Assembly: GCF_044324785.1 (NCBI RefSeq) | Contig: NZ_CP172127.1 | Reading direction: 5' to 3' (one strand) | Origin: Escherichia coli | GTDB lineage: Bacteria; Pseudomonadota; Gammaproteobacteria; Enterobacterales; Enterobacteriaceae | DNA: 64,000 bases | Shown: piece by piece, positions 1 to 64,000 of the stretch | How the letters are laid out: each line of letters opens with the position of its first letter | How positions within the stretch are numbered: the first letter of the stretch is position 1 | The notes under the pieces: generated by a model | The model's database searches: none | Told to the model about the DNA's origin: nothing | The model's input: the letters and a program-made list of their open reading frames with translations, nothing else | Made by a program: the position numbers and the translations under genes

Positions 1-1185
1 GGCACTGCGCTGGAACCCACACTGCAAAACGTCGCTATCGGCGTAACCGATATCCCGGCGCTGCTGGATTTCGCGCAAAACGAAAAGATCGATCTAACCA
101 TCGTCGGCCCGGAAGCGCCGCTGGTGAAAGGCGTAGTGGATACCTTCCGCGCCGCCGGGCTGAAAATCTTCGGCCCAACCGCAGGTGCCGCGCAGCTGGA
201 AGGCTCGAAAGCGTTTACCAAGGATTTCCTGGCCCGCCATCAGATCCCTACGGCGGAATACCAGAACTTCACCGAGGTAGAACCTGCGCTGGCGTATCTG
301 CGTGAGAAAGGCGCGCCAATCGTCATTAAAGCTGACGGTCTGGCTGCCGGGAAAGGCGTTATCGTGGCGATGACGCAGGAAGAAGCGGAAGCGGCTGTTC
401 ACGATATGCTGGCGGGCAACGCTTTTGGCGACGCGGGGCATCGCATCGTTATCGAAGAGTTCCTCGACGGCGAAGAAGCGAGCTTTATCGTGATGGTGGA
501 CGGTGAGCATGTGCTGCCGATGGCCACCAGCCAGGATCACAAACGCGTAGGCGATAAAGATACCGGGCCGAACACCGGCGGGATGGGCGCTTACTCCCCT
601 GCGCCAGTAGTGACCGATGAGGTTCATCAGCGCACGATGGAACGAATCATCTGGCCAACCGTGAAAGGCATGGCGGCAGAAGGCAACACCTACACCGGTT
701 TTCTCTACGCGGGCCTGATGATCGACAAACAGGGCAATCCGAAGGTTATCGAATTTAACTGCCGCTTTGGCGATCCGGAAACCCAGCCGATTATGCTGCG
801 CATGAAGTCCGATCTGGTTGAGCTCTGCCTGGCAGCCTGTGAAGGTACGCTTGACGAGAAAACGTCCGAGTGGGATGAACGCGCTTCTCTCGGCGTGGTG
901 ATGGCTGCGGGTGGATATCCGGGCGATTACCGCACCGGCGATGTGATCCACGGCCTGCCGCTGGAAGAAGTGTCTGACGGCAAAGTGTTCCACGCGGGCA
1001 CGAAACTGGCGGATGACGAGCAGGTAGTGACCAGCGGCGGGCGCGTACTGTGCGTCACCGCGCTGGGTCATACTGTGGCAGAAGCGCAGAAACGCGCTTA
1101 TGCCTTAATGACCGATATCCATTGGGACGACTGCTTCTGCCGGAAAGATATCGGCTGGCGCGCTATCGAACGCGAGCAGAACTAA
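1..1185 (+). CDS. purD: phosphoribosylamine--glycine ligase (GAR synthetase), 5' end outside window
   Basis: Frame 1 is open from base 1 (GTALEPTLQNVAIG...) into listed ORF 124..1185; ATP-grasp type sequence; conserved position next to zraR. Confidence 0.93.
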   Translation, partial: GTALEPTLQNVAIGVTDIPALLDFAQNEKIDLTIVGPEAPLVKGVVDTFRAAGLKIFGPTAGAAQLEGSKAFTKDFLARHQIPTAEYQNFTEVEPALAYLREKGAPIVIKADGLAAGKGVIVAMTQEEAEAAVHDMLAGNAFGDAGHRIVIEEFLDGEEASFIVMVDGEHVLPMATSQDHKRVGDKDTGPNTGGMGAYSPAPVVTDEVHQRTMERIIWPTVKGMAAEGNTYTGFLYAGLMIDKQGNPKVIEFNCRFGDPETQPIMLRMKSDLVELCLAACEGTLDEKTSEWDERASLGVVMAAGGYPGDYRTGDVIHGLPLEEVSDGKVFHAGTKLADDEQVVTSGGRVLCVTALGHTVAEAQKRAYALMTDIHWDDCFCRKDIGWRAIEREQN

Positions 1186-2507
1186 CGCGACAGTTTTGCC
1201 AAGAGCGTTTTGCGCGTGATCCCTAACTGACGGGCGGCTTCGGTTTTGTTGCCGCCCGTTTTCTCCAGTGCCGCAAGAATCACCTCTTTTTCGACTTCCA
1301 CCAGCGGCTGAATATCCTGACTTTGTACCAGCGGGATCGGCGTACTCGCAATCGCCAGCGGCAGCTCGCGTTCGGAAATATATTCCCCGGTCAGCAGCAC
1401 CACCGCCCGTTCCACCGCGTTTTCCAGTTCACGAATATTTCCCGGCCAGTCGTAGTGAATCAGCAGATCCATCGCCTGGGGCGTAAAACCTTTTACCGCC
1501 TTGCGATTACGCTCGGCAAAGCGCTGAAGAAAATGGTTTGCCAGCAGAGGAATATCTTCCCGCCGCTGACGCAGCGACGGAACTTCAATCGCCACCACGT
1601 TCAGGCGATAGTAGAGATCCTGGCGAAAACGCCCGGCATTCACCTCTGCGGCAAGATCGCGATGAGTCGCCGCAATCAGCCGGACATCAACCGAGATGGT
1701 CTGGTTGCTGCCGACACGCTGAACTTCGCGCTCCTGAATCGCACGCAGCAGACGAACCTGCATCATCGGCGAGATATCGCCAATTTCATCGAGAAACAGC
1801 GTGCCGCCGTCCGCCTCAACAAAGCGCCCTTCCCGGCGTTTGTCGGCTCCGGTAAACGCCCCTTTTTCGTGACCGAACAATTCAGATTCCAGCAAGGATT
1901 CGTTGAGTGCCGCACAGTTGAGCGTTACCAGTGGTTTTTCACTCCGTGCGCTACTGGCGTGAATCGCCCTGGCGACCAGCTCTTTACCGGTGCCGGAATC
2001 GCCGTGGATCAGCACTGTGGCTTCCGATGGCGCGACGAGGGCGATTTCACTGAGCAGGTGTTGCATCGCCGGGCTTTTACCGACCATACCGAACTGGCTG
2101 GCAGACACCGCAGGCGTTTCAGCGTCAATACTGTGCGTATGCGCGAGCACCTTTTCCAGCGTCGCCTGCAGGTTATCGAAATCCAGCGGCTTGATGAGAT
2201 AATCCAGCGCCCCGGTTTTCAGTGCCTCTACCGCCGTCTCGACGCTGGAGTATGCGGTCATAATCAGTACCGGAATCGCCGGATTTAACGCTTTGATCTC
2301 TTTTAGCGTGGCAATGCCGTCCATCTCCGCCATTCGCACATCGCAAAGCACAAGATCAAAAACTCGCTCCCGCACCTGTTCCAGCGCCTGTCGCCCGCTG
2401 TTCGCCAGCGCGACGTTATAGCCCCAGCCGCGCAGTAAAGCCTGCAAAATAGTGCAGTGGCTAATGTCATCATCCACCACCAGAATATCGATATTATCGT
2501 GCGTCAT
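1182..2507 (-). CDS. zraR: sigma-54 dependent two-component response regulator
   Basis: 441 aa; receiver domain N-terminus, AAA+ sigma54-activator motifs (GESGTGKE, GAFTGA), C-terminal HTH; overlaps zraS stop. Confidence 0.93.
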
Positions 2508-3880
2508 CCTTGTGGGTCCTTACGCGTAATATTGACCGGAAGCCAGAGGGTGAACGTTGCGCCTTTTCCCTCCTGGCTTGCGACCTGAATTGTACCACCG
2601 TGTTGTTCAACAATATTATGCACGACCGCCAGCCCCAGTCCGGTACCTTCGGCTTTGGTGGTGAAGTACGGGGTGAAGATGGCTTCAAGCTGATCTGCCG
2701 CAATTCCCTTACCGCTGTCGGTAACGCTGATTTTCACGCCCGCGCCGCTTTCGCTGGCCGTCACGCTAATCACGCCATGCTGACCAATCGCCTGAATAGC
2801 ATTGAGATAGAGATTCAACAGGACCTGAGTCAGCCTGTCCGGATCGGCCTGAATTTCCGGTAATGTGTCGTTGGCGGTAAAGCGTAACTGGATCTCCCGG
2901 CTGTTTGCATCCTGGCTTACCAGCTGTAATGAGTGGTTAATCAGCGTGTTGAGATCCACCGCCTGCAAAGCCAGATGCGTTGGCTTGACCAGTTCCAGCA
3001 ACTCGCTTACCACGCGGTTTAAACGGTCGGCTTCTTTCGCCATCACCTGCGCCAGTTGATGCGCTTCTCCCCCTGCTGGCGCACGTTCGGCAAAGTATTT
3101 CGCCAGCCCTTTAATCGAGGAAAGTGGGTTACGGATTTCGTGGGCGACGCCTGCCGCAAGATGCCCCAGTGCCACCAGCTTCTCTTTGCGCTTCATTTCA
3201 TCCTGCAATAGCTGCCGCGAGCGCAGATATCGGCGATACCAGAAGAATGACAACACGCTTGCCAGCAAGACCGTCGCCAGAGCGAAGAGGATAATCAGGG
3301 TATTTCTCTGCTCACGATCCTCAGCACTCACAATGTTACTGGCGTCGAAAGCGATAAAAATTGCTTGTGGTGTCGCGGCATACTGCTGCATATGGCGCAT
3401 CCGGTGCATTCCAGCAGCAAACATCGGTTGAAACTGGCGATAAATTTCCAGAACAGGCTCGCCGTCTGCGCTATCGATCCGCCGCCACGCTTCTTCATCT
3501 CCCGGATGTAACTGCTGCATTTTCTGCGGGGAATAAAGCTGTTTTCCCACCATGCCGGAGTTGCTATGCATCACGATTGTTCCTTGTTCATCCGTGACCG
3601 CAAACCAACGTACACCAGGCTGCCCGGCCATTTCTTCCAGTAATGCCTGCTGCTGCGCATGATGCATGCGCATCCCCATGCCGACGCGCGAGCCGGATTC
3701 GAGAGCACGGATAAGTACACTGCCTTTTTCCAGCTGCGTTTGTCTGGCGGCGGCAGTCTCGCGCCCATAATCGCGAATCACTGTCACCGCAAACAGCCCC
3801 ACCAGCCCAACAATGACCACGGGGAGGATCGCGCTTAACCATTTAGCTAAGGAATCTTTAGAACGTTGCATAAAACGCAT
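2504..3880 (-). CDS. zraS: sensor histidine kinase of ZraSR system
   Basis: 458 aa; two TM segments, H-box (HEIRNPL) and HATPase motifs; operon with zraR. Confidence 0.9.
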   Translation of the reverse strand: MRFMQRSKDSLAKWLSAILPVVIVGLVGLFAVTVIRDYGRETAAARQTQLEKGSVLIRALESGSRVGMGMRMHHAQQQALLEEMAGQPGVRWFAVTDEQGTIVMHSNSGMVGKQLYSPQKMQQLHPGDEEAWRRIDSADGEPVLEIYRQFQPMFAAGMHRMRHMQQYAATPQAIFIAFDASNIVSAEDREQRNTLIILFALATVLLASVLSFFWYRRYLRSRQLLQDEMKRKEKLVALGHLAAGVAHEIRNPLSSIKGLAKYFAERAPAGGEAHQLAQVMAKEADRLNRVVSELLELVKPTHLALQAVDLNTLINHSLQLVSQDANSREIQLRFTANDTLPEIQADPDRLTQVLLNLYLNAIQAIGQHGVISVTASESGAGVKISVTDSGKGIAADQLEAIFTPYFTTKAEGTGLGLAVVHNIVEQHGGTIQVASQEGKGATFTLWLPVNITRKDPQG

Positions 3881-3910
3881 CTTCTTCTTTGCCTGCTCAT
3901 CCCTTTCTGA

Positions 3911-3927
3911 CAGCAGAAATCATGCCA
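3911..3927 (-). promoter_or_regulatory. candidate sigma-54 (-24/-12) promoter for zraSR
   Basis: Minus-strand TGGCAT-N6-TGCT with GG and GC 12 bp apart, upstream of zraS start. Confidence 0.5.
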
Positions 3928-4076
3928 TCTTTTAGCAGCGCTTACCCTGCGCTGTAACACAAAGACTTAAGTTTCAATGAGTAAAAATGACTCGCCACCC
4001 ACAGCAGGCGAGTCATTTTTACTCGTTTATCATGCCAGATTACCCGTCATATCAGCGTTTCGTTGTTGGCACGAAA

Positions 4077-4092
4077 GATGCAATACCCAAAG
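4077..4092 (+). promoter_or_regulatory. candidate sigma-54 (-24/-12) promoter for zraP
   Basis: TGGCACgaaagaTGCA with GG/GC spacing 12 bp, about 30 bp upstream of zraP start. Confidence 0.55.
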
Positions 4093-4117
4093 TAAGACAA
4101 CCACTGGAGGATTAACC

Positions 4118-4543
4118 ATGAAACGGAACACGAAAATTGCCCTGGTGATGATGGCGCTTTCAGCAATGGCGATGGGATCGACATCTGCATTTGCTCACGG
4201 CGGACACGGGATGTGGCAACAAAATGCCGCGCCCTTGACCAGCGAACAACAAACAGCGTGGCAGAAAATCCATAATGACTTTTACGCTCAAAGCAGCGCA
4301 CTGCAACAGCAACTGGTGACGAAGCGTTATGAATACAATGCCCTGTTAGCCGCGAACCCACCGGATAGCAGCAAAATTAACGCGGTCGCCAAAGAGATGG
4401 AGGCTTTGCGTCAGTCGTTAGATGAGTTACGGGTGAAACGGGATATTGCGATGGCTGAAGCGGGTATTCCGCGCGGAGCCGGAATGGGCATGGGCTACGG
4501 CGGCTGCGGTGGTGGCGGTCATATGGGTATGGGCCACTGGTAA
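4118..4543 (+). CDS. zraP: periplasmic zinc-resistance associated protein / chaperone
   Basis: Start taken at internal Met (MKRNTKIALVMMALSAMAMG signal peptide) of ORF 3977..4543; Gly/Met/His-rich C-terminus; divergent from zraSR. Confidence 0.88.
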   Translation: MKRNTKIALVMMALSAMAMGSTSAFAHGGHGMWQQNAAPLTSEQQTAWQKIHNDFYAQSSALQQQLVTKRYEYNALLAANPPDSSKINAVAKEMEALRQSLDELRVKRDIAMAEAGIPRGAGMGMGYGGCGGGGHMGMGHW

Positions 4544-4544
4544 A

Positions 4545-5246
4545 TCAGAACGTTTTCTCGTTGGGTTGCCAGCGACAGAAATCAGAGTTTGCCACTAACA
4601 GTAATTGCGAACCTTCGGGCGCTTCCAGCCATGCCACGCTGACATCAACAGAAGAGCGGCTCTGGCGGCGCTCGATATGCGCTATCGCCTGCGAATCTAA
4701 ATCAGGTTTAATGGTTTGCCCTTCGCAGGTGGTCACGGTCTGTTCCATCGCATGCCAGCGCCCCTGGCGCAGCACGACTCTTCCCTGACGTAAGGCATCG
4801 CTAATCTGGCGGATCTGATCAGCACGATAACGGTATAAATCGATTTGGTCGTTAGAAAGCTGCTGCTTTTCCCCATCGGATTCACGTTGCATAAAGCTCA
4901 GATCGCCGCGATCGTCAAAACGCGCGCGAATGTTCACCGGCGGTTTGCTGTAAACATTGATATTGATGAGCGTGAGGTTATCGCCCTGCCAGCGATACTC
5001 TCGCGTCGTGGTATCGCCACTGCGCCACGGGCTAAACACGGCAAGCAGATGCACATTATCGCCACTGTCTTTTCGCCAGATGCGTACCGCGCCCTGGTCT
5101 TCAGCAAATCCACTGGCGGTAAAGGGAGGAAGTGAAGAGTTGTGACTACAGGCAGTGAGAAACAGAGCGCCAGCCAGCATCAATGATCGACGCCAGAAAG
5201 ACAAAAGGGGTGAAACCACCCCTTCGTTAAAACTGTTCACTGCCAC
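4545..5246 (-). CDS. yjaH: DUF1481-type putative lipoprotein; start codon uncertain
   Basis: ORF 233 aa with lipobox-like LTAC; the listed N-terminal extension runs through the hupA terminator hairpin, so the true start is probably further downstream. Confidence 0.75.
   Translation of the reverse strand: MAVNSFNEGVVSPLLSFWRRSLMLAGALFLTACSHNSSLPPFTASGFAEDQGAVRIWRKDSGDNVHLLAVFSPWRSGDTTTREYRWQGDNLTLININVYSKPPVNIRARFDDRGDLSFMQRESDGEKQQLSNDQIDLYRYRADQIRQISDALRQGRVVLRQGRWHAMEQTVTTCEGQTIKPDLDSQAIAHIERRQSRSSVDVSVAWLEAPEGSQLLLVANSDFCRWQPNEKTF
5201..5227 (-). terminator. probable hupA intrinsic terminator
   Basis: Minus-strand GAAGGGGTG-gtttc-CACCCCTT followed by T-rich tract, just downstream of hupA stop. 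Confidence 0.5.
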
Positions 5247-5252
5247 GCAATC

Positions 5253-5525
5253 TTACTTAACTGCGTCTTTCAGTGCCTTGCCAGAAACAAATGCCGGTAC
5301 GTTAGCTGCGGCAATTTTGATTTCTTTACCGGTCTGCGGGTTGCGGCCAGTACGCTCAGCGCGGTGGTTCACTTTGAAGGTACCGAAACCAACCAGTTGT
5401 ACAGCATCGCCTTCTTTCAGAGACTCAGTAATTGCAGCCAGAGTGGACTCCAGAGCAGCTTTAGCCTGGGTTTTGGACAGTTCTGCTTTCTCTGCAATTA
5501 CATCAATCAGTTGAGTCTTGTTCAT
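5253..5525 (-). CDS. hupA: DNA-binding protein HU-alpha
   Basis: 90 aa [90 protein letters not shown]. Confidence 0.97.
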
Positions 5526-5711
5526 AAGTTATCCTTACAATGTGTTTATCGCTTGCTAAGCATCGAGTGCGACGGAAATGCCAGAATAGCACTCTCCTGC
5601 ATACACGCACCGATAGCCACTTTTTTTCGCCCCCCAAATGTAGACCAGACGGGGGGCGAAAGGGAAGACTCCAGGTACGACAAATCAGGCGTTAAATCAC
5701 GTTTTCTGGTC

Positions 5712-6302
5712 TTATTGCTGAAAAATTATACCAATATTGCTCTCACCCGCCTCACGCAGGTCTGCCCTAAGGCCTTTTATCAGCTCGATATCGCGTTCTT
5801 CGCACTCAGCTAAAAGTCGGAATATTTCCCACTGAATATCCCATTCTTGCTCTACAGCTGGGTTTTCTTTGAGCTCTTCATCGCTCATTTCGCGACCAGC
5901 CTGAGTCATTTCCAGCATCGCAACGGTCGTGATGGAGGTCTTACTCACTTCCACCGCGTGTTCGAGCGTTTCACCACTCAAACGCGAATGGACCAGTTCA
6001 CTTAACGCCACGCATGCATCGATTGCCGGATAAACGCCGTACAGATCGAAATCGTCGGCTGAAGGAATCGCTTCTTCAAATTTCTCCAGTTGGCTGTCGA
6101 AATTTACTTTTGCGTCTTTAACGGTCAGCGTTTCCCAGATGAGATCGAGAATACGGCGGTAAATTTGCCCATCACCAAAACCGGTTTGCTGGCAGAACAT
6201 GGCGTAATTGGGGTACATGCGTTCGCATAAGCAAGCCATGAAAGTGACATGCTGCCAGCTTTCCAGGCGCTCCAGACGCAGATGAATTGGGTTTTGTAAC
6301 AT
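5712..6302 (-). CDS. yjaG: DUF416 family protein
   Basis: 196 aa ORF in conserved position between hupA and nfi. Confidence 0.85.
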   Translation of the reverse strand: MLQNPIHLRLERLESWQHVTFMACLCERMYPNYAMFCQQTGFGDGQIYRRILDLIWETLTVKDAKVNFDSQLEKFEEAIPSADDFDLYGVYPAIDACVALSELVHSRLSGETLEHAVEVSKTSITTVAMLEMTQAGREMSDEELKENPAVEQEWDIQWEIFRLLAECEERDIELIKGLRADLREAGESNIGIIFQQ

Positions 6303-6344
6303 GTTGAGTTCTCAAATACGGAAATTATCCGCAGTTTACCTGAA

Positions 6345-7016
6345 TTAGGGCTGATTTGCTGTATAGCGCACGAACGCCGGACGTTCCGAGGCCACCGCGT
6401 CCGCCCAGCGCGTTGGCTCCGGCAGACGATAGCCTTTCATGCAGCGTTGTACCCACGCCAGCGCGCTGTCCACGCTGACCCGATGGCCGGTAGTGATAAA
6501 CAACGGGTTACAGCGCGCTTTGCTGCGCCAGACCCAGGCCAGCTGCTCGCCTTTATCCATCAGAGGGGCCAGCGCGCCCGGTTCGCTGGAGAGCGGTTCG
6601 AATTTACCGCAGAGCCGTTTTTTCGCCACGCCAATGGTCGGCACATCCACCAGCAAACCAAAGTGGCTGGCGACGCCAAGACGGCGAGGATGCGAGATCC
6701 CGTGACCATCGACAAACACTAAATCCGGCTTTTGCGACAGCATCTCCCACGCTGCCAGCAGCGCAGGATATTCGCGGAAGGAAAGAAAACCTGGAATGTA
6801 AGGCATGGTGGTGGCGATGCGGGCCACTTTATACTCCACCAGCTCAAGCGAGGGGTATTTCAGCAGCACCATCGCCGCTCGCGTCACTTCTCCGCCCTGC
6901 TCAAACCCAACATCGGCTCCGGCGATCAGATCCGGCGGATCTTTATCGAGTCGATCCTCACGGATCACAGAAGAAGCCAGTTCAATTTGTTGAGCGCGTA
7001 ATGACGCGAGATCCAT
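6345..7016 (-). CDS. nfi: endonuclease V (deoxyinosine 3' endonuclease)
   Basis: 223 aa; conserved synteny downstream of hemE. Confidence 0.9.
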
Positions 7017-7025
7017 AATCGCTCC

Positions 7026-8090
7026 TTAGCGGTGATATTGTTCAGACAAGCGATGCACTGCCTCCACAAACACGCCAGCATGTTCTGGCGGCACATCCTG
7101 ATGAATGCCGTGACCAAGGTTAAAGACATGACCTTCGCCGTGACCGAAACCTGCAAGTATAGTCGCTACTTCTTCTTCAATGCGGGCTGGCGGCGCGTAC
7201 AGCATCGACGGATCCATATTGCCCTGCAACGCGACTTTATTGCCCACGCGGCGGCGCGCATCGGCGATGTCCGTTGTCCAGTCGAGGCCCAGCGCATCGC
7301 AACCGGTTTCTGCCATTGCTTCCAGCCACTGTCCGCCGCCTTTGGTAAACAGCGTGACCGGTACGCGGCGACCGTCGTTTTCACGCAGTAAACCATCAAC
7401 AATTCTATGCATGTAATAGAGCGAGAACTGTTGATAATCGCGCCCGGTAAGCACGCCGCCCCAGGTGTCGAAAATCATCACTGCCTGAGCACCGGCTTTA
7501 ATCTGCGCATTCAGATACAAAGTGACGCTTTTCGCCAGTTTATCGAGTAGCGCGTGCAGCGCCTGCGGATCGGCATACATCATTTTTTTGATCACGGTGA
7601 AGGCTTTGCTGCTGCCGCCTTCCACCATATAGGTCGCCAGCGTCCACGGGCTGCCGGAAAAACCAATCAGCGGCACTTCGCCTTTCAGTTTGCGACGAAT
7701 GGTACGCACCGCGTTCATCACGTAACCCAGCTCATCTTCCGGGTCCGGAATTGGCAGTTTATCGACGTCGGCTTTGCAGGTGACTGGCGAGGTAAAACGC
7801 GGACCTTCTCCGGCTTCAAAATAGAGCCCTAACCCCATCGCGTCCGGCACGGTGAGGATATCGGAAAAGAGGATCGCCGCATCCAGCGGGTAGCGACGCA
7901 GCGGTTGCAAAGTCACTTCGCACGCCAGCTCGGCGTTTTTGCACAGCGACATAAAATCGCCCGCCTGGGCGCGCGTGGCTTTATATTCCGGTAGATAGCG
8001 ACCCGCCTGGCGCATCATCCATACTGGAGTGACATCAACGGGCTGGCGCAGCAGCGCCCGCAGATAACGATCGTTTTTAAGTTCGGTCAT
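7026..8090 (-). CDS. hemE: uroporphyrinogen decarboxylase
   Basis: 354 aa; [37 protein letters not shown]-terminus typical of HemE. Confidence 0.95.
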
Positions 8091-8129
8091 TTTGGCTGTT
8101 CCTTAGTGCGTCAGGCGGTCAGTGTATCA

Positions 8130-8903
8130 TCACTCATACTCTGCCCGACACATCGCCACCGTATCTTCTATCAGACGGCGCGCTACGGTGCCGGGCGGCG
8201 GGAGTAACGGCAAATCGTCATAGCGATACCAGTTCGCCTCGAGCAATTCTTTCGGGTCGATAACGATCTCGCCGCTGTCGTATTCTGCCATAAACGCGGT
8301 CATTAAAGACTGAGGAAACGGCCACGGCTGGGAAGTCACGTAACGCAAGTTTTTAACTTTAATTCCGCTCTCTTCCATCACTTCCCGCGCGACAGCCTGC
8401 TCGAGGGTTTCGCCCACTTCGACGAATCCGGCAAGTACCGTATGGACACCGTTACGATGGCGGGTATGCTGGGCGAGGAGGATCGAATCATCGCGACGGA
8501 TGGCAACAATAATGCAGGGGGCGATTTGCGGATAGTAACGCTCACGGCAATGGCTGCACAGCATCGCCCATTCGGTTTTGCTTGGATACATTTCATGCCC
8601 GCAGTAACCACAGTATTTATGCGATCGGTAAAACTCCGCCAGTTGCACGCCACGTCCGGCCAGTTGAAACAGCCCAACATCGAGATCAATGACCTGACGT
8701 ACCGACCCCATATCGTGACGACGCTGCTGTTGTATTAACCAAACAGGTTCCCCCTGCCATTCGCCGATTTGTATTGCGCGCTGACCCACAAGATCGAAAT
8801 TTGCCGCTTCGCCATATGGCAATTCTCCCTTCGGCAACCATAATTTTTGTTCATGGCTGACGACCCACCAGCCGTGATCTAATTTTTCAATTATACGATC
8901 CAT
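8130..8903 (-). CDS. nudC: NADH pyrophosphatase (Nudix hydrolase)
   Basis: 257 aa; zinc-ribbon CGYCG...CSHC and Nudix box ([23 protein letters not shown]). Confidence 0.92.
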
Positions 8904-8997
8904 AGCTCTTGCACTACCTTTGCATCACTGGCATGTTTAACATGGTTTTTACATTTCTCACTGAGCAGTTTTTGAATACAAACTTGCGGAGTCAATC

Positions 8998-9474
8998 ATG
9001 CTTAACCAGCTCGATAACCTGACGGAGCGCGTCAGAGGAAGTAACAAACTGGTTGATCGCTGGCTACATGTACGTAAGCATCTGCTCGTGGCTTACTACA
9101 ATCTGGTTGGCATTAAGCCTGGCAAAGAATCGTACATGAGGCTAAACGAAAAAGCCCTTGATGATTTTTGTCAGAGCCTGGTCGATTACTTGTCTGCCGG
9201 GCATTTCAGTATTTATGAGCGCATTCTTCATAAGCTGGAAGGCAACGGGCAACTCGCGCGCGCCGCGAAGATTTGGCCGCAACTCGAAGCCAATACCCAA
9301 CAGATTATGGATTACTACGATTCCAGCCTGGAAACCGCCATCGATCACGATAATTACCTTGAGTTTCAACAGGTTTTATCTGACATCGGCGAGGCGCTGG
9401 AAGCACGCTTTGTGCTGGAAGATAAGCTGATTCTGCTGGTGCTTGACGCCGCCCGCGTCAAACATCCTGCTTGA
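8998..9474 (+). CDS. rsd: regulator of sigma D (anti-sigma70)
   Basis: 158 aa MLNQLDNLTERV...; divergent from nudC, upstream of thiC. Confidence 0.92.
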   Translation: MLNQLDNLTERVRGSNKLVDRWLHVRKHLLVAYYNLVGIKPGKESYMRLNEKALDDFCQSLVDYLSAGHFSIYERILHKLEGNGQLARAAKIWPQLEANTQQIMDYYDSSLETAIDHDNYLEFQQVLSDIGEALEARFVLEDKLILLVLDAARVKHPA

Positions 9475-9509
9475 GTTCTGCGCTGTTAACGCGTAATTTA
9501 CATTCAACG

Positions 9510-9640
9510 CCCCGTTTGTGGGGGCTAATTTCTTGTCGGAGTGCCTTAACTGGCTGAGACCGTTTATTCGGGATCCGCGGAACCTGATCAGGCTAATACC
9601 TGCGAAGGGAACAAGAGTTAATCTGCTATCGCATCGCCCC
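9510..9640 (+). ncRNA. TPP riboswitch (THI element) in thiC leader
   Basis: Conserved CTGAGA...ACCTGATCaGGcTAATACCtGCGAAGGGAACA core directly upstream of thiC. Confidence 0.85.
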
Positions 9641-9704
9641 TGCGGCGATCGTCTCTTGCTTCATCCGTCGTCTGACAAGCCACGTCCTTAACTTTTTGGA
9701 ATGA

Positions 9705-12230
<2,526 letters not shown>

Positions 12231-12238
<8 letters not shown>

Positions 12239-12968
12239 CCGTGATTTTATGCGTTATAGCCGCCAAATCCTGCTCGACGATATCGCTCTTGACGGGCAGC
12301 AAAAACTGCTCGACAGCCAGGTGCTGATTATTGGTCTTGGCGGGCTGGGTACACCTGCTGCGCTGTACCTGGCGGGTGCTGGCGTCGGGACGCTGGTACT
12401 GGCAGATAACGACGATGTGCATTTAAGCAATCTGCAACGACAAATCCTCTTTACCACTGAAGATATCGATCGCCCGAAATCGCAGGTCAGCCAACAGCGA
12501 CTGACACAGTTGAATCCCGATATTCAACTGACAGCACTACAACAACGGTTAACGGGTGAGGCGCAAGCCGATGTGGTGCTCGACTGTACCGACAATATGG
12601 CGACTCGTCAGGAGATTAATACCGCCTGCGTGGCACTCAACACGCCGCTTATCACCGCCAGCGCGGTCGGATTTGGCGGTCAGTTGATGGTACTGACGCC
12701 GCCCTGGGAGCAGGGGTGTTACCGCTGCCTGTGGCCAGATAACCAGGAGCCTGAACGCAACTGCCGCACGGCGGGCGTGGTTGGCCCGGTGGTCGGGGTT
12801 ATGGGCACTTTGCAGGCACTGGAAGCCATTAAGTTATTAAGCGGTATAGAGACGCCTGCGGGAGAACTCCGACTGTTCGACGGTAAGTCGAGCCAGTGGC
12901 GCAGCCTGGCTTTGCGCCGCGCCAGTGGTTGCCCGGTATGCGGAGGAAGCAATGCAGATCCTGTTTAA
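12231..12968 (+). CDS. thiF: ThiS adenylyltransferase
   Basis: Start at [15 protein letters not shown] inside ORF 12138..12968; GLGGLG nucleotide-binding motif; C-terminal CxxC. Confidence 0.9.
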
Positions 12969-13152
12969 CGATCAACCGATGCAGTGCGCCGCCGGGCAAA
13001 CGGTTCACGAACTACTGGAGCAACTCGACCAACGACAAGCGGGCGCGGCTCTGGCGATTAATCAGCAAATCGTCCCGCGTGAGCAGTGGGCGCAACATAT
13101 CGTGCAGGATGGCGACCAGATCCTGCTTTTTCAGGTTATTGCAGGGGGTTGA
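12952..13152 (+). CDS. thiS: sulfur-carrier protein ThiS
   Basis: 66 aa MQILFNDQ... ending in GG; start at internal Met of ORF 12925..13152. Confidence 0.9.
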
Positions 13153-13153
13153 G

Positions 13154-13924
13154 ATGTTACGTATTGCGGACAAAACGTTTGATTCACATCTGTTTACCGG
13201 CACCGGGAAATTCGCCTCTTCACAACTGATGGTGGAGGCGATCCGCGCTTCCGGCAGCCAGCTGGTGACACTGGCGATGAAACGCGTCAACTTGCGCCAG
13301 CACAACGACGCAATCCTCGAACCGCTTATCGCGGCGGGTGTGACCCTGCTGCCGAATACTTCCGGGGCGAAAACAGCGGAAGAAGCCATTTTCGCCGCCC
13401 ATCTGGCACGTGAAGCATTAGGCACAAACTGGCTAAAATTAGAGATTCACCCTGACGCCCGCTGGCTGTTGCCCGATCCCATCGAAACCCTGAAAGCCGC
13501 CGAAACGCTGGTACAACAGGGATTTGTCGTGCTGCCTTACTGCGGGGCCGATCCGGTATTGTGTAAACGTCTGGAAGAAGTCGGCTGTGCAGCGGTGATG
13601 CCGCTCGGCGCGCCGATTGGCTCGAATCAGGGACTGGAAACCCGCGCCATGCTGGAGATTATTATCCAGCAGGCCACCGTTCCGGTGGTTGTCGATGCTG
13701 GCATCGGCGTTCCCAGCCATGCCGCGCAGGCGCTGGAAATGGGGGCCGACGCGGTGTTAGTGAATACGGCGATTGCCGTCGCGGACGATCCCGTCAACAT
13801 GGCGAAGGCATTTCGTCTGGCGGTAGAAGCAGGCCTGCTGGCACGTCAGTCCGGACCGGGCAGCCGCAGTCATTTTGCTCATGCCACCAGCCCGCTGACT
13901 GGATTTCTGGAGGCATCGGCATGA
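13154..13924 (+). CDS. thiG: thiazole synthase
   Basis: 256 aa from [20 protein letters not shown] (internal Met of ORF 12896..13924). Confidence 0.92.
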
Positions 13925-15054
13925 AAACCTTCAGCGATCGCTGGCGACAACTGGACTGGGACGACATCCGCCTGCGTATCAACGGCAAAACGGCTGCTGA
14001 CGTAGAGCGGGCGCTAAATGCCTCGCAACTCACCCGCGACGATATGATGGCGCTGTTATCGCCAGCCGCCAGTGGCTATCTGGAACCACTGGCCCAACGG
14101 GCGCAGCGTCTGACCCGTCAGCGATTTGGCAACGTCGTCAGCTTCTACGTCCCGCTTTATCTTTCCAATCTTTGCGCTAACGACTGCACGTACTGCGGAT
14201 TTTCCATGAGCAATCGCATCAAGCGCAAAACGCTGGATGAAGCGGATATTGCCAGGGAAAGCGCCGCTATACGGGAGATGGGCTTTGAACATCTGCTATT
14301 AGTCACTGGTGAACATCAGGCGAAAGTGGGGATGGATTACTTTCGTCGTCATCTCCCTGCCCTGCGTGAACAGTTCTCTTCACTACAGCTGGAAGTGCAA
14401 CCGCTGGCGGAGGCGGAATACGCCGAGTTAAAGCAACTTGGTCTGGATGGCGTGATGGTTTATCAGGAGACATATCACGAGGCGACTTATGCCCGCCATC
14501 ATCTGAAAGGCAAAAAACAGGACTTCTTCTGGCGGCTGGAAACGCCGGATCGGCTGGGGCGTGCGGGGATTGATAAGATAGGCCTCGGCGCGCTAATTGG
14601 CCTTTCCGACAGCTGGCGCGTTGACTGCTATATGGTTGCCGAACATTTGCTATGGCTGCAACAGCATTACTGGCAAAGCCGCTACTCTGTCTCCTTCCCT
14701 CGTCTGCGTCCGTGTACTGGCGGCATTGAGCCGGCGTCGATTATGGATGAACGCCAGTTAGTGCAAACCATCTGCGCCTTCCGGCTGCTTGCACCGGAGA
14801 TTGAACTGTCACTCTCCACGCGGGAATCACCGTGGTTTCGCGATCGCGTTATTCCGCTGGCAATTAATAACGTCAGCGCTTTTTCGAAAACGCAGCCAGG
14901 GGGTTATGCCGACAATCACCCCGAGCTGGAACAGTTCTCACCACACGACGATCGCAGACCTGAAGCGGTTGCCGCCGCGTTAACCGCTCAGGGTTTGCAG
15001 CCGGTATGGAAAGACTGGGACAGCTATCTGGGACGCGCCTCGCAAAGGCCATGA
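13921..15054 (+). CDS. thiH: 2-iminoacetate synthase (radical SAM)
   Basis: 377 aa; CANDCTYC radical-SAM motif. Confidence 0.93.
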
Positions 15055-15244
15055 GACAGAATGTAAGAACGTAAATTTATTCCGAGCCGCTACGGAAGAT
15101 GAAAAACGCAAGGTTGTTGAAAGCGTTGTGTTTTTTTATGGTAGTGCCGTCAGCAGGAATGTTGTCCAGGGCGAAAAGCTTCTTCCTCGTTTCGCCCTGC
15201 CTTTCTTAATATTTCCCGTGAAGACTTTGCCCTCTGAATAACTC

Positions 15245-15278
15245 CCATAAAAAAACCCGCCGAAGCGGGTTTTTACGT
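15245..15278 (-). terminator. rpoC intrinsic terminator
   Basis: AAAAACCCGCTTCGGCGGGTTTTT hairpin with flanking T/A runs immediately downstream of rpoC stop. Confidence 0.8.
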
Positions 15279-15295
15279 TATTTGCGGATTAACGA

Positions 15296-18200
15296 TTACT
15301 CGTTATCAGAACCGCCCAGACCTGCGTTCAGCAGTTCTGCCAGGCTGGCAGATGCGTCTTCTGCAGTCACCTGCGGTGCAGCCGGAGCTTCACCCGCAGC
15401 ACGGCGACGCATACGATCCTGGTGATACGCGTAACCGGTACCAGCCGGGATCAGACGACCCACGATAACGTTCTCTTTCAGGCCGCGCAGTTCGTCGCGT
15501 TTGCCCGCAACGGCTGCTTCGGTCAGCACGCGAGTGGTCTCCTGGAACGATGCCGCGGAGATGAAGGACTCGGTTGCCAGAGACGCTTTGGTGATACCCA
15601 GCAGATCGCGGGAGTAAGTTGCCCCCACTTTGCCGTTCGCTTCCAGTTCGCGGTTTGCGATCTTGACGCGAGAGTATTCAACCTGTTCGCCTTCCAGGAA
15701 GTCGGAGCTGCCCGCGTTAACGATGGTAGCTTTACGCAGCATCTGACGAACGATAACTTCGATGTGTTTATCGTTAATCTTAACGCCCTGCAGACGGTAT
15801 ACGTCCTGTACTTCGTTAACGATGTAACGAGTAACAGCATGAACACCACGCAGACGCAGAATGTCGTGCGGCGCTTCCGGACCGTCGGAAATTACGTCAC
15901 CACGTTCTACACGTTCACCTTCGAACACGTTGAGCTGACGCCATTTCGGAATCATCTCTTCGTACGGATCGCTACCGTCTACCGGGGTGATAACCAGACG
16001 ACGTTTACCTTTGGTTTCTTTACCGAAGGAAACGATACCGCTGATTTCAGCCAGGATTGCCGGCTCTTTCGGACGACGTGCTTCGAACAGGTCCGCAACG
16101 CGCGGCAGACCACCGGTGATGTCCTTGGTACCGCCGGATTCCTGCGGAATACGCGCCAGGGTGTCACCAGAGCTGATCTGTACGCCATCTTCCAGCTGAA
16201 CAATCGCTTTACCTGGCAGGAAGTACTGCGCAGGCATATCGGTACCCGGGATCAGAACGTCGTTACCCTGAGCATCAACGATTTTCAGTGCCGGACGCAG
16301 ATCTTTACCACCTGCGGTACGTTCTGCGGAATCCAGAACCACCAGCGAAGACAGACCGGTCAGTTCGTCGGTCTGACGCGTAATGGTCTGGCCGTCGATC
16401 ATGTCAGTAAAGCGTACAAAACCGCTTACTTCGGTGATAACCGGCATGGTGTGCGGGTCCCAGTTTGCAACGGTTTCGCCGCCAGCAACCTGTTCGCCAT
16501 CGCCTTTCGCCAGTACCGCACCGTAAGGTACTTTGTAGCTTTCTTTGGTACGACCGAATTCGTCGATCAGTTTCAGTTCGGTGTTACGGGAAGTGATAAC
16601 CAGTTTACCGCTGGAGTTCACAACCGACTTCACGTTGCTGAGCTTGATGCTACCTTTGTTTTTCACCTGGATGCTGGATTCAGCAGCCGCACGAGATGCC
16701 GCACCACCGATGTGGAACGTACGCATGGTCAGCTGTGTACCCGGTTCACCGATGGACTGTGCCGCGATAACACCGATTGCTTCACCTTTGTTGATGATGT
16801 GGCCACGCGCCAGGTCACGACCGTAGCAGTGCGCACATACACCAAAGTCGGTGTCACAAGATACAACAGAACGTACTTTAACCGCGTCGACAGAGTTCTC
16901 TTCCAGCAGGTCACACCACTGTTCGTGCAGCAGCGTGTTGCGCGGAACGAGGATATCAGCAGTACCCGGCTTCAGAACGTCTTCAGCAGTTACACGACCC
17001 AGTACGCGATCGCGCAGCGGCTCTTTAACGTCACCACCTTCGATAACCGGAGTCATCATGATACCTTCATGAGTACCACAATCGTCTTCGGTAACCACCA
17101 GGTCCTGCGCCACGTCAACCAGACGACGAGTCAGGTAACCGGAGTTCGCAGTTTTCAGTGCGGTATCCGCCAGACCTTTACGCGCACCGTGGGTGGAGAT
17201 GAAGTACTGGAGTACGTTCAGACCTTCACGGAAGTTCGCGGTGATTGGCGTTTCGATGATGGAGCCATCCGGCTTCGCCATCAGACCACGCATACCAGCA
17301 AGCTGACGAATCTGTGCCGCAGAACCACGCGCACCGGAGTCGGCCATCATGTAGATGCTGTTGAAGGAAACCTGCTTCTCTTCCTGACCGTCACGGTTAA
17401 TCACGGTTTCAGTTTGCAGGTTATCCATCATCGCTTTGGATACACGATCGTTCGCCGCAGCCCAGATATCGATAACTTTGTTGTAGCGTTCGCCCGCAGT
17501 TACCAGACCAGACTGGAACTGCTCCTGAATTTCAGCAACTTCTGCTTCTGCCTCGGAGATGATTTCGTGTTTCTTCTCCGGGATGACCATGTCATCGATA
17601 CCAACAGATGCACCAGAACGCGCTGCATAGGCAAAGCCGGTATACATGATCTGGTCCGCAAAAATAACAGTCGGTTTCAGACCGAGAATGCGGTAGCAGG
17701 TGTTCAGCATTTTGGAGATTGCTTTTTTACCCAGCGCCTGGTTGACGATGGAGTAAGGCAGACCTTTCGGTACAATCATCCACAGAATGGCACGGCCAAC
17801 AGTCGTGTCTTTCAGGCTGGTTTTCGCTACTAATTCACCGTTAGCATCTTTTTCATACTCGGTGATACGCACTTTAACGCGCGCATGCAGAGAAGCCAGA
17901 CCAGAGCGATACAGACGTTCTGCTTCTTTCGGGCCAGTCAGCACCATGCCTTCGCCTTTGGCGTTAACACAGTCACGGGTCATGTAGTACAGACCCAGTA
18001 CAACGTCCTGAGACGGAACGATGATTGGTTCGCCGTTCGCCGGGGACAGGATGTTGTTGGTAGACATCATCAGCGCACGCGCTTCCAGCTGGGCTTCCAG
18101 CGTCAGCGGTACGTGAACTGCCATCTGGTCACCATCGAAGTCGGCGTTATATGCCGCACAAACCAGCGGGTGCAGCTGGATAGCTTTACCTTCGATCAGT

Positions 18201-19519
18201 ACCGGTTCAAATGCCTGGATACCCAGACGGTGCAGAGTCGGTGCACGGTTCAGCAGTACCGGGTGTTCGCGGATAACTTCGTCCAGGATATCCCAAACGA
18301 CAGCTTCTTCGCGCTCAACCATTTTCTTCGCAGCTTTAATGGTGGTAGCAAGACCACGCAGTTCCAGCTTGCCGTAGATGAACGGTTTGAACAGCTCCAG
18401 CGCCATTTTCTTCGGCAGACCGCACTGATGCAGACGCAGGTATGGACCTACGGTGATTACAGAACGACCGGAGTAGTCAACACGCTTACCGAGCAGGTTC
18501 TGACGGAAACGACCCTGTTTACCTTTGATCATGTCGGCCAAAGATTTCAGAGGACGCTTGTTAGAACCGGTGATCGCACGACCGCGACGACCGTTATCCA
18601 GCAGGGCGTCTACCGCTTCCTGCAGCATACGTTTTTCGTTACGTACGATGATGTCCGGCGCAGCCAGATCCAGCAGACGTTTCAGACGGTTGTTACGGTT
18701 AATGACGCGACGATACAGATCGTTCAGGTCAGAAGTCGCGAAACGACCACCATCCAGCGGAACCAGCGGACGCAGATCTGGCGGCAGTACCGGCAGAACG
18801 GTCAGGATCATCCACTCTGGTTTGTTACCAGACTGAACGAACGCTTCCAGCAGTTTGATACGCTTGGTCAGCTTTTTACGCTTGGTTTCGGAGTTGGTTT
18901 CGTTCAGCTCTTCACGCAGCTGTTCGCACTCTTGCTCCAGATCCATGCTCTTCAGCAGGGCCTGAATTGCTTCCGCACCCATTTTCGCGTCGAATTCGTC
19001 ACCGAACTCTTCCAGCGCGTCCAGATACTGCTCTTCAGTCAGGATCTGCTGGCGTTCCAGGTTGGTCATACCGCCTTCAATAACCACATAGGATTCGAAG
19101 TACAGTACGCGTTCGATATCGCGCAGCGGCATATCGAGCAGCAGGCCGATACGGGACGGCAGCGATTTCAGGAACCAGATGTGCGCAGTCGGGGAAGCCA
19201 GTTCGATGTGGCCCATACGCTCACGGCGTACTTTAGTCTGGGTCACTTCAACGCCGCACTTCTCACAGATGACGCCACGGTGTTTCAGGCGCTTGTACTT
19301 ACCGCACAGGCACTCGTAATCTTTTACCGGCCCAAAGATACGGGCGCAGAAAAGGCCGTCACGTTCTGGTTTGAACGTACGGTAGTTGATGGTTTCCGGC
19401 TTTTTAACTTCACCGAAAGACCATGAACGGATCATGTCTGGCGAAGCCAGAGCAATTTTGATCGCATCAAACTCTTCGGTTTTAGTCTGCGCTTTCAGAA
19501 ACTTTAATAAATCTTTCAC
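15296..19519 (-). CDS. rpoC: RNA polymerase subunit beta'
   Basis: 1407 aa [80 protein letters not shown]... Confidence 0.99.
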
Positions 19520-19595
19520 GGATTTGCTCCCGTCGGAGTTAGCACAATCCGCTGCCGGGTTTTACCCCGACAGCAGTGACCTGTTTGAGCGAGAA

Positions 19596-22500
19596 TTACT
19601 CGTCTTCCAGTTCGATGTTGATACCCAGCGAACGAATCTCTTTCAACAATACGTTGAAGGATTCTGGCATGCCCGGCTCCATCTGATGGTTGCCGTCCAC
19701 GATGTTCTTATACATCTTGGTACGACCGTTCACGTCATCAGACTTAACGGTGAGCATTTCCTGCAGGGTGTATGCTGCGCCGTATGCTTCCAGCGCCCAC
19801 ACTTCCATCTCCCCGAAACGCTGACCACCGAACTGTGCCTTACCACCCAGCGGCTGCTGAGTAACCAGGCTGTAAGAACCGGTGGAACGCGCGTGCATCT
19901 TGTCGTCGACCAGGTGGTTCAGTTTCAGCATGTACATGTAACCAACGGTTACCGGACGTTCGAACTGTTCACCAGTGCGACCGTCGTACAGGCGGATCTG
20001 ACCAGAAGTCGGCAGGTCGCCAAGTTTCAGCAGCTCTTTAATTTCTGCTTCTTTCGCACCGTCGAACACCGGCGTTGCGATTGGCATACCTTTGCGCAGG
20101 TTTTCAGCCAGACGCATAACTTCTTCATCGCTGAAGGTACTCAGGTCAACTTTCTGACGAACGTCAGCGCCCAGATCGTACGCACGCTGGATGAATTCGC
20201 GCAGTTTCGCGACTTCTTGCTGCTGTTTCAGCATGGCGTTGATCTTGTCGCCGATACCTTTCGCAGCCATACCCAGGTGGGTTTCGAGGATCTGACCGAT
20301 GTTCATACGAGACGGTACGCCCAGCGGGTTCAGTACGATGTCTACCGGCGTACCGTTTTCATCGTAAGGCATATCTTCGATCGGGTTGATCTTAGAAATT
20401 ACACCCTTGTTACCGTGACGACCTGCCATCTTGTCACCAGGCTGGATACGGCGTTTAACCGCCAGATATACCTTAACAATCTTCAGCACGCCCGGTGCCA
20501 GATCGTCGCCCTGGGTGATTTTGCGGCGTTTCGCTTCGAGTTTCTTCTCAAACTCGTGTTTCAGTTCGTCATACTGCTCAGCCAGCTGTTCCAGCTGATT
20601 TTGTTTCTCTTCGTCGGTCAGGCCCAGCTCCAGCCAGCGATCGCGCGGCAGTTTGTCGAGCTTCTCAGCTTCAACGCCACCGGCTACCAGCACAGCACGG
20701 ATACGGCTGAACAGACCCGCTTCGAGGATCTGCAGTTCTTCAGACAGGTCTTTCTTCGCCTGTTTGAGCTGCATTTCTTCGATTTCCAGCGCACGTTTGT
20801 CTTTTTCTACGCCATCGCGAGTAAAGACCTGAACGTCGATAACCGTACCGGATACACCGTTTGGTACGCGCAGAGAAGAGTCTTTAACGTCAGACGCTTT
20901 CTCACCGAAGATCGCACGCAGCAGTTTTTCTTCTGGGGTCAGCTGGGTTTCACCTTTCGGCGTTACCTTACCAACCAGAATGTCGCCACCGGTTACTTCC
21001 GCACCAATGTAAACGATACCGGATTCATCCAGTTTGGAGAGCGCAGCTTCACCCACGTTCGGGATGTCAGCGGTGATCTCTTCTGGCCCCAGCTTGGTGT
21101 CACGGGACACACACGCCAGTTCCTGAATGTGGATGGTGGTGAAACGGTCTTCCTGAACAACACGCTCGGATACGAGGATGGAGTCTTCGAAGTTGTAACC
21201 ATTCCACGGCATGAACGCTACGCGCATGTTCTGACCCAGCGCCAGTTCACCGAGGTCGGTGGACGGACCGTCTGCCAGCACGTCGCCACGTTCAACCGGT
21301 TCACCCAGAGACACACACGGCATCTGGTTAATACAGGTGTTCTGGTTAGAACGGGTGTATTTGGTCAGGTTGTAGATGTCGATACCTGCTTCACCCGGAT
21401 ACATCTCGTCTTCGTTAACTTTGATAACGATACGGGAAGCATCCACGTACTGAACGACACCACCACGTTTAGCAACCGCAGTTACACCGGAGTCAACGGC
21501 AACAGCACGTTCCATACCAGTACCAACCAGCGGCTTATCAGCACGCAGAGTCGGAACGGCCTGACGTTGCATGTTCGCACCCATCAATGCACGGTTGGCG
21601 TCATCGTGTTCCAGGAACGGGATCAGGGACGCACCGACGGATACCACCTGCTGGGTGGATACGTCCATGTAGTCAACCTGGTCACGGCTGAACAAGCTGG
21701 ATTCGCCTTTGCTACGGCAAGTTACCAGGTCTTCTACGAAGTGGCCTTCTTCATCCAGGTTGGAGTTCGCCTGGGCGATAACGTAGTTGCCTTCTTCGAT
21801 AGCAGACAGGTAGTGAATTTCGTCAGTTACAACACCGTCGGTCACTTTACGATACGGAGTCTCAAGGAAGCCGTATTCGTTAGTCTGCGCGTATACAGAC
21901 AGGGAGTTGATCAGACCGATGTTCGGACCTTCAGGGGTTTCGATTGGACATACGCGACCGTAGTGAGTCGGGTGTACGTCTCGAACTTCGAAGCCTGCAC
22001 GTTCACGGGTCAGACCACCTGGGCCGAGTGCGGAGATACGACGTTTGTGCGTAATCTCAGACAGCGGGTTGTTCTGGTCCATAAACTGAGACAGCTGGCT
22101 GGAACCGAAGAACTCTTTCACTGCTGCAGAAATCGGCTTGGCGTTGATCATATCCTGAGGCATCAGGGTATCCAGATCGCCCAGAGACAGACGCTCTTTC
22201 ACCGCACGCTCTACACGTACCAGGCCAACGCGGAACTGGTTTTCCGCCATTTCGCCAACGGAACGGATACGACGGTTGCCGAGGTGGTCGATATCATCGA
22301 CTTCGCCTTTACCGTTACGGATATCAATGAGCTTTTTCATAACATCAATGATGTCGTCTTTGCTCAGGATACCGGAACCTTCGATTTCTTCGCGCAGCAG
22401 AGAACGGTTGAACTTCATACGACCAACCGCAGACAAGTCATAACGGTCTTCGGAGAAGAACAGGTTCTCGAACAGGCTTTCAGCTGCTTCACGAGTCGGC

Positions 22501-23624
22501 GGCTCGCCAGGGCGCATCATGCGGTAGATTTCTACCAGTGCGCTCAGACGGTCGTTAGTTGGGTCGACACGTAAGGTTTCAGAGATATATGGGCCGTGAT
22601 CCAGGTCGTTGGTGAACAGCGTTTCGATACGCTTGTGACCAGACTGGCTCAGCTTAGCCAGCAGATCCAGACTCAGCTCCATGTTCGCTGCGCAGATCAG
22701 CTCGCCGGTAGACTCATCAATATAGTCTTTAGCAACCACTTTACCTGCGATGTACTCAACCGGGACTTCGATCAGTTTGACGTCGTCTTTTTCCAGCTGG
22801 CGAATATGGCGCGCAGTAATACGGCGGCCTTTTTCTACGTACACTTTACCGTTAGCTTCGATGTCAAAAGATGCGGTTTCACCACGCAGGCGTTCCGGCA
22901 CCAGTTCCATCTGCAGCTTGTTATCACGGATTTCAAAGATAACTTTTTCAAAGAACAGGTCGAGGATCTGTTCAGTAGTGTAGTTCAGGGCGCGCAGAAT
23001 GATGGTCGCAGGCAGTTTACGGCGACGGTCGATACGTACGAACAGGTTGTCCTTCGGATCGAATTCGAAGTCCAGCCAGGAACCACGGTAAGGGATGATG
23101 CGCGCGTTATACAGCACTTTACCCGAAGAGTGGGTTTTACCTTTGTCGGAGTCAAAGAAGACGCCCGGACTACGGTGCAGCTGGGAAACGATAACGCGCT
23201 CAGTACCGTTGATAACAAAGGTACCGTTGTCAGTCATGAGCGGAATTTCGCCCATGTAGACTTCTTGTTCTTTAATGTCTTTTACGGTGCCTTCCGGCGC
23301 TTCGCGCTCATAGATCACCAGACGCAGTTTAACGCGCAGCGGTGCGGAATAGGTCACGCCACGGATTTGACATTCCTGGACGTCAAACACCGGTTCGCCA
23401 AGGCGGTAGCTGACGTATTGCAGCTCGGAATTACCGCTGTAGCTCTGAATCGGGAATACGGAACGGAAAGCAGCTTCCAGACCATACTGCCCTTCAGGAT
23501 CTTGCTCGATAAATTTCTGAAACGAGTCAAGCTGGATAGAAAGGAGATAAGGTACATCCAGAACTTGTGGACGTTTACCAAAATCCTTACGAATACGTTT
23601 TTTCTCGGTATAGGAGTAAACCAT
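19596..23624 (-). CDS. rpoB: RNA polymerase subunit beta
   Basis: 1342 aa from [24 protein letters not shown] (internal Met of ORF ending 23657). Confidence 0.99.
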
Positions 23625-23871
23625 AGGGTTCCTCAGCTCGCTGACAAGTCGACCCATCTGTCCATTGAGCGGACAGTTTGTGCAACACTATTTTGTTGAC
23701 CGGAAAATGGAACACTTTCCGCAATGCCTGTTGCTATCACGCTTAAACCATTTCATTGCGATTTACACAGAACGGGCGTCCTGTCGCAGTATATTAAGTC
23801 GTCGATAGAAACAAGCATTGAAAGGCACAGCAGTAGTCAAACAGTGTGAAACGCTACTGGCGCCTTACAGC

Positions 23872-23905
23872 GCAAAAAGGCTGGTGACTAAAAAGTCACC
23901 AGCCA
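23872..23905 (-). terminator. rplL-rpoB intergenic attenuator hairpin
   Basis: Minus-strand GGCTGGTGACT-ttt-AGTCACCAGCC followed by TTTTT between rplL stop and rpoB start. Confidence 0.7.
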
Positions 23906-23943
23906 TCAGCCTGATTTCTCAGGCTGCAACCGGAAGGTTTGGC

Positions 23944-24309
<366 letters not shown>

Positions 24310-24375
24310 TTAAATTGTTCCTGAATATCAGAATAAGTTTATACGTAAGCGAATGCGTTAAAAAGATAACTGCGA

Positions 24376-24873
24376 TTAAGCAGCTTCTTTCGCATCGCGT
24401 ACAGCAGCCAGAGTACGAACCAGTTTGCCAGCCGAAGCTTCTTTCATGGTTGCCATCAGGCGTGCAATTGCTTCTTCGTAGGTCGGCAGAGTTGCCAGGC
24501 GGTCGATCTGAGACGCCGGGATCAGCTCACCTTCAAAGGCAGCGGCTTTGACCTCAAATTTTGCATTCGCTTTCGCGAACTCTTTGAACAGACGAGCAGC
24601 AGCGCCCGGGTGTTCCATAGAGTATGCAATCAGGGTCGGACCAACAAACGCGTCTTTCAGGCACTCGAACGGAGTACCTTCAACAGCACGGCGCAGCAGG
24701 GTGTTACGAACAACACGCATGTATACGCCAGCTTCGCGACCTGCTTTACGCAGTTCAGTCATTTTATCTACAGTTACGCCACGGGAATCCGCAACTACTG
24801 CAGACAGCGCGCCTTTGGCTACTTCGCTGACTTCAGCAACAATCGCTTGTTTGTCTTGAAGATTTAAAGCCAT
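24376..24873 (-). CDS. rplJ: 50S ribosomal protein L10
   Basis: 165 aa [63 protein letters not shown]... Confidence 0.99.
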
Positions 24874-25285
24874 TAGCTTTGCTCCTGGATGTTTGCCAGA
24901 GAAAATCTCTGGAACTCACTTCACTCCTCCAAACGGAGAGAGCGTCTTAATTACGGTGAGCAGAAACAAGCCAGAATATAAAAGAATAATCTTAGCGTTC
25001 TGTCACCGTCTACGCAGGGGATTAAGTTTCTTGCGAAACTCCTGCGGTCTTCGACGGAGGCCTGGATAGGCCAGGCTCCAACGAACAAATCTTTTCTATC
25101 CGTCGCTATTCAGCTTGTGGCGGCGTTGGCTTCCTTCGTTCGCACCAGTCACATAGTTAGCTATGCTCCTGGCGACTCACTCAGTTGCCGCCTTGCCACA
25201 ACCCGAATATCTCGGATATACGTCTGCATTAAGCATTATACGTGGGGGTAAGATTGTAGACAAAATCACCGCCCACGTAAAGGCA
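24874..25285 (-). promoter_or_regulatory. rplJ leader (L10 promoter and L10-L12 autoregulatory mRNA region)
   Basis: About 400 nt untranslated region between rplA stop and rplJ start, as in the rplKAJL-rpoBC cluster. Confidence 0.6.
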
Positions 25286-26485
<1,200 letters not shown>

Positions 26486-26500
26486 TTACGGGCAAGGCCC

Positions 26501-26543
26501 ATAAAAACAAAAGGCGCGAAATTGTATTCCAATCTCGCGCCTT
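26501..26543 (-). terminator. probable nusG terminator
   Basis: Minus-strand AAGGCGCGAGATTGGAATACAATTTCGCGCCTT hairpin followed by TTTGTTTTT. Confidence 0.6.
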
Positions 26544-26580
26544 GTGCAACGATTAAATCGCCGCTTTTTTGATCGCTGGG

Positions 26581-27126
26581 TTAGGCTTTTTCAACCTGGC
26601 TGAAGTCCAGCTCTACCGGGGTCGCACGACCGAAGATAGAAACAGACACTTTCAGACGAGACTTCTCGTAATCCACCTCTTCAACGACACCGTTGAAGTC
26701 AGCGAACGGACCATCATTAACACGGACCATTTCACCCGGTTCAAACAGCGTTTTCGGACGCGGCTTATCACCAACCTGCTGCAGGCGGTTCATAATCGCA
26801 TCGACTTCTTTATCGCTGATTGGCGCAGGACGATCGGAAGTACCGCCGATGAAGCCCATCACACGCGGTACGCTGCGCACCAGGTGCCAGCTCGCGTCGT
26901 TCATCACCATCTGAACGAGGACGTAGCCAGGGAAGAATTTGCGTTCGCTTTTGCGACGCTGACCGCCACGGATTTCAACCACTTCTTCGGTTGGTACCAT
27001 GACTTCACCAAACAAATCTTCCATGTTGTGTAATTTGATATGCTCACGCAGCGACGTTGCTACGCGGCCTTCAAAACCGGAAAACGCCTGAACGACGTAC
27101 CAGCGCTTTTTAGGAGCTTCAGACAT
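26581..27126 (-). CDS. nusG: transcription termination/antitermination factor NusG
   Basis: 181 aa [73 protein letters not shown]... Confidence 0.98.
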
Positions 27127-27127
27127 C

Positions 27128-27511
27128 TCAGAACCTCAGGCCAGTGATAAAGGATACCAGGCGAACCAGAATACCATCCAGTCCCCACAGGATCAGTGAC
27201 ATTACTGCGGTAACCGCAGCCACAATCAGCGTGGTGTGCAATGTTTCCTGGCGAGTCGGCCAAATGACCTTACGGACTTCGGTACGCGCTTCACGGGCAA
27301 AAGCAACGGTAGCTTTACCTTTTGTCGTTAACAGCGCGACACCACCCGCTGCAGCAATCAGAATTACTACGGCCAGCGCACGCAGCGGCAGCATAATGTC
27401 GCGATAAAGGTAGTTGCCGACAATCGCCACCAGGAGCAATGCCACCACAACGACCCACTTCATCGCTTCCAGGCCGCGCCCGCTTCCTTGAGCTTCGGTA
27501 TTCGCACTCAT
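27128..27511 (-). CDS. secE: preprotein translocase subunit SecE
   Basis: 127 aa; three TM segments; immediately upstream of nusG. Confidence 0.96.
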
Positions 27512-27740
27512 AAACCAACCTGTCAGAAGTATTCTACAAACATTTTCACCCCGCGATCGCGAGGCAAACCAAATCGAAACGCGTATTAGCTTTTCGGATT
27601 ATACGCCCTCAACAGAGCCTGTCTCAGCAATGATTATGACAAAGAAAATCACTGATGAGCCAGGTTCTGGTACGAAAGCGTGCAAAAAGGGCATCAAATG
27701 ATGCCCTTTTAGTGCGCATTGCGTCAAATGTTATCGGCAA

Positions 27741-28961
<1,221 letters not shown>

Positions 28962-29039
28962 TCACCACATCAACCAGGCAACATGCCCGACTTGTTGAAT
29001 GCAATAAACAGAAGGAAAAAACAGGGAGGAGAAAAGAAG

Positions 29040-29115
29040 TGGTGCTGATAGGCAGATTCGAACTGCCGACCTCACCCTTACCAAGGGTGCGCTCTACCAA
29101 CTGAGCTATATCAGC
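29040..29115 (-). tRNA. thrT: tRNA-Thr (GGU)
   Basis: Minus strand reads GCTGATATAGCTCAGTTGGTAGAGCGCACCCTTGGTAAGGGTGAGGTCGGCAGTTCGAATCTGCCTATCAGCACCA. Confidence 0.95.
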
Positions 29116-29121
29116 ACATCT

Positions 29122-29196
<75 letters not shown>

Positions 29197-29312
29197 ATCC
29201 TGGAACTCGGCTACCTGATTTTCATTCTGCACTGAATATCGAGAGAAGCTCTCTTTATTCGAGCCGGTAAGCGAACTTATCGTCTCGGGCTACGCCATCG
29301 CGTGGCCGAAAT

Positions 29313-29397
<85 letters not shown>

Positions 29398-29405
29398 GGA
29401 CTTGA

Positions 29406-29481
<76 letters not shown>

Positions 29482-29842
29482 ATCAAGTAGCGCGCATTCT
29501 ATGGAGACATGCGAGTTCATGCAACTAAAAAATTGCATAATTTGTTTTATTGGTCACATTTTATGCGACACGATGAAGAAACAGCCGAACGGAAGGCAGA
29601 TTAGCACACTTTTTCAACATCATTGTGCTCAACAATGCGCTCCTGCTAAACCATAATTCTTTTTATCAGATGGAATATCTGTCACATTGCTTTTCAACGA
29701 TAGCTTCCTGGGAGAGATTTTTTCTTATTATTCCTCCCCATCTGGTGTTACCCTCCTGCCCATTAACCCATTCAACAGAACTGTGACGCGCCATGGCAAA
29801 TATCGCTTTGCCGATAGAGCTATGACCGCCAGAAACATGCTT

Positions 29843-30793
29843 ATGAGTATAAAAGAGCAAACGTTAATGACGCCTTACCTACAGTTTGACCGCAACCAGT
29901 GGGCAGCTCTGCGTGATTCCGTACCTATGACGTTATCGGAAGATGAGATCGCCCGTCTCAAAGGTATTAATGAAGATCTCTCGTTAGAAGAAGTTGCCGA
30001 GATCTATTTACCTCTGTCACGTTTGCTGAACTTCTATATAAGCTCGAATCTGCGCCGTCAGGCAGTTCTGGAACAGTTTCTTGGTACCAACGGGCAACGC
30101 ATTCCTTACATTATCAGTATTGCTGGTAGTGTCGCGGTGGGGAAAAGTACAACCGCCCGTGTATTGCAGGCGCTATTAAGCCGTTGGCCGGAACATCGTC
30201 GTGTTGAACTGATCACTACAGATGGCTTCCTTCACCCTAATCAGGTTCTGAAAGAACGAGGTCTGATGAAGAAGAAAGGCTTCCCGGAATCGTATGATAT
30301 GCATCGCCTGGTGAAGTTTGTTTCCGATCTCAAATCCGGCGTGCCAAACGTTACAGCCCCTGTTTACTCGCATCTTATTTATGATGTGATCCCGGATGGA
30401 GATAAAACGGTTGTTCAGCCTGATATTTTAATTCTTGAAGGGTTAAATGTCTTACAGAGCGGGATGGATTATCCACACGATCCACATCATGTATTTGTTT
30501 CTGATTTTGTAGATTTTTCGATATATGTTGATGCACCGGAAGACTTACTTCAGACGTGGTATATCAACCGTTTCCTGAAATTCCGCGAAGGGGCTTTTAC
30601 AGACCCGGATTCCTATTTTCATAACTACGCGAAATTAACTAAAGAAGAAGCGATTAATACAGCCATGACGTTGTGGAAAGAGATCAACTGGCTGAACTTA
30701 AAGCAAAATATTCTACCTACTCGCGAGCGCGCCAGTTTAATCCTGACGAAAAGTGCTAATCATGCGGTAGAAGAGGTCAGACTACGCAAATAA
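29843..30793 (+). CDS. coaA: pantothenate kinase (type I)
   Basis: 316 aa from [20 protein letters not shown] (internal Met of ORF 29687..30793); P-loop GSVAVGKST. Confidence 0.95.
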
Positions 30794-30821
30794 TTTTCAG
30801 GGGAGCTAATGCTCCCCTATC

Positions 30822-31787
30822 TTATTTTTCCGCACTACGCAGGGATATTTCACCGCCCATCCAGGGTTTTATTATTCCATCCTGCTCAAGCAATAAAGCG
30901 CCCTGTTTGTCTATTCCGCGCGAAATGCCAAATATTTCTTTATCACCAATGATAAGTTTCACTGGGCGATTAATAAAATTATCCAGCTTTTCCCAGCGCG
31001 AAAGATAAGGTGCCAATCCTTCTTGCTCGAAGAGTTCCAGCGCCGCGCGTAATTCACGTATGAGCATGGCCGCCAACGTATTACGATCGAGATTGATTCC
31101 CGCTTCCTGCAGCGTGATCCACCCTTGATTAACGACACTCTCTTCAACACGACGCATTGCCATGTTGATCCCGGCACCAATGACTATTTGCGCCGCATCG
31201 CCGGTTTTGCCAGTTAGCTCCACAAGAATGCCTGCCAGCTTGCGATCCTGCAGATAGAGGTCATTAGGCCATTTAACACGAACTTTATCAGCACCCAGCT
31301 TGCGTAATACTTCCGCCATCACGATACCGATAACCAGACTTAAACCAATCGCCGCCGCCGGGCCTTGTTCCAGACGCCAGAACATCGACAAATATAAGTT
31401 TGCGCCAAAAGGCGAAAACCATTTCCGCCCCCGGCGACCACGGCCAGCCTGCTGGTATTCTGCAATGCAAGCATCGCCCGATTTAAGCTCTCCGATACGA
31501 TCAAGAAGGTACTGATTCGTGGAGTCAATCACTGGCAGCACGGCTACACTACCGCCATCCAGCTGACTCAATATCTGTTCTGCATTAAGTAACTGAATGG
31601 GCTCAGGCAGGCTGTATCCTTTACCCGGAACGGTAAAGACATCAACGCCCCAGTCACGCAGTGTCTGAATGTGTTTATTAATGGCCGCCCGGCTCATTCC
31701 TAACGTTTCACCCAACTGCTCACCAGAGTGAAATTCGCCATTCGCTAACAGCGCGATTAATTTCAGCGGAACGGTATTATCCTTCAT
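30822..31787 (-). CDS. birA: bifunctional biotin-[acetyl-CoA-carboxylase] ligase / bio operon repressor
   Basis: 321 aa [60 protein letters not shown]... Confidence 0.97.
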
Positions 31788-32812
31788 GAAATCGTCTCCA
31801 CTGCGCTAACTTCACCTGATGCACCAATAAAGCGAACTTCAGGCTCAAGCCAGACATTAAATTTTTCACCCACTTTTTGTCTTACATGGTGTGCCAGTTG
31901 CACCACATCTTCGCTTTTTGCATTGTCTTCATTAATGAGAACTAACGCCTGTTGACGGTGCACCGCTGCGCCCCCCATTTGCCCCCCTTTTAGCTGGCAC
32001 TGATCGATAAGCCAACCTGCTGCCAGTTTTACTGAACCATCCACCTGGGGGTAATTTGGTGCTGTTGGAAATTGAGCCAGTAATGCTTTAGCCGTTTCGG
32101 CAGATACAACAGGGTTTTTGAAGAAACTACCGGCATTGCCATTCACTTTTGGATCAGGGAGTTTGGTGGTACGCATATGACACACCGCATTAAATACTTG
32201 CTGTGGCGTTACTGTTGTAGGATCCAGTCGAGTTAAGTCACCATACGTTAGTACAGGTTGCCACTCTTTTGGCAGACGCAGACCTACGGCTACAATGGCG
32301 AAGCGGTCCTGGTATTCATGTTTAAAAATACTGTCGCGATAGCCAAAACGGCACTCTTTGGCAGTTAAGCGCACCTGCTTGCCTGTCGCCAGTTCAACAC
32401 AGTCAACATAAGCGCAAACTCGCTGTAATTCTACGCCATAAGCACCAATATTCTGGATAGGTGATGAGCCGACACAACCAGGAATTAATGCCAGATTTTC
32501 CAGACCAGGCATACCTTCCTGCAAAGTGTATTTTACCAGGCGATGCCAGTTTTCTCCGGCTCCTACATGTAAATACCACGCATCAGGTTCATCATGAATT
32601 TCGATACCTTTGATCCGGTTGATGATCACCGTGCCGCGATAGTCTTCCAGAAAAAGTACATTACTTCCTTCACCCAGAATAAGAACGGGTTGCCCTTCTG
32701 CGGTTGCATGCTGCCAGGCATTGAGTAATTGTTGTTCGTCTTCGGCACATACAATGTGCTGAGCATTATGATCAATGCCAAATGTGTTCCAGGGTTTTAA
32801 GGAGTGGTTCAT
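31784..32812 (-). CDS. murB: UDP-N-acetylenolpyruvoylglucosamine reductase
   Basis: 342 aa; FAD-binding MurB sequence; overlaps birA start. Confidence 0.96.
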
Positions 32813-32890
32813 AGCTGCTTTCCTGATGCAAAAACGAGGCTAGTTTACCGTATCTGTGGGGGGATGGCTTGTAGTTATGACGACAGGGAA

Positions 32891-33112
32891 AGTTTGTAGA
32901 AACGCAAAAAGGCCCAGTCTTCCGACCGGGCCTTCTGCTTAATTTGATGCCTGGCAGTTTATGGCGGGCGTCCTGCCCGCCACCCTCCGGGCCGTTGCTT
33001 CGCAACGTTCAAATCCGCTCCCGGCGGATTTGTCCTGGTTGGGAGAGCGTTCACCGACAAACAACAGATAAAACGAAAGGCCCAGTCTTTCGACTGAGCC
33101 TTTCGTTTTATT
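32891..33112 (-). terminator. rRNA operon terminator region (T1 and T2 hairpins)
   Basis: Two GC hairpins with T-runs on minus strand downstream of 5S (T1 about 33070..33110; T2 about 32900..32945). Confidence 0.8.
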
Positions 33113-33114
33113 TG

Positions 33115-33234
33115 ATGCCTGGCAGTTCCCTACTCTCGCATGGGGAGACCCCACACTACCATCGGCGCTACGGCGTTTCACTTCTGAGTTCGGCATGGGG
33201 TCAGGTGGGACCACCGCGCTACGGCCGCCAGGCA
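33115..33234 (-). rRNA. rrfB: 5S ribosomal RNA
   Basis: 120 nt; minus strand begins TGCCTGGCGGCCGTAGCGCGGTGGTCCCACCTGACCCCATGCCGAACTCAG. Confidence 0.97.
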
Positions 33235-33327
33235 AATTCTGTTTCATCAGACCGCTTCTGCGTTCTGATTTAATCTGTATCAGGCTGAAAATCTTCTCTC
33301 AATCCGCCAAAACAGCTTCGGCGTTGT

Positions 33328-36232
<2,905 letters not shown>

Positions 36233-36425
36233 TCACAACCCGAAGATGTTTCTTTCGATTCATCATCGTGTTGCAAAAATTTGAGAGACTCACGAACAAC
36301 TTTCGTTGTTCAGTGTTTCAATTTTCAGCTTGATCCAGATTTTTAAAGAGCAAATATCTCAAACATCACCCGAAGATGAGTTTTGAGATATCAAGGCAGG
36401 TGACTTTCACTCACAAACCAGCAAG

Positions 36426-36501
36426 TGGCGTCCCCTAGGGGATTCGAACCCCTGTTACCGCCGTGAAAGGGCGGTGTCCTGGGCCTCTAGACGAAGGGGA
36501 C
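36426..36501 (-). tRNA. gltT: tRNA-Glu (UUC) in 16S-23S spacer
   Basis: Minus strand reads GTCCCCTTCGTCTAGAGGCCCAGGACACCGCCCTTTCACGGCGGTAACAGGGGTTCGAATCCCCTAGGGGACGCCA. Confidence 0.96.
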
Positions 36502-36586
36502 GTATCAGTCTGCTTCGCAAGACGCCTTGCTTTTCACTTTCTATCAGACAATCTGTGTGAGCACTACAAAGAACGCTTCTTTAAGG

Positions 36587-38128
<1,542 letters not shown>

Positions 38129-38289
38129 AAAAGTTTGATGCTCAAAGAATTAAACTTCGTAATGAATTACGTGTTCACTCTTGAGACTTGGTATTCATTT
38201 TTCGTCTTGCGACGTTAAGAATCCGTATCTTCGAGTGCCCACACAGATTGTCTGATAAATTGTTAAAGAGCAGTGCCGCTTCGCTTTTT

Positions 38290-38490
38290 CTCAGCGGCGC
38301 GGGGTGTGCATAATACGCCTTCCCGCTACAGAGTCAAGCATTTTTTTGCTTTTCTCTGTTGAGATTCTCAGGAGAACCCCGCTGACCCGGCGGCGTGTTT
38401 GCCGTTGTTCCGTGTCAGTGGTGGCGCATTATAGGGAGTTATTCCGGCCTGACAAGAGGAAATTTAAAATAATTTTCCGACCGCGCAACA
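38290..38490 (-). promoter_or_regulatory. rRNA operon tandem promoters P1/P2 with UP element
   Basis: Minus strand TTGTCAGGCCGGAATAACTCCCTATAATGCGCCACC (P1) and TTGACTCTGTAGCGGGAAGGCGTATTATGCACACC (P2); AT-rich UP element upstream of P1. Confidence 0.85.
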
Positions 38491-38500
38491 TTCAACCAAA

Positions 38501-39358
38501 TCAGTCTAAAACTGCCAGTTTTTCGAGCGTTTCGAAGCCGTAACGCTGTAAAACGGGCAATAATTGTTCAGCTTCTGGCGTCATTGCCATACAAAAGGCA
38601 ATATTCGCATCGGCAGATTTTGCATCCGGGGCTTCATGTTCTAACAGCCAGGCCGTTCGGCGAGCAATCGCTGCGCCAGAATCCACCAGCCGGGTTCCCT
38701 CTGGCAGCACCTGTAACAGTTCTTCTTGTAGTAGAGGGAAATGGGTACACCCCAGTACAACGGTATCTGGCGGCTCTTTCATTCTTAACCACGGGCGTAG
38801 GATACGTTTTAGCGCATCCAGAGAAACATCTTCGCCATGCAGCTTCGCTTCAGCCAACTCAACCATCTCTGCCGAGCCCAGCATTTCTATCTGGCATTCA
38901 TTAGCGAAACGCGCGATCAGCTCATGAGTATAAGAACGTTTAACTGTTCCGCGGGTTGCCAGTAATCCGACAATGCCATTTGCCGTCAGACGTGCAGCAG
39001 GTTTAATCGCCGGCACGACACCAACAACCGGGAAGTCGAACTTTTCGCGTAATGCAGGAAGTGAAACGGTACTGGCAGTGTTGCAAGCAACCACAGCCAG
39101 CGCAAGGGGATAACGTTTTTGCACTGCGGTGACAATTGCCACCACTCGCTCAACAATAAACGCTTCGCTTTTTTCGCCATACGGGAAAGCGACGTTATCG
39201 AAAGCATAAATGTAATGGAGATCCGGTAAGAGATGCCGGATCTCGTCATAGACCGACAACCCACCGACGCCGGAGTCAAACACCAGCACGGTGGGACGTG
39301 GTTCAGAAGGTGTAGCTGCCAGACAAGGTGTATTCCCGTCCTGCAGTTTGGTAGCCAT
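38501..39358 (-). CDS. murI: glutamate racemase
   Basis: 285 aa from [37 protein letters not shown] (ORF extends 4 codons upstream); 3' end of btuB overlaps. Confidence 0.93.
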
Positions 39359-41147
39359 AGACTGTCTCATAATCTTTGTCGAACAGGTTGGCTATTTTAC
39401 CACGAACTGTCAGGTGAGAGGTGACCGGATACGCAACCGCAAGATCCCACAAGCTCACACCGCCCATTTTAACGGTTTGATAAGGATAAGATGAGTAATC
39501 CTTATCATAGCGAGTGCCTAAATACTGATAAGTAATACCCCAGTCGAAGTCATACAACTGCCAGTCGAGCTGGTATTTCACCTGCTGTTTAGCACGGCGT
39601 AACAACGGCGTGTCGGTAATTGCATTGCGCGCATCGACATAATCATAACTCACAGTATGCGTCAGTGGTCCGGTATCAAAATTGGCGGTCGCCTCGACGC
39701 CCTTAATCCGCGCTTTCCCTTCGTTGTAATATTTCAGGGTGTGATCATCATAATCGATCAAGTCACTGACATCGTTACGATATCCGGAAATACGCCAGTT
39801 CACCCCAGCGGTTAAACCTTCAAACGCGCCTTCCCACTGTTTGCTTTTCTCAGGGTCCAGATTCGGATTTCCGTAGAAACCATACAGTTGTCCAAGATTT
39901 GGTGCCTTATAAGATGTCCCGTAGGAAGCAATGAAGCGATAACCTTCGATTAATTCCCAACCGATGCTGGTTTGCCAGGTTCCATGACGACCAAACTGTG
40001 AGTTATCGTCGCTGCGTGCTGCGCCTTCAAAGGTAAAATCGCCGACTTGTTGCAGCCCGGTCAGATAGATGCCGGTATTACGTTGATCATATCCATCCTC
40101 AACATAACCTGTACCCGGCGTCGTAGTCTGTTTCTGCCAGTCGACACCCGCACCAATACTACCGTGACCAACGATGACATTGTTTGCCCACTGGACGGTG
40201 TACTGCTTCATCTCATCCAGCGTCGCGGACGAATCATAACGACCATAATGGGGATCGTAGTTGTAATCTTTGCTATGGCTATAGCTGGTAATGAGTTGTG
40301 ATTTAATCAGTTCGCCGTTATAGCGCAGCCCGGCGTCCCAACTTTGGCTATAGAGTTTACGGGTATCGAGCAACGGTGAGCCGGGAGAATAATACGCGTC
40401 ATAATTGGTACGGTTATCATAGCCATAGCCGCGCACAAAGCCGCTCCAGGCATCAGTAAAGTTATGCTCCAGCGCGCCATAAAGCGTTTTACTTAAAAAA
40501 CCATCGTTATCTGTCTGCGCTTGCGTTCCGGTATTACCATAGGCAACAACATCATAACCATGAGTATGGGCATAATCGCCCAACAACGTTACTCGTGTCT
40601 TATCCCCCAGTTGTTGCTGCGTAGAGACATCATAGTTCTGATAACTATTGCTTCCCCACCCTGCTGAAATTTCCGTTCCGGGTTCATCGCGCGTCGTGAT
40701 GATATTCACCACCCCGCCTATTGCATCGGAACCATAAACGGCGGAGCGCGGCCCACGGATATATTCAACACGCTGGACAAGCGCAATAGGGAACTGGCTA
40801 AGGTCGGCAGAACCACTCACCCCCGCCAGATTCAGGCGTACGCCATCAATTAACACCAACACATGACTGGCATTTGTACCGCGAATAAAAATAGATGATA
40901 GCTGACCTGAACCGCCGTTTTGGGTGATATCCACGCCCGGAAGACGGCGCAGCACATCATTGACCGAGGTCGACTGCCAGCGGTCGATATCCTGACGCGT
41001 CACAATGGTGGTTGGTGCAAGCACAGTGCTGCGCGGCTGTTCAAAACGGTTAGCAGTAACGACGAGAGTATCCGGGCTGGTATCCTGTGCCCAAGCAGAA
41101 AAGGCTGTGACAGAACACGCCGTCAGCAGCGAAGCTTTTTTAATCAT
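39303..41147 (-). CDS. btuB: TonB-dependent vitamin B12 outer-membrane transporter
   Basis: 614 aa from [20 protein letters not shown] signal peptide; TonB box DTLVVTA; C-terminal ...YTF. Confidence 0.96.
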
Positions 41148-41390
41148 TGTAAAGCATCCACAATAGAAGAAGGATGCCGCAGGTTTCATCAATATTACGC
41201 GATGATGAGAACCAGATGCGACGTTGGCCGGCAGGTCTTCGGGCTTGGAGGGGTATCTAAGATACTAAGAGATGATGACTTCCCACCGGATGGCAGTGTC
41301 CGCATAACGCAATCATCGCACCTTTCCTTACCGCTGCGCGTCAGCTCCAGATTCGCACTGGATTCCCTATTAACTCACAGGACCGGCAAG
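41148..41390 (-). ncRNA. cobalamin (B12) riboswitch / btuB leader
   Basis: About 240 nt leader upstream of btuB start, matching the btuB B12-box leader by recall. Confidence 0.75.
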
Positions 41391-41515
41391 TGGATGCTAC
41401 AGGTTGTAACAAGTTACTGTCCAGACGTAGCTCACAAATAGGAATTCATCAAGATCTGGACATCTGATGAGCAATCCCTACAATCGCCGCGTACTTTAAT
41501 TTTTCAGGATACATC

Positions 41516-42616
41516 ATGACCCCCGAACACCTTCCAACAGAACAGTATGAAGCGCAGTTAGCCGAAAAAGTGGTACGTTTGCAAAGTATGATGGCACCGT
41601 TTTCTGACCTGGTTCCGGAAGTGTTTCGCTCGCCGGTCAGTCATTACCGGATGCGTGCGGAGTTCCGCATCTGGCACGATGGCGATGACCTGTACCACAT
41701 CATTTTCGATCAACAAACCAAAAGCCGCATCCGCGTGGATAGCTTCCCCGCCGCCAGTGAACTTATCAACCAGTTGATGAGCGCGATGATTGCGGGTGTG
41801 CGTAATAATCCCGTTCTGCGCCACAAGCTGTTCCAGATTGATTACCTCACCACGCTGAGCAATCAGGCGGTCGTTTCTCTGCTGTACCATAAAAAGCTGG
41901 ATGATGAGTGGCGTCAGCAGGCGGAAGCCCTGCGCGATGCACTGCGCGCGCAGAATCTGAATGTGCATCTGATTGGTCGGGCAACGAAAACCAAAATCGA
42001 GCTGGATCAAGATTACATCGACGAACGTCTGCCGGTCGCAGGGAAAGAGATGATCTACCGTCAGGTAGAAAACAGCTTTACCCAGCCGAACGCGGCGATG
42101 AATATTCAGATGCTGGAATGGGCGCTGGACGTAACCAAAGGCTCAAAAGGCGATTTACTGGAGCTGTACTGCGGCAACGGTAACTTCTCATTAGCCCTGG
42201 CGCGCAATTTTGATCGGGTATTAGCCACCGAAATCGCCAAGCCTTCGGTCGCTGCCGCGCAATACAACATTGCCGCTAACCATATTGATAACGTCCAAAT
42301 TATTCGTATGGCGGCAGAAGAATTTACTCAGGCGATGAATGGTGTACGCGAGTTTAATCGCCTGCAAGGGATCGACTTGAAGAGTTATCAGTGCGAAACC
42401 ATTTTTGTCGACCCACCGCGCAGCGGTCTGGACAGTGAAACCGAGAAAATGGTGCAGGCGTATCCGCGTATTCTGTATATCTCCTGCAATCCGGAAACGT
42501 TATGCAAGAATCTGGAAACATTAAGCCAGACGCACAAGGTTGAACGTCTGGCTCTGTTTGATCAGTTCCCCTACACGCACCATATGGAGTGCGGCGTATT
42601 ACTGACCGCGAAGTAA
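41516..42616 (+). CDS. trmA: tRNA (uracil54-C5)-methyltransferase
   Basis: 366 aa [29 protein letters not shown]...; SAM-MTase motifs. Confidence 0.95.
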
Positions 42617-42617
42617 A

Positions 42618-42655
42618 ATCTATGCCGGATGCGCCAGCATCCGGCATGATACCGA
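42618..42655. terminator. hairpin between convergent trmA and yijD (REP-like palindrome)
   Basis: GCCGGATGC-gccag-GCATCCGGC perfect inverted repeat. Confidence 0.55.
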
Positions 42656-43015
42656 TTACTCAGCAACTTCCTGCTTACGGTTACGCATCTTCGCGCCAAT
42701 CCAGAACACCATAATGACGGACAGTACTGCCGGGAAGAAGTTAGAGCCGATATCCGGATATTCCGCACGAACTACCGTGCTGTACAGCAGTACGCCGAGA
42801 ATAAAACAGGCAGCTGCCAGACCCGGCAAGCCTACCGGCATAGTGCGATTAAGATAACGTTGATGCAGGCAGTAAACCGTCAGCACCAGGGAAATAATCG
42901 GGAATACAGAAAATGGCACAATGGAGCTAAACAGCGCTGCGAAAGTACCATTAATCGATAAGCCAGCCACCAGCGCCAGCAGCAGCGTACCTCTATCTTG
43001 ATTTGCTTGTTTCAT
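42656..43015 (-). CDS. yijD: DUF1422 inner-membrane protein
   Basis: 119 aa hydrophobic ORF; conserved position next to fabR. Confidence 0.85.
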
Positions 43016-43662
43016 TACTCGTCCTTCACATTTCCCGGAATAATTGCGGATTTCTCTTGTTCACGGCGATACCAGTAATAAGCCCCTTTCGAAATCATTC
43101 GCAGTTGCAGTACCAGTCGCTCTTCTAATTGCCGACGTTGTTCGACGCCGACGTCCAACGCCTCGGCACCCGCACTGAAGACAATCGTCACCATGGCTTC
43201 GGCTTGCGCTTCAGTAAACGCACGCGGCATATGGTTTTCGAGTTCCAGATAGTCCGCAAGTTCCGCAATGAAGTGCTGAATTTCACGCGCAACGGCGGCA
43301 CGAAACGCAGCGGAGGTGCCGGAGCGTTCCCGCAATAATAACCGGAAGGCGTTAGGATTATTACCGATGAACTCCATAAATGTGGAGACCGAGGTACGGA
43401 TCACACTCCCGCCTTTGGCGATACGCTGACGCGCCTGGCGCATGAGTTGGCGTAGCATTAAACCGCTCTCATCAACCATGGTCAGACCCAGTTCGTCTAC
43501 GTCGCGGAAATGCCGATAAAAAGAGGTGGGAGCAATGCCCGCTTCACGCGCCACTTCACGCAAACTCAGGCTGGCGAAGCTGCGTTCAGCACTTAATTGG
43601 CTAAATGCGGCTTCCACCAGCGAACGGCGGGTTTTTTCTTTTTGTTGCGCTCTTACGCCCAT
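43015..43662 (-). CDS. fabR: TetR-family repressor of unsaturated fatty acid synthesis
   Basis: Start taken at [20 protein letters not shown] (ORF is open 32 codons further upstream, so start is ambiguous); TetR HTH. Confidence 0.85.
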
Positions 43663-43996
43663 CACGATGTCTGAATCCTTGCCAAAAGTACTGCTGGCAC
43701 TATACCAGAGAATGAACATACTGGATTGCTCCAGTGTTGTGAATGAACGGTAACGCAATAAAACATATTTACTGCAATTCTTTGGCCGGTTCTTTTACGT
43801 ACAACGGAAACCTGCCGCTTAAACGGAGAGTATCGTCGATAAAAATCCAATAAAACGTTCAGGTCAAAAGTAAGAAACAGACAAAGCAAAGGCCGCTCAC
43901 GCTATAGCCAGATAAATGACGGGGATCAATTGGCTTACCCGCGATAAAATGTTACCATTCTGTTGCTTTTATGTATAAGAACAGGTAAGCCCTACC

Positions 43997-45397
43997 ATGC
44001 CACATTCCTACGATTACGATGCCATAGTAATAGGTTCCGGCCCCGGCGGCGAAGGCGCTGCAATGGGCCTGGTTAAGCAAGGTGCGCGCGTCGCAGTTAT
44101 CGAGCGTTATCAAAATGTTGGCGGCGGTTGCACCCACTGGGGTACCATCCCGTCGAAAGCTCTCCGTCACGCCGTCAGCCGCATTATAGAATTTAATCAA
44201 AACCCACTTTACAGCGACCATTCGCGACTGCTCCGCTCTTCTTTTGCCGATATCCTTAACCATGCCGATAACGTGATTAATCAACAAACGCGCATGCGTC
44301 AGGGATTTTACGAACGTAATCACTGTGAAATATTGCAGGGAAACGCTCGCTTTGTTGACGAGCATACGCTGGCGCTGGATTGCCCGGACGGCAGCGTCGA
44401 AACACTAACCGCTGAAAAATTTGTTATTGCCTGTGGCTCTCGTCCATATCATCCAACAGATGTTGATTTCACCCATCCACGCATTTACGACAGCGACTCA
44501 ATTCTTAGCATGCACCACGAACCGCGCCATGTGCTGATTTACGGTGCTGGAGTGATCGGCTGTGAATATGCGTCGATCTTCCGCGGTATGGATGTAAAAG
44601 TGGATCTGATCAATACCCGCGATCGCCTGCTGGCATTTCTCGATCAAGAGATGTCAGATTCTCTCTCCTATCACTTCTGGAACAGTGGTGTAGTGATTCG
44701 TCACAACGAAGAGTACGAGAAGATCGAAGGCTGTGACGACGGTGTGATCATGCATCTGAAGTCGGGTAAAAAACTGAAAGCTGACTGCCTGCTCTATGCC
44801 AACGGTCGTACCGGTAATACCGATTCGCTGGCGTTACAGAACATTGGGCTGGAAACTGACAGTCGCGGACAGCTGAAGGTCAACAGCATGTATCAGACCG
44901 CACAGCCGCACGTTTACGCGGTGGGCGACGTGATTGGTTATCCGAGCCTGGCGTCGGCGGCCTATGACCAGGGGCGCATTGCCGCGCAGGCGCTGGTGAA
45001 AGGTGAAGCCACCGCTCATCTGATTGAAGATATCCCTACCGGCATTTACACCATCCCGGAAATCAGCTCTGTGGGCAAAACCGAACAGCAGCTGACCGCG
45101 ATGAAAGTGCCATATGAAGTGGGCCGCGCCCAGTTTAAACATCTGGCACGCGCACAAATCGTCGGCATGAACGTGGGCACGCTGAAAATTTTGTTCCATC
45201 GGGAAACGAAAGAGATTCTGGGTATTCACTGCTTTGGTGAGCGCGCTGCCGAAATTATTCATATCGGTCAGGCGATTATGGAACAGAAAGGTGGCGGCAA
45301 CACTATTGAGTACTTCGTCAACACCACCTTTAACTACCCGACGATGGCGGAAGCCTATCGGGTAGCTGCGTTAAACGGTTTAAACCGCCTTTTTTAA
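43997..45397 (+). CDS. sthA: soluble pyridine nucleotide transhydrogenase
   Basis: 466 aa [25 protein letters not shown]...; FAD/NAD Rossmann motifs. Confidence 0.96.
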
Positions 45398-46297
45398 CAC
45401 TTTATCGAAATGGCCATCCATTCTTGCGCGGATGGCCTCTGCCAGCTGCTCATAGCGGCTGCGCAGCGGTGAGCCAGGACGATAAACCAGCCCAATAGTG
45501 CGGCGTGGTTCCGGCTTAATGCACGGCAGATAAACAACCCCATCGCGTTTGCGCTCCGGCGGCACAGCCAGCGCTGGCAATAAAGTGATCCCGCTACCTG
45601 CCGCCACCATGTTGCGCAGCGTCTCCAGGCTGGTCGCGCGGAAGTGTGTATCTTCATCTGCCCCGGCTTCAAAGCAGAAACCCATTGCCTGATCGCGCAA
45701 ACAGTGACCGTCTTCCAGCATCAGCAGTTTTTCCCCTGCCAGATCGGCCATCGGTACGCATTCGCGGTTCGCCCACGGGTGATCTTCATAGATAGCCAGC
45801 AACATTGGCTCATCAAACAACGGCACTTCAATGAATGCTTCGCTCTCTTTCACCAGCGCGAGGATCACGCAATCGAGTTTGCCGCTGTCCAGTTGCGCCA
45901 GTAACTGGTGGGTCTGTGCTTCATGCAGATACATTTCCAGCTTTGGAAAGGTCTGGTGCAGCATCGGGATAATATGCGGTAGCAGGTACGGCCCGACCGT
46001 GGGAATCAAACCAATATGCAGCGGCCCGGACATGGTCTCACCCTGCTGGCTTGCCATCTCTTTAAGGACTTTCACCTCACGCAGCACGGTACGCGCCTGA
46101 TCCACCAGCAGCATTCCCGCCTGGGTGAACAACACTTTACGGCTGGTCCGCTCCAGCAACATCACGCCCAGCTCATCTTCCAGCTTACGAATTTGCCCGC
46201 TAAGCGTCGGCTGGCTAACGTGGCAGGAGTCTGCCGCACGCCGAAAATGGCGGTGTTCAGCCAATGCCACCAGGTACTCAAGATCACGAATATTCAT
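45380..46297 (-). CDS. oxyR: LysR-family hydrogen peroxide-inducible regulator
   Basis: 305 aa from [44 protein letters not shown] (internal Met of ORF ending 46342). Confidence 0.97.
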
Positions 46298-46392
46298 TAT
46301 CCATCCTCCATCGCCACGATAGTTCATGGCGATAGGTAGCATAGCAATGAACGATTATCCCTATCAAGCATTCTGACTGATAATTGCTCACA
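46298..46392. promoter_or_regulatory. oxyR-oxyS divergent promoter / OxyR binding region
   Basis: Intergenic region between divergent oxyR and oxyS starts. Confidence 0.7.
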
Positions 46393-46509
46393 GAAACGGA
46401 GCGGCACCTCTTTTAACCCTTGAAGTCACTGCCCGTTTCGAGAGTTTCTCAACTCGAATAACTAAAGCCAACGTGAACTTTTGCGGATCTCCAGGATCCG
46501 CTTTTTTTT
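46393..46509 (+). ncRNA. oxyS: OxyS small regulatory RNA
   Basis: GAAACGGAGCGGCACCTCTTTTAACCCTTGAAGTCACTGCCCGTTTCGAGAGTTTCTCAACTCGAATAACTAAAGCCAACGTGAACTTTTGCGGATCTCCAGGATCCGC followed by T8 terminator. Confidence 0.92.
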
Positions 46510-46548
46510 ATTCTACAGGCCCACAGCAAGAGAGCCTGATAGTAACAG

Positions 46549-47832
46549 TTACTCAATCCGATCTTTGACAATAAAGAAGTAACACAGCGCCCCGGTGAAC
46601 GTCACACAGGCCGCGATAACCAGCGCCAGATTAAACGAGTGCGTGGTATCCACTACCCAACCGGTTACGATCGGAGCAAAGGAAGCAAAAACAAAACTGC
46701 CAAAGTTTTGAATCCCGGCGATGGAAGCCACTTTTGTTTCTGACACCATCACCTGCACCAGTCCCCATGCAGATGTTCCCGCGAAATGCACGCAGAACAG
46801 CGCCATTGAGATAAACGCTACCGCCTGGGCTGGCGAGGAGGATTGCACGACCAGCAACGTGCCTAATGCCGACATCATCAAACCGCAGACAATAGCCGTT
46901 TTACGCGTCTTCGCCAGGTCGTAGCCTTTTTTCGCCAGCCGATCGACAACAATACCGTTAACCCACATCCCAACCGCCGCCGCGAGGAAAGGAATCGCCG
47001 CCACCCAACCGGTTTTCGCCAGACTGAAACCTTGTTCGGCCTGCAAATAACCGGGCAACCACGCGATGTAGAGCCAGCCTGTATAGTTGACGCCAGAGAA
47101 ACCTAAAATCATCCCCCAGGTTGTCCGATGCTTAAACAGCGCCAGCCACTCGCTAAATTGTAATTGTGGACGCGGTTTAACCGGCGCGGAGAGATAGGTC
47201 CGTTCTTCGTCGGTCAGGACAAACTGCGCCCGGTTGCGATACCACGCGTACCAACAGATCCCAACCAGAATCCCCGCCACGCCGATGATGACGAACATTG
47301 CCCGCCAGCCCCATGCCAGCTGCATCAATACAAGAGCAGGAGGCGCAATAGCCTGACCGATAACGGTAGATGAGTTAAAAATCCCCAGCGCCGTGCCGCG
47401 TTCTTTTTGCGCATACCAGTCGGTGATCGACTTTACTCCCGCAGGCATAAATGGCGCTTCGCCAATACTCAAACCAATACGCATTAAAATAAAGTGGCTA
47501 AAAGAATTAACCATTCCTGTTAATGCCTGCATTAATGACCAGAATATTAAGCCTGCGCCTAAAACTATTCGTGGGCCAAAGCGGTCTAGCAAAATACCGG
47601 AAGGGAGTTGTGAAAAACCATAAGACAGAGAAAAGGCAGAAAGCAAAACGCCAAATTCTGTCGCCGATAATCCTAACTCGCCACGAATCGCTTCGCCTGC
47701 CACGCTCAATGACGAACGGTCGAGGAAATTAACGATCCCCGCCATAAATAATAAAACCAGGGTCACTGTCTGAATACGACGAATCCGTTGCGGTTTATTA
47801 CCCGCAACACTGGTTGACACATCAACGTCCAT
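46549..47832 (-). CDS. MFS transporter, anion:cation symporter type (DgoT/ExuT/GudP-like acid-sugar permease)
   Basis: 427 aa, about 12 predicted TM helices; GLFLDRFG-like motif (LLDRFGPR); immediately downstream of the dehydratase gene. Confidence 0.85.
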   Translation of the reverse strand: MDVDVSTSVAGNKPQRIRRIQTVTLVLLFMAGIVNFLDRSSLSVAGEAIRGELGLSATEFGVLLSAFSLSYGFSQLPSGILLDRFGPRIVLGAGLIFWSLMQALTGMVNSFSHFILMRIGLSIGEAPFMPAGVKSITDWYAQKERGTALGIFNSSTVIGQAIAPPALVLMQLAWGWRAMFVIIGVAGILVGICWYAWYRNRAQFVLTDEERTYLSAPVKPRPQLQFSEWLALFKHRTTWGMILGFSGVNYTGWLYIAWLPGYLQAEQGFSLAKTGWVAAIPFLAAAVGMWVNGIVVDRLAKKGYDLAKTRKTAIVCGLMMSALGTLLVVQSSSPAQAVAFISMALFCVHFAGTSAWGLVQVMVSETKVASIAGIQNFGSFVFASFAPIVTGWVVDTTHSFNLALVIAACVTFTGALCYFFIVKDRIE

Positions 47833-48888
47833 TTTTAGCTCCTTGAGCGGAATTAATCGATTTGATGACTATTCAGAAAATAATTAAGCGAACCGTTATT
47901 ACCAGTTCCACAATGTGCCATCTTCCAGTCGTGCGACGGGGAGATACGCCGGGTCATACGGATATTTCGCCGCCAGTTTCTCATCGAAAGAAATACCCAG
48001 CCCCGGTTCATCGCCTGGGTGCATATAACCTTCATCGAAGCGCCAGCTATGCGGGAAGACTTCAAGCATTTGTTCGGAATAGCCCATGTACTCCTGAACG
48101 CCAAAGTTTGGCACCCAGAGGTCAAAATGCAGCGCCGCCGCATGACAAACAGGCGATAAATCTGAAGGGCCATGCGAACCGGTACGTACCTGATAAAGCG
48201 ATGCAAAATCGGCAATCCGTCGCATCCCGGTAATGCCGCCTGCATGGGTAATCGTCGTGCGAATATAGTCAATCAGCTGCTCTTCGATTAACTGCTTGCA
48301 GTCCCAGATACTGTTAAACACTTCACCGACCGCAATCGGCGTCACAGTATGCTGGCGAATCAGACGAAAACATTCCTGGTTCTCGGCAGGCGTCGGATCT
48401 TCCATCCAGAACAGGCGGTAATCCTCAATGCTCTTCCCAAAGCGCGCCGCTTCGATAGGAGTCAGGCGATGGTGCATGTCATGCAACAGATGTTCGTTAA
48501 AACCGAACTTATTACGCACCGCTTCGAATAACTTCGGCGTAAAATCGAGATACTTTTCTGAAGACCACAACTGCTCTTCTGGCCACAGGCCTTTGGTTGC
48601 CGGTTCATACGCCAGTCCTTTGCCCTTCGCCAGGCCATAAGTGGTTTGCATACCCGGTACACCACACTGCACACGAATCGCCTTAAAGCCCATCTGCTGG
48701 TGCTTTGCATAGTCTTCAAGGACTTCATCAATCGTACGCCCGGTGGTGTGGCAATAAACCATCACGCCTTCACGAGAAGCACCACCAAGCAGTTGATACA
48801 ATGGCATATTTGCCGCTTTTGCTTTGATATCCCACAACGCCATATCAATGGCAGAAATGGCTGACATCGTGACGGGGCCACGTCGCCA

Positions 48889-48897
48889 GTAAGCACC
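48889..48897. repeat. IS1 target-site duplication (left copy) GTAAGCACC
   Basis: Identical 9 bp at 49666..49674 directly flanking the other IS1 end. Confidence 0.95.
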
Positions 48898-48952
48898 GGT
48901 GATGCTGCCAACTTACTGATTTAGTGTATGATGGTGTTTTTGAGGTGCTCCA

Positions 48953-49228
48953 GTGGCTTCTGTTTCTATCAGCTGTCCCTCCTGTTCAGCTACTGACGGG
49001 GTGGTGCGTAACGGCAAAAGCACCGCCGGACATCAGCGCTATCTCTGCTCTCACTGCCGTAAAACATGGCAACTGCAGTTCACTTACACCGCTTCTCAAC
49101 CCGGTACGCACCAGAAAATCATTGATATGGCCATGAATGGCGTTGGATGCCGGGCAACTGCCCGCATTATGGGCGTTGGCCTCAACACGATTTTACGTCA
49201 CTTAAAAAACTCAGGCCGCAGTCGGTAA
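48953..49228 (+). CDS. insA: IS1 InsA
   Basis: 91 aa [43 protein letters not shown]... zinc-finger/HTH protein. Confidence 0.95.
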
Positions 49229-49650
49229 CCTCGCGCATACAGCCGGGCAGTGACGTCATCGTCTGCGCGGAAATGGACGAACAGTGGGGCTATGTCGGGG
49301 CTAAATCGCGCCAGCGCTGGCTGTTTTACGCGTATGACAGTCTCCGGAAGACGGTTGTTGCGCACGTATTCGGTGAACGCACTATGGCGACGCTGGGGCG
49401 TCTTATGAGCCTGCTGTCACCCTTTGACGTGGTGATATGGATGACGGATGGCTGGCCGCTGTATGAATCCCGCCTGAAGGGAAAGCTGCACGTAATCAGC
49501 AAGCGATATACGCAGCGAATTGAGCGGCATAACCTGAATCTGAGGCAGCACCTGGCACGGCTGGGACGGAAGTCGCTGTCGTTTTCAAAATCGGTGGAGC
49601 TGCATGACAAAGTCATCGGGCATTATCTGAACATAAAACACTATCAATAA
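49147..49650 (+). CDS. insB: IS1 InsB frame (expressed as InsAB' transposase by -1 frameshift)
   Basis: 167 aa ORF overlapping insA 3' end; A6C slippery motif TTAAAAAACTC at about 49198. Confidence 0.93.
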
Positions 49651-49665
49651 GTTGGAGTCATTACC

Positions 49666-49674
49666 GTAAGCACC
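49666..49674. repeat. IS1 target-site duplication (right copy) GTAAGCACC
   Basis: Matches 48889..48897. Confidence 0.95.
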
Positions 49675-50269
49675 TTTATAAAAGAATTGCCAGATATCTT
49701 CGATACGGCTGGCATCGCGGCCAATTAATTGTGGACAAAGATGATCTTTCAGATAAGAAGCGACCGACAATTCGCGCCCATTTAACGTGGCATCTCCTAA
49801 TCCACAAAGTCCGCTTTCAGTGGTTATTTTAAGCGTAACGAAATTACGTCCTGGGCAAGTAACAAAAACATCTGCAGCAATAATTTTCATTATTGCAATC
49901 TCCTGTGTTGTAAATAGACGCTTCAAACTTAATTTTACGCCTACTACCATACAAGAGAGAAAGAGCGATTATTCAACCGTGATCACATTAAAAACAAAAA
50001 TTCCCACCGAGGAACAAGAATATCCTCAAATTTCATCCACACTATTAATTACTATTGTTAAAACAACACGTTAAATAATCACATAACAAATTCCTCTAAG
50101 GAAGAGAGTCATAACAATAACAAATGATAATCATATTTTACTTAATTCAATACGTATCGATATGTTTATTTTAAAAAGATTTTTCGGAATGAGAGATGAA
50201 AAGAAGATACACAAACAGGAAGAAATACGATTAATATTGGTCGCGGTAAGGGTAGCCGTTCCTCCCTTC

Positions 50270-50376
50270 CGCAACCCATTAACCCTTGAAGTCACAGTCT
50301 ATTTCAGGCATTTCTCAACTCAAAATAACGAAGGCCAATGTGAACTTTGTGGCTCTCCAGGATCCGCTTTGTTTTC
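50270..50376 (+). ncRNA. degenerate oxyS-like sequence (pseudo-oxyS, 3' two-thirds incl. terminator hairpin)
   Basis: AACCCTTGAAGTCAC...TTTCTCAACTC.AAATAAC.AAGGCCAATGTGAACTTTGTGGCTCTCCAGGATCCGCTTTGTTTT aligns to oxyS 46410..46509 at roughly 80 percent identity. Confidence 0.7.
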
Positions 50377-50378
50377 CA

Positions 50379-51857
50379 TCAAACAACGGAACTCAGCGCA
50401 CTGGCAACCTGTTTAAAGCGAGCAAACCGTCGCCTGAGCATGTGTGCTTTTTCTACATTCGGTTCAAGACGAATCACGTTGAGATGCGTGGCCTTCATGG
50501 CCTGTTTGAATCCAGAATAAGCCCCTCCTCCTACTGCCGCACACATTGCAGCCGCTCTACAACCTGACTGTTCAATATCGACAATTTCAAGAGGCATGTT
50601 GCTGGCATCACAAAACATCTGCATCCAGATTCTGGAATGCGTTGGCCCGCCAGAGAAACGAATCGTTTGCAATGACTTATCAATCTCAATAAGACGGTCC
50701 TGATGCAACAAATGAGAAAAGACAATGCCCTGATAAATCGCGTACACCAAATCTTCTCTTTTATGATGCCCACACAGCCCCAAAAATCCCCCGCTTAATG
50801 CCTCATGGTAATTCGAGCCAAACAACCACGGGAAAAAGAGAATATCATTCTGCTTCTCATACCCTCGTTCCACCCACTCATTAATCACCCGATAGCTGTC
50901 AGGAAGATCCGGTAAAAATTGCTGCAAGAACCATGTCAAATTACTGGCTGATGTAGGGCTTCCCTCATGGGCGAAAAATGTACCTGGAATGCTAAATTTC
51001 CCCCATACATAGGGATAATCAGAAGGAATAATGCGATCAAAGATACGCGTTGCAATTGACCAGGTGCCAGCAACCGCACTTAACGTTGTACTGTCATAGA
51101 TGCCAGAAGTGAGCGCCGCACCAACGACATCAAAAACACCACCAAAAACAGGCGTTCCGGCGAGAAGCCCACATTGGCTGGCTGCTTCAGATGTCACAAC
51201 CCCTGCTAAATCAGCGGAGCCAATAATATCGGGAACCTTACCCGCAACTTCCTTAATCTCAAATAGGCGAAAAAGTTCAGCATCATAAGCACTGGTATAT
51301 TGATTATAAAAATTACTGCCTGAAATATTGGTTTCTTCACAAGCCAGTTTGCCAGTAAGCCGTGAACGTATGTAATCATGAACCATCAAAATGGTTCCGA
51401 TGCGGCCATAATTGTCAGTCTCATGTTTTTTCAACCAATGCAATAGTGCTACAGGGTGCGATGGCCAGAGCTGTTGCAGACTACGGTGATAGCTTTCGCG
51501 GTCAATTCCTTGTTCTTTCCAGCTTGCAACCAGTTGTTGTGCGCGAGAATCAGAGGAAACAATGCCGTATCGTAAGGGCTTACCTTGCCGGTCGAGCAGG
51601 TACAAACCTTTACCATGAGCAGAAAAACTGATGCCATCAATCTGACTCGCAGTAATATTGTTCTCTGACATCGACAGTGAAATGACCTGGCACGTTACCT
51701 TCCATAACGCCTCCATGTCGCGTTCGCAAAAACCAGGACATGGGCTTAACAGAGGTAACACTTGCGAAGAGACACCTATTTCACGTCCTTCTGCCGTATA
51801 AATTCCCGCTTTGGTTTCTGTACCACCTAAATCGACACCAATAAAATACCGCTCCAT
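50379..51857 (-). CDS. FGGY-family carbohydrate kinase, L-xylulokinase (LyxK/SgbK)-like
   Basis: 492 aa; N-terminal GVDLGGT, conserved HEGSPTSASNLTWF, FFPWLFGSN, GGPTHSRIWMQMF blocks resembling E. coli LyxK. Confidence 0.85.
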   Translation of the reverse strand: MERYFIGVDLGGTETKAGIYTAEGREIGVSSQVLPLLSPCPGFCERDMEALWKVTCQVISLSMSENNITASQIDGISFSAHGKGLYLLDRQGKPLRYGIVSSDSRAQQLVASWKEQGIDRESYHRSLQQLWPSHPVALLHWLKKHETDNYGRIGTILMVHDYIRSRLTGKLACEETNISGSNFYNQYTSAYDAELFRLFEIKEVAGKVPDIIGSADLAGVVTSEAASQCGLLAGTPVFGGVFDVVGAALTSGIYDSTTLSAVAGTWSIATRIFDRIIPSDYPYVWGKFSIPGTFFAHEGSPTSASNLTWFLQQFLPDLPDSYRVINEWVERGYEKQNDILFFPWLFGSNYHEALSGGFLGLCGHHKREDLVYAIYQGIVFSHLLHQDRLIEIDKSLQTIRFSGGPTHSRIWMQMFCDASNMPLEIVDIEQSGCRAAAMCAAVGGGAYSGFKQAMKATHLNVIRLEPNVEKAHMLRRRFARFKQVASALSSVV

Positions 51858-51873
51858 GATCCCTCCTTAGTTT

Positions 51874-52737
51874 CTAAATATTATCCCAGCCGGCAAGGCG
51901 CATTTTCTCTTCAATCCATTGACGTGCATGAATAATTTCTAATAGAGGTTCCGTCGCTTTTTCTGTCCACATTTCTATCAGAAACGTTCCGCGATAATTA
52001 AGATTACGCAGAATCTTAAATAATTTAATAAAATCTACACACCCTTCACCAAAAGGAACGTCACGAAATTGCCCTGGAGAATCAGGCGTTACTGGGTACG
52101 TATCTTTAAGATGGATTGCGGCAATTCGATCAATCCCCTTTACCAGCTCACTTTCCAGTTCATTACCCCATGCGGTCAGATTGCCAACATCCGGATAAAC
52201 GGTAAACCAAGGGGAATTAATTTTTGTATCCAGGACTTTCCATTTACTAATAGAATTAATAAATGGCGTATCCATGATTTCTACAGCACACATAACTTGT
52301 GCCGCTGCGGCCTGTTCAGCTGTCCAGGCCATCGCATCTTCAAACCAGGCGATAGTTTCTTCATTCTGCGGCTCATAATAAACGTCATAGCCTGCCAGTT
52401 GGATTGTTCGAATCCCCAAATCCTGCGCCAGGCGTAACGCCTTCAACATAATCGTACGCGCCTGCTGACGAGTATCTCTATCATGGCTACCAAATGGAAA
52501 ACGCCGGTGAGCAGACAGGCACATTGTCGGAATACGGATCCCCGTTTGCTGAATGGCGCTAATAAGCTCCATACGCTCGGTGAGCGACCAGTCCAGGCGG
52601 GCGAGTCGTTCATCATTCTCATCTACCGACATCTCAACAAAATCAAAACCGCAAGATTTAGCCAGGGCTAGTTTCTCTACCCAACTGGTATTCCTGGGTA
52701 GCGCTTTTTCATAAATACCTAACGGGTGGCGTCGCAT
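51874..52737 (-). CDS. L-ribulose-5-phosphate 3-epimerase (UlaE/SgbU family, TIM-barrel)
   Basis: 287 aa; PLGIYEKALP...GFDFVEMSVDE.DERL.RLDWS...MCLSAHRRFP.GS...IQLAGYDVYY motifs nearly colinear with UlaE. Confidence 0.88.
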   Translation of the reverse strand: MRRHPLGIYEKALPRNTSWVEKLALAKSCGFDFVEMSVDENDERLARLDWSLTERMELISAIQQTGIRIPTMCLSAHRRFPFGSHDRDTRQQARTIMLKALRLAQDLGIRTIQLAGYDVYYEPQNEETIAWFEDAMAWTAEQAAAAQVMCAVEIMDTPFINSISKWKVLDTKINSPWFTVYPDVGNLTAWGNELESELVKGIDRIAAIHLKDTYPVTPDSPGQFRDVPFGEGCVDFIKLFKILRNLNYRGTFLIEMWTEKATEPLLEIIHARQWIEEKMRLAGWDNI

Positions 52738-53783
52738 TATTTTCCCTCACGAGTGATCAATTGTTGTTGAAAGATTTTCCGGCTCTTATTCATGTCACGC
52801 TGCAACTGCCATTTTTGTTTGATGAATTTAAATGCCAATGCGGCGATCAATGTGATCCCCCATACCGCCAGATTGAAATGCAAACTAATTCCCAACAGAC
52901 TAAGGCCGGTAGCAATAACCTGAAGCACAAGTAAGGCACAAAAAACATGACTGACTTTACCCGCCCCACCGAATGGATCTGTGCCTCCCAATACAATTGC
53001 AAGAACCGTCAAGAGCAAATAGGAATCGCCATAGCCCATACGCGCCGAATTAAATCGCGCGAGCATAATAAGACCTGCTAATACACACAACATGCTGGAT
53101 ATAGCATATATAGCAATTAATACGCGGTCGGTGCGAATACCGCTAAACCATGTGGCGTTAATATTACTGCCACACATATAAATCGTTTTTCCCGTACGGG
53201 TTTTGCCGAGGAACAGAGCTAAAGCAACGGTGGTGACGATAAAAATCATCATCGGTACTGGGATCCCCATGATAACTTCAGACCCAATACTGCGGACTAC
53301 TGGTGGCATACCACTTAAAGCTGCCCCCTTAGTCAGGTAAATACCGATACCACTAATAATGGTCATGCTACCCAATGTGACCAAAATAGGGTGAGCGCCT
53401 ATATGAGAAATAATTAACCCAGTAATAGCTCCAATGATGATGGCAATAAGCATCGCCCCGACAATAGCCAGGAAGAGCCAAAACAACTGGCTACCTGTAG
53501 ATGCATCTGCGGGTACATATTGAATCAACACCCAGGCCATAAACAGGCTGGTCAGATTCGCAGTACCGATGATTGCCAGATTAAGCCCCCCGCTCAACAT
53601 CGGTATAAACATCGCAAACGTGAGCAACCCAAGCTCTGGCAATTGAAATGCAATGCTCAGAAAAGTATTGTCGGTGAAAAAACGCCCCGGCATTGCCAGA
53701 CTAAATAACACCACCGCAATAAAACATATTGATAATAAGCCTGAACTGGTACCATCTAGTGGAAAAAATATCCGCTTGTTCAT
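52737..53783 (-). CDS. sugar ABC transporter permease (RbsC/YjfF-like)
   Basis: Polytopic membrane protein; start taken at MNKRIFF (ORF extends to 53813, overlapping upstream permease). Confidence 0.8.
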   Translation of the reverse strand: MNKRIFFPLDGTSSGLLSICFIAVVLFSLAMPGRFFTDNTFLSIAFQLPELGLLTFAMFIPMLSGGLNLAIIGTANLTSLFMAWVLIQYVPADASTGSQLFWLFLAIVGAMLIAIIIGAITGLIISHIGAHPILVTLGSMTIISGIGIYLTKGAALSGMPPVVRSIGSEVIMGIPVPMMIFIVTTVALALFLGKTRTGKTIYMCGSNINATWFSGIRTDRVLIAIYAISSMLCVLAGLIMLARFNSARMGYGDSYLLLTVLAIVLGGTDPFGGAGKVSHVFCALLVLQVIATGLSLLGISLHFNLAVWGITLIAALAFKFIKQKWQLQRDMNKSRKIFQQQLITREGK

Positions 53784-53796
53784 TTCGATCCTCCCG

Positions 53797-54789
53797 TTAG
53801 ACGAAACCAACATCAGTTTCTTTACGCTTTTTGTAATGGGTCACACAAATCGCCGAGACAATAACCACCCCAATAACGATATTGACGAAATAACTCGAGA
53901 CACCAATCAAATTAAGGCCGTTTTTAAGAATACCGATAAGAAATACGCCCATAAGCGTACCAATGACCGTACCACGTCCGCCTGATAAACTGGCACCGCC
54001 CAATACCGCTGCAGCCAGCACATCCAACTCTCCGCCAACCAATGCATTCGGCACAACTTCACTCATACGGTAAGCTTGCAGCATTCCACCAATTGCTGCA
54101 GCGGCACCAAGATAACCGTAAGCAAACAGATAAATTAGCGACACCCGAATCCCAATACGTCTTGCTGATTCGGTATTCCCTCCCACGGCATAAAGCTGAC
54201 GCCCAATATGGGTTTTGTTCATTATCACCCACGTCAGAAATGCCATTCCCAGCATAACCACTAACGGTAATCCGATCTGGTAATCTTCTCCGCCAAATTC
54301 AAAACTCAGGAAAGAACGCTGCGTAATCCACCAATCCGGTAAATCGTAAATACTGTGACCATTAGTCAACCACATCAACATACCGAACAGTAACGACTGC
54401 ATACTAATCGTAATGATGATAGAAACGACATTAAGGTAATAAATAAGAATAGCGTTTATCAAACCAAAAATGATGCCAAAAAAAACAGCAAACACCAGGC
54501 AGAAAAATGGATTTGATAGCGTTTCATTAAGCAGTAACGACGCCACAACATATTGCACAACCGAAGCTACTGCTGCAAAAGAGATATCAATTCCGCCAGT
54601 AACCAATACGACAAATAATCCGAGGGCGAAAATACCCGTTACGGCATAACTCTCCGAGAGATCGAGCAAGTTCTGTATTGATAAAAACTCATCGCTCATG
54701 ATGGAAAAAAATACCAGCATGAGAACAATGACCCATCCTAACCAAGCTTCGACTGAACGAGGAAACCGCAGCCGCATAAAGCTAACCAT
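53797..54789 (-). CDS. sugar ABC transporter permease (RbsC/YtfT-like)
   Basis: 330 aa polytopic membrane protein; start overlaps ATPase stop. Confidence 0.8.
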   Translation of the reverse strand: MVSFMRLRFPRSVEAWLGWVIVLMLVFFSIMSDEFLSIQNLLDLSESYAVTGIFALGLFVVLVTGGIDISFAAVASVVQYVVASLLLNETLSNPFFCLVFAVFFGIIFGLINAILIYYLNVVSIIITISMQSLLFGMLMWLTNGHSIYDLPDWWITQRSFLSFEFGGEDYQIGLPLVVMLGMAFLTWVIMNKTHIGRQLYAVGGNTESARRIGIRVSLIYLFAYGYLGAAAAIGGMLQAYRMSEVVPNALVGGELDVLAAAVLGGASLSGGRGTVIGTLMGVFLIGILKNGLNLIGVSSYFVNIVIGVVIVSAICVTHYKKRKETDVGFV

Positions 54790-56299
54790 TAATCACCTCC
54801 GCCAACTGCTGCTCGGTATAATTCGAAGGCAACAGCTCATGAATAATCTTTCCGCGCTTCATATGAAAAATACGATCGCAGTTATAATAAGCTTCTGGTG
54901 CTTCATCAGTAATTAATATCACTGAAATACCCACACCTGAAAGCCGATGAATAAGCTGGTAAATACTATCTTTTGCGCCAATATCTACACCTACCGTTGG
55001 CGCATCCAGAATTAAAACCTTAGGTCGTGTTAAAATCCATTTAGCCAGGACAACCTTTTGTTGATTGCCACCAGATAGCGTTGAAAGTGGATTATTTGGA
55101 TCGGTGACCTTAATATCCAAATCCTGGATCCACTCCTTGACTAAGGTTTCTTTTCGATTTTCATCAATAAACCCCGATGGCGTCTTTAAACGATCCAGAA
55201 TCGAGAGCACCATATTATCGCTGATAGATTGGGGTAATACGGCCCCCAGTGTCAGGCGATCTTCTGAAACATATGCTATTCCCAGTTTTACCGCATGCGT
55301 GTTGTCTTTAATTGTAACGGGCTTACCTTCAAGATAAATATCACCACTATCTGCTCGAGTAATACCGAAAAGACTCAATGCTAATTCGGTTCTCCCCGCA
55401 CCAAGTAAACCACACAATCCCAGAACCTCGCCTTGGTGTAGTTTTAGAGATACATCTTCAAATTGCCCTTTTCTGCATAATTTTTTTAGTTCAAGAACTA
55501 CTTTACCTTCAACGCTATTTGGTAGTTTTTTCTGGTGGACTATAGTTTTTCCGGTCATTAACTCAGTAATATCGCCTGGAGAAAGTTGATTGGCAGCCCA
55601 CGTTCCAATTATCTCTCCATCACGGATGACCGTAATTCGGTCTGAGATTTCCTTAACTTCATCAAGGCGGTGGCTAACAAAAACTACGGTAATATTTTTA
55701 TCGCGTAAGTAATTCACTGTGCGTAGTAATTGATTAACTTCAGTGCGCGTCAATGACGCCGTTGGCTCGTCCATGATGACTAACCGGGCATCGGCAATCA
55801 GAGCCCGGCAAATAGCGACCTGTTGGCGTTGTGCAATCGGCAAATGTTGTACTAACGCATCAGGATCGAGATTGAATTCCAGTTCCTGAATTATTTTCTG
55901 TGATACATCTCGAAGTTGTTTTTTTCTGTGCAGCCCTAAATATCCCTTCAGGTTGTATTCAAAAGCGATATTTTCAGCCACAGAAAGATTTGGGAATAAA
56001 GAAAGATCCTGATATATCACCTGAATACCCAGTTCCCGAGCTTTATCAGGAGAAAGACGAGTCCAGGACTTACCATCTATAATAATTTCACTTCCCGAAT
56101 CAGGAACATAAACACCACACAGCGTTTTGATCAGAGTACTTTTACCACACCCATTCGCACCAGCAAGACAATGAACCTCACCTTTATTTAAGGTAAGATT
56201 GATATTTTTTAGAGCCCTATGGCCACCGAAACTTTTCGTTAGTGACCTTAGCGTCACTAATGGTTGCTCCGCATTCTTCTCTATAATATGAGGCATCAT
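54782..56299 (-). CDS. sugar ABC transporter ATP-binding protein (duplicated NBD, RbsA/YtfR-like)
   Basis: 505 aa; Walker A GANGCGKST in first NBD, LSGG signature in the second (LSGGNQQK), two NBDs. Confidence 0.88.
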   Translation of the reverse strand: MMPHIIEKNAEQPLVTLRSLTKSFGGHRALKNINLTLNKGEVHCLAGANGCGKSTLIKTLCGVYVPDSGSEIIIDGKSWTRLSPDKARELGIQVIYQDLSLFPNLSVAENIAFEYNLKGYLGLHRKKQLRDVSQKIIQELEFNLDPDALVQHLPIAQRQQVAICRALIADARLVIMDEPTASLTRTEVNQLLRTVNYLRDKNITVVFVSHRLDEVKEISDRITVIRDGEIIGTWAANQLSPGDITELMTGKTIVHQKKLPNSVEGKVVLELKKLCRKGQFEDVSLKLHQGEVLGLCGLLGAGRTELALSLFGITRADSGDIYLEGKPVTIKDNTHAVKLGIAYVSEDRLTLGAVLPQSISDNMVLSILDRLKTPSGFIDENRKETLVKEWIQDLDIKVTDPNNPLSTLSGGNQQKVVLAKWILTRPKVLILDAPTVGVDIGAKDSIYQLIHRLSGVGISVILITDEAPEAYYNCDRIFHMKRGKIIHELLPSNYTEQQLAEVING

Positions 56300-56362
56300 A
56301 ATATTCCTGAATACGACTAAAGGAATTCCGGGTCAAATTTGACCCGGTGATTTACGGTAAAA

Positions 56363-57367
56363 TTACAAGCCTAACTTCACTAAATGTCGTGTATTTTCAA
56401 GATCGAGCTTTTCTGGATTATCACTATAAATAGTGTTGTTATTAACCTTGATCTCGCCCATATCACCGATTTTTACACCGTCTTTAATAGGTTCACCGTT
56501 CATCATTGCCGTCGCAACCTGGACAAAAACCTTACCCGCAATCATAGGGTTTGAAATATATCCCCCATCAATGGCGCCTTTTTCGAGTAGCTTAATTCCC
56601 TGACCTGGAGTGAAGGTTCCAAAAACGCAAATTGCGTCATTTTTCTTCCGCTTATCAATAGCACGCCCCGCACCAATTGGTCCTTGTGAACCAAATGACA
56701 TAATGCCTTTAAGATCTTTATATTTAGACATTAAATCGTTCGTCGTGCGCATTGAATCATCCACCGATTCAGCAACACCAAAACGATCTTCAACCAACGT
56801 CATATTTGGATAATGTTCTTTTTGATAAGCAATCGCGGCATTGGCCCAGTCATTTACCAAAGGCACGGTCAGACTGCCGACAAACATGGCGTATTTACCT
56901 TCTTCGCCCATGCACTTCGCCATATCTTTCATATGATTGGCACCCATTGTCTGGGTATTTAACAACTCAAAATCCCAATCTGCATTTTTTTGATCTGGTG
57001 ATTCGTGGGTAATAACTTTAATACCGGCTTCTTGTGCACGCTTAAGTACAGGTTCAAGAACCTTTGCATCGTTAGGAACAACCCCAATAACATCCACTTT
57101 TCGTGCAATTAAATCTTCAATCGCCCGAACCTGTTCAGCTGGATCTGCCGTTGTAGGGCCGACCTGCCATGCATCAACCCCCAATAGTTTTCCTTCATCT
57201 TTAATGCCTTGTTCCATCACATTAAACCAGGGAATGCCACCGACTTTTACTACTACCCCCATCGTAAAAGGTTTATTCGCTTTTTGTGATGTTACAGTCT
57301 GATCAGCCCATGCAGCAGTGGAAGATAATACGGTAGCAATAAGGCAGGGTAAGATTAATTTTTTCAT
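56363..57367 (-). CDS. periplasmic sugar-binding protein (PBP type I, RbsB/YtfQ-like)
   Basis: 334 aa; signal peptide MKKLILPCLIATVLSSTAAWA; first gene of ABC operon. Confidence 0.82.
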   Translation of the reverse strand: MKKLILPCLIATVLSSTAAWADQTVTSQKANKPFTMGVVVKVGGIPWFNVMEQGIKDEGKLLGVDAWQVGPTTADPAEQVRAIEDLIARKVDVIGVVPNDAKVLEPVLKRAQEAGIKVITHESPDQKNADWDFELLNTQTMGANHMKDMAKCMGEEGKYAMFVGSLTVPLVNDWANAAIAYQKEHYPNMTLVEDRFGVAESVDDSMRTTNDLMSKYKDLKGIMSFGSQGPIGAGRAIDKRKKNDAICVFGTFTPGQGIKLLEKGAIDGGYISNPMIAGKVFVQVATAMMNGEPIKDGVKIGDMGEIKVNNNTIYSDNPEKLDLENTRHLVKLGL

Positions 57368-57390
57368 CGTAATTTCCTTAAGAAATAGTT

Positions 57391-57430
57391 CAGGTGTCAG
57401 GAAAACTCGATATAATATCGACCTGACTAT
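57391..57430. promoter_or_regulatory. palindromic candidate operator/promoter upstream of ABC operon
   Basis: Perfect 15-bp palindrome TCGATATAATATCGA flanked by GTCAGG / CCTGAC half-sites, 30-70 bp upstream of SBP start; contains TATAAT. Confidence 0.4.
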
Positions 57431-57489
57431 TTATATAATTTATAATCCCTTAGGCATTGATTAATAATTTAGACAATAAATAATGCCTA

Positions 57490-58299
57490 TTATTTATCAA
57501 CCTCCACAATGTTTAATTGTGGAAATTGTGTTCGATACCGAGTATCTGTACAAACATTAGTCACCAGAATATCGATTTCATCCAGCGTGCATATTTTACT
57601 AAATGCATACTGTTCAAACTTACTGGAGTCGACCAGCAATATTTTTTGTCCTGACACCTGAAGCATCACCTGTTTAAGTCTGGCATTAATTTCACTGCCA
57701 TCGCGGACACCATTCCCCAGATTCAACCCCTGGCATGAAAAGAAAAAACTGTTGATTTGAAAATTTCGGATCGCCCCCTCTGCAACCGGGCCATGAAAAT
57801 CATCATGTCGCTCAGAATACTCACCACCGATACCAATAATTCGAACTCGATCACGGCAAGCCAACGCCTGAATTATCCGTAATGAATTTGTAACTACAGT
57901 AACATCTATATCGGGAATTTGACGAGCTAAAAACCAACAAGTACTACTGTTATCCATTAAAATACAATCACCAGGGTGAATAAATTGCAATGCGGCCTTC
58001 GCAATTCTGGCTTTTATATCAGGATTTTCTTCAGTCCGTTTACGGAATGATTCCGCACGATCGATACTATTATCTTGCCACGCATTATCGGCGAGCATAA
58101 CCGGAGCGCTATCAGATGAATCCAGAGCGACCGCGCCACCAAAGCTACGGATTAACTTTTTGTTGCGCTCCAGTACCGTTAAATCCCGACGAATTGTCTC
58201 AGGAGACGCTTTAAATAATCGTGATAATTCTGTTACCTGTACAGCACCTTGTTTTTGTACATGTGCGCATATCATTTTATGGCGCTCTGCCTGCAACAT
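57490..58299 (-). CDS. DeoR-family transcriptional regulator (sugar-phosphate sensing type)
   Basis: 269 aa; N-terminal HTH (VTELSRLFKASPETIRRDLTVLE) and C-terminal DeoR-C sugar-phosphate binding domain. Confidence 0.85.
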   Translation of the reverse strand: MLQAERHKMICAHVQKQGAVQVTELSRLFKASPETIRRDLTVLERNKKLIRSFGGAVALDSSDSAPVMLADNAWQDNSIDRAESFRKRTEENPDIKARIAKAALQFIHPGDCILMDNSSTCWFLARQIPDIDVTVVTNSLRIIQALACRDRVRIIGIGGEYSERHDDFHGPVAEGAIRNFQINSFFFSCQGLNLGNGVRDGSEINARLKQVMLQVSGQKILLVDSSKFEQYAFSKICTLDEIDILVTNVCTDTRYRTQFPQLNIVEVDK

Positions 58300-58752
58300 A
58301 GTATCGGTCCGTTATTATCAAATTAGCATGCTTATATAATTAACTGTTCCCTCATAAAATAAAGTGATAGGAATCAAGATTCATTTTATAAATATAATCG
58401 CAAACAGAAATGGTGATCTTTACCACAAATTAAATTGAGAATATTCTACTATTGGACATTTTTTTGAGATATACGTCACTAAATAAGCTTTATTCTGTCA
58501 CCTGACGAAAAATTTAAATGCAAAAACAAAAATAATCGGGCATAGCAATCTCTTCCATTCATGACCGAATACGCCCGAATAAAACCGTTTACGCCCACTT
58601 ACCCTCTTTCATTGCCTTCTTACATGCCTTGAATATTTTACATTTCTTATATTCAGCGTAATTTAGGCAACATAATTTACGAGCAAAAATAGCCAAAACC
58701 CAAAAGTTAAAGTTTATTTATATAATACATACAGATTATCGTGGAGTTAAAA

Positions 58753-59435
58753 ATGGATACGCTAAAGGAAAAAGTTCTTGCTGCGAATTTATCACTACCC
58801 CTTCATCAGTTAGTGACGTTTACCTGGGGAAATGTTAGCGGTATTGATCGCGAAAAAGGTGTCATGGTTATTAAACCTTCTGGGGTCGAATACAGCCAAA
58901 TGGGCAGGTGGTAGTGGATTTACAAAGTGGTGAAGTTATTGATGGACACAGGAAACCCTCTTCAGACACAGATACTCATCTGGCGCTATACCGTGCTTTC
59001 CCGGATATTGGAGGTATCGTTCATACCCATTCCCGACACGCCACAATATGGGCTCAGGCCGGAAAAGATCTCACGGCCTTTGGGACAACCCATGCAGATT
59101 ATTTCTACGGCACTATCCCCTGTACACGCCCCATGAAGGATGACGAAATTAATGGACAATATGAATATGAAACGGGGCGAGTGATTATTGAAACGTTCAG
59201 GCAACGAGAAATATCTCCCGCTGACATTCCGGCTGTTTTAGTAAACAGTCATGGCCCCTTTGCCTGGGGAACTGATCCCGCGAACGCCGTGCATAACGCC
59301 GTTGTACTTGAAGAAATCGCCTATATGAATCTCTTTACACAACAGCTACACCCCCATCTTACGGCTATTCAACAGCCTCTACTGGATAAGCATTTTTTAC
59401 GCAAGCATGGTGCCAATGCTTATTACGGGCAGTAA
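58753..59435 (+). pseudogene. L-ribulose-5-phosphate 4-epimerase (AraD/SgbE/UlaF class II aldolase family), apparent frameshift
   Basis: Frame 1 [51 protein letters not shown] then stop at 58910..58912; continues in another frame [21 protein letters not shown]...[14 protein letters not shown]...[18 protein letters not shown]. Confidence 0.8.
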
Positions 59436-59484
59436 CCCTCTAAGCATGGCCTGGCGTTTTGCCAGGCCACGAATCGCCCAGGAC

Positions 59485-60858
59485 TTACCCCAACCGCGCC
59501 CTTGCAAAAGCAATCGCCTGCGCCACCTGCTGCGGTGAGACGCCGCCTTTTGCAGCACGCTTGTCGAGGCACGATTGCAGCGACAGAATCGGATAGACAT
59601 CTTCGCCAATCACCTGGCTGAATTTCTGCAACTCACTGAGCGGCAGATCTTCCAGCGGTTTGCCCTGACGAATGGCTTCCACCACCGCTTCACCAACAAT
59701 ATGGTGCGCCTCGCGGAACGGTACGCCTTTCGCCACCAGGTAATCCGCCAGTTCAGTGGCGTTCGCATACCCCTGCTGCGCCGCTTCCTGGCAACGTGGA
59801 CATTTCACCTGAATGCCGTCCAGCACCAGCGCCGCCATATGCAAGCAGTCCAGCCAGGTATCGAGCGCGTCGAACAGACCTTCTTTGTCTTCCTGCATAT
59901 CTTTGTTGTAAGCCAGCGGCAAACCTTTCAGCGTCATCATCATGCCGGTTAACGCCCCCTGCACCCGACCGCATTTACCGCGAATCAGCTCCAGCGCATC
60001 CGGGTTTTTCTTCTGCGGCATTAATGATGAACCTGAAGTCACGCGGTCAGAAAGCTCCACAAATCCCGCTTCGCCGGTGTTAAAGAAAATCAGATCTTCA
60101 GCAAAACGCGACAGATGCACCATGCCGATAGCGGCAGCAGAAAGCAGTTCCAGCACATGATCACGGTCAGAAACGCTGTCGAGACTGTTACGGGTCGCCG
60201 AAGCAAAGCCCAGCCAGCCTGCTAACTGTTCACGGTCGATTTCATAGGCCGTTCCCGCCAGTGCGCCACAGCCTAACGGGCTGACATCCAGACGCTTAAG
60301 CGCGTCCTGCAAACGGCTTTCATCACGCGCCAGCATCTCAACGTAGGCCAGGCACCAGTGCGCGAAAGTCACCGGTTGAGCGCGTTGCAGGTGGGTGTAA
60401 CCTGGCATTACCGCGTCCTGATTGTTTTGTGCGGTTTCCACCAGCGCCGATTGCAGCTGCCGGTTAGCCGTCAGTAACTCGCTAACGGTATCTTTGCACC
60501 ACAGTTTCAGGTCAGTCGCGACCTGGTCATTACGGCTACGCCCGGTGTGCAGTTTTTTGCCTAACTGACCCACTTTGTCGATCAATTTGCCTTCCACCCA
60601 GCTATGGATATCTTCGGCGTCGCTTTCAAGGATTTGTTGTGGCCTGGCGCGAACATCTTCCAGCAGCACGTTCAGCGCCTCTTCCAGTTGCGCCTGTTCT
60701 TCTGCGGTCAACACACCGACCGTTACCAGGGCTTTGGACCAGGCCACAGAGCCAACAATATCCTGCTCCGCCAGACGGTAATCAAAGCGCAGTGAGTCGT
60801 TGAATTGTTTGAACCGTTGATCTGCTGCCTGGGTAAAACGCCCGCCCCAAAGTGCCAT
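59485..60858 (-). CDS. argH: argininosuccinate lyase
   Basis: 457 aa [44 protein letters not shown]... Confidence 0.97.
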
Positions 60859-60918
60859 AACTCTGTTTCCTTATTTTGAAATTCAATGCCGGAAAGCTGC
60901 GCCTCCGGCCAACAAAAC

Positions 60919-61695
60919 TTAAGCTAAAATCCGCGTACCCATCGGCATACCGTTAAACAGTGCCGGAAGCTGTTCCGCATGACGCCAGGAGGCGATATCC
61001 ACCGGGCGGCCCAGCGTGCGTGCAGCATCCAGCGCCGCGTTCACTTTCACTATCATGCCGTCAGTAATAATGCCCTGCTCAATCAGTTGTTCTGCTTTCG
61101 CGGCGGTCATTTCGGCAATGCGTTGCCCTTTGCCGTCGAGAATGCCACTGACGTCGGAGAGCAAAATCAGATCCGCGCCCAGCGTTGCCGCCAGCGCCGT
61201 TGCCGCCTGATCGGCATTGACGTTCATCAGTTGCCCTTCGTCTGTTACGCCAATGGAGCTGACCACCGGTAGATAACCGTTCTCCAGCAAGGAGTTGATA
61301 AGCTTAGGCGAACCTGGCTGCGCCAGTCCAACATGGCCTAACTCTTCATCAAGCTGGGTCACTTTGACGCTGTCGCCGTCACCGAGAAACAAACCTACGG
61401 CCGCAATCTGATGTTTCTTCGCCCATGCCAGCAGGGTTTTATTTGCCGTTCCCGCCAGTGCTCCGGTGATAATGTCAATCTGATCAGCAGGCGTCACCCG
61501 CAGGCCGTTTTTCTTTTTCACCGGCAGATTCAGCCCTTTCATCAGCTCATCCACCACGCAACCGCCGCCGTGCACAATCACCAGCGGACGCTGATGTGAC
61601 ACACGATAATTCACCAGTGCACTAAACAGACGTTCCAGCGCCTCTTCACTATCCAGCAGTACGCCGCCCAGTTTGATAATTAATGGATTCATCAT
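60919..61695 (-). CDS. argB: acetylglutamate kinase
   Basis: 258 aa from [24 protein letters not shown] (internal Met of ORF ending 61728). Confidence 0.95.
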
Positions 61696-61702
61696 TGCAC
61701 CC

Positions 61703-62707
61703 TTAAATAAGAGACTGCGTTTCCGCATAGCCGAAACGAATATTGGCGCACTGTACCGCTTGTGCCGCCGCGCCTTTCAGTAAGTTGTCTTCGGTCGCCA
61801 CAATAATCAGATGCTCGCCCTGAACGGCAAACCCGATATCGCAAAATGGCAGCCCAACGACATTTTTCAGCGCCGGAACGCCTTTGTCATACAGTCGCAC
61901 CAGCGGTTTATGGGCATACGCCTGCTGTAACACTTGCGCGACTTGCGCCTGGGTCACACCCGGTTTCAGGCGGCAGGTAATGGTTTCGAGAATGCCGCGC
62001 GGGAAATTGCCCAGATGCGGGGTGAAGATAACGTCAGCACCGAGGTGTGTGGCGATCTCTGGTTGATGGCGATGGGTAAAGACGCCATACGGTTGCAGGC
62101 TAACTTCACAAAAACTATTTGAAATCGCTGCCTTACGTCCTGCACCGCTCACGCCGCTGGTGGCGTTGATTACCGGCCACTGATTGAGGTCAAGAAGATC
62201 GGCATCAATCAACGGTTTCAGCGCCAGCTGTGCCGCCGTCGGATAACAGCCTGGCACGGCAATCAAGTTCGCTTCTTTTAATTTATTACCGCACCACTCC
62301 GCCAGACCGTAGGCTGCCTGTTCCAGCAGTTCCGGATACTGATGGGTAAAGCCGTAATATTTTTCATAGAAGGTGGCGTCGTTAACACGAAACGCGCCGG
62401 AAAGGTCGAACACCACGCAGCCCGCTTCAAGAAATTGCGGCGCTAAATCGTGGCTAACTTCATGGGCGGTGGCGAGAAACACCACGTCCACCCCTGGGCT
62501 AAACTCGCTGATATCCGACATCGGCTGCAACGGCAGATCAACGATGCCTTTGAGCTGCGGATGCAAATCGGAGATTAACTTTCCCGCATCATTGCTTTGC
62601 GCTGAAACAGTCAAAGCGGTTATGTTCATATGCGGATGGCGATTTACATAGGTCACTAGCTCTGCGCCAGCGTAGCCGCTGGCACCCACAATCAGCGTAT
62701 TCAACAT
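61703..62707 (-). CDS. argC: N-acetyl-gamma-glutamyl-phosphate reductase
   Basis: 334 aa [54 protein letters not shown]... Confidence 0.96.
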
Positions 62708-62860
62708 CGGGGCTATTCACCTTCTTATGTCTGGTTGCCAGGTTAAACGTAAAACATTCACCTTACGGCTGGTGGGTTTTATTACGCTCAACGTTAGTGT
62801 ATTTTTATTCATAAATACTGCATGAATATTGATACTATCATGACCAGAGGTGTGTCAACA
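62708..62860. promoter_or_regulatory. argE / argCBH divergent control region (ArgR-regulated)
   Basis: AT-rich intergenic region between divergent argC and argE starts. Confidence 0.6.
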
Positions 62861-64000
62861 ATGAAAAACAAATTACCGCCATTTATCGAGATTTACCGTG
62901 CTCTGATTGCCACACCTTCAATAAGCGCCACGGAAGAGGCACTCGATCAAAGCAATGCAGATTTAATCACTCTGCTGGCGGACTGGTTTAAAGATTTAGG
63001 CTTCAATGTGGAAGTGCAGCCTGTGCCAGGAACTCGCAACAAATTTAATATGCTGGCAAGTATCGGACAGGGGGCTGGCGGTTTGTTGCTGGCGGGGCAT
63101 ACCGATACGGTGCCATTTGATGACGGACGCTGGACGCGCGATCCGTTTACACTGACGGAGCATGACGGCAAGCTTTACGGCTTAGGCACCGCCGACATGA
63201 AAGGCTTTTTTGCGTTTATCCTTGATGCGCTACGCGATGTCGACGTCACGAAACTGAAAAAACCGCTCTACATTCTGGCGACTGCCGATGAAGAAACCAG
63301 TATGGCCGGAGCGCGTTATTTTGCCGAAACTACCGCCCTGCGCCCGGATTGCGCCATCATTGGCGAACCGACGTCACTACAACCGGTACGTGCACATAAA
63401 GGTCATATCTCTAACGCCATCCGTATTCAGGGCCAGTCGGGCCACTCCAGCGATCCAGCACGCGGAGTTAACGCTATCGAACTGATGCACGACGCCATCG
63501 GGCATATTTTGCAATTGCGCGATAACCTGAAAGAACGCTATCACTACGACGCGTTTACCGTGCCATACCCTACGCTCAACCTCGGGCATATCCACGGTGG
63601 CGATGCATCTAACCGTATTTGCGCTTGTTGTGAGTTGCATATGGATATTCGTCCGCTGCCAGGCATGACACTCAATGAACTTAATGGCCTACTCAACGAT
63701 GCGCTGGCTCCGGTGAGCGAACGCTGGCCGGGTCGTCTGACGGTCGACGAGCTGCATCCGCCGATCCCTGGCTATGAATGCCCGCCAAATCATCAACTGG
63801 TTGAAGTAGTTGAGAAATTGCTCGGAGCAAAGACCGAAGTGGTGAATTACTGTACCGAAGCGCCGTTTATTCAAACGTTATGCCCGACGCTGGTTCTGGG
63901 CCCTGGCTCAATTAATCAGGCTCATCAGCCTGATGAATATCTGGAGACGCGGTTTATCAAGCCCACCCGCGAACTGATAACCCAGGTAATTCACCATTTT
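62861..64000 (+). CDS. argE: acetylornithine deacetylase, 3' end beyond window
   Basis: Open frame from ATG 62861 ([35 protein letters not shown]...) to window end with no stop; not in the ORF list because it is unterminated. Confidence 0.93.

What the first reader, a model, noticed from the sequence alone, without database searches (positions are those of the whole stretch)
3881..4117. Back-to-back sigma-54 promoters in the zraP / zraSR divergent region
Both strands carry well-spaced -24/-12 elements (TGGCAC-N5-ATGCA for zraP; TGGCAT-N6-TGCT for zraSR), consistent with the known ZraR-activated, sigma-54 dependent divergent promoters. This is a positive control showing the core region is conventional.
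Basis: partly seen in the sequence, partly recalled or inferred. Interest (0 to 1): 0.12.

Follow-up and report, generated by a model that had tools for sequence, protein, structure and literature searches.

The report
Known divergent sigma-54 promoters of zraP/zraSR
The 237-bp gap between the E. coli genes zraSR and zraP holds the two known outward-facing sigma-54 promoters and the shared ZraR enhancer between them, so the finding is correct but ordinary.

Summary
Observation confirmed, interpretation supported, nothing new. Window 3881-4117 is the zraS-zraP intergenic region of an E. coli chromosome. It carries TTGGCACGAAAGATGCA (4066-4082, +) aimed at zraP and ATGGCATGATTTCTGCT (3928-3912, -) aimed at zraSR. 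Both have the canonical GG-N10-GC spacing.

I built a weight matrix from 40 other E. coli sigma-54 ChIP-seq sites. With it, these two sites rank first and second of about 128,000 positions in the window (17.6 and 17.4 bits; next best 14.3). About 0.15 such hits are expected per 64 kb.

They sit at the same positions as the K-12 sites bound by sigma-54 in ChIP-seq. The zraS site is identical. The zraP site differs by one spacer base. Both genes are rpoN-dependent in published arrays.

Between the promoters lies a 21-nt inverted repeat containing two 15-bp sites 31 bp apart, the likely ZraR enhancer. The adjacent zraR encodes a response-regulator bEBP with a GAFTGA motif.

Across 11 Escherichia and Citrobacter sequences, 54 of 62 element positions are invariant, against 25 of 161 elsewhere in the spacer.

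Not shown here: mapped transcription starts, and the exact ZraR footprint.

Side observations: a two-allele ZraS sensor domain and an unexplained invariant AACACAA block.

The parts
1182..2507 (-). zraR: response-regulator bEBP (receiver, AAA+ sigma-54 interaction domain and Fis-type HTH), with GAFTGA at residues 216-221
   Evidence: Pfam Response_reg, Sigma54_activat (E 8e-74) and HTH_8. GAFTGA found in the translation. Residues 141-441 match PDB 1OJL 'ZraR' at E 2e-178.
2504..3880 (-). zraS: sensor histidine kinase, 458 aa, first gene of the zraSR operon
   Evidence: ORF listed. Pfam HisKA and HATPase_c. RefSeq names for the homologous stretch.
3912..3928 (-). zraSR sigma-54 promoter, ATGGCATGATTTCTGCT (-24 GG at 3926-3925, -12 GC at 3914-3913). 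The predicted start is near 3901, 21 nt before the zraS ATG.
   Evidence: PWM 17.63 bits, rank 1 in the window. Identical to K-12 ChIP-seq site OS39. 15 of 16 positions invariant in 11 Escherichia/Citrobacter sequences.
3957..3963 (.). Invariant AACACAA block between the zraSR promoter and the enhancer; function unknown
   Evidence: 6 of 7 columns invariant, against a 16% background.
3976..4027 (.). Probable shared ZraR enhancer (UAS). It is a 21-nt inverted repeat with a 10-nt gap. It contains two conserved 15-bp sites, GAGTAAAAATGACTC (3979-3993) and GAGTCATTTTTACTC (4010-4024), with centres 31 bp apart.
   Evidence: Inverted repeat I1. The sites are exact reverse complements of each other. 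26 of 30 core positions are invariant but only 2 of 16 spacer positions, and the 31-bp spacing is invariant. ZraR binding to this spacer is published, but not at nucleotide resolution in the texts I could read.
4066..4082 (+). zraP sigma-54 promoter, TTGGCACGAAAGATGCA (-24 GG at 4068-4069, -12 GC at 4080-4081). The predicted start is near 4093, 25 nt before the zraP ATG.
   Evidence: PWM 17.36 bits, rank 2 in the window. K-12 ChIP-seq site OS38 is TTGGCACGGAAGATGCA, with one spacer difference. 13 of 16 positions invariant.
4106..4110 (+). zraP Shine-Dalgarno sequence GGAGG
   Evidence: Read directly; invariant in the alignment.
4118..4543 (+). zraP: periplasmic accessory protein and chaperone, 141 aa
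   Evidence: Pfam Metal_resist, E 3e-23. RefSeq names for the homologous stretch.

Best explanation
This is the ordinary regulatory region of the E. coli zraPSR system. Two sigma-54 (RpoN) promoters face outward from a shared enhancer.

Proposed sequence of events:
1. RNA polymerase carrying sigma-54 sits in a closed, inactive complex on each -24/-12 element: 4066-4082 for zraP and 3928-3912 for zraSR.
2. ZraS senses zinc or envelope stress and phosphorylates ZraR.
3. ZraR assembles on the two 15-bp sites of the inverted repeat (3979-3993 and 4010-4024). Their centres lie at about -76/-107 from the predicted zraP start and -85/-116 from the predicted zraS start.
4. ZraR contacts sigma-54 by DNA looping through its GAFTGA loop and uses ATP to open either promoter.
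5. This produces ZraP and, by positive autoregulation, more ZraSR.

Shown here: the motifs, their statistical strength, their identity with the K-12 sites, their conservation, and the activator's domain make-up.

Taken from the literature: sigma-54 occupancy, rpoN and zraR dependence, and ZraR binding to this spacer.

Inferred: the exact transcription starts, that each 15-bp site binds one ZraR dimer, and the looping geometry.
For: - Motifs and spacing are as described.
- Leave-out PWM ranks the two sites 1 and 2 in 64 kb, with about 0.15 expected by chance.
- They are in the same columns as K-12; the spacer has 8 substitutions, only one of them in a promoter, at a non-consensus spacer base.
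- Sigma-54 ChIP-seq gives separate peaks at both K-12 sites, with fold-above-threshold 39 and 9.
- RpoN holoenzyme SELEX gives a peak in the zraP/zraS spacer.
- rpoN deletion lowers zraP 3.1-fold and zraS 2.3-fold.
- In Salmonella LT2 there are ChIP-chip sites TGGCACGGAAGATGCAAG and TGGCATGATCTCTGCTTA, and the constitutive bEBP used in that study gives sigma-54-dependent induction of 16-fold and 3.7-fold.
- With zinc, zraS is down log2 3.18 in a zraR deletion, and there are ChIP-exo peaks upstream of zraP and zraSR.
- 81 of 86 ZraR SELEX clones come from this spacer.
- ZraR has Response_reg, Sigma54_activat and HTH_8 domains plus GAFTGA, and matches PDB 1OJL.
- Phylogenetic footprint: 54 of 62 element positions are invariant against 25 of 161 elsewhere (Fisher p about 1e-23). 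The site-to-site spacing is fixed at 31 bp. The only length change between the enhancer and the zraP promoter is +11 bp, about one helical turn, in Citrobacter.
- No sigma-70-like promoter, terminator or Rfam family was found in the region.
Against: - No transcription start is mapped for this strain, and none was found in the texts I could read. As reported, EcoCyc listed both promoters as 'predicted'.
- The nucleotide-level ZraR footprint could not be verified. The 2001 paper is not held and a sequence-string search found nothing relevant.
- zraS expression is unchanged in a zraR deletion without zinc. Some ZraR-independent transcription of zraSR must therefore exist, from a promoter I did not locate.
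- The Fisher test treats alignment columns as independent, and the enhancer cores were delimited after looking at the alignment.
Confidence: 0.95

Rival explanations
1. Only the zraP element is a productive promoter. The zraSR element binds sigma-54 holoenzyme but contributes little, and zraSR is transcribed mainly from an unidentified sigma-70 promoter.
For: The ChIP-seq signal is weaker at zraS than at zraP (fold-above-threshold 9 against 39). Induction of hydHG in Salmonella is smaller (3.7-fold against 16-fold). zraS is unchanged in a zraR deletion without zinc, so a basal promoter exists.
Against: zraS falls 2.3-fold in an rpoN deletion and log2 3.18 in a zraR deletion with zinc. The element has the highest PWM score in the window. 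15 of its 16 positions are invariant across two genera. No sigma-70-like site was found at the scan's threshold.
Confidence: 0.03
2. The two matches are chance resemblances to the -24/-12 consensus in an A+T-rich spacer.
For: Consensus matches with up to 2 mismatches are as common in the window as in shuffles (47 against 39).
Against: PWM ranks 1 and 2 of about 128,000 positions, with about 0.15 expected per 64 kb each. The sites have the correct divergent orientation and short leaders. They are near-invariant across genera while the surrounding spacer diverges. The identical K-12 sites are occupied in vivo.
Confidence: 0.01
3. The large inverted repeat (3976-4027) is an RNA hairpin, terminator or repetitive element rather than a protein-binding enhancer.
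For: The arms are 21 nt and 95% complementary. A sub-threshold microRNA-precursor match reflects the hairpin potential.
Against: It lies upstream of both predicted starts. The scan reports no terminator-like site. No Rfam family reaches threshold. Conservation is at the level of the two 15-bp cores with a free 16-bp spacer (2 of 16 invariant), which is the pattern of protein sites, not of a stem kept by compensatory change. ZraR binds this spacer.
Confidence: 0.01

Closest known systems
E. coli K-12 zraP and zraSR (hydHG) sigma-54 promoters (Leonhartsberger et al. 2001; sites OS38/OS39 of Bonocora et al. 2015, PMC4591121)
   Same: Same locus, same gene order and same 237-bp spacer length. The zraS element is identical. 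The zraP element is at the same offset. The enhancer repeat is the same.
   Different: There are 8 substitutions in the spacer. One (G to A) is in the non-consensus spacer of the zraP element. One makes the inverted repeat one base longer than in K-12. The adjacent zraS sensor-domain allele differs from K-12.
Salmonella Typhimurium LT2 zraP / hydHG promoters (Samuels et al. 2013, PMC3844500)
   Same: Divergent sigma-54 pair with near-identical elements, TGGCACGGAAGATGCA and TGGCATGATCTCTGCT. Both are sigma-54-bound and sigma-54-dependent.
   Different: Different genus, with one spacer substitution in each element. I did not obtain the LT2 spacer sequence to compare the enhancer.
hycA / hypA divergent sigma-54 promoters of E. 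coli (FhlA-dependent)
   Same: Another back-to-back sigma-54 pair in one spacer, with motif centres 128 bp apart (OS27/OS28). Both respond to one bEBP, listed as FhlA for the Salmonella hyc and hyp operons.
   Different: Different activator, signal (formate) and enhancer sequence. It is not a two-component autoregulatory loop.
glnAp2 / NtrC enhancer (from my own knowledge, not tested here)
   Same: A response-regulator bEBP uses two dyad sites about three helical turns apart, roughly 100 bp upstream of a -24/-12 promoter.
   Different: The NtrC enhancer serves one promoter. Here one enhancer lies between two.

Membership tests
Sigma-54 (RpoN) -24/-12 promoter | GG and GC doublets with exactly 10 bp between them (TGGCAC-N5-TTGCW register) | tested here: met
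   Both sites show this. GG 4068-4069 with GC 4080-4081; GG 3926-3925 with GC 3914-3913.
Sigma-54 (RpoN) -24/-12 promoter | Weight-matrix score within the range of sites bound in vivo and above the genomic background | tested here: met
   Scores are 17.63 and 17.36 bits. The median of the 40 training sites is 15.8. The two sites rank 1 and 2 in the window, with 0.15 expected per 64 kb.
Sigma-54 (RpoN) -24/-12 promoter | Placed upstream of a gene and oriented towards it, with a plausible leader | tested here: met
   Predicted leaders are 25 nt (zraP) and 21 nt (zraS), the same as the K-12 values in Bonocora Table 1.
Sigma-54 (RpoN) -24/-12 promoter | Occupied by sigma-54 holoenzyme | not testable with these tools
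   Published for the identical or near-identical K-12 and LT2 sites. Not measured for this strain.
Sigma-54 (RpoN) -24/-12 promoter | Transcription depends on rpoN | not testable with these tools
   Published for K-12 (3.1-fold and 2.3-fold decreases in an rpoN deletion) and for LT2.
Sigma-54 (RpoN) -24/-12 promoter | Mapped transcription start about 12 nt downstream of the GC | not tested
   No mapped start was found in the readable literature. EcoCyc status is 'predicted'. The 2001 paper is not held.
Sigma-54 (RpoN) -24/-12 promoter | A cognate bEBP with an AAA+ sigma-54 interaction domain and a GAFTGA loop | tested here: met
   zraR lies adjacent. Pfam Sigma54_activat at E 8e-74, GAFTGA at residues 216-221, and a match to PDB 1OJL.
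Sigma-54 (RpoN) -24/-12 promoter | An upstream enhancer roughly 70-150 bp from the start | tested here: met
   Two conserved 15-bp sites are centred at about -76/-107 (zraP) and -85/-116 (zraS). That ZraR occupies exactly these bases is inferred. Binding to the spacer as a whole is published.
ZraPSR two-component system locus | zraP divergent from zraS-zraR, in the purD...hupA neighbourhood, with the expected domains | tested here: met
   Synteny with K-12 and strain E300010. Pfam Metal_resist, HisKA/HATPase_c, and Response_reg/Sigma54_activat/HTH_8. 5419 of 5426 complete E. coli genomes hold the region.

The most novel reading that the evidence does not exclude
The invariant AACACAA block (3957-3963) lies between the enhancer and the zraSR promoter only. 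It may be a binding or bending site for an undescribed factor that decides how the single ZraR enhancer is shared between the two promoters. That could help explain why zraP responds more strongly than zraSR.
Probability: 0.1. Interest if true: 0.3.

Novelty: already known. Interest (0 to 1): 0.05.

Why it matters
It matters only as a control. The leave-out sigma-54 matrix picks out exactly the two textbook promoters in 64 kb and nothing else of comparable strength. This part of the window is therefore a conventional E. coli core region. It also shows that simple consensus matching would not have separated the zraS site from about 40 chance matches. The biology is already described in K-12 and Salmonella: ZraR-activated, sigma-54-dependent divergent transcription of zraP and zraSR.

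Tried and rejected
- **Plain consensus search with mismatches:** not enriched over shuffles, so not used as evidence.
- **Sigma-70 promoter and intrinsic terminator scans of 3700-4700:** nothing found.
- **Rfam scan of 3700-4700:** only two chance sub-threshold hits.
- **Second -24-like half-site:** TGGCATGAT at 4037-4029 (-) duplicates the zraS -24 element (D2). It has no -12 GC, scores 6.5 bits, and is not conserved in E. albertii or Citrobacter. Rejected as a promoter.
- **IHF-like site:** TATCAGCGTTTCG at 4050-4062 has one mismatch to WATCARNNNNTTR. It is not conserved, with only 1 invariant column. Not claimed.
- **Original 2001 J Mol Biol paper:** not held.
- **Full-text searches for the enhancer sequence and for a 'ZraR inverted repeat':** nothing relevant.
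- **Two papers checked for mapped starts:** no start data for zraP or zraS.
- **Search for related loci:** ZraP patterns against genome contigs returned only Escherichia and Citrobacter. Salmonella is covered only through published motif sequences.
- **Possible cryptic-clade origin of the window:** rejected. The window is 98.5% identical to an E. coli strain over 5.2 kb and 89.6-95.2% to the species representatives retrieved, which include E. whittamii and E. albertii.

Full report
**What is in the sequence.** Window 3881-4117 is exactly the spacer between two divergent genes. The 458-aa ORF at 2504-3880 (-) starts with the ATG that is the complement of 3880-3878. The 141-aa ORF on the + strand starts at 4118.

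On the + strand, TTGGCACGAAAGATGCA occupies 4066-4082. On the - strand, ATGGCATGATTTCTGCT occupies 3928-3912. 'TGGCAT-N6-TGCT' is the canonical register written differently. In both sites the GG and GC doublets are separated by 10 bp, as in TGGCAC-N5-TTGCW.

**Is it more than chance?** A plain consensus search does not settle this. With up to two mismatches the window has 47 matches against 39 +/- 7 in shuffles, and the zraS site is one of the two-mismatch matches.

I therefore built a 17-column weight matrix from the 40 other 'intergenic sense' sigma-54 ChIP-seq motifs in Table 1 of Bonocora et al. 2015 (PMC4591121). The zraP and zraS rows were left out. The results are as follows:
- The two sites are the best and second-best of all positions on both strands of the 64-kb window, at 17.63 and 17.36 bits.
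- The third-best site scores 14.26, and no other position in the spacer exceeds 6.5.
- Both lie above the median of the training sites (15.8).
- In 200 first-order Markov randomisations, about 0.14-0.15 sites of this strength appear per 64 kb.
- By my arithmetic that is about 3e-4 for one strand of a 237-bp spacer, and below 1e-7 for two correctly oriented sites.

**Identity of the locus.** The stretch matches 5419 of 5426 complete E. coli genomes, where it is annotated zraS and zraP. The gene order purD, zraR, zraS | zraP, yjaH, hupA, yjaG is that of K-12 MG1655 and of strain E300010.

Pfam assigns these domains:
- ZraR: Response_reg, Sigma54_activat (E 8e-74), AAA_lid and HTH_8.
- ZraS: HisKA and HATPase_c.
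- ZraP: Metal_resist.

ZraR carries GAFTGA at residues 216-221. Its residues 141-441 match the solved ZraR structure 1OJL at E 2e-178. Over 5.2 kb the window is 98.5% identical to an E. coli strain. It is 89.6-95.2% identical to the species representatives retrieved, which include E. whittamii and E. albertii, so it is E. coli proper.

**Comparison with published mapping.**
- Aligned with K-12, the spacer has the same length (237 bp) and eight substitutions. The zraS element is identical. The zraP element differs at one non-consensus spacer base: K-12 has TGGCACGGAAG and the window has TGGCACGAAAG.
- Zhao et al. 2010 list the K-12 elements at -51..-34 from the zraP start codon and -47..-30 from the zraS start codon. 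The offsets in the window are the same. They also report 3.1-fold and 2.3-fold decreases in an rpoN deletion.
- Bonocora et al. found separate sigma-54 ChIP-seq peaks on TTGGCACGGAAGATGCA (zraP, fold-above-threshold 39) and ATGGCATGATTTCTGCT (zraS, 9). Their predicted starts lie 25 and 21 nt before the genes. Applying their rule (start 19 bp downstream of the motif centre) to the window gives 4093 and 3901, with the same 25 and 21 nt leaders.
- RpoN-holoenzyme genomic SELEX also gives a peak in the zraP/zraS spacer.
- In Salmonella LT2, Samuels et al. 2013 found ChIP-chip sites TGGCACGGAAGATGCAAG and TGGCATGATCTCTGCTTA. The constitutive bEBP used in that study gave sigma-54-dependent induction of 16-fold for zraP and 3.7-fold for hydHG.
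- ZraR ChIP-exo peaks lie upstream of zraP and zraSR, and zraS drops by log2 3.18 in a zraR deletion with zinc.
- 81 of 86 ZraR SELEX clones derive from this spacer.

There is one limit. As reported by Bonocora's Table 1, EcoCyc classed both promoters as 'predicted'. I could not read Leonhartsberger et al. 2001. No experimentally mapped 5' end was therefore compared.

**The enhancer.** Between the promoters lies a 21-nt inverted repeat, 3976-3996 and 4007-4027, 95% complementary with 10 nt between the arms. Its conserved cores are GAGTAAAAATGACTC (3979-3993) and its exact reverse complement GAGTCATTTTTACTC (4010-4024).

Each core is itself a partial dyad (GAGT-N7-ACTC), and the centres are 31 bp apart, about three helical turns. 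From memory, and unverified here, the 2001 paper described the HydG site as two inverted repeats separated by a 14-bp spacer, which fits. That each core binds one ZraR dimer is inference by analogy with NtrC.

The centres lie at about -76/-107 from the predicted zraP start and -85/-116 from the predicted zraS start. These are normal enhancer distances for a bEBP.

**Conservation.** ZraP-based retrieval from species-representative genomes gave ten loci from Escherichia (E. coli, E. whittamii, E. albertii, Escherichia sp.) and Citrobacter. I aligned the spacers of nine of these loci (L010 omitted) with the window and K-12, 11 sequences in all. The conservation counts are as follows.

| Element | Invariant columns |
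|---|---|
| zraS promoter 16-mer | 15 of 16 |
| zraP promoter 16-mer | 13 of 16 |
| Enhancer core 1 | 12 of 15 |
| Enhancer core 2 | 14 of 15 |
| 16-bp gap between the cores | 2 of 16 |
| Remaining spacer | 25 of 161 |

Taken together, elements against the rest give an odds ratio of 37 and Fisher p about 1e-23. The columns are not independent, and the enhancer cores were delimited after seeing the alignment, so the p-value is only indicative.

The 31-bp site spacing is invariant. The distance from the enhancer to the zraP -24 element is 51 bp in most Escherichia, 50 bp in E. albertii and 62 bp in Citrobacter. The +11 bp change is about one helical turn, as expected if the face of the helix matters.

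**Mechanism.** Sigma-54 holoenzyme waits in closed complexes on both elements. Phosphorylated ZraR assembles on the shared enhancer, loops to either promoter and uses ATP to open it. This gives zinc- or envelope-stress-induced ZraP and positive autoregulation of ZraSR.

The occupancy and the genetic dependencies come from the literature on K-12 and LT2. The transfer to this strain rests on near-identity of the DNA. The dimer-per-site and looping details are inferred.

One gap remains. zraS is unaffected by zraR deletion without zinc, so a basal ZraR-independent promoter must exist. The sigma-70 scan found none at its threshold.

**Rivals.**
- Chance is excluded by rank, orientation, conservation and in-vivo occupancy of the same sequence.
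- An RNA-hairpin or terminator reading of the repeat is contradicted by several results. The repeat lies upstream of both starts. The scan reports no terminator-like site there. No Rfam match reaches threshold. Conservation falls on the cores while the gap between them varies freely.
- A 'zraS site binds but does not fire' reading is contradicted by the rpoN and zraR dependence of zraS.

**Verdict.** This is the already-described zraP/zraSR divergent sigma-54 control region and it serves well as a positive control. Interest is low.

**Noted in passing.**
- The ZraS periplasmic sensor domain exists as two deeply diverged alleles.
- An invariant AACACAA block at 3957-3963 has no assigned function.
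- An accessory sugar-utilisation island lies next to argH at about 50.4-59.4 kb.

Noticed in passing
window 3300-3760 (zraS codons ~41-190): The periplasmic sensor part of ZraS is only about half identical to K-12 ZraS (458 against 465 aa), while residues 1-40 and 195-458 are nearly identical. At the DNA level, 4183 of 5419 complete E. coli genomes carry the window's type at >=95% identity. Another 1236 match at only 60-80%; a laboratory strain sampled from that group matches at 72%. K-12's protein divergence points to the same minority type. This is a two-allele sensor domain flanked by conserved promoter and kinase core.
   Followed up: partly
window 3957-3963: The block AACACAA lies between the zraSR -24 element and the enhancer. 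It is invariant (6 of 7 columns) in 11 Escherichia/Citrobacter sequences, where the surrounding spacer is only 16% invariant. It has no assigned function and does not look like an IHF site.
   Followed up: partly
L008, L009, L011, L012 (Citrobacter), between the enhancer and the zraP -24 element; equivalent to window ~4032-4036: The Citrobacter spacers carry an 11-bp insertion here (51 to 62 bp). The site-to-site spacing (31 bp) and the zraS-side distance (60-61 bp) are unchanged. This is consistent with a helical-phase constraint on enhancer-promoter contact.
   Followed up: partly
window ~50380-59450: An accessory sugar-utilisation cluster lies beside argH. It encodes an FGGY kinase, L-ribulose-5-P 3-epimerase, ABC transporter, DeoR regulator and an araD-like epimerase. 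Only 146 of 5426 complete E. coli genomes cover at least 80% of window 50001-64000.
   Followed up: partly
window 4029-4037 (- strand TGGCATGAT): An exact 9-nt duplicate of the zraS -24 region lies next to the enhancer (D2). It has no -12 GC, scores 6.5 bits, and is not conserved beyond E. coli-like sequences. It is probably not functional.
   Followed up: yes
window 3881-4000, - strand: Published data show zraS expression unchanged in a zraR deletion without zinc. This implies a basal, ZraR-independent promoter for zraSR. The sigma-70 scan found no candidate at its threshold.
   Followed up: no
window 8908-8924 (+), 59400-59416 (-), 27626-27642 (-): These are the next-best sigma-54 matrix hits (14.1-14.3 bits). 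They fall within the range expected by chance: the mean maximum in randomised windows is 15.5. The first lacks the GG doublet. It lies about 75 bp upstream of the 158-aa ORF at 8998-9474, whose identity I did not check. The second falls at coordinates that correspond to the 3' end of the araD-like gene, antisense.
   Followed up: no

What the first reader, a model, noticed from the sequence alone, without database searches (positions are those of the whole stretch)
15055..15295. Very short thiH-rpoC gap: expected yjaZ/htrC gene appears absent
By recall of the K-12 gene order (rpoC, yjaZ/htrC, thiH) a ~180-codon gene should lie between rpoC and thiH. Here only 241 bp separate the two stop codons, and no ORF of 60 aa or more is present on either strand; only a 32-codon minus-strand ORF (about 15150..15248) follows the rpoC terminator. 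The gene is either deleted in this lineage or my recollection of its position is imperfect.
Basis: partly seen in the sequence, partly recalled or inferred. Interest (0 to 1): 0.3.

Follow-up and report, generated by a model that had tools for sequence, protein, structure and literature searches.

The report
Ancestral empty thiH–rpoC spacer, no yjaZ
The gene yjaZ, and the small RNA gene sroH beside it, are truly missing between thiH and rpoC here, but this is the common original state of the site: about 30% of E. coli and two sister species share it, and K-12 carries a later 945-bp insertion.

Summary
thiH stops at 15054 and rpoC (minus strand) stops at 15296, so 241 bp lie between them. No ORF in the gap reaches 60 aa. 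The 64-kb window has no YjaZ homolog and no sroH.

MG1655 has a 1161-bp gap that holds sroH and yjaZ.

"Deleted in this lineage" is not supported.
- The 241-bp form is in 1626 of 5426 complete E. coli genomes, including CFT073, Nissle 1917 and W.
- It is also in loci labelled E. fergusonii and E. albertii.
- All of these keep a 24-bp spacer (15220-15243) that the K-12 form lacks. In K-12, 945 AT-richer bases replace it.
- All five occupied alleles examined have the same left junction, and the four whose right junction was recovered share it, which points to one old insertion.

The inserted piece, sroH plus yjaZ, also occurs on plasmids of other enterobacteria at 66-79% DNA identity.

The site lies between two convergent terminators and is variable across Enterobacteriaceae. 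Absence of sroH from phylogroups B2+D, S. flexneri and other strains was published in 2012.

Verdict: a real but ordinary and already known presence/absence polymorphism. The window has the ancestral empty allele.

The parts
13921..15054 (+). thiH, the last gene of thiCEFSGH; stop codon TGA at 15052-15054
   Evidence: The ORF is. It is 98.4-98.7% identical in protein to the annotated ThiH of MG1655, AST215 and STLEFF_47. The exact sequence is labelled E. coli ThiH.
15055..15219 (+). thi operon 3' UTR, the left flank shared by all alleles. It has a hairpin with a U7 tract at 15101-15138 and a strong terminator hairpin at 15167-15199 (CAGGGCGAAA / 13-nt loop / TTTCGCCCTG) followed by a U-rich tail at 15200-15214.
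   Evidence: ViennaRNA folds give -17.0 and -15.0 kcal/mol. The region is nearly invariant in Escherichia. In most other genera that give a significant match it is conserved at a fixed offset, with homology ending about 146-151 nt after the stop codon. The terminator role is inferred from hairpin plus U tail. The consensus scan did not list this site, probably because the 13-nt loop exceeds the scan's loop limit of 3-8.
15220..15243 (.). 24-bp ancestral spacer GAAGACTTTGCCCTCTGAATAACT. This is the point where K-12-type genomes carry the 945-bp sroH-yjaZ segment instead.
   Evidence: Alignments are, and breakpoints. The spacer is present in E. coli empty alleles (CFT073, W and others) and in the E. 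fergusonii and E. albertii loci. It has no significant match at either end of the MG1655 insert.
15244..15295 (-). rpoC 3' UTR, the right flank shared by all alleles, with the rpoBC terminator hairpin AAAAACCCGCCGAAGCGGGTTTTT at 15251-15274
   Evidence: Terminator scan and fold. The hairpin (15251-15274) is identical in all aligned E. coli, E. fergusonii and E. albertii loci; the wider flank differs only by two substitutions in the E. albertii locus. The weak Rfam rsmX and Trp_leader matches here fall below their gathering scores and merely reflect the terminator.
15296..19519 (-). rpoC; stop codon at 15296-15298
   Evidence: The ORF is. The C-terminal 199 aa are 100% identical to MG1655 RpoC.
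15150..15248 (-).
   Evidence: It runs antisense through the thi terminator hairpin and across the spacer. In K-12-type genomes the insertion point at 15219/15220 would cut it in two. It has no family match and is not called as a gene in any fetched record.

Best explanation
The window carries the original, unoccupied form of the thiH-rpoC intergenic region. Two convergent transcription units end here. The thi operon ends at a hairpin terminator at 15167-15199. rpoBC ends at the hairpin at 15251-15274. About 50 bp lie between the two hairpins. In an ancestor of part of E. coli, which includes K-12 and O157:H7, a 945-bp AT-richer segment replaced the 24 bp at 15220-15243. That segment carries two convergent genes: the sRNA gene sroH and the 179-codon gene yjaZ (formerly htrC). 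The window's lineage most likely never received this segment, so nothing has been deleted. Steps shown here: the absence of both genes, the breakpoints, the shared junctions of the occupied alleles, the state in the outgroup loci, and the allele frequencies. Steps inferred: the direction of the event (by parsimony and from retention of the 24-bp spacer), horizontal origin of the segment, and the terminator function of the hairpins.
For: (1) Both genes are absent. The gap is 241 bp, no YjaZ is found by tblastn in 64 kb, and no sroH is found by Rfam. MG1655 has sroH at 201 bits and yjaZ in a 1161-bp gap.
(2) Frequency. 3741 of 5426 complete E. coli genomes match the sroH-yjaZ segment. 1626 of 5426 have the full empty junction, including CFT073 and Nissle 1917 and E. 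coli W (their phylogroups, B2 and B1, are from my own knowledge).
(3) Outgroups. Loci labelled E. fergusonii (L089) and E. albertii (L093) are 94.2-94.6% identical to the window in the thi operon. Both have the same 241-bp gap, 96-97% identical, including the 24-bp spacer.
(4) The spacer is missing from the K-12 allele and has no significant match at either end of the insert (shuffle fractions 0.26 and 0.43). A deletion of the insert therefore could not produce the empty allele.
(5) The window's left junction reads TTAATATTTCCC, as in E. fergusonii, E. albertii and CFT073. The insert sits in the TTAAAAATTCC haplotype, which is also found empty in W, FDAARGOS_1253 and STLEFF_47.
(6) All five occupied alleles examined (MG1655, Sakai, MLI109, eco-241, E105) share the same left junction. 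The four whose right junction was recovered share it apart from a few substitutions; the exact-string look-up failed for eco-241, which still aligns end to end at 97.9%. They differ by up to about 2.5% inside the insert. This fits one old insertion.
(7) The insert is 41.5% G+C, against 55.8% for thiH and 53.9% for rpoC.
(8) The sroH-yjaZ pair recurs on plasmids or plasmid-like contigs of other enterobacteria. DNA homology to K-12 is limited to the two genes (L001 2128-2814).
(9) The interval is variable across Enterobacteriaceae, from 248 bp to more than 4 kb. In most genera that give a significant match, homology stops at the thi terminator.
Against: Skippington & Ragan 2012 (PMC3318445) scored the sroH pattern as losses (B2+D, ATCC 8739, S. 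flexneri, S. sonnei 046). That was parsimony on an E. coli-only tree without the outgroup junctions used here.
The species labels of L089 and L093 come from the source databases. I checked them only through their roughly 94% identity to the window.
E. whittamii and Escherichia sp. MOD1-EC7003 have different cargo at this site, so the site has changed more than once within the genus.
I could not place the window's lineage on a phylogeny. No complete E. coli genome is more than 98.9% identical over 25 kb.
I can exclude a copy of yjaZ only within these 64 kb, not elsewhere in the source genome.
The low G+C of the insert is weak evidence on its own, because the empty intergenic region is also 44% G+C.
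Confidence: 0.8

Rival explanations
1. The window's lineage descends from cassette-bearing ancestors and lost sroH-yjaZ by homologous recombination. Recombination in the conserved thiH and rpoC flanks would have imported an empty allele from another strain. This is a loss, but by allele replacement rather than deletion.
For: Empty alleles occur in E. coli W, a strain I know to be phylogroup B1, a group that otherwise mostly carries the cassette. The literature also lists ATCC 8739. So the two alleles do move between backgrounds or are lost repeatedly. The flanks are long and highly conserved, with rpoC above 99% identical, which is ideal for recombination.
Against: The window's junction haplotype (TTAATATTTCCC) is the one shared with the E. 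fergusonii, E. albertii and CFT073 loci. The best-matching E. coli genomes around the locus are all empty-allele strains (H1-H9). No mosaic signal was looked for, so this rival is disfavoured rather than excluded.
Confidence: 0.13
2. A new deletion in this lineage removed yjaZ.
For: Deletions do happen inside this region. O157:H7 Sakai has lost 71 bp and has a truncated yjaZ. Strain E105 has a frameshifted yjaZ. Strain BS-01 has a 17-bp deletion within the empty spacer.
Against: The window retains the 24-bp spacer that is absent from occupied alleles but present in the outgroup loci. No fragment of sroH, yjaZ or the insert ends remains. The same junction is found in 1626 genomes.
Confidence: 0.03
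3. The short gap is an assembly artefact, or the reader misremembered the K-12 map.
For: None found.
Against: Forty-four complete genomes have a junction 100% identical to the window's over the 81 bp queried. Independent assemblies that carry the same ThiH show the same gap.
Confidence: 0.01

Closest known systems
E. coli K-12 MG1655 rpoC-yjaZ-sroH-thiH locus (b3988-b3990)
   Same: The flanking genes, their convergent orientation, the thi terminator hairpin and the rpoC terminator are the same. The left 161 bp and right 52 bp of the intergenic region are 98-100% identical.
   Different: K-12 has 945 bp (L001 2016-2960) holding sroH and yjaZ where the window has 24 bp.
Empty thiH-rpoC alleles of E. 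coli CFT073 and Nissle 1917, E. coli W, and loci labelled E. fergusonii and E. albertii
   Same: The gap is the same 240-241 bp and the 24-bp spacer is present. Over the 81 bp around the junction, E. coli alleles are 92.6-100% identical. Over the whole gap, the other two species are 96-97% identical.
   Different: Only point differences and 1-2-bp indels in the AT-rich stretch just after the thi terminator. The window's version is found unchanged in 44 complete genomes.
Published phyletic pattern of sroH (Skippington & Ragan 2012, Genome Biol Evol, PMC3318445)
   Same: The paper reports sroH absent from phylogroups B2+D, E. coli ATCC 8739, S. flexneri and S. sonnei 046. This is the same polymorphism seen here.
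   Different: The paper scores the pattern as secondary losses and does not discuss yjaZ or the junction sequence in the passage read. The outgroup junctions examined here favour a single gain.
Variable cargo sites between convergent terminators in enterobacterial chromosomes (general concept, from my own knowledge)
   Same: The conserved flanks stop exactly at the two terminators. Different lineages hold nothing, sroH-yjaZ, or a cluster with a DUF4867 protein, an 895-aa protein and a membrane protein.
   Different: No integrase, tRNA gene, target-site duplication or inverted repeats were found at the junctions, so this is not a classical integrative island.

Membership tests
Empty (ancestral) thiH-rpoC allele of Escherichia | thiH and rpoC are convergent and about 241 bp apart with no gene between them | tested here: met
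   the gap is 15055-15295 and the longest ORF touching it is 47 aa.
Empty (ancestral) thiH-rpoC allele of Escherichia | The 24-bp spacer GAAGA(C/A)TTTGCCCTCTGAATAAC(T/A) lies between the two terminators | tested here: met
   Window 15220-15243. It aligns with CFT073, W, G3X16-2, FDAARGOS_1253, STLEFF_47, E. fergusonii and E. albertii.
Empty (ancestral) thiH-rpoC allele of Escherichia | No sroH and no yjaZ | tested here: met
   Rfam finds no sroH at E<=1. tblastn finds no YjaZ at E<=1e-3 in the whole window.
K-12-type occupied allele (sroH-yjaZ cassette) | sroH (Rfam RF00372) and the yjaZ ORF (NCBIfam NF007263) lie between thiH and rpoC, with junctions ...AAATTCCGT|AATGCAAAG and ...CTAAACTCC|CCCCAT | tested here: not met
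Lineage-specific deletion of yjaZ | The junction derives from an occupied allele, with residual insert sequence or loss of flanking ancestral bases, and the junction is restricted to one lineage | tested here: not met
   No insert remnants are present and the ancestral spacer is intact. The junction is shared with 1626 genomes and two other species.
Intrinsic (Rho-independent) terminators flanking the site | A G+C-rich hairpin followed by a U tract on the transcribed strand | tested here: met
   For rpoC: 15251-15274, a 10-bp stem followed by a T run on the minus strand. For thi: 15167-15199, a 10-bp stem followed by CCUUUCUU. Actual termination was not tested.
Classical genomic island or integrative element at the K-12 insertion | An integrase or transposase, a target-site duplication, or terminal repeats | tested here: not met
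   The 945 bp hold only sroH and yjaZ. There are no significant repeats at the ends. The short AAATTCC repeat is no better than chance.

The most novel reading that the evidence does not exclude
The segment missing here may be more than a stray gene. It may be a self-contained, plasmid-borne RNA-protein cassette. In all five loci examined with YjaZ at 57% identity or more, a conserved structured RNA (sroH) sits tail-to-tail with yjaZ and shares a palindromic terminator with it. The loci are the K-12 chromosome, an 88-kb replicon from E. fergusonii, a ColE1-type plasmid of Enterobacter cloacae, a conjugative Serratia plasmid, and one metagenomic contig. The YjaZ model also weakly resembles RelE/HigB/ParE toxins. 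The pair could therefore be an uncharacterised toxin-antitoxin-like or plasmid-maintenance module with an RNA partner. It would have been captured once between the thi and rpoBC terminators of E. coli, and the window would preserve the pre-insertion site.
Probability: 0.2. Interest if true: 0.45.

Novelty: already known. Interest (0 to 1): 0.12.

Why it matters
The finding matters little for this window. It shows that K-12 gene order is not a safe reference for every E. coli strain, and that yjaZ and sroH are accessory genes rather than core genes. The polarity result is a small correction to how the sroH pattern has been read: the empty site is ancestral, there was one old insertion, and the cassette has since decayed in some lineages. 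EcoCyc has retracted the heat-shock function once assigned to yjaZ (PMC11551758). The constant pairing of yjaZ with sroH on plasmids gives a concrete starting point for working out what the two genes do.

Tried and rejected
1. Target-site duplication or deletion between direct repeats. AAATTCC occurs at both ends of the MG1655 insert. Smith-Waterman comparison of a 27-bp core around the empty-site spacer (window 15217-15243) with the first and last 60 bp of the insert is at chance level (260 of 1000 and 434 of 1000 shuffles reach the score). The best match anywhere in the insert is a 14-nt stretch inside yjaZ (5 of 500 shuffles), which I treat as chance.
2. Rfam matches in the gap (rsmX at 31 bits, Trp_leader at 25 bits) are far below their gathering scores and only match the rpoC terminator hairpin.
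3. YjaZ has no hit in the local Pfam-A copy, PADLOC or PHROGs, no tblastn hit in 50,697 phage records, and no significant sequence match in the PDB (best E = 0.27). The precomputed family is PF27200.
4. Antisense pairing of sroH with the yjaZ 5' region. No direct repeat with a seed of 8 or more is present in MG1655. One imperfect 18-nt candidate exists in L084 only. It is not conserved, so I dropped it.
5. The AFDB Foldseek library was unavailable.
I obtained those loci through exact-protein look-ups instead.
7. Literature searches with 'sroH' alone mostly return 'self-rated oral health' papers. Few indexed papers mention yjaZ.

Full report
**Observation.** In the window, thiH (plus strand, 13921-15054) ends with TGA at 15052-15054. 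rpoC (minus strand, 15296-19519) ends with TAA at 15296-15298. The two stop codons are therefore 241 bp apart. tblastn with K-12 YjaZ finds no match anywhere in the 64-kb window. An Rfam scan of 8000-16500 at E<=1 finds the TPP riboswitch upstream of thiC and two sub-threshold terminator look-alikes, but no sroH.

**What K-12 has.** In an MG1655 record (L001) the thiH-rpoC gap is 1161 bp. It holds yjaZ (540 bp, on the same strand as rpoC) and, tail-to-tail with it, the sRNA gene sroH (Rfam RF00372, 201 bits, full length, on the same strand as thiH).

**Breakpoints.**
- The two forms are collinear from the thiH stop codon to ...AAATTCCGT (window 15219), and again from CCCAT (window 15244) through the rpoC terminator.
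- Between these points the window has 24 bp, GAAGACTTTGCCCTCTGAATAACT. MG1655 has 945 bp (L001 2016-2960) with 41.5% G+C, against 55.8% for thiH and 53.9% for rpoC.
- A 27-bp core around the spacer (15217-15243) has no significant similarity to either end of the 945 bp (shuffle test). I found no target-site duplication and no terminal repeats.
- The event is therefore a replacement of 24 bp by 945 bp, or the reverse.

**Frequency.** Of 5426 complete E. coli genomes, 5420 contain the thiH-rpoC junction region. 3741 match the sroH-yjaZ segment. 1626 have the complete empty junction at 92.6-100% identity over 81 bp, and 44 of these are identical to the window. Empty-allele strains include CFT073, Nissle 1917 and E. 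coli W (phylogroups B2, B2 and B1 by my own knowledge). Occupied strains include MG1655, O157:H7 Sakai, O104:H4 and ECOR29. Skippington & Ragan (2012, PMC3318445) already listed sroH as absent from B2+D, ATCC 8739, S. flexneri and S. sonnei 046.

**Direction of the event.**
- Loci that carry ThiH proteins labelled E. fergusonii (L089) and E. albertii (L093) are 94.2-94.6% identical to the window across the thi operon. E. coli strains are 97-98% identical in the thiG-thiH part that was fetched. These two loci are therefore outside E. coli proper.
- Both have a 241-bp gap that is 96-97% identical to the window's and includes the 24-bp spacer.
- The spacer is absent from occupied alleles, so deleting the insert could not regenerate it. 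The empty form is the older one.
- All five occupied alleles examined (MG1655, Sakai, MLI109, eco-241, E105) have the same left junction. The right junction was recovered for four of them and is the same apart from a few substitutions; the string look-up failed for eco-241, which nevertheless aligns over the whole intergenic region at 97.9%. The alleles differ by up to about 2.5% inside the insert. This indicates a single, old insertion.
- The insert sits in a TTAAAAATTCC junction haplotype that also exists empty in W, FDAARGOS_1253 and STLEFF_47. The window has TTAATATTTCCC, as do E. fergusonii, E. albertii and CFT073. This favours "never inserted" over "lost by allele replacement" for the window's lineage, but does not prove it.

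**Origin of the insert.**
- YjaZ has no hit in the local Pfam copy, PADLOC or PHROGs. It has only its own NCBIfam equivalog, NF007263, and precomputed hits name a recent family, PF27200.
- Its relatives are patchily distributed: Escherichia, Raoultella, Pantoea, Salmonella, Enterobacter, Serratia, Aeromonas and cyanobacteria. tblastn detects YjaZ-like sequences in 559 plasmid records, most of them below 60% identity.
- The closest relatives outside the E. coli chromosomal type (78% and 70% amino-acid identity) lie on an 88-kb replicon and a 90-kb contig, beside genes for RdgC, a D12 methyltransferase, HigBA or UmuDC.
- In these two loci, in the ColE1-type plasmid pS51A of Enterobacter cloacae and in the conjugative plasmid pE46_1 of Serratia marcescens, sroH is again detected (89-144 bits). 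Each time it is convergent with yjaZ and directly abuts it.
- DNA homology between the K-12 insert and these loci is confined to the two genes (L001 2128-2814; 78.6% to L084).
- No phage record matches.
- The K-12 segment is thus best read as a captured copy of a mobile two-gene cassette. Horizontal origin is an inference.

**The site.** The left flank (15055-15219) is the thi 3' UTR. It has a hairpin with a U7 tract at 15101-15138 and a 10-bp-stem hairpin at 15167-15199 followed by a U-rich tail. The right flank contains the rpoBC terminator at 15251-15274. Among 80 other Enterobacteriaceae loci, the distance from thiH to rpoC ranges from 341 bp to more than 4 kb. In most genera that give a significant match, homology to the window's thi 3' UTR stops about 146-151 nt after the stop codon, at the end of the terminator hairpin. 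E. whittamii and Escherichia sp. MOD1-EC7003 carry a DUF4867 gene, an 895-codon gene and a membrane-protein gene there. The interval between the two convergent terminators is therefore a recurrent place for cargo. The window shows it empty.

**Side observation on the cassette (not in the window).**
- sroH from five loci keeps long invariant blocks. It also has hairpins with compensatory changes, CUGAA/UUCAG to CUGG/CCAG and CCUGC/GCAGG to CCAAC/GUUGG (these pairs are my reading of the alignment, since RNAalifold's own consensus differs).
- An AlphaFold2 model of YjaZ is confident (pLDDT 87.4, pTM 0.84).
- This is a lead towards a toxin-antitoxin-like RNA-protein pair, not a demonstration.
- EcoCyc has retracted the original heat-shock function of htrC (PMC11551758).
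- The gene is decaying in some lineages. It is truncated by a 71-bp deletion in Sakai, frameshifted in E105, and interrupted or flanked by IS1 in strain 200088.

**Verdict.** It was most probably never present in this lineage, and the state is common and already recorded in the literature. Interest is low.

Noticed in passing
L001 2099-2800 (MG1655); L084 5001-5693; L088 5001-5732; L095 2392-3130; L096 3992-4688: sroH and yjaZ form a conserved convergent pair on plasmids and plasmid-like contigs of several enterobacteria, not only in the E. coli chromosome. sroH abuts the yjaZ stop codon and the two share a palindromic hairpin (AAACCCACCTTAAGGTGGGTTT). DNA homology to K-12 covers only the two genes.
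   Followed up: partly
[not shown]
   Followed up: partly
L004 5467-9124 (E. whittamii); L005 5449-9130 (Escherichia sp. MOD1-EC7003): At the same spot downstream of the thi terminator, these species carry different cargo: a DUF4867 protein (Pfam E = 2e-52), an 895-aa protein with no Pfam hit on the opposite strand, and a membrane-protein gene. rpoC lies more than 4 kb away.
   Followed up: partly
window 15055-15209: The thiH 3' UTR is more conserved than the thi coding region within Escherichia (97.5% against 93.5% versus E. whittamii). It is also conserved at a fixed offset in Klebsiella, Enterobacter, Salmonella and other genera. It contains two hairpins, at 15101-15138 and 15167-15199. Whether it does more than terminate transcription was not tested.
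   Followed up: partly
window 9527-9627: A TPP riboswitch (Rfam RF00059, 74.8 bits) lies upstream of thiC, as expected for the thiCEFSGH operon.
   Followed up: no
window 1-25000: No complete E. coli genome among 5426 is more than 98.9% identical to the window over 25 kb, although the window's exact ThiH and ThiC sequences are labelled E. coli and occur on more than 100 contigs. The best hits span about 162 bp more than the query, so there is another small indel somewhere in 1-25000 that I did not locate.
   Followed up: no
L105 (O157:H7 Sakai), L108 (strain E105), H31 (strain 200088), L104 (strain BS-01): Secondary changes at the locus. In Sakai a 71-bp deletion truncates yjaZ to 444 bp. In E105 yjaZ is frameshifted. 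In strain 200088 an IS1 lies in the cassette region. In BS-01 the empty spacer has a further 17-bp deletion, giving a 224-bp gap.
   Followed up: partly
L001 2060-2098: A good sigma-70-like promoter (TTGTAA, 17-nt spacer, TATGAT) sits just upstream of the sroH 5' end, inside the K-12 insert. This suggests sroH is transcribed on its own rather than as thi read-through. I read it by eye and did not test it.
   Followed up: no

What the first reader, a model, noticed from the sequence alone, without database searches (positions are those of the whole stretch)
32891..32945. Second rRNA-operon terminator hairpin resembles T1 rather than the canonical rrnB T2
The distal terminator reads (minus strand) AGAAGGCCCGGTCGGAAGACTGGGCCTTTTTGCGTTTCTAC. 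From memory, rrnB T2 in K-12 and cloning vectors is AGAAGGCCATCCTGACGGATGGCCTTTTTGCG. The hairpin body here is nearly identical to the T1 hairpin in the same window (AAGGCTCAGTCGAAAGACTGGGCCTTT), suggesting gene conversion between terminators or between rrn operons, or ordinary strain polymorphism.
Basis: partly seen in the sequence, partly recalled or inferred. Interest (0 to 1): 0.2.

Follow-up and report, generated by a model that had tools for sequence, protein, structure and literature searches.

The report
Common non-K-12 rrnB terminator allele
The second terminator after this E. coli ribosomal RNA operon does differ from the lab-strain K-12 version, but the same sequence is the normal terminator at this site in about a quarter of E. 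coli genomes (including O157:H7), so it is ordinary strain variation.

Summary
On the minus strand, the distal terminator between rrfB and murB reads AGAAGGCCCGGTC-GGAA-GACTGGGCCTTTTTGCG. K-12 MG1655 has AGAAGGCCATCC-TGAC-GGATGGCCTTTTTGCG. The flanks are identical; 12 nt of hairpin interior are replaced by 14 nt.

The new hairpin belongs to the T1 family. Its 3' arm is identical to T1, its 5' arm matches at 7 of 9 positions, and its GGAA loop is that of rrnA/rrnD T1.

It is not rare. The exact 51-mer occurs in 393 of 5,426 complete E. coli genomes and close variants in 1,481, including O157:H7 Sakai and EDL933, O55:H7, O145 and APEC O1. In every sampled case with murB downstream, it sits directly after 5S as the only terminator before murB.

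What is uncommon (about 16 genomes) is the window's arrangement: K-12-like T1 plus spacer in front of this allele. In the nearest genome, strain N3, rrnE carries an identical T1-spacer-T2 module and rrnA shares the same spacer variant. That points to exchange between rrn operon ends.

Outgroups do not settle which hairpin is ancestral. E. albertii has a T1-like hairpin, while a cryptic Escherichia and Enterobacter have the K-12 type.

Function: an intrinsic terminator, predicted slightly more stable than K-12 T2. Known kind, low interest.

The parts
33117..33232 (-). rrfB 5S rRNA gene, last gene of the rrnB operon
   Evidence: Rfam 5S_rRNA, 92.8 bits. Aligns to MG1655 rrfB with one A-to-C difference at window 33223.
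33068..33111 (-). T1 terminator: 20-bp near-perfect palindrome with core GGCTCAGTC-GAAA-GACTGGGCC, identical to K-12 rrnB T1
   Evidence: Terminator scan hit. RNA fold -32.1 kcal/mol, z = -9.05. Identical to MG1655.
32960..33067 (-). T1-T2 spacer. Differs from K-12 by a cluster of four substitutions (CCAACCAGG versus CTGAGTAGG; window 33041, 33040, 33038, 33037).
   Evidence: Alignment to MG1655. The same cluster occurs in strain N3 rrnA, rrnB and rrnE but not rrnD.
32942..32959 (-). Second copy of the 5S 3'-tail repeat AACTGCCAGGCATCAAAT, which precedes the distal hairpin as the real 5S tail precedes T1
   Evidence: Direct repeat D1, 52 nt at 87% identity, spacing 168.
32906..32938 (-). Distal (T2-position) intrinsic terminator. 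Extended stem GCAGAAGGCCCGGTC / GACTGGGCCTT(T)TTGC, loop GGAA, with the U-run 32906-32910 partly inside the outer stem. The core is 32911-32932.
   Evidence: Sequence. RNA fold -26.1 kcal/mol, z = -5.41, 0 of 200 shuffles as good. Core hairpin -18.1 kcal/mol against -14.7 for K-12 T2. The identical 51-mer lies directly after rrfB in O157:H7 Sakai.
32812..32905 (-). rrnB-specific tail (GCGTTTCTACAAAC...) and murB leader up to the murB ATG at 32812-32810. The haplotype is Sakai-like (CCCTGTCGTCATAAC), not K-12-like.
   Evidence: Alignments. blastn gives window versus Sakai 99.57% over 464 nt downstream of the 5S-tail repeat.

Best explanation
The feature is the distal Rho-independent terminator of the rrnB operon, lying between rrfB and murB. 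It is a natural allele whose hairpin belongs to the T1 family (GGCYCRGTC-GRAA-GACTGGGCC) rather than the K-12 T2 family (GGCCATCC-NNNN-GGATGGCC).

Shown: this allele, with the same rrnB-specific 3' tail, is the terminator at this site in roughly 27% of complete E. coli genomes. It is usually the only terminator after 5S. The window's lineage has it behind a K-12-like T1 plus spacer, which is a rare mosaic.

Inferred: the mosaic arose by homologous exchange (gene conversion) between the distal ends of rrn operons. That exchange would use the long identical 23S/5S sequence upstream and a short repeat downstream. The downstream repeat would be either AACTGCCAGGCATCAAATTAAGCAGAAGGCC or GGCCTTTTTGCG.

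Inferred mechanism of action: the nascent RNA folds a 9-bp G+C-rich stem with a GGAA tetraloop. Weaker A-U and G.U pairs extend the stem, and UUUUUGCGUUU follows it. This releases RNA polymerase that has read through T1 and insulates murB-birA from the very strong rrnB promoters.

The polymorphic stem positions change only between Watson-Crick and G.U pairs, so the hairpin is conserved as a structure.
For: Identity and context:
- Rfam finds 16S, 23S and 5S on the minus strand.
- murB starts 94 nt downstream of the U-run.

The allele is real and common:
- The exact 51-mer is in 393 genomes and close variants in 1,481 of 5,426, all chromosomal and none on plasmids.
- The K-12-type T2 with the rrnB tail is in about 3,524 genomes.
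- Seven sampled carriers with murB downstream all have 5S, then this hairpin, then murB, with murB starting about 137 nt after the annotated 5S end (300 nt in K-12). They are Sakai, 14EC020, WCHEC000837, O145 RM9872, UPEC 26-1, APEC O1 and SC418.
- An eighth sampled carrier, strain 90-3040, has the same hairpin as the single terminator of rrnA, next to mobB.

The double arrangement is rare:
- Only about 16 genomes give a full-length match of at least 95% to spacer plus variant T2.
- I confirmed it in N3, A35, AR_0061 and ws5-3.

Exchange between operons:
- In N3, rrnB and rrnE are identical from 5S through ...CCTTTTTGCG and then diverge into locus-specific flanks.
- N3 rrnA shares the CCAACCAGG spacer variant but has a GGCCATCC-type T2.
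- N3 rrnD and rrnG are K-12-like.
- The window's murB-side flank is Sakai-like.

Structure:
- The 55-nt context folds at -26.1 kcal/mol, z = -5.41.
- All four 5'-arm haplotypes (CG, CA, TG, TA) keep the 9-bp stem.

Background: a review of bacterial rrn concerted evolution attributes it to short-tract gene conversion (PMC6002687).
Against: - No termination assay or 3'-end mapping is available here, so function is inferred from sequence and position.
- The simple terminator scan did not call this hairpin. Its maximal-stem rule lets the A-U and G.U outer pairs consume four of the five T's. By the same rule K-12 T2 should fail too, though I did not run that.
- The direction of events is not resolved. 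The module may have been added in front of a native single terminator, or single terminators may derive from a double by deletion.
- Outgroups disagree on the ancestral hairpin.
- The 'single terminator' status of the 1,481 carriers rests on eight sampled genomes plus the count, not on all of them.
Confidence: 0.85

Rival explanations
1. Recent local conversion: within this strain's rrnB, the T1 hairpin was copied onto a K-12-type T2, replacing only the hairpin interior.
For: T1 and the distal unit form a 52-nt direct repeat at 87% identity, 168 nt apart. The 3' arm GACTGGGCC is identical and the flanks remain T2-type.
Against: The loop is GGAA, not the GAAA of the window's T1, and the 5' arm differs at two positions. 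The identical allele, including the 3' tail, is found in hundreds of genomes that have no T1 at rrnB, for example Sakai, so no local donor is needed. The murB-side flank is of the Sakai haplotype. No genome was found whose T1 carries exactly GGCCCGGTCGGAAGACTGGGCC: among full-length matches the best was 98.1%.
Confidence: 0.07
2. Reverse direction: the double arrangement with a T1-like distal hairpin (as in the window) is the older state. The common single-terminator alleles arose from it by deletion between the 18-nt 5S-tail repeats or by unequal crossing-over within the T1 and T2 units.
For: Single-terminator alleles form a series of apparent T1-unit/T2-unit hybrids with different junctions. 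SC418 has the T1 5' flank and hairpin with the T2 tail. O145, WCHEC000837 and APEC O1 have mixed 5' flanks. Deletion between the 18-nt repeats in the window would give exactly the Sakai sequence. E. albertii has a T1-like hairpin next to murB.
Against: The double form with a T1-like distal hairpin is very rare, about 16 of 5,426 genomes. Those copies differ from each other in 5' flank and stem haplotype, which fits repeated independent exchanges better than a relic. Escherichia sp. E1V33 and Enterobacter genomosp. O have a single GGCCATCC-type terminator at 5S-murB. The E. albertii contig starts inside the terminator, so its architecture is unknown.
Confidence: 0.25
3. Assembly or sequencing artefact: repeated rrn ends were collapsed or mis-joined, creating a chimeric T1-spacer-T2.
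For: rrn operons are classic assembly breakpoints. Draft contigs end inside the terminator. The nearest genome, N3, carries many frameshifted pseudogenes in its annotation.
Against: The same arrangement, with murB downstream, appears in several independent complete genomes from different sources: N3, 06-00048 (120 of 120 identical), A35, AR_0061 and ws5-3. The hairpin itself is in 1,481 genomes including the finished Sakai and EDL933 references.
Confidence: 0.02

Closest known systems
E. coli K-12 rrnB T2 terminator (the T2 of the rrnB T1T2 cassette used in cloning vectors)
   Same: Same position, between the T1-T2 spacer and murB. The 5' flank (...CAAATTAAGCAGAAGGCC) and the 3' flank (GGCCTTTTTGCGTTTCTAC) are identical. 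It has the same stem-plus-U-run architecture.
   Different: The hairpin interior is replaced: ATCCTGACGGAT becomes CGGTCGGAAGACTG. That gives a 9-bp rather than 8-bp core stem and a GGAA rather than UGAC loop. The predicted core is more stable, -18.1 against -14.7 kcal/mol. No plasmid in the E. coli collection carries the variant.
rrfB-murB terminator of E. coli O157:H7 Sakai/EDL933 and many other non-K-12 lineages
   Same: The 51-mer, including the hairpin and the rrnB-specific tail, is identical. The murB-side haplotype is near-identical: 99.57% over 464 nt.
   Different: In those genomes it directly follows 5S and is the only terminator. In the window a K-12-like T1 and 108-nt spacer precede it.
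rrn T1 terminators (K-12 rrnB, rrnA, rrnD)
   Same: The 3' arm GACTGGGCC is identical and 7 of 9 positions match in the 5' arm. The loop GGAA is identical to rrnA and rrnD T1. The unit is preceded by the same AACTGCCAGGCATCAAAT.
   Different: T1 is a long perfect palindrome (AAAACGAAAGG...CCTTTCGTTTT) ending in TTTTAT. The window's distal hairpin has T2-type flanks (GCAGAAGG...CCTTTTTGCG).
Concerted evolution of bacterial rrn operons by gene conversion
   Same: In the nearest genome, rrnB and rrnE distal modules are identical and stop being identical exactly where locus-specific flanks begin. rrnA shares part of the module. This is the pattern described for rrn genes in the review PMC6002687.
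   Different: Here the exchanged segment is the non-coding terminator region rather than the rRNA genes. The conversion events themselves are inferred, not observed.

Membership tests
Intrinsic (Rho-independent) terminator | Stable G+C-rich stem-loop in the transcript | tested here: met
   A 9-bp core stem with seven G-C, one A-U and one G.U pair plus a tetraloop. Core -18.1 kcal/mol. The 55-nt context folds at -26.1 kcal/mol, z = -5.41, with 0 of 200 shuffles as stable.
Intrinsic (Rho-independent) terminator | Run of U immediately 3' of the stem | tested here: met
   UUUUU GCG UUU directly follows the core stem. The generic scan did not call it because its maximal stem absorbs four of the U's.
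Intrinsic (Rho-independent) terminator | Transcripts actually end there | not testable with these tools
   No 3'-end or read-through data are available. Position at the end of rrnB, and use as the sole 5S-murB terminator in sampled genomes, is indirect support only.
rrnB T2 (positional orthologue of the K-12 element) | Lies between the T1-T2 spacer and murB with the same flanking sequence | tested here: met
   Flanks are identical to MG1655 on both sides of the hairpin interior.
rrnB T2 (positional orthologue of the K-12 element) | Hairpin GGCCATCC-UGAC-GGAUGGCC | tested here: not met
   The interior is replaced by a T1-family hairpin. It is a different allele at the same site.
T1-family rrn hairpin (GGCYCRGTC-GRAA-GACTGGGCC) | Arms and loop match the consensus seen at T1 of rrnA, rrnB and rrnD | tested here: met
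   19 of 22 positions match the window's T1 and 20 of 22 match K-12 rrnA/rrnD T1. Both stem differences are transitions that keep pairing.
Product of gene conversion between rrn operon ends | Identical tract shared by paralogous loci in one genome, bounded by locus-specific sequence | tested here: met
   In strain N3 (99.5-99.7% identical to the window around rrnB), rrnB and rrnE are identical from 5S to ...TTTTTGCG and then diverge. This was not tested in the window's own genome, because its rrnE lies outside the window.
Product of gene conversion between rrn operon ends | Donor, recipient and direction identified on a phylogeny | not tested
   This needs all rrn ends from many genomes mapped on a core-genome tree. 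Only single rows per genome can be retrieved with the tools used here.

The most novel reading that the evidence does not exclude
Two hairpin families, T1-like and GGCCATCC-type, are kept as interchangeable cassettes at rrn operon ends across Escherichia and Enterobacter. They are swapped precisely between constant flanks. The choice of hairpin, and of one versus two terminators, would measurably tune read-through from rrnB into the essential murB-birA genes in different E. coli lineages. Under this reading the polymorphism is functional and possibly under balancing or lineage-specific selection rather than neutral.
Probability: 0.07. Interest if true: 0.35.

Novelty: already known. Interest (0 to 1): 0.08.

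Why it matters
It matters little for biology. It is a natural allele of a textbook terminator, and concerted evolution of rrn operons is well established.

Two practical points follow:
- 'rrnB T1T2' as known from K-12 and cloning vectors does not represent E. coli as a whole. About a quarter of complete genomes, including O157:H7 and APEC O1, have a single T1-like terminator at this site.
- rrn-distal regions are mosaic. Automated comparison against K-12 will flag such differences without any functional novelty behind them.

Tried and rejected
- **Generic terminator scan.** It found T1 but not the distal hairpin. I traced this to the tool's maximal-stem and T-count rule, not to absence of a terminator.
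- **Local T1-to-T2 conversion.** Judged unlikely because loop and stem differ and the allele exists without T1.
- **Search for a T1 copy carrying exactly the variant hairpin, as a possible donor.** No full-length match was exact; the best was 98.1%.
- **Second copy in strain N3.** rrnA, rrnD and rrnG do not carry the variant hairpin. rrnE does.
- **Outgroup scan with the rrnB-specific tail.** It gave only four relevant loci among 25, the rest being chance matches in unrelated phyla. They disagree on the ancestral hairpin.
- **Identifying the source strain.** The nearest complete genome, N3, is 99.5-99.7% identical around rrnB but 97.9% at window 1-1984, and all other complete genomes are at most 98.7%. 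The exact MurB protein is on only two short public contigs. The source was not identified.
- **Literature searches.** They returned vector papers and general reviews. I found nothing on natural T2 polymorphism in the held library.
- **Rfam E-value search of the spacer.** It gave only sub-threshold hits.

Full report
**Context.** The window is the rrnB neighbourhood of an Escherichia coli-type chromosome, read on the minus strand. Rfam finds 16S (36587-38128), tRNA (36429-36501), 23S (33328-36232) and 5S (33117-32232 region, 33117-33232). It also finds the btuB cobalamin riboswitch, OxyS, the thi TPP riboswitch and the thrU-tyrU-glyT-thrT tRNA cluster. Downstream of 5S the sequence runs T1, spacer, a second hairpin, then the murB start codon at 32812.

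**Checking the observation.** The quoted sequence is there. I fetched MG1655 rrnB and aligned it.
- From 5S to murB the two are identical except for a few sites. One is a 5S site, and four clustered substitutions lie in the spacer.
- There are also three single-base differences in the murB leader.
- The interior of the distal hairpin also differs. K-12 has GGCC-ATCCTGACGGAT-GGCC; the window has GGCC-CGGTCGGAAGACTG-GGCC.
- The resemblance to T1 is also real. A 52-nt direct repeat at 87% identity, 168 nt apart, covers the 5S tail plus T1 and a second copy of the 5S tail plus the distal hairpin. Gap-free, 49 of 62 positions match in the window against 38 of 62 in K-12.
- The core hairpin differs from the window's T1 at three positions: two 5'-arm transitions and the loop, GGAA versus GAAA. 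GGAA is the loop of T1 in K-12 rrnA and rrnD.

**What the other K-12 operons carry.**

| Operon | Distal end |
|---|---|
| rrnA, rrnB, rrnD | T1, spacer, T2 of the GGCCATCC type |
| rrnG | single GGCCATCC-type terminator directly after 5S |
| rrnC, rrnH | tRNAs, then unrelated terminators |
| rrnE | unrelated terminator |

No K-12 operon has the window's distal hairpin.

**How common the allele is.**
- A 51-nt query made of T2-type flanks plus the variant hairpin can only seed on variant carriers. It hit 1,481 of 5,426 complete E. coli genomes, 393 of them at 99% or more, all chromosomal.
- The carriers include O157:H7 Sakai, EDL933, EC4115 and TW14359, O55:H7, O145 and APEC O1.
- The K-12-type T2 with the rrnB tail is in about 3,524 genomes.
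- I fetched eight carriers across the identity range and read them. In the seven with murB downstream, the hairpin directly follows 5S and murB starts about 137 nt after the annotated 5S end, against 300 nt in K-12. It is their only terminator at this site.
- In strain 90-3040 the same hairpin is the single terminator of rrnA.
- The alleles form a series. The 5' arm is GGCCCGGTC, GGCCCAGTC, GGCTCGGTC or GGCTCAGTC (one sampled allele, UPEC 26-1, has AGCCCAGTC), always with the 3' arm GACTGGGCC. The 5' flanks range from T2-like (TTAAGCAGAAGG) to T1-like (AAAACGAAAGG).
- Both polymorphic stem sites alternate between a Watson-Crick and a G.U pair, and all four combinations fold the same way. This is what one expects of a hairpin maintained for its structure.

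**What is unusual about the window.**
- A 120-nt query spanning spacer plus variant hairpin gave full-length matches of at least 95% in only about 16 genomes. K-12-like genomes score 92.5%.
- I confirmed the double arrangement with murB downstream in N3, A35, AR_0061 and ws5-3. Their distal units differ in flank and stem haplotype.
- So the T1-like hairpin is common. Having it as the second of two terminators is rare.
- The window's murB-side flank carries the Sakai haplotype, not the K-12 one.

**Evidence for exchange between operons.** Strain N3 is the closest complete genome: 100% over the 271-nt terminator region, 99.5% over 6.3 kb and 99.7% over murB-birA-coaA. I located its other rrn ends by synteny and aligned them.
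- rrnE carries a module identical to rrnB from 5S through ...GGGCCTTTTTGCG. After that each locus has its own flank.
- rrnA has the same rare CCAACCAGG spacer variant but a GGCCATCC-GTCA-GGATGGCC T2.
- rrnD is K-12-like.
- rrnG has a single GGCCATCC-TGAC terminator.
- In Sakai, rrnE has a single GGCCATCC-type terminator.

Identical tracts that end where locus-specific sequence begins are the signature of gene conversion between paralogous rrn ends. This process is well documented for the rRNA genes themselves (review PMC6002687). The window's own rrnE lies just outside the window, so this is shown in the nearest relative, not in the source genome.

**Direction and ancestry.** One scan of species-representative genomes with the rrnB-specific tail gave four relevant loci.
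- E. albertii has GGCCCGGTC-GAAA-GACCGGGCC next to murB. This is a T1-like hairpin with a perfect stem whose 5' arm equals the window's.
- Escherichia sp. E1V33 and Enterobacter genomosp. O have a single GGCCATCC-type terminator between 5S and murB.
- Enterobacter mori has the same type at an rrnD-like end.

Both hairpin families are therefore old, and the ancestral state at this site cannot be called from these data. Two histories remain.
- (a) A native single T1-like terminator gained T1 plus spacer from another operon. The distal junction would lie in the shared 31 nt AACTGCCAGGCATCAAATTAAGCAGAAGGCC.
- (b) A double arrangement is older, and single terminators arose by deletion between the 18-nt 5S-tail repeats.

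I favour (a). The double T1-like form is rare and heterogeneous, and the flank is Sakai-like. History (b) keeps appreciable weight.

**Mechanism.**
- The element has the anatomy of an intrinsic terminator.
- The 55-nt context folds at -26.1 kcal/mol (z = -5.41). The K-12 T2 context gives -22.7 and T1 gives -32.1.
- Core hairpins are -18.1 (window), -14.7 (K-12 T2) and -15.8 (T1) kcal/mol.
- The stem is followed by UUUUUGCGUUU.
- That it serves alone between rrfB and murB in the sampled genomes argues it is sufficient. This is indirect evidence, and no transcript data were available.
- The simple terminator scan missed it for a rule-based reason.

**Comparison with what is known, and verdict.** This is the positional orthologue of K-12 rrnB T2 carrying a T1-family hairpin. 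It is identical to the rrfB-murB terminator of O157:H7 reference genomes. It is an already-known kind of element, in a sequence present in hundreds of public genomes. Interest 0.08.

Noticed in passing
window 33037-33041 (minus strand, T1-T2 spacer): Four substitutions are clustered within five bases relative to K-12 (CTCTCC-CAACCA-GG versus CTCTCC-TGAGTA-GG). In strain N3 the same cluster is in rrnA, rrnB and rrnE but not rrnD. The next-best full-length matches to the 271-nt T1-to-T2 region in other genomes are at most 98.2% identical, so it looks rare. It appears to be a multi-nucleotide change spread between operons.
   Followed up: partly
window 32952-33074 (minus strand): The T1-T2 spacer gives a weak, sub-threshold full-length match to Rfam RtT RNA (RF00391): 21.1 bits against a gathering score of 45, E = 0.044. 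It may be chance or a distant relationship to the tyrT-operon repeat.
   Followed up: no
L049 (E. coli AR_0061, rrnB end), about 30 nt after the 5S 3' end: This strain's T1 reads GGCCCAGTC-TTTC-GACTGGGCC. The stem is perfect and the loop is the reverse complement of the usual GAAA, as if the palindrome had been flipped or templated from the opposite strand.
   Followed up: no
L017 39897-41245 (E. coli N3, downstream of rrnA T2): An IS3-family IS1397 element is inserted in the REP-like sequence immediately after the rrnA distal terminator, between rrfA and mobB.
   Followed up: no
window 1-1984 versus window 29850-36121: Identity to the nearest complete genome (N3) is uneven: 97.9% at the start of the window (purD/zraR) but 99.5-99.7% around rrnB-murB-coaA. 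All other complete E. coli are at most 98.7% in the latter region. The source strain is not in the collection and its chromosome looks mosaic relative to N3. The exact MurB protein is found on only two short public contigs.
   Followed up: partly
window 33223 (minus strand, 5S rRNA): This 5S copy has C where MG1655 rrfB has A (GGCGGC-C-GTAGC versus GGCGGC-A-GTAGC). It is probably ordinary 5S micro-heterogeneity.
   Followed up: no
L021 11947-12800 (E. coli N3, rrnE end): yjaA, which lies between rrfE and yjaB in K-12, is absent in N3 and in Sakai. In N3 the rrnE end is followed by a REP-like sequence and then yjaB.
   Followed up: no
window 23878-23939 (minus strand) and 36240-36348 (minus strand): There are above-threshold Rfam matches to 'Pseudomonas sRNA P26' (75.4 bits) and to 'StyR-44' (122 bits, just upstream of 23S in the rrnB spacer). 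Neither bears on the terminator and neither was examined.
   Followed up: no

Follow-up and report, generated by a model that had tools for sequence, protein, structure and literature searches.

The sequence between oxyS and argH in the 64,000-nt stretch of Escherichia coli DNA analysed here (the window) is, at a probability of roughly 80%, an accessory region that is not self-mobile, in which two sugar-catabolic modules were layered into the oxyS-argH terminator hotspot and which is partly broken in this strain. Since native oxyS ends at 46502 and the argH stop codon at 59485 forms the right border, the insert spans 46503-59484 (12,982 bp). The corresponding distance from oxyS to the end of argH is 54 bp in E. 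coli K-12 MG1655, in agreement with the statement in the preliminary description that the two genes are close neighbours there, and K-12-type genomes have this empty 54-bp site without either module. All elements named in that description were recovered at essentially the positions it gave, including its ten genes or gene remnants (MFS transporter, manD, FGGY kinase, 3-epimerase, two permeases, ATPase, binding protein, DeoR regulator and an araD-like gene), and their occurrence between oxyS and argH is not a chance pattern. The features are as follows.

46393..46502, plus strand: native oxyS, bounding the island on the left (full-length Rfam RF00035 match, 139.5 bits)
46549..47832, minus strand: anion:cation-symporter-type (sugar-acid) MFS transporter, encoded after manD in a shared operon
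47899..48897, minus strand: manD 3' part, codons about 73-404, with the left target-duplication copy at 48889-48897
48898..49665, plus strand: IS1 (IS1A-like), 768 bp, with insA (48953-49228) and insB (49147-49650)
49666..49890, minus strand: manD 5' part, with the right target-duplication copy at 49666-49674
49891..50245, no strand: AT-rich spacer 1, 30.4% GC, upstream of manD
50246..50376, plus strand: oxyS relic (oxyS2), in convergent orientation to the kinase gene and adjoining its stop codon (Rfam match 50246-50368)
50379..51857, minus strand: FGGY-family sugar kinase, putative L-xylulokinase (NCBIfam XylB/LsrK-type matches under their cut-offs)
51874..52737, minus strand: L-ribulose-5-phosphate 3-epimerase, SgbU/UlaE type (TIGR00542, 458.5 bits against a cut-off of 272)
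52737..53813, minus strand: ABC transporter permease (NCBIfam ribose/allose/arabinose permease relatives; RefSeq agrees)
53797..54789, minus strand: second ABC transporter permease (NCBIfam and RefSeq annotation)
54782..56299, minus strand: sugar (CUT2)-type ABC transporter ATPase in which two ATP-binding domains are fused (NCBIfam relatives)
56363..57367, minus strand: periplasmic sugar-binding protein, AauA paralogue (PDB 9I1M match)
57490..58299, minus strand: DeoR/GlpR-family regulator, first gene of the minus-strand operon (NCBIfam and RefSeq)
58300..58752, no strand: AT-rich spacer 2, 30.5% GC, divergent control region of the DeoR operon and the araD-like gene
58753..59435, plus strand: L-ribulose-5-phosphate 4-epimerase gene (araD-like, AraD/SgbE type), a pseudogene here
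59448..59468, no strand: terminator hairpin GGCCTGGC-GTTTT-GCCAGGCC between the araD-like gene and argH, read from the sequence
59485..59785, minus strand: argH 3' end, island-linked allele, used for the identity comparison of carriers and non-carriers

Module 1 comprises the MFS transporter gene and the D-mannonate dehydratase gene manD, and module 2 the genes for the DeoR regulator, the four-gene sugar ABC transporter, the FGGY kinase and the two epimerases. Among 5,426 complete E. coli genomes, module 1 occurs in 1,859 (34%), module 2 in 146 (2.7%) and the whole island in 145; together with the K-12-type genomes that have neither module, these counts bear out the proposed accessory status. 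In its E. coli carriers, module 2 is always found at the oxyS-argH locus together with module 1, on the chromosome and in a single copy. The argH 3' end is 96-100% identical among module 2 carriers and 94-96% identical to genomes without module 2, and deeper in argH the window shows 99% identity to a genome with module 1 alone. Accessory gene blocks at conserved intergenic hotspots are part of the E. coli pangenome structure, and the 13 kb are a real, ordinary accessory region of this kind, in which two gene sets for sugar use are stacked in a single hotspot of the chromosome. The region resembles known blocks in its fixed core flanks, in its empty, one-module and two-module states, in its mosaic flank alleles and in its lack of mobility genes. 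It differs from them in that the adjacent sRNA gene has been duplicated and its decayed copy marks the seam between the layers; we found no description of such a hotspot seam in the literature.

The two modules differ in composition. Module 2 has 43.1% GC (GC3 0.34-0.47) against 51-54% GC in the flanks (GC3 0.56-0.63), which confirms the visual impression that it is more AT-rich than the flanking core. The module 1 genes, at 51-52% GC, are not AT-rich, so that of the genes initially considered foreign only those of module 2 are set apart by composition; module 1 has an ordinary E. coli composition and is marked as accessory only by its patchy distribution. The two spacers described as AT-rich and ORF-free are indeed AT-rich, and spacer 2 has no ORF of at least 60 aa; spacer 1 overlaps nothing but two mechanical ORFs of 84-95 aa. 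Spacer 1 is homologous (78-89% identity) to the manD-argH spacer of module-1-only genomes, and the homology reaches as far as the 5' border of the relic.

In module 1, manD is split by the 768-bp IS1, which has inverted ends, a 9-bp target duplication (GTAAGCACC) and 99.7% identity to annotated IS1A copies; this accounts for the first of two island genes reported as inactivated. Removal of IS1 in silico restores an intact manD of 404 codons (1,215 bp), the product of which scores 732.8 bits with the NCBIfam ManD equivalog NF043051 (cut-off 550). The product aligns over its full length with the RspA/ManD subgroup of the enolase superfamily (PDB 4IL2 from E. coli and 4E4F), at about 90% identity to RspA, and relative to core rspA the island manD is a second, accessory paralogue with about 81% DNA identity. 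Unlike the RspA locus, the island pairs manD with an MFS transporter and lacks the RspB dehydrogenase, whereas in Raoultella and Cedecea the orthologous transporter lies within the rspAB locus itself. The best NCBIfam match of this transporter, annotated in RefSeq as 'MFS transporter', is the D-galactonate-transporter subfamily TIGR00893 (269 bits, under its cut-off), and its orthologues (85-89% identity) adjoin ManD/RspA genes in Raoultella, Cedecea and Atlantibacter. Module 1, with manD and then the transporter gene in one operon, would import a sugar acid, with D-mannonate or a closely related aldonate as the most likely one, and ManD would dehydrate it to 2-keto-3-deoxygluconate, which would feed into the core KdgK/Eda route. 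The insertion inactivates the ManD enzyme in this strain and is probably polar on the downstream transporter gene.

Module 2 encodes a candidate pentulose pathway. The 3-epimerase is 70% identical to K-12 SgbU, and the kinase 42% identical to K-12 LyxK. The second inactivated gene is the araD-like one, in which the suspected frameshift was traced to a 10-bp deletion after 58906 relative to strain N3, leading to a premature stop at 58912-58914; the intact 4-epimerase of N3 matches TIGR00760 with 413.9 bits (cut-off 389) and is 71% identical to SgbE. The NCBIfam matches of the ATPase are XylG, AraG, RbsA and LsrA relatives (400-450 bits), all under the equivalog cut-offs. A promoter scan of spacer 2 gave one weak promoter-like match, not above chance expectation. 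We propose that the DeoR-controlled operon would import a ketopentose, most likely L-xylulose, through the binding protein and the ABC transporter, and that the FGGY kinase would phosphorylate it. The 3-epimerase would then convert L-xylulose-5-phosphate to L-ribulose-5-phosphate, and the divergently transcribed 4-epimerase would convert the latter to D-xylulose-5-phosphate, which enters the pentose phosphate pathway; in the present strain, the core paralogues AraD, SgbE and UlaF could replace the frameshifted enzyme.

L-xylulose appears to be the likeliest substrate because the enzymes fit a route from this sugar to D-xylulose-5-phosphate. LyxK, SgbU and SgbE of the K-12 yiaK-S operon form the L-xylulose branch known from work on the yia-sgb and ula operons, and the island shares with this branch the order of kinase, 3-epimerase and 4-epimerase, ending at D-xylulose-5-phosphate. 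The similarity is high for the epimerases and low for the kinase; uptake also differs, being by an ABC transporter in the island and by the YiaMNO TRAP system in yiaK-S. Since the island has neither a YiaK reductase nor an SgbH decarboxylase, its input would be a free pentulose and not 2,3-diketo-L-gulonate. As the kinase falls under every NCBIfam equivalog cut-off, the L-xylulose assignment draws on the two epimerases and on one substitution in the binding site. L-xylulose is the C4 epimer of D-ribulose. The binding protein matches EHEC AauA in complex with D-ribulose (PDB 9I1M; E 2.4e-84, 49% identity over 272 residues) and keeps five of its six ligand-contact residues; the sixth, His167, is replaced by Val171, and valine occupies this position in every orthologue examined. 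AauA has D-ribulose as its measured ligand (Kd about 2 uM; Cottam et al. 2025, PMC12307932), and its His167 bonds the C2 and C4 hydroxyls of this sugar.

Like the D-ribulose uptake systems Aau of EHEC and Rbl of Citrobacter rodentium, module 2 is an accessory locus of enteric bacteria with a sugar ABC transporter and a homologous periplasmic binding protein, and it resembles Rbl in having an FGGY kinase gene alongside the transporter genes. The partner enzymes are L-ribulose-5-phosphate 3- and 4-epimerases instead of the KpsF-like isomerase of Rbl, the regulator belongs to the DeoR family, the chromosomal locus differs from those of Aau and Rbl, and valine takes the place of AauA His167 in the binding protein and its orthologues. 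It is possible, though on balance unlikely, that module 2 handles another substrate. Candidates would be L- or D-ribulose, a different pentulose, a tetrulose or, by analogy with the lsr operon, autoinducer-2. In some databases the binding protein is called 'autoinducer 2 ABC transporter substrate-binding protein', NCBIfam reports weak similarity of module 2 to LsrB, LsrK and RhaS, the closest characterised relative of the binding protein takes D-ribulose, and the specificity of the kinase is only putative. However, the LsrB, LsrK, LsrA and LsrC/D matches are far under the curated cut-offs (104 against 384 bits for LsrB), and the island has no equivalents of LsrF or LsrG. The use of L- or D-ribulose would not need a 3-epimerase for L-xylulose-5-phosphate and L-ribulose-5-phosphate, yet this gene is kept in every cassette copy, and the AauA residue that touches the C4 hydroxyl is the one consistently replaced.

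Outside E. coli, the same eight module 2 genes in the same order occupy the argH-oxyS interval of the Citrobacter amalonaticus group and Atlantibacter. The eight-gene cassette is located at other loci in Serratia, Erwinia, Pantoea, Yersinia and Providencia, and on conjugative IncF plasmids of Citrobacter and Enterobacter it lies between ISKpn26 and IS1. The hairpin at 59448..59468 is homologous both to the single oxyS-argH hairpin of K-12 and to hairpins duplicated on either side of module 2 in Atlantibacter and C. amalonaticus, where the flanking direct repeats measure 28 nt (27/28 identical) and 29 nt, respectively. Judged from these sequence comparisons, the module 2 cassette is a discrete, mobile unit. 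No donor was found; the nearest non-Escherichia relatives of its proteins are 81-94% identical, except for the kinase (68-70%). The whole composite, with native oxyS as well as the relic, is also present in one E. albertii genome. It was not assembled in this strain; it is an old haplotype that this strain shares with that genome.

An improbable alternative is that the ancestor of Escherichia and its relatives already had the region and that most lineages deleted it, so that its distribution reflects differential loss and not acquisition. The identical argH-oxyS position of module 2 in the C. amalonaticus group and Atlantibacter, the composite in E. albertii and purifying selection on module 2 (dN/dS 0.014-0.145 between E. 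coli and E. albertii) are all compatible with such loss, and recombination between flanking hairpin repeats could cleanly restore a K-12-type empty site. Against it, module 2 is AT-rich relative to its hosts (43% vs 51-54% in E. coli; 45% vs 52% in Citrobacter), and its dS between E. coli and E. albertii (0.11-0.28) is 2- to 4-fold under that of the flanking genes (0.42-0.64). Furthermore, none of the GTDB species representatives of any Escherichia species carried module 2, the hairpin duplication is a signature of insertion, and the cassette is also plasmid-borne. Acquisition therefore remains the preferred reading, with two independent sugar-catabolic modules layered into one intergenic hotspot, the oxyS-argH terminator region. 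The usual position of module 2 is immediately next to oxyS, and in Citrobacter and Atlantibacter it has kept this position. We infer that oxyS was duplicated when this second module joined by recombination in which only one flank was homologous; the copy, severed from its OxyR-dependent promoter, would then have decayed. The order and mechanism of assembly in this model are likewise inferred.

The second oxyS-like sequence noted previously is present, and as a second sRNA gene it does not hold up: it is very probably a dead, non-functional copy at the seam between the modules. It is very unlikely to be a working small-RNA paralogue with targets or regulation of its own, even though it covers the Rfam model from end to end (E 1.4e-5; 84% identity to native oxyS over 96 nt), persists in all 145-146 carriers and in E. 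albertii, and still has the linker GCCAA(T/C)GTGAAC together with most of the terminator. Its score of 41.1 bits is under the gathering score of 75, it carries a 12-nt insertion, mispairs occur in all three stems, and the terminator-stem substitutions are uncompensated. Native oxyS folds into the canonical three stem-loops (z = -2.78), whereas the folding energy of the relic is no better than that of shuffled sequences (z = -0.62; +0.84 for the E400634 allele). The relic lacks the oxyR-oxyS control region with its OxyR-controlled promoter, no sigma-70-like promoter or terminator-like site was detected in it, and it behaves as neutral DNA, diverging at a spacer-like rate (haplotypes differ by 6% in the relic and by 1.2% in module 2 as a whole). 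It is about equally distant from the oxyS genes of E. coli and Citrobacter and present only in genomes with module 2.

We give almost no credence to the 13 kb being a self-mobile element, either an integrative island or an IS1-bounded composite transposon: an IS1 does lie inside the island and the related plasmid cassette is bracketed by IS elements, but the window holds only this one IS1, its own 9-bp duplication inside manD and its absence from that site in N3, the closest relative, identify it as a late, private insertion, and no integrase, recombinase, tRNA gene or flanking direct repeat was found in the E. coli copy of the island. The view of the region as composite, accessory and decaying is supported by its distribution, by the two inactivating lesions and by lesions in other carriers. 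Decay applies here to manD and the araD-like gene and would reflect ongoing loss of the island by mutation in this strain; if the 10-bp lesion is set aside, purifying selection and not general decay characterises module 2 (dN/dS 0.01-0.15). The lesions of other carriers are independent and include a nonsense codon 64 in manD of N3, an IS1 at the 5' end of the kinase gene in Nord58, an interrupted kinase gene in two carrier strains, and MFS transporter and manD pseudogenes in the E. albertii carrier.

The window carries an E. coli-type chromosome in the orientation opposite to K-12, in which oxyS and argH are separated by 12,982 bp (46503-59484), whereas only 54 bp lie between these genes in K-12 MG1655. 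NCBIfam and the annotation that RefSeq gives for the closest complete genomes concur on the gene content of the insert, which combines module 1 (an MFS transporter and manD) with module 2, an eight-gene cassette.

Features of the oxyS-argH region (coordinates of the window)
43997-45397, plus strand: sthA
45380-46297, minus strand: oxyR
46393-46502, plus strand: native oxyS (Rfam RF00035, 139.5 bits)
47832-46549, minus strand: module 1, MFS transporter of sugar-acid type, downstream of manD
49890 to 47899, minus strand: module 1, manD, split by IS1
51857-50379, minus strand: module 2, FGGY kinase, last in minus-strand order
52737-51874, minus strand: module 2, L-ribulose-5-P 3-epimerase
54789-53797 and 53813-52737, minus strand: module 2, two permeases
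56299-54782, minus strand: module 2, double ATPase
57367-56363, minus strand: module 2, periplasmic binding protein
58299-57490, minus strand: module 2, DeoR regulator, first in minus-strand order
58753-59435, plus strand: module 2, L-ribulose-5-P 4-epimerase gene, divergent from the rest of the module
59485-60858, minus strand: argH, with argB and argC coming next

Foreign composition is confined to module 2. The preliminary description had judged this module AT-rich by eye, and computation bears this out (43.1% GC vs. 51.5% and 53.7% in the flanks). The foreignness it had attributed to the island as a whole holds for module 2 by composition, but not for module 1, whose GC content is ordinary. 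Promoter scans of both AT-rich spacers gave no match above chance.

Base composition
Module 2: GC 43.1%, GC3 0.34-0.47
Flanks: GC 51.5% and 53.7%, GC3 0.56-0.63
Two intergenic spacers: GC 30.4% and 30.5%, GC3 not applicable
Module 1 genes: GC 51-52%, GC3 about 0.55

Of 5,426 complete E. coli genomes, 1,859 (34%) carry module 1 at a coverage of at least 80% and 146 (2.7%) carry module 2, the latter always on the chromosome, in a single copy and with module 1 alongside. Module 2 without module 1 occurs in none of the 5,426, and an empty site of the K-12 type is present in about two-thirds of them. The locus therefore exists in three states: empty, with module 1 only, and with both modules. Both the accessory nature of the region and its composite structure (two modules, an IS1 and a second oxyS-like sequence), as originally proposed, are supported. 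In the one-module genomes, the manD-proximal spacer is homologous to the two-module spacer up to the 5' edge of the second oxyS-like sequence, and a REP-like element takes the place of this sequence and module 2. In strain ATCC 43896, which has module 1 only, a REP-like palindromic element lies between the manD spacer and argH (comparison locus L002, 6180-6312 in its own coordinates). The one-module spacer alleles vary, their matches to the window extending over 204, 321 or 346 nt.

A search of the E. coli copy for hallmarks of classical islands revealed no integrase or recombinase ORF, border tRNA or flanking repeat. A composite transposon or an integrative element was rejected, as the single IS1 inside manD is the only copy in the 64-kb window and mobility genes are absent. 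The region exemplifies a familiar phenomenon, the occupation of a conserved intergenic hotspot by accessory genes for catabolism, and its genes are already known from the annotation of 146 complete E. coli genomes. In the searchable full-text literature we found no description of the argH-oxyR/oxyS island or the eight-gene cassette; searchable literature likewise gave none for the relation of the cassette to the Aau/Rbl systems, for its hairpin-flanked insertion in Citrobacter and Atlantibacter, or for a relic oxyS at the module seam.

Outside E. coli, a scan of 100,044 representative genomes, one for each prokaryotic species, identified 21 loci with the eight genes in identical order. Conservation of the cassette extends to Yersinia (including Y. 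pestis), Providencia, Serratia, Erwinia, Pantoea, Citrobacter, Atlantibacter and a minority of Escherichia genomes, and plasmids spread it. In the C. amalonaticus group and Atlantibacter it occupies exactly the E. coli position between argH and oxyS, in the order argB-argH-[araD, DeoR, SBP, ATPase, permease, permease, 3-epimerase, kinase]-oxyS-oxyR-sthA, with a single oxyS and without module 1, whereas Serratia, Erwinia, Pantoea, Yersinia and Providencia have it elsewhere. The cassette is enclosed by direct repeats only in Atlantibacter (28 nt, 27/28 identical; locus L010, 2361-2388 and 11500-11527) and C. amalonaticus (29 nt; locus L020, 2348-2376 and 11509-11537), and not in E. coli. The repeat is the oxyS-argH terminator hairpin, which is present as a single copy in K-12, and the repeated hairpins look like a target duplication, the footprint of an insertion at this element; recombination between the two copies could excise the cassette cleanly, restoring the empty state. 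In several genera of enterobacteria, the argH-oxyS terminator has repeatedly served as an insertion point for catabolic cassettes.

The Escherichia cassette proteins are 81-94% identical to the Citrobacter and Atlantibacter versions, with the exception of the kinase (only 68-70%). Between E. coli and Citrobacter, the transporter genes and the 3-epimerase share 87-94% identity and the DeoR regulator and the 4-epimerase 81-85%, and in every pairwise comparison between genera (loci L005-L025) the FGGY kinase evolves far faster than the other cassette genes. No closer relative of module 2 outside Escherichia was found in the 100,044 species representatives or in 5.8 billion proteins. A plasmid version with about 70% DNA identity was observed on eleven Citrobacter and Enterobacter plasmids; for example, on the conjugative IncF plasmid pKAM621_2 of C. 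braakii (locus L035, 4850-14064) the cassette lies between ISKpn26 and IS1, with a PTS EIIC gene, rpiB and rpe as neighbours. In Y. pestis NCTC5923, the binding-protein and ATPase genes are separated by an unexplained gap of about 860 bp (locus L022, 4494-5357), and a Y. pestis kinase entry (P0082) matches over only 71% of the query and is recorded with the N-terminal FGGY domain alone. Y. pestis may carry a degraded cassette.

The entire composite was also found in one E. albertii genome (GCA_027567215.1, locus L028; a second assembly, L029, has the same sequence), in the order oxyR-oxyS-MFS-manD-spacer-oxyS relic-module 2-argH and with 91-97% nucleotide identity to the window. The representative genome of E. 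albertii lacks the cassette. Between E. coli and E. albertii, the module 2 genes have dS of 0.11-0.28 (dN/dS 0.014-0.145), compared with 0.42-0.64 (dN/dS 0.003-0.046) for the flanking oxyR, argH and argC, and between E. coli haplotypes dS is 0.016-0.07. As the E. albertii values exceed those among E. coli haplotypes, the composite predates the diversification of these haplotypes; judged by the same rates, it is younger than the split of the two species and has stayed functional. The likeliest history would be an exchange between Escherichia species via recombination in the conserved flanks. This scenario is consistent with the island-linked allele in the last 300 bp of argH, which shares 94-96% identity with genomes lacking module 2; deeper into argH, the window becomes 99% identical to a module 1-only genome. 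The composite is an old inter-species haplotype and was not assembled locally in the window strain. The locus states form a dated series: empty, one module, two modules and decaying.

As to the joining of the two modules, one of them, in either order of arrival, would already have been resident, and the second would have joined it by a recombination that relied on homology at one flank (oxyR-oxyS or argH) but was illegitimate at the opposite one. Such an event would leave two oxyS copies, of which the one without the OxyR promoter may then have decayed. An arrangement that might also account for the duplication, module 1 lying beside oxyS in another genus, was not found in Raoultella, Cedecea or Atlantibacter.

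The second copy (50246-50376), which is present only in genomes carrying module 2, does give a full-length Rfam OxyS match at 50246-50368 (E 1.4e-5), at a score of 41.1 bits that is below the gathering threshold of 75; the native gene scores 139.5 bits. A 12-nt insertion is present, identity to the native gene amounts to 84% over 96 nt, cmscan flags non-canonical pairs in each of its stems, and substitutions in the terminator stem are without compensating changes. Native OxyS forms its three stem-loops (-32.9 kcal/mol, z = -2.78), whereas the minimum-energy fold of the second copy has lost the OxyS architecture and resembles that of shuffled sequence (z = -0.62); the allele of E400634, another module 2 carrier, has z = +0.84. 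A scan for a sigma-70-like promoter or a terminator-like site at the second copy found neither, and its upstream region is the manD spacer, in which the OxyR-binding oxyR-oxyS control region is absent. Island haplotypes differ from one another at 6% of its positions vs. 1.2% for module 2 overall. By alignment, it is about as similar to E. coli oxyS (84.4%, ungapped) as to one Citrobacter oxyS (84.8%, gapped). A functional sRNA is rejected on the score, the fold, the promoter scan and the substitution pattern, from which we conclude that the sequence is a dead copy. Thus, the reported second oxyS-like sequence does exist, though not as a working sRNA gene. For sRNA annotation this is a caution: even an OxyS match that spans the full length and looks significant can be a dead duplicate produced by recombination.

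The preliminary description had further read the island as decaying, and both lesions behind this claim are real. IS1 interrupts manD at 48898-49665 and is an IS1-family element by its length (768 bp; about 768 bp in the family), inverted repeats at its matching ends, insA and insB ORFs, a 9-bp target duplication GTAAGCACC (8-9 bp in the family) and 99.7% identity to the annotated IS1A. Removal of the element and one copy of the duplication in silico yields an uninterrupted ManD of 404 codons. The insertion is absent at this site in N3, the closest complete E. coli genome, which is 100% identical to the window across module 1 and 99.9% across module 2. It abolishes ManD in the window strain, and we infer that it also blocks the downstream MFS transporter. 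In the 4-epimerase gene, 10 bp are deleted after 58906 relative to N3, leading to a stop after 53 codons. In this genome module 1 is inactive and one enzyme of module 2 is missing, so predicting phenotypes from the presence of genes alone would give wrong results. The lesions in other carriers are different and independent: N3 has a nonsense mutation at codon 64 of manD, Nord58 (a further module 2 carrier) has an IS1 at the 5' end of the kinase gene, the kinase gene is interrupted in two further carrier strains, in one of which its 3' end is missing, and in the E. albertii carrier the MFS gene and manD are pseudogenes (a 73-bp deletion and small indels) next to an intact module 2.

The island ManD scores 732.8 bits against the NCBIfam ManD equivalog NF043051 (cut-off 550) and aligns over its full length with its core paralogue RspA (PDB 4IL2) at about 90% identity. 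The MFS transporter falls in the sugar-acid symporter group by NCBIfam, and its orthologues in other genera adjoin ManD/RspA genes. In Raoultella (ynfA-MFS-rspA-rspB) and Cedecea, the MFS orthologue lies within the rspAB locus (L031, L033), and in Atlantibacter it belongs to a hexuronate cluster with genes for ManD, UxaC and a mannitol-dehydrogenase-family (UxuB-type) reductase (L032). These relationships suggest that module 1 derives from an rspAB- or ManD/UxaC-type locus, and its likely role would be to take up D-mannonate or a close aldonate and dehydrate it to 2-keto-3-deoxygluconate.

For module 2, the autoinducer-2 (lsr) operon was considered and rejected, since the matches to LsrB, LsrK and LsrACD are far under the curated cut-offs; no LsrF or LsrG homologue was found among the island genes. 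The 3-epimerase scores 458.5 bits against TIGR00542 (cut-off 272) and is 70% identical to K-12 SgbU, and the intact N3 allele of the 4-epimerase scores 413.9 bits against TIGR00760 (cut-off 389), with 71% identity to SgbE. The FGGY kinase is 42% identical to LyxK and under every NCBIfam equivalog cut-off, and its homologues are labelled L-xylulokinase in some database sources. The kinase and the two epimerases would together make up the known route from L-xylulose via L-xylulose-5-P and L-ribulose-5-P to D-xylulose-5-P. In the window strain, AraD, SgbE or UlaF could replace the frameshifted 4-epimerase.

The cassette is related to the D-ribulose systems reported recently, which have an effect on gut colonisation. 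The closest characterised relative of the island binding protein is AauA of EHEC (E 2.4e-84, 49% identity; PDB 9I1M), whose Kd for D-ribulose is about 2 uM (PMC12307932). The sugar contacts published for this ketopentose transporter of the Aau/Rbl type are shared by the island homologue at five of six positions (Lys37, Trp43, Glu118, Glu196 and Ser223), the exception being His167, which hydrogen-bonds the C2 and C4 hydroxyls in AauA (PMC12307932). This position is occupied by Val in the island protein and in all eight orthologues checked. L-xylulose and D-ribulose are C4 epimers, having no other difference, and His167 is therefore the contact expected to change. The replacement argues for a ligand that would be a stereoisomer other than D-ribulose, and L-xylulose is the best candidate substrate of module 2 in view of the predicted enzymes. 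We tentatively propose, with a probability of roughly 0.4, that module 2 is a dedicated operon for L-xylulose uptake and catabolism and a third member of the Aau/Rbl family with distinct specificity, which provides a testable hypothesis for a conserved, unstudied eight-gene sugar operon. If this is true, one may speculate that module 2 and the mannonate module could enable gut and urinary-tract bacteria to scavenge host uronate-cycle metabolites.

Elsewhere in the window, none of the 5,426 complete E. coli genomes reaches 99% identity within the initial 25 kb, which holds the rpoBC and thi region, and for 25001-46400 the best full-length matches are at 98.8%, seven records at 99% being probably partial matches. 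In the absence of any full-length match of at least 99%, the source lineage is therefore unrepresented among the complete E. coli genomes. Compared with N3, the window is a mosaic with 98.1%, 99.3% and 97.1% identity in successive blocks, and 99.98% from 44000 into the island. Part of btuB (39473-40696) has no megablast match to N3, in which btuB is annotated as frameshifted, and other E. coli match it in one piece; the window btuB appears to be a divergent allele. Outside the island, ordinary Rfam matches are located at 23878-23939, 36240-36348, 9527-9627 and 41213-41402, comprising P26, StyR-44 (within an rrn operon), a TPP riboswitch before thiC and a cobalamin riboswitch before btuB.

Follow-up and report, generated by a model that had tools for sequence, protein, structure and literature searches.

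The window analyzed here (the whole 64-kb stretch of Escherichia coli DNA) carries, next to oxyS, a two-gene unit consisting of a dehydratase gene, manD, and a gene for an MFS permease that follows on the same strand after a gap of 66 bp. The order of the two genes and their position at oxyS had been recognized in the initial annotation, as had a good Shine-Dalgarno motif ahead of the start MKIIAADVF, and all three are borne out: oxyS and the permease gene are convergent, with 46 bp between oxyS and the permease stop codon, and AGGAGA lies 8 nt 5' of the manD ATG, with AAGGAG being found 6 nt 5' of the permease ATG. The upstream edge of the unit, previously placed at 49950, has to be moved, as this position is the first in-frame ATG of a mechanically derived ORF and the true manD start is at 49890. 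The features are as follows.

46393..46502, plus strand: oxyS (Rfam match, 139.5 bits)
46549..47832, minus strand: ACS-family MFS permease gene, 427 aa, intact (ORF plus profile and homology matches)
47833..47898, minus strand: 66-bp spacer between manD and the permease gene, with the permease Shine-Dalgarno motif AAGGAG (sequence)
47899..48888, minus strand: manD 3' fragment, codons 76–404 plus stop (404-aa ManD when joined to the 5' fragment)
48889..48897, no strand: target-site duplication copy GGTGCTTAC (direct repeat flanking IS1)
48898..49665, plus strand: IS1, 768 bp, opposite in strand to manD
48953..49228, plus strand: insA of IS1 (ORF)
49147..49650, plus strand: insB of IS1 (ORF)
49666..49890, minus strand: manD 5' fragment, codons 1–75, whose final 9 bp (49666..49674) are the second duplication copy
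49899..49904, minus strand: manD Shine-Dalgarno motif AGGAGA (sequence)
49944..49987, minus strand: rsp-type promoter signature TGTGA-N28-TTGTATGGTAG (one match in 64 kb)
50246..50368: oxyS-like copy (relic)
50379..59435, same strand as the module: FGGY kinase, two pentulose-phosphate epimerase genes, ABC transporter and DeoR regulator

IS1 disrupts manD

The manD reading frame is not continuous in this genome, being split after codon 75 by a 768-bp IS1. The element was recognized by its length of 768 bp, terminal inverted repeats, insA and insB frames and a target duplication of 8–9 bp; here, the ends read GGTGATGCTGCCAACTTACTGAT... and ...AATAAGTTGGAGTCATTACC, both ORFs are present, and the 9-bp sequence GGTGCTTAC flanks the insertion as a direct repeat. 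RefSeq labels matching elements as IS1 family, and there is a single IS1 copy within the window. Removal of IS1 and one repeat copy yields a continuous 404-codon gene. Over all of its 1215 nt, it is identical to the copy carried by three E. coli draft genomes (L028–L030), whose loci are otherwise 99.97–100% identical and show an empty site and an intact manD. Since such near-identical drafts without IS1 carry exactly the repaired gene, the insertion is a recent event. In this strain, manD is an IS1-disrupted pseudogene and the module is inactivated; polarity exerted by IS1 probably silences the downstream permease gene as well. Of the proposed dehydratase-permease operon, both genes were found, but the dehydratase is broken, a state previously hinted at only in the expression 'repaired gene'. 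The reading of the locus is corrected accordingly: the dehydratase is an IS1-disrupted pseudogene and not part of a functioning orphan operon.

The dehydratase and the permease

The repaired 404-aa protein matches the ManD equivalog profile NF043051 with 732.8 bits (cutoff 550) and NF011654 with 807 bits (cutoff 430), and 369 of its 404 residues (91%) are identical to those of CFT073 RspA (PDB 4IL2). R147, Y159, D212, H214, E238 and E264 are invariant across 18 aligned ManD/RspA sequences. They comprise the three Mg2+-binding carboxylates located where barrel strands 3–5 end (D212, E238, E264), the Tyr-Arg base dyad (Y159/R147) and the acid His (H214). For the metal ligands, we take the roles to be those of D210/E236/E262 in the Novosphingobium ManD structure; the roles of the Tyr-Arg pair as general base and of the His as general acid in ManD were reportedly established by Rakus et al. 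in 2007. The alignment, inspected for a loss of enolase-superfamily catalytic or metal-binding residues, revealed none. On these sequence criteria, the protein is a ManD-subgroup member of the enolase superfamily, in agreement with its earlier designation as RspA/ManD-like. RspA-type ManDs are said by Wichelecki et al. (in 2014) to be kinetically poor, with a deletion having no phenotype.

For the permease, the best NCBIfam match is TIGR00893, at 269 bits, which is below the curated cutoff of 395, and with the next family at 165 bits. The protein is 56% identical to K-12 LgoT over its full length (E=7e-172), and its best match among solved structures is DgoT (6E9N, E=2e-56), followed by VGLUT and sialin. 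Equivalents of DgoT D46, R47, Y79, R126, E133 and N393 are kept, and the residues aligning with D46, R47 and E133 (D38, R39 and E125) are invariant in 18 orthologues. In DgoT, these correspond to the TM1 Asp and TM4 Glu of the proton relay and to the carboxylate Arg in TM1 (PMC10149257); roles of ACS binding-site residues, with reference to LgoT, were also taken from bioRxiv 10.64898/2026.05.20.726482. At the seven binding positions, the permease has F, R, Y, T, F, (G)T, N, LgoT has Y, R, Y, S, F, (G)T, N and DgoT has Y, R, Y, Q, Q, S, N. Permease and LgoT thus agree at five of seven positions, including the unusual Phe at the position of DgoT Q264 (bioRxiv 10.64898/2026.05.20.726482), and differ at positions 1 (Y to F) and 4 (S to T). 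With LgoT and DgoT as characterized homologues, rather than MFS families unrelated to acid sugars, the earlier assignment to the anion:cation-symporter (ACS) branch of the MFS is upheld by homology and conserved residues. A large homologue search with the permease returned only entries named 'MFS transporter' and gave no functional lead; distant homologues (42–43% identity) from Allorhizobium and from a Bryobacteraceae MAG lie among unrelated genes and were left out of the context argument.

One permease residue has changed in this lineage: G122S replaces a glycine that is kept in DgoT, LgoT and 17 orthologues. Decay following the loss of manD was considered as the cause and rejected, because the exact permease sequence with this allele occurs on 271 public contigs, and also next to the intact manD of L028–L030.

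Promoter, rsp-cluster context and distribution

No promoter upstream of manD passed a simple sigma-70 consensus scan; it was comparison with rspA, whose promoter has been mapped, that revealed its position. The signature TGTGA-N28-TTGTATGGTAG, which combines a CRP-like half-site with the −35 region and with the right half-site for RspR, has its one match in the 64-kb window at −54 to −97 from the manD start, and none of 100 shuffled sequences produced a match. E. coli rspA has it upstream, as do all native manD and permease genes examined in rsp clusters, and in 22 of the other loci compared it is present at each rsp-type promoter. The module has kept the rsp-cluster promoter signature. The RspR box, ATACnnGTAT, and the rspA transcription start site are known from previous work (PMC8249747). 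Over the −35 region of the module, the box reads TCTCTTGTAT and agrees with the full box at 6 of 8 specified bases, the right half being exact and the left half reading TCTC in place of ATAC. The exact box is present in native manD-proximal promoters, and native permease-proximal promoters likewise lack the left half. K-12, the strain in which genomic SELEX for RspR was performed, is devoid of the module. Since the promoter signature is absent from the 66-bp spacer between manD and the permease gene, co-transcription appears likely, such that a single rsp-type promoter would drive manD and then the permease gene. This promoter is probably CRP-dependent and possibly subject to RspR control in trans, the latter being uncertain because of the TCTC left half-box.

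The term 'orphan', applied to the module in the initial annotation, is correct insofar as the unit itself includes no regulator, kinase or aldolase. It is an orphan only locally, however, as its orthologues in other Enterobacteriaceae belong to the rsp cluster, together with rspB, ydfI, ydfJ and rspR, of which ydfI encodes a fructuronate reductase and rspR the GntR repressor RspR (YdfH). At 12 enterobacterial loci, a permease orthologue (82–89% identical) adjoins ManD inside an rsp cluster that also holds RspB (NF007489, 648 bits), a fructuronate reductase (NF011611, 666 bits), a GntR regulator and YdfG. A different arrangement is found in Rouxiella, where a 70%-identical permease homologue is preceded by an UxuR/ExuR-like regulator and followed by an UxuA-type mannonate dehydratase (TIGR00695, 644 bits), with no dehydrogenases alongside. 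The cassette probably derives from the rspA-plus-permease part of the enterobacterial rsp cluster; in an ancestor of Escherichia, it would have displaced the 54-bp spacer between oxyS and argH, with later losses in lineages such as that of K-12.

Of 5426 complete E. coli genomes, 1860 (34%) carry the 2.8-kb module, CFT073 among them. The module is covered over its full length in 1860 of about 1868 carriers, and rspAB is found in at least 4922 of the 5426 genomes. Both module genes are under strong purifying selection (dN/dS 0.008–0.035 for manD and the permease gene across Escherichia, at dS up to 0.39). The module is a common, ordinary and already annotated accessory unit of E. coli that provides a second RspA/ManD copy.

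Proposed function and competing explanations

Four known systems invite comparison. With RspA and the rsp cluster, the module shares the high amino-acid identity, the catalytic residues, the promoter signature and, in other enterobacteria, cluster membership of both of its genes. It differs in its location (oxyS/argH versus ynfA/Qin for rspA), in its gene order (manD is followed by the ACS permease gene, rspA by that for RspB), in being accessory where rspAB is near-universal, and in the diverged left half of its RspR box; moreover, module ManD forms a separate paralogous clade that stands apart from rspA in the tree, with saturated dS to the latter. LgoT (YjjL), the L-galactonate:H+ symporter of the ACS family, has the same proton-coupling Asp/Glu as the permease, but is linked to an L-galactonate oxidoreductase (lgoD), whereas the module permease has mannonate dehydratases as its partners, and these come from two unrelated families. 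The dgo operon (DgoT, DgoD, DgoK, DgoA, DgoR) likewise combines an ACS permease with an enolase-superfamily hexonate dehydratase that forms a 2-keto-3-deoxy acid, yet the permease is only about one third identical to DgoT, and the module brings along neither a kinase nor an aldolase nor a regulator and must therefore rely on KdgK/Eda and on regulators encoded elsewhere. The earlier suggestion that the dehydration product is left to KdgK and Eda was in this respect reasonable. Finally, uxuAB/uxuR accounts for the same reaction, D-mannonate to 2-keto-3-deoxy-D-gluconate (KDG), and UxuA is the partner of the permease homologue in Rouxiella; however, UxuA belongs to an unrelated protein family and E. 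coli uxuAB lacks a dedicated mannonate permease.

Taken together, residues and gene neighborhoods make it fairly probable that the intact module is an uptake plus first-enzyme cassette for a C6 sugar acid, feeding D-mannonate and/or L-gulonate into KDG. The permease would act as an LgoT-like proton symporter importing D-mannonate and/or its C5 epimer L-gulonate, and ManD, in a Mg2+-dependent reaction with Tyr159/Arg147 as base and His214 as acid, would convert D-mannonate to KDG, which would then reach central metabolism via KdgK and Eda. L-gulonate would have to be converted to D-mannonate beforehand by RspB, which we take to be L-gulonate 5-dehydrogenase, and YdfI of the rsp locus. Such a route, from L-gulonate via D-fructuronate and D-mannonate to KDG, has been established experimentally in H. 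influenzae, where the binding protein of the transporter binds both L-gulonate and D-mannonate (PMC5788505). Sequence cannot separate the two substrates, because they differ only at C5. It also counts against this reading that a third mannonate dehydratase has no obvious use in a species possessing UxuA and, as a rule, RspA.

A narrower explanation would have the module serve L-gulonate only, with the permease importing it, RspB/YdfI making D-mannonate and the extra ManD adding capacity, an arrangement useless without the rsp locus. This would agree with native orthologues adjoining RspB and fructuronate reductase, with a pocket resembling the one in LgoT, which transports a hexonate of L configuration, with the near-universal occurrence of rspAB in E. 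coli, and with the presence of the module in CFT073, a strain reported to catabolize L-gulonate via RspB/RspD. Nonetheless, we regard it as unlikely: the Rouxiella permease homologue is paired just with UxuA and a regulator, the Escherichia module includes no dehydrogenase although both of its genes are strongly constrained, and the two C5 epimers are indistinguishable at the sequence level.

Less likely still, and in our view improbable, is that the dehydratase acts on another acid sugar or has an RspA-like signaling role ('starvation sensing', removal of a lactone signal), with the permease importing the compound concerned. Module ManD indeed carries clade-specific substitutions, K/E156Q and M161L close to the catalytic Tyr159 and six others elsewhere, and one database entry names the protein 'bifunctional D-altronate/D-mannonate dehydratase'; activities in the ManD subgroup range from D-mannonate to D-gluconate dehydration to none. 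Against this, the 140–200 loop region is otherwise identical to that of RspA proteins (91–94% identity overall), the permease family is independently paired with UxuA, and the co-localized fructuronate reductase yields D-mannonate.

That the module is evolutionary debris, functionless in all carriers, might be concluded from its independent lesions, namely IS1 here and in strain 1916D18, the nonsense codon E64* in strain N3, the remnant that is left of manD in Citrobacter sp. R56 and a shortened Shigella flexneri database entry of 385 aa. With the low dN/dS over such dS values, the full-length state of nearly all carriers and a permease gene still intact in Citrobacter R56, where manD is lost, this is very improbable.

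The absence of a cognate kinase or regulator, also stated in the initial annotation, holds for the two-gene unit; what went unmentioned is the 9-kb kinase island with its DeoR regulator, which begins 490 bp upstream of manD but is unrelated according to population data. The island occurs in 146 of 5426 genomes versus 1860 of 5426 for the module, and in most carriers (B7A, CFT073, E. whittamii) argH lies directly next to manD. Because the oxyS-like relic is absent from module-only genomes (B7A, 1916D18), it belongs to the island, and the notion that a duplicated oxyS brackets the module was rejected. The kinase island is a separate acquisition, independent of the module. To view both as one catabolic island, on account of their adjacency, their common strand and their shared concern with sugars or derivatives, is hardly credible in light of these frequencies, of the 490-bp AT-rich spacer, manD promoter signature and relic that intervene, and of KDG not being a substrate of the FGGY pentulose kinase pathway.

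Extending the preferred reading of a D-mannonate and/or L-gulonate uptake cassette, we tentatively propose, as a conjecture that may well fail in one part or another, that the permease is the hitherto unassigned dedicated D-mannonate/L-gulonate:H+ symporter of Enterobacteriaceae and thereby a sixth ACS specificity of E. coli beside DgoT, LgoT, ExuT, GarP and GudP; that the oxyS-argH cassette is a part of the rsp regulon that has moved and still responds in trans to CRP/RspR; and that carriers such as CFT073 would differ from non-carriers such as K-12 in how well they scavenge these acids in the gut. None of the present findings is surprising to a specialist. Their value lies in a concrete substrate hypothesis, cheap to test, for a permease found in about one third of E. 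coli genomes and in many enterobacteria, and in the connection drawn between this permease and the rsp ('starvation-sensing') cluster, which is itself poorly understood. If true, the hypothesis would supply a missing transporter for the L-gulonate/D-mannonate branch of hexuronate metabolism and would explain one strain-to-strain difference in carbon source use.

Gene order and the state of manD in the window

The window carries an E. coli chromosome segment with the order yijD-fabR-sthA-oxyR-oxyS, accessory region, argH-argB-argC; both module genes, manD and the permease gene, are already annotated in RefSeq. The features of this site are:

46393..46502, + strand: oxyS, convergent with the permease gene, 46 bp from its stop codon
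46549..47832, − strand: intact MFS permease gene (ORF, 427 aa)
48888..47899, − strand: manD 3' piece, codons 76–404, upstream of the permease gene
48898..49665: IS1, 768 bp, between the two manD pieces, insA/insB on the strand opposite manD
49890..49666, − strand: manD 5' piece, codons 1–75, same strand as and upstream of the permease gene
50379..59435: accessory island with FGGY kinase, L-ribulose-5-P 3-epimerase, four ABC genes, DeoR regulator and a divergent araD-like 4-epimerase

As described in the initial annotation, a dehydratase-then-permease pair on one strand adjoins oxyS, and a good Shine-Dalgarno sequence precedes the MKIIAADVF start (in the present analysis AGGAGA, with 8-nt spacing); the proposed end coordinate 49950, a mechanical ORF start, gives way to the real manD start at 49890. 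The IS1, the only copy in the 64-kb window, is flanked by a 9-bp target duplication, GGTGCTTAC, and removing the element with one repeat copy yields a repaired manD of 404 uninterrupted codons. Three E. coli drafts (L028–L030), 99.97–100% identical to the window across 10.7 kb, lack IS1 and carry a manD equal to the repaired gene at 1215/1215 nt; the insertion is thus recent and strain-specific. Only the first 75 native residues of ManD remain ahead of the element, the fragment behind it has neither a start codon nor the N-terminal domain, and the window holds one of the rare broken module copies. Since a motif search of the window found no copy of the promoter signature in the 66-bp manD–permease spacer, the permease gene is most likely driven from the manD promoter. 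IS1 is classically polar on downstream genes and, by analogy, has probably silenced the permease in this strain as well. At the other end of the module, the permease gene has no terminator of its own in the 46 bp (46503..46548) before the 3' end of convergent oxyS, and the oxyS hairpin read on the permease strand is not followed by a T-run, so that module transcription could conceivably run antisense through oxyS.

Identity of the dehydratase and the permease

The repaired protein scores 733 bits against the NCBIfam ManD equivalog (cutoff 550), is identical to RspA of E. coli CFT073 (PDB 4IL2) at 369/404 residues and shares 91.6% identity with Pectobacterium ManD (PDB 4E4F). Loss of the metal-binding or catalytic residues of the enolase superfamily, which would have refuted the initial annotation, is not what the alignment of 18 ManD/RspA sequences indicates: R147, Y159, D212, H214, E238 and E264 are unchanged in all of them, and, judging by the Novosphingobium enzyme, we take these six to be the subgroup's base dyad, metal ligands and general acid. 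In this alignment no more than eight positions of the module ManD are clade-specific, with Q156 and L161 flanking Tyr159. The dehydratase is a ManD-subgroup member, present in the window as a pseudogene.

For the permease, clustering with MFS families outside the acid-sugar group would likewise have counted against the initial annotation; the top family model is TIGR00893 (ACS/D-galactonate transporter subfamily; 269 bits, under the 395-bit cutoff, with the runner-up family at 165 bits), the best solved relative is DgoT, and identity to the L-galactonate:H+ symporter LgoT of K-12 amounts to 56%. The DgoT proton relay (D46, E133) and carboxylate-binding residues (R47, Y79, N393) are kept in the alignment, and the seven substrate-coordinating positions read F,R,Y,T,F,(G)T,N, compared with Y,R,Y,S,F,(G)T,N in LgoT and Y,R,Y,Q,Q,S,N in DgoT. 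The permease is listed here as an apparent ACS-family member and LgoT paralogue of putative specificity. Codon 122 (47467..47469), a TM4 position with the conserved Arg on one side and the proton-coupling Glu on the other, encodes Ser in the window lineage and Gly in DgoT (G130), LgoT (G141) and 17/17 other orthologues; the Ser122 allele occurs on 271 public contigs, beside an intact manD in all three contexts checked (L028–L030).

Relationship to the rsp cluster

A scan for permease homologues, with one genome per species, gave 21 loci. In Pluralibacter, Enterobacter, Klebsiella, Raoultella, Lelliottia, Siccibacter, Atlantibacter and two Citrobacter-like genomes, a permease orthologue (82–89% identical) adjoins ManD (91–94% identical) inside the native rsp locus, which is ordered ynfE...ynfC-speG-ynfB, permease and ManD (either order), RspB (NF007489, 648 bits), YdfJ-like transporter, the fructuronate reductase YdfI (NF011611, 666 bits), GntR regulator, YdfG and Dcp. 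In E. coli, the rsp locus reads rspB-rspA-ynfA-ynfB-speG and is without such a permease; rspAB occurs in at least 4922 of 5426 E. coli genomes. The oxyS-argH module is therefore a satellite copy of one part of the rsp cluster, rspA plus permease. The view of an orphan module without partners holds locally for the two-gene unit, but not for its orthologues, which lie among RspB, YdfI and a GntR regulator. One Enterobacter locus (strain kpr-6, L008; 2..457 and 6709..9284) has two ManD genes. UxaC, a GPH-family symporter and YdfI come after the first; the second is paired with a permease that branches in the tree as the nearest outgroup of the Escherichia module. This locus may be a snapshot of the origin of the two-gene unit.

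The composite motif TGTGA-N28-TTGTATGGTAG matches the window once, at 49944..49987 (0/100 shuffles match), and recurs ahead of rspA in E. coli and at all native rsp-type promoters, twice in permease-first species (before the permease and before manD); the module has kept an rsp-type promoter. In E. coli rspA, the conserved block coincides in part with the -35 region and with the RspR operator ATACnnGTAT (PMC8249747). The module's box has an exact right half and TCTC, not ATAC, as its left half, and native permease-proximal promoters likewise lack ATAC; RspR control via this predicted half-box is plausible. In seven permease-first loci (L009–L013, L016, L023; e.g. L009 7888..7931 and 9347..9390), every manD-proximal copy has the complete RspR palindrome ATACTTGTAT and every permease-proximal copy the right half only (xTTCTTGTAT), which suggests two operator classes within one regulon.

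Distribution, neighbouring island and proposed role

The module (3-kb query, two genes) is present at ≥80% coverage in 1860/5426 complete E. coli genomes, and the order oxyR-oxyS-permease-manD-argH is found in B7A, CFT073, Escherichia sp. and E. whittamii. Relative to K-12, the module and its upstream region (~3.1 kb) replace a 54-bp oxyS-argH spacer, and the T-run of the oxyS terminator immediately precedes the left edge. Purifying selection acts strongly on both genes (dN/dS 0.008–0.035; dS up to 0.39, E. coli versus E. whittamii). Module ManD forms a separate clade in the tree, and divergence of its gene from native rspA is saturated (dS ~2.1). By these data, the module is old in Escherichia, accessory and normally functional. 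Other independent manD lesions are E64* in strain N3 and another IS1 in strain 1916D18; in Citrobacter sp. R56 (L021 7207..9284), manD is near-completely deleted to short remnants at the oxyS-argH site, while the transporter (92% identical, intact) and the promoter motif are kept. This pattern suggests that, in the presence of UxuA and RspA, the dehydratase can be spared more readily than the permease.

The 9-kb island, whose ABC genes encode two permeases, an ATPase and a binding protein, occurs in only 146/5426 genomes versus 1860 for the module, always between manD and argH; the module is a unit apart from it. The island gene set looks like an L-xylulose/pentulose-type route to D-xylulose-5-P. 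Its araD-like L-ribulose-5-P 4-epimerase gene (about 58750..59435) has a 10-bp deletion at 58906/58907 relative to strain N3, a frameshift that leaves a 175-aa C-terminal ORF and a second pseudogene in the strain's accessory region. Directly downstream of the FGGY kinase gene, a diverged second oxyS copy (50246..50368, +; Rfam OxyS 41 bits, gathering score 75, E=6e-6; ~82% identity to oxyS across 91 nt, several stem pairs broken) is found only in island carriers (L001, L002), being absent from module-only genomes, and is probably a relic from the island's donor. In module-only genomes, a REP-like element lies between the manD promoter region and argH (B7A, L003 5430..5510; weak Rfam naRNA4 match, 27.9 bits, E=0.18); in the window, the oxyS-like relic and the island replace it.

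D-mannonate, its C5 epimer L-gulonate, or both, are the likely substrate on three grounds: the enzyme family, the native neighbours RspB and fructuronate reductase, and an association with UxuA, a mannonate dehydratase of an unrelated fold. In Rouxiella badensis, a UxuR/ExuR-like regulator precedes and UxuA (644 bits) follows a permease of 70% identity, with no dehydrogenases found in the neighbourhood; this pairing is an independent association with a mannonate dehydratase. The LgoT-like pocket would fit hexonates with the C2 configuration of L-galactonate, which D-mannonate and L-gulonate both share. Experiments in H. influenzae have established the route L-gulonate -> D-fructuronate -> D-mannonate -> KDG, and both acids are recognised there by the binding protein of the transporter (PMC5788505). 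With KdgK and Eda supplied from elsewhere in the genome, the two module genes would suffice for D-mannonate; L-gulonate use would require RspB and YdfI in addition. The arrangement can be likened to a minimal entry module for acid sugars of the dgo or lgo type, with regulators and downstream enzymes supplied from elsewhere. What is new here is the rsp-cluster and promoter link, the UxuA association, the predicted LgoT-like binding pocket and the recent IS1 event.

Follow-up and report, generated by a model that had tools for sequence, protein, structure and literature searches.

The locus analysed here raises the question of whether an IS1 element really entered a dehydratase gene of E. coli and, if so, which gene was hit, how recently, and with what consequence. 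The window, that is the whole stretch of 64,000 nucleotides that was analysed, had been described in an earlier note as carrying a recent IS1 insertion within an RspA/ManD-family dehydratase at 47899-49890, and this span corresponds exactly to the interrupted open reading frame on the minus strand. IS1 was inserted into the manD gene at the coordinates given in Table 1, a reading to which we assign a probability of about 0.96, and nothing that we found contradicts the insertion itself.

Table 1. Position, strand and basis of assignment of the features at the interrupted manD locus (coordinates of the window).
Feature	Coordinates	Strand	Basis
MFS transporter gene, 427 aa, D-galactonate-transporter-like	46549..47832	-	ORF; TIGR00893 269 bits, below cut-off
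manD 3' fragment: duplicated codons 73-75, codons 76-404 and stop	47899..48897	-	ORF list, excision
Target-site duplication, left copy, GTAAGCACC (manD codons 73-75, Gly-Ala-Tyr, minus strand)	48889..48897		
Complete IS1 (IS1A-like), 768 bp	48898..49665	+	Boundaries read from sequence
IRL of IS1, GGTGATGCTGCCAACTTACTGAT	48898..48920	+	18/23 positions complementary to right end
insA ORF, 91 aa, GTG start, zinc-ribbon/HTH part of transposase	48953..49228	+	ORF list; NF033558 profile 1-81
Programmed -1 frameshift motif TTAAAAAAC, insA to insB'	49202..49210	+	Motif located; simulated slip
insB' frame past frameshift site, catalytic DDE part	49207..49650	+	ORF 49147-49650; NF033558 profile 75-199
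IRR of IS1, ...ATCAATAAGTTGGAGTCATTACC	49643..49665	+	Comparison with left end
Target-site duplication, right copy, GTAAGCACC	49666..49674		
manD 5' fragment, codons 1-75	49666..49890	-	ORF list
AT-rich non-coding region, 488 bp, upstream of manD; presumed manD-MFS promoter region	49891..50378	-	Inference only

The inserted element starts with GGTGATGCTGCC and ends with GGAGTCATTACC. Its terminal inverted repeats are imperfect (18/23 positions match), and the direction from insA to insB is that of the plus strand, antisense to manD. Both insA and insB' matched the IS1 family transposase profile NF033558 at complementary profile positions (1-81 and 75-199, respectively), the insB' frame closes with TAA at 49648-49650, and a simulated -1 slip at the A6C motif TTAAAAAAC gave an open InsAB' of 232 aa. 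A crude promoter scan returned a promoter-like match at 48905-48932, within the IRL, at the known position of the IS1 insA promoter.

IS1A of E. coli K-12 (NC_000913.3 19796-20563) matches the window copy in its length of 768 bp and in its ends; in both, insA and insB' are joined through the A6C -1 motif, and both come with a 9-bp target duplication. The two elements are identical at 766/768 positions; the two differences, at IS1 nt 262 and 687, are both synonymous, so that the InsAB' proteins are the same. Additionally, many E. coli chromosomes and large plasmids carry copies, labelled 'IS1-like element IS1A family transposase', that match the element at 100% identity. Its length, inverted repeats, insA/insB' with the A6C motif, 9-bp duplication and near-identity to the reference element place it in the IS1 family. 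The ends of the element, insA, the A6C motif and the 232-aa InsAB' frame are intact, and the earlier description of a complete 768-bp IS1 at 48898..49665 stands.

The 9-mers beside the element are both GTAAGCACC, at 48889-48897 and 49666-49674, and the identity ends at 9 bp, so that the perfect target-site duplication that had been claimed is found as described. The chance of an identical pair of 9-mers at these fixed positions is 4^-9 = 3.8e-6. IS1 duplications of the 9-bp class make up ~78% of events, and targets are 8-9 bp with a preference for AT-rich sequence (PMC10359306). It had also been stated that removal of IS1 with one copy of the repeat restores a continuous protein, and we ran this check. 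Joining 47899-48897 to 49675-49890 gave 1215 nt, which is divisible by 3, and the two fragments joined in frame and were translated on the minus strand without a stop into 404 aa, including the 33-letter peptide quoted in the earlier note.

The restored protein scored 732.8 bits against NF043051, the NCBIfam ManD equivalog (cut-off 550), and 807 bits against NF011654 (cut-off 430). Its best solved relative was RspA (PDB 4IL2), a starvation-sensing protein or low-efficiency ManD-subgroup enzyme, with a full-length alignment of 901 bits in which, read by eye, roughly 90% of the residues are identical. Five motifs of the barrel domain, AIR147VQ, TTY159G, HD212MH214H, WME238DP and VGE264VF, are identical in RspA in this alignment. 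We take them to hold the residues with known roles in the NaManD literature, namely the Arg147/Tyr159 dyad, the Asp-x-His and the two Glu metal ligands. Restored manD thus encodes a member of the D-mannonate dehydratase family (ManD subgroup, enolase superfamily).

The orthologous locus in annotated E. coli genomes is called manD (PGAP) and lies beside an MFS transporter gene and oxyR; the manD-MFS pair is kept in other strains, where the locus is situated between oxyR and argH. RspA is encoded elsewhere (ynfA-rspA-rspB) by a paralog of which the DNA is only about 80% identical to manD. The interrupted gene is the manD paralog at oxyR-argH, separate from rspA at ynfA-rspB, and the label 'RspA/ManD-family' was correct at the level of the family but not for rspA itself. 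The ManD protein WP_000690934.1 of E. coli 2015C-3121 shares the locus, the neighbours and the length of 404 aa with the window gene. Alleles at oxyR-argH showed 98-99% nucleotide identity to the window manD, and the 2015C-3121 allele differs from the restored gene by one amino acid; unlike the gene for WP_000690934.1, the window manD is broken after codon 75 by IS1 and is a pseudogene.

A manD gene at ≥95% identity was present in 1,860/5,426 complete E. coli genomes (~34%), by which manD is an accessory gene. A further island with sugar ABC-transporter, FGGY-kinase, epimerase and DeoR genes, located between manD and argH, was found in the window and in 146 genomes. Comparison of manD with the 2015C-3121 allele gave 22 synonymous and 1 non-synonymous difference (pN/pS = 0.013). 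This ratio shows that manD was under strong purifying selection before the insertion and was not already in decay, and therefore that the lesion has destroyed a gene that had been maintained.

Full-length ManD cannot be made from the split gene. As it stands, the 5' reading frame continues for 26 further codons into the IRR and stops at 49585-49587, giving a product of 101 aa; exact-product look-ups of this fusion ORF, in forms of 101 aa and 121 aa, returned no record. The longest ORF left in the 3' fragment starts at Met83 (48867) and encodes 322 aa, in which the motifs of the barrel domain are kept and the first 82 residues are gone. No intact, expressible manD ORF is present in this genome, and what remains is a ManD-family pseudogene.

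The MFS transporter gene follows manD on the minus strand after a spacer of 66 bp and is a probable operon partner of it. In a crude scan of the 66-bp spacer no promoter-like match was seen, and one weak terminator-like site was detected. IS1 is classically strongly polar and, as the spacer is without a recognisable promoter, the transporter is probably also expressed less. Whatever sugar-acid dehydration the accessory manD-MFS pair provides has probably been lost from the strain. For annotation, the gene should be recorded as a manD pseudogene broken by IS1, with possible polarity on the neighbouring sugar-acid transporter.

Public contigs of relatives, retrieved by exact-protein look-ups of the neighbouring genes, gave a direct view of the site before the insertion. 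The relative L017 (GCA_044697405.1) has no IS1 and shows 100.000% identity with the window, over 6192 bp on one side and 3296 bp on the other, and manD of L017 and of a further relative, L020, showed 0 nucleotide differences from the restored gene. This answers the search for strains with an uninterrupted gene that had been proposed earlier. A third relative with an empty site, L023, showed 1 mismatch to the window in 14,335 bp. Compared to the empty-site allele, no sequence was lost or rearranged in the flanks. The araD-like gene of the window has a private-looking 10-bp frameshift deletion at about 58906. The same deletion was found in 16 contigs, and manD has an empty site wherever such a contig reaches it, which means that the insertion post-dates the deletion. 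The claim of a recent event, previously drawn from the intact repeat and element ends, is in this way confirmed by empty-site alleles that match both the flanks in the window and the restored gene at 100%. The insertion is simple and very recent.

Searches of 5,426 complete E. coli genomes, GTDB representatives and JGI metagenome contigs gave no match to the exact IS1-manD junction, and a megablast of the interrupted gene against the same 5,426 genomes gave four places covering at least 80%, none with the same junction. In this respect the window element differs from IS1A of K-12, in that it occupies a chromosomal site that is absent from the complete E. coli, GTDB-representative and JGI-metagenome collections searched. 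On present sampling the insertion is private to the sequenced genome, and it is a useful private marker of the sub-lineage, as relatives one SNP away are without it.

IS elements are a classic source of misassembly, and this lack of the junction in all three collections could also be expected if a repeat copy had been misplaced inside an intact manD during assembly. However, such a misjoin would not yield a precise 768-bp element with a perfect 9-bp target duplication (p about 4e-6), and both flanks run on without loss of sequence compared to the empty-site allele, so that we regard an artefact as very improbable. Even less credit is given to the reverse course, in which the IS1-bearing state is ancestral and the intact alleles were produced by precise loss of the element. 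Such excision of IS1 between 9-bp repeats occurs at very low frequency, and we found nothing that specifically favours it here. Every other allele or lineage examined has an empty site; this holds for about 1,860 complete genomes and also for the genomes that share the 10-bp araD-like deletion, and parsimony prefers one insertion over many excisions.

The window spans purD to argE and is collinear with strain N3 except for IS1, a divergent btuB segment and a small indel. In a comparison of 48 N3 genes, the araD-like gene is the only disrupted one apart from manD, and the others are intact or differ from N3 solely in frame or by truncation at the window edge. The earlier note had linked the insertion to IS1-rich E. 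coli/Shigella lineages. This suggestion was not supported, as the 64-kb window contains one IS element (a blastn of the element against the window gave 1 IS1 copy), its other genes are mostly intact, and the contigs of the relatives at this locus are 55-56 kb long. A single IS and largely undamaged genes over 64 kb speak against a genome heavily loaded with IS elements. IS1 was not found on the N3 chromosome, where a query of manD plus IS1 matched two places, the same two as manD alone. The best identities of complete genomes to the window were only 98.6-99.3%. Since none of the complete E. coli genomes reached ≥99% identity over window positions 1-24000, the lineage of the window is not sampled among the complete RefSeq E. 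coli genomes, though near-identical draft contigs exist.

With respect to the course of events, one IS1A-type element transposed into codons 73-75 of manD, and the usual staggered cut, followed by repair, duplicated the 9-bp target GTAAGCACC. This split manD into a 5' piece of 75 codons and a 3' piece of 329 codons, with neither a deletion nor a rearrangement, and it took place very recently on the line leading to the sequenced genome. The element entered next to the part of manD that is richest in AT, at a place where IS1 has inserted independently in other strains. In an ordinary event, IS1 has thus knocked out an accessory manD very recently; mutations of this kind are routine and already known, and the finding has little significance beyond annotation. 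The best-supported refinements to the earlier note are the identity and locus of the gene, the direct empty-site proof of recency, and the finding of no support for an IS1-rich lineage.

The place of the insertion was compared with other IS1 insertions in manD and rspA. In the orientation of manD the duplication of the window reads GGTGCTTAC and occupies nt 217-225 of the gene. The 15-mer of manD with the lowest GC content (13%) is located at nt 202-216, where it abuts the duplication directly upstream; this fits the reported preference of IS1 for AT-rich targets (PMC10359306). The duplicated 9-mer itself has 56% GC, and the AT-richness is confined to its neighbourhood. The draft assembly GCA_000778895.1 has a different manD allele, which carries another IS1 variant (8/749 mismatches, flanks 97.9% identical) in the same orientation, of which the end lies 3 bp further upstream and abuts AAAGGTGCT. 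In E. coli PM7 it is rspA, at the ynfA-rspB locus, that has an IS1 at the homologous place (NZ_CP073996.1 726802-728793), in the orientation seen in the window and with a 9-bp duplication, AGCACCTTT, that is the reverse complement of AAAGGTGCT and is offset by 3 bp from GTAAGCACC. The PM7 insertion concerns the rspA copy in another strain, with 3/768 differences in IS1, and is an independent event.

Rather than a random hit, the insertion could thus reflect a sequence-determined IS1 hot spot common to manD and rspA, perhaps together with selection for loss of the dehydratase, which we consider slightly better than an even proposition. It is favoured by the three independent IS1 insertions within 3 bp and in one orientation (window manD, GCA_000778895.1 manD and PM7 rspA), a clustering well beyond chance; the naive chance of two further same-orientation hits within +/-3 bp in a gene of 1215 bp is about 1e-5. 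Other independent lesions of manD are known as well. Strain N3 and metagenome contigs carry the nonsense mutation E64*, strain 1916D18 has an IS1 at codons 15-18, two metagenome contigs show a 13-nt deletion, and in 2015C-3121 an IS1 is situated just past the stop codon. However, a selected loss of manD is not supported, given the pN/pS of 0.013, the intact manD in the nearest relatives of the window, and the lack of a pseudogene flag on manD in most of the matches listed, from roughly 1,860 carrier genomes. On the same ratio, we ruled out that the recurrent lesions of manD stem from relaxed selection. As purifying selection is strong, we read the recurrent lesions of manD as mutational noise plus a hot spot and not as selected loss. 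A hot spot would account for the landing place of IS1 and leave the nature of the feature, an IS1 knock-out of manD, unchanged.

IS1 was also detected near rspA in 58 complete genomes. The four of these that were inspected are not further hits at the hot spot; in each, IS1 borders a deletion next to rspA or rspB, adjoining phage-type genes or ydfJ. An IHF site was rejected as the cause of the hot spot; by eye, a match to WATCAANNNNTTR with one mismatch lies beside the manD site, whereas the rspA site matches poorly. Likewise, the target resembles the IS1 end in part (CAGTAAG...CACC), but no more than chance would allow.

For the more specific proposal, that codons 72-75 of manD and rspA (the Tyr-Lys-Gly-Ala-Tyr region), by a 12-bp A/T run, form a strong and orientation-specific IS1 hot spot with at least three natural hits, we see the odds as evenly balanced. 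If it is true, manD and rspA would be unusually prone to knock-out by IS1, and would offer a natural substrate for the study of IS1 target choice. The only wider interest of the locus lies in these three independent IS1 hits within 3 bp in two paralogs, which illustrate the regional preference of IS1 for AT-rich DNA.

Comparison of the manD gene and its paralog rspA revealed three independent IS1 insertions, two in manD (the window and GCA_000778895.1) and one in rspA of E. coli PM7, that are separated by at most 3 bp and have the same orientation. All three insertion sites adjoin the 15-mer with the highest AT content in the gene. Because the three insertions are clustered, share their orientation and adjoin this 15-mer, the manD/rspA site is probably a natural IS1 hot spot. 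In 58 of the complete E. coli genomes, rspA and an IS1 were within joining distance of each other. We inspected the rspA-rspB regions of four of these (B18271, 2017-02-1CC, LF3-1 and GPT21-003; L028-L031), and all four were found to be IS1-bounded deletions that take out rspB or the 3' end of rspA and leave the locus fused to phage-type genes or ydfJ.

Other lesions were also observed at the manD locus. Strain N3 has a near-identical manD allele that is inactivated by a different route than the IS1 of the window, namely G190T leading to E64*, 11 codons upstream of the window IS1 site, where the window has an intact GAA codon. The E64* allele is also present on several metagenome contigs (listed with N3 as L019 and L007). 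Independent IS1 insertions were detected at manD codons 15-18 in E. coli 1916D18, with the 8-bp duplication CGAAATTA, and just downstream of manD in E. coli 2015C-3121, 4-12 bp from the stop codon, with the duplication AGCGAACCG, where IS1 stands between manD and the MFS gene. The shortened manD of 1916D18 is annotated in RefSeq as an ordinary CDS despite the insertion.

Between manD and argH the window carries a sugar island encoding a sugar ABC-transporter, an FGGY-kinase, an L-ribulose-5-P 3-epimerase and DeoR (also L005), which was covered for at least 80% in only 146 of the 5,426 complete E. coli genomes; in most manD carriers manD directly adjoins argH. The araD/sgbE-like L-ribulose-5-phosphate 4-epimerase gene of the island has a 10-bp deletion after position 58906 in comparison to N3, shifting the frame after residue 51. 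A look-up gave 16 contigs with the same deletion, and manD was intact on those that reach it.

None of the 5,426 complete RefSeq E. coli genomes reached 99% identity to the window, either over positions 1-24000 or over 40000-48897. Contigs of 99.98-100% identity nevertheless exist among drafts and metagenomes, and therefore the lineage of the window has been sampled by drafts only. Further differences from N3 were found in btuB, thiF, zraP and the nfi-hemE spacer (see table). In btuB, about 1.2 kb inside the gene gave no megablast alignment to N3 and both flanks aligned; the window btuB looks like a mosaic or recombinant allele. The btuB gene of N3 itself is annotated as frameshifted.

Positions of the features in the window and in the compared loci (L-handles).
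Feature	Position	Remark
Window manD, IS1	48889-48897 / 49666-49674	clustered insertion 1
GCA_000778895.1 manD, IS1	L011:720-760	clustered insertion 2
PM7 rspA, IS1	L026:3990-4790	clustered insertion 3
N3 manD	L001:8001-9215	
1916D18 IS1	L002:4172-4939	
2015C-3121 IS1	L003:3005-3772	
Sugar island	49666-58300	
araD/sgbE-like gene	58753-59432 (+)	
zraP	4118-4540	2-residue in-frame indel relative to N3
nfi-hemE spacer	about 7021-7029	shorter by ~140 bp relative to N3
thiF	12231-12965	6-residue in-frame gap relative to N3
btuB	39473-40696

Follow-up and report, generated by a model that had tools for sequence, protein, structure and literature searches.

The closest described relative of the control region analysed here is the promoter of rspA in Escherichia coli K-12. 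There, the GntR-family repressor RspR (YdfH) gives a 31-bp footprint with the palindrome ATACnnGTAT at its centre, and the transcription start was mapped by primer extension to a C lying 30 nt before the ATG (PMC8249747). The enzyme encoded downstream is of the same kind as ManD, whose copy at our locus is 91-94% identical to RspA/ManD-type proteins of many Enterobacterales. The settings of the two genes differ, however: rspA belongs to a ynfA-rspAB locus, has rspB as its downstream partner, and has the ynfA stop codon and a terminator directly upstream of a conserved TGTGA motif, whereas the manD considered here sits between oxyS and argH, is accompanied by an MFS transporter gene, and carries about 250 bp of AT-rich DNA upstream of the same motif.

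The window, that is, the whole stretch of 64,000 nt that was analysed, has the gene order of an E. coli-type chromosome segment. In it, sthA (43997-45397, + strand), oxyR (about 45380-46297, - strand) and the genuine oxyS (46393-46502, + strand; Rfam score 139.5 bits) are followed by a two-gene module on the - strand (46549-49890, as delimited from ORFs and from the RefSeq annotation of other strains). This module consists of the MFS transporter gene (46549-47832) and of manD, which lies in two pieces (47899-48897 and 49666-49890) with a 768-bp IS1 inserted between them (48898-49665, + strand). An intergenic region (49891-50378) separates manD from an FGGY kinase gene (50379-51857, - strand), beyond which come the remainder of a sugar kinase/epimerase/ABC/DeoR/araD cluster (- strand, araD on the + strand) and argH (59485-60858, - strand). 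The intergenic region contains an OxyS-like relic (50246-50368, + strand; Rfam RF00035) that bounds the spacer and lies outside the promoter region. ManD was recognised by the NCBIfam ManD equivalog model with 732.9 bits (cut-off 550), and the transporter was closest to D-galactonate-type transporters, at a score of 269 bits that is below the cut-off of that model. An orthologue of the island transporter (84-88% identical) lies beside manD inside the ynfA-rspA locus of Lelliottia, an Enterobacter sp. and Pluralibacter (L027 3563-3889, L005 2066-2392 and L018 2068-2394), an arrangement that is a possible source of the E. coli two-gene module. A 108-aa ORF found upstream of manD/MFS in these genera was considered as an ancestor of the spacer and rejected, as it is ynfA of the rspA loci and has no similarity to it.

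The original prediction had placed an AT-rich spacer at 49951-50269, between the start of the dehydratase gene and the OxyS-like sequence. The AT-richness is real and exceeds chance fluctuation: the GC content of this stretch is 31.7%, against 51.1% for the whole window, no more than 0.46% of all 319-nt windows in the 64 kb reach so low a value, and the lowest of all (28.8%, starting at 49864) overlaps it. The left boundary was wrong. The mechanical ORF of manD begins at an in-frame ATG at 49950, which had been taken as the start of the gene, but the true ManD start codon is the ATG at 49888-49890 (- strand), because three lines of evidence agree: RefSeq annotates the same gene in other strains (L001 and L002) from the equivalent of 49890, a Shine-Dalgarno sequence AGGAG (49900-49904, - strand) lies 9-13 nt upstream of this codon, and the start residue is identical in all 80 orthologues retrieved from other Enterobacterales. 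The spacer accordingly begins at 49891, and a boundary at 49951 would fall within the predicted -35 element. On the right, the boundary was roughly correct, in that the Rfam match to OxyS begins at 50246 and strong repeat identity with oxyS begins at 50279. From the ManD start codon to the relic, the AT-rich non-coding spacer thus measures 355 bp (49891-50245) and has 30.4% GC. A second very AT-rich intergenic region of the window (58300-58750, 30.6% GC) lies between the DeoR-family regulator gene and araD, and is presumably their divergent promoter region.

The spacer does hold the promoter of the manD-MFS module, as had been argued from its position, and the evidence is homology to the experimentally mapped rspA promoter. 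A blastn search of the spacer against 80 manD/rspA loci of other genera returned only the E. coli island copies and a marginal 31-nt match, and the homology was visible only after anchoring on the conserved core. When the 150 nt upstream of the start codons were lined up, the box ACTTGTATGGTAGT was common to them, and an anchored comparison was made on GTATGGTAG in 78 Enterobacterales rspA/manD promoters. The distance from this anchor to the ATG is 61-64 nt in most of the 78 promoters, up to 75 nt in a minority, and 62 nt here, where the rspA-type core pattern CTTGTATGGTAGT(A/T)G occupies 49941-49955. TGTGA is found at -35 or -36 from the anchor in 75 of the 78, and at -35 in the window. The core CTTGTATGGTAGTAG is kept in these 78 promoters and unchanged in 19 distinct sequences of the spacer, and 35 nt separate the -10 hexamer from the ATG in the rspA and manD promoters alike. 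On this comparison, the proximal 105 bp or so (49891-49995) read as a paralogous copy of the rspA promoter.

By the geometry of rspA, transcription of manD is predicted to start at a C at about position 49920 (- strand), 30 nt before the ATG, although the exact site is known only by positional homology to the mapped rspA start. The promoter would be a weak sigma-70 promoter with a -35 hexamer TTGTAT (49949-49954) and a -10 hexamer TAAGTT (49926-49931), the latter being the counterpart of TAGATT/TAAATT in rspA promoters; TAAAAT (49932-49937) is an alternative -10, and all three lie on the - strand. The predicted hexamers are separated by 17 nt, as against 18 nt in rspA, and are followed by a 30-nt leader containing the AGGAG. 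Of their 12 positions, 6 agree with the consensus (7 in rspA), so that a consensus promoter scan found no strong sigma-70 site. Because the start codon had been misplaced, the -10 hexamer and the start fall outside 49951-50269, and the proposal that the promoter lies within those coordinates is correct only in part.

The operator/-35 core TCT-CTTGTATGGTAGTAG (49941-49958, - strand), delimited by comparison with the 78 promoters, contains the core that in rspA lies inside the RspR footprint and overlaps the -35. At the position of the RspR box (49949-49958, - strand), the window reads TCTCTTGTAT instead of ATACTTGTAT, which is present in 71 of the 78 promoters; the palindrome ATACnnGTAT over the -35 has thus lost its left half, with TCTC for ATAC. 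An exact ATACNNGTAT was absent from the whole 64-kb window. Since the palindrome is not intact and no such sequence occurs in the window, control by RspR may have been lost; repression in trans through an operator with a degenerate left half-site is possible, not assured. The second box of rspA promoters, TTTTTTGATC(A), which lies between the TGTGA and RspR boxes, is also gone, and AATAATCGCTC stands in its place. In the rspA promoters of Enterobacterales (loci L005-L084), the region about 95-45 nt before the conserved core, ahead of the RspR box, holds two GATC boxes with a spacing of about 21 nt, TTTTGTGATC and TTTTTTGATC(A). Both double as Dam sites, and the island manD promoter keeps the first alone.

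The TGTGA box (TGTGATCACGGTTGAA; 49972-49987, - strand, with TGTGA at 49983-49987) resembles a CRP half-site. Its left half is perfect and its right half (TTGAA) is poor, giving three mismatches to TGTGA-N6-TCACA, and a search for this palindrome at two or fewer mismatches did not return it; the right half-site is not conserved in the orthologues either. Relative to the inferred start, the site is centred at about -59.5 to -60.5, and class I CRP sites lie near -61.5. An activator bound at this box would be needed for transcription, and CRP would be the obvious candidate, a proposal that draws on what is generally known of sugar-acid operons. We found no experimental statement of CRP acting on rspA in the open-access literature, and CRP at this box is only a guess.

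The original prediction left the choice between constitutive expression and a regulator encoded elsewhere. A constitutive promoter is unlikely: hexamers that match the consensus at half of their positions, together with the failure to find any strong promoter-like site, fit dependence on an activator. The module itself encodes no regulator, and control in trans was a sensible reading, now with RspR and a CRP-like activator as plausible candidates from sequence. The accompanying statement that no regulator is encoded nearby needs to be qualified. A gene for a DeoR-family regulator (57490-58299) does lie 7 kb away, but it belongs to the kinase/ABC cluster, and 1719 genomes carry manD-MFS without it.

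These genomes belong to one of two arrangements. About one in three E. coli genomes (1864 of 5426 complete genomes) has the manD-MFS module, located between oxyS and argH. The order manD, spacer, OxyS-like relic and kinase cluster is found in 145-146 of the 5426; no more than 146 genomes have the relic and the kinase cluster, at least 145 of them together with manD-MFS. In the further 1719 genomes, manD-MFS and the spacer are followed by a REP element and argH, with neither relic nor kinase cluster. In this common two-gene haplotype, the REP element (L003 8578-8658) replaces the relic; it gave a weak match to naRNA4 (27.9 bits), and no Rfam match to OxyS was found there. The two haplotypes cease to be homologous within a few bases after the relic begins. 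With a single exception, a genome that has the spacer has one copy of it; every copy is chromosomal, and searches of phages and genuine plasmids did not find it. An origin in a mobile element was rejected on this basis: there was no phage match, and the sole matches labelled as plasmids were chromosome-like records of 1.0 Mb and 4.8 Mb.

Conservation along the spacer was assessed in an alignment of eight E. coli haplotypes chosen by BLAST, extended to 19 distinct sequences by adding metagenome contigs. Among the eight haplotypes, 98 of the 105 columns of the proximal part (49891-49995) are invariant. Further from manD, identity among haplotypes is 69-94% at 49996-50030, falls to 44-56% between the two haplotype families at 50031-50057, rises again at 50058-50098, where 36 of 41 columns are invariant, and is 56-59% between the families in the distal AT-rich segment (50099-50245), which has no recognisable feature. 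The 49996-50030 segment holds an inverted repeat, GAGGA-N9-TCCTC (50009-50027), with arms that are conserved and a loop that varies among haplotypes; the scan did not call it as a terminator. In the distal 250 bp or so, chiefly over 50031-50056 and 50099-50245, the spacers of the two families, one with the relic and the kinase cluster and the other with the REP element, are about 45% apart, while their manD genes differ by 1.8-2.1%, with almost all changes synonymous. This distal DNA evolves fast. Two of the sequences (L085 and L095) resemble mosaics of the two spacer families, and the pattern suggests that the alleles are old or that one was imported from a diverged relative, and that recombination followed. 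The sequence AAATGATAATCATATTT on the + strand (50120-50141), present in the kinase-cluster haplotype only, agrees by eye with the Fur-box consensus at about 13 of 19 positions, probably by chance in DNA so rich in AT.

Within this diverged DNA stands a near-invariant element of 34 nt (50057-50090; TTTGTTATGTGATTATTTAACGTGTTGTTTTAAC in the sense of manD), about -137 to -170 from the predicted start. The block around it has 36 of 41 invariant columns, against 86 of 179 in its flanks (Fisher p = 1.6e-6), and the probability of an identical 34-nt run in DNA that is 57% identical is about 1e-6. The element contains one TGTGA and two TTTAAC repeats, and we could not assign it to a known operator. 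A metagenome scan found it on 22 contigs, 21 of which also show the manD promoter, the remaining one being cut at its end; other contexts for the element were therefore rejected. We regard the 34-nt element as a probable binding site, a candidate on sequence grounds, for a factor of unspecified specificity. A further step would be to take the element, with or without the inverted repeat at 50009-50027, as the operator of an additional trans-acting regulator or as a looping site, and the two deeply diverged spacer haplotypes as regulatory alleles of long standing, kept separate according to whether the kinase cluster lies next to them. This is a speculative proposal to which we give a low probability; if true, the island ManD would answer a signal different from that of rspA.

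Two other accounts of the AT-rich DNA are each held to be rather unlikely. According to one, everything beyond the promoter of about 105 bp is functionless junction DNA, left when manD-MFS arrived beside oxyS and since drifting towards AT. The absence of any ORF, family match or structure agrees with this, as do the uniqueness of the stretch to this locus, with no copy on real plasmids or phages, and the 44-59% identity of the distal segments between families whose manD genes differ by about 2%, mostly at synonymous sites. Against it stand the 34-nt run, identical between families inside DNA of about 57% identity and very unlikely to have persisted without constraint, and the inverted repeat, whose arms are kept while the loop varies. 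According to the other, the AT-rich stretch marks acquired DNA coated by H-NS, and silencing is the main control of the module. The spacer does share with the H-NS-bound promoters of enterobacterial accessory islands its low GC content, its position upstream of accessory genes and its variability among strains; it is AT-rich enough to bind H-NS and coincides in part with the stretch of lowest GC in the 64 kb, the module is an accessory one, and the spacer has one nucleation-like site, TCGATATGTT (50157-50166), with two mismatches to TCGATAAATT. However, the genes controlled here are not AT-rich themselves, since low GC of the H-NS type is confined to the spacer (30.4%) and both the MFS gene (51.4%) and the main part of manD (51.7%) are genome-like; the nucleation motif is at chance level, for where 62 +/- 8 matches are expected the window has 84, one of them in the spacer; and the strong constraint on the proximal promoter and on the 34-nt element argues for specific regulators. 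The argument from AT-richness to xenogeneic silencing, raised in the original prediction, is therefore weak. The distal DNA may additionally bind nucleoid proteins such as H-NS, and such binding would be compatible with an rspA-type promoter, as a complement to it rather than a replacement.

Far less probable than either is that the spacer conceals a gene for a small protein or a small RNA that has escaped annotation. The description of the stretch as ORF-free is right biologically and not mechanically: ORFs of 31-95 aa overlap it, and those of 31-54 aa, like the 34-nt block, which could in principle be an sRNA seed, could be cited for a hidden gene. Yet none of the ORFs listed in the eight spacer haplotypes is conserved or matched by a family, none is common to both haplotype families, and stops interrupt all useful frames of the conserved block. 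Six-frame translations of the spacer had no Pfam match even at E <= 10, Rfam at E <= 1 over 48500-51500 matched OxyS alone, folding of the two strands was no better than that of shuffled controls (z = -1.04 and -1.05), and the scan found no terminator-like site inside the spacer. A conserved small gene was what the original prediction had named as evidence against itself; neither a conserved frame nor a conserved structure nor a family match, by any of which a small protein or sRNA would be recognised, came to light, and the non-coding reading holds. An equally improbable idea is that the spacer is the decayed control region of the relic, either an oxyS promoter with its OxyR operator or the beginning of an oxyR or peroxidase gene. 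Like the oxyR-oxyS control region, the spacer adjoins an OxyS-like sequence in the same orientation, directly upstream of it on the + strand; a weak similarity to the -10 region of oxyS reaches about 20 nt upstream of the relic, and OxyS itself arose from the 3' end of a peroxidase gene (PMC8825220). The similarity ends there, however, in an alignment with the real oxyR-oxyS region (46290-46560), and the OxyR tetrad motif was found only at the genuine site (46319-46355) and not in the spacer; on these two results the idea was rejected. In addition, LysR, Redoxin and Glutaredoxin signals were absent in every frame of the spacer, manD and not oxyR lies on its other side, and the same spacer is present in the 1719 genomes that have no relic. 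The relic itself scores 41.1 bits, below the RF00035 gathering score of 75, and no OxyR motif was found upstream of it. As direct repeats, oxyS (46393-46509) and the relic (50246-50375) are 80-90% identical over about 97 nt; they bracket the MFS gene, manD and the spacer, a layout such as would be left if a circle with an oxyS homologue had integrated by a single crossover.

The rspA-type promoter preferred here no longer serves the working operon that had been assumed, which is broken by the IS1 inside manD. The element is inserted at about codon 72, 216 nt into the gene, and is flanked by 9-bp duplications GTAAGCACC (48889-48897 and 49666-49674). With IS1 removed, manD is a complete ORF of 404 codons that differs by one base from that of strain N3; this single-base difference indicates that the insertion is recent, and the IS1-manD junction was absent from all 5426 complete E. 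coli genomes. As a result of the insertion, the promoter now drives only a fragment, and the transcript is predicted to run for about 250 nt and then into IS1 in the antisense direction. In E. coli N3, the closest genome (L001 11010-12224; 99.7-100% identical around the spacer), manD carries no IS1 and is broken by an internal stop, so that the gene has been inactivated twice independently in one lineage. In strain PM7 (NZ_CP073996.1, 728512-728628), an IS1 occupies the corresponding point of an rspA-like gene, the identity being 92.6%.

We consider it probable, with good but not full confidence, that the locus as a whole is explained by an rspA-type control region with a weak, activator-dependent promoter, by fast-evolving distal DNA, and by a manD split by IS1. 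The spacer is an unremarkable control region, AT-rich and without genes, that precedes a sugar-acid dehydratase/transporter pair; it is regulatory intergenic DNA of the usual kind, with a promoter of the rspA type and one unexplained detail, the 34-nt element. For this particular stretch, the consequences go little beyond annotation, in that the start codon of ManD is corrected, the manD copy is a recent pseudogene, and the promoter has no working operon to drive. For E. coli more widely, the accessory manD-MFS module would carry its own rspA-type promoter, which offers RspR and a CRP-like activator as concrete candidate regulators, and one short conserved element is singled out in the manD spacer.
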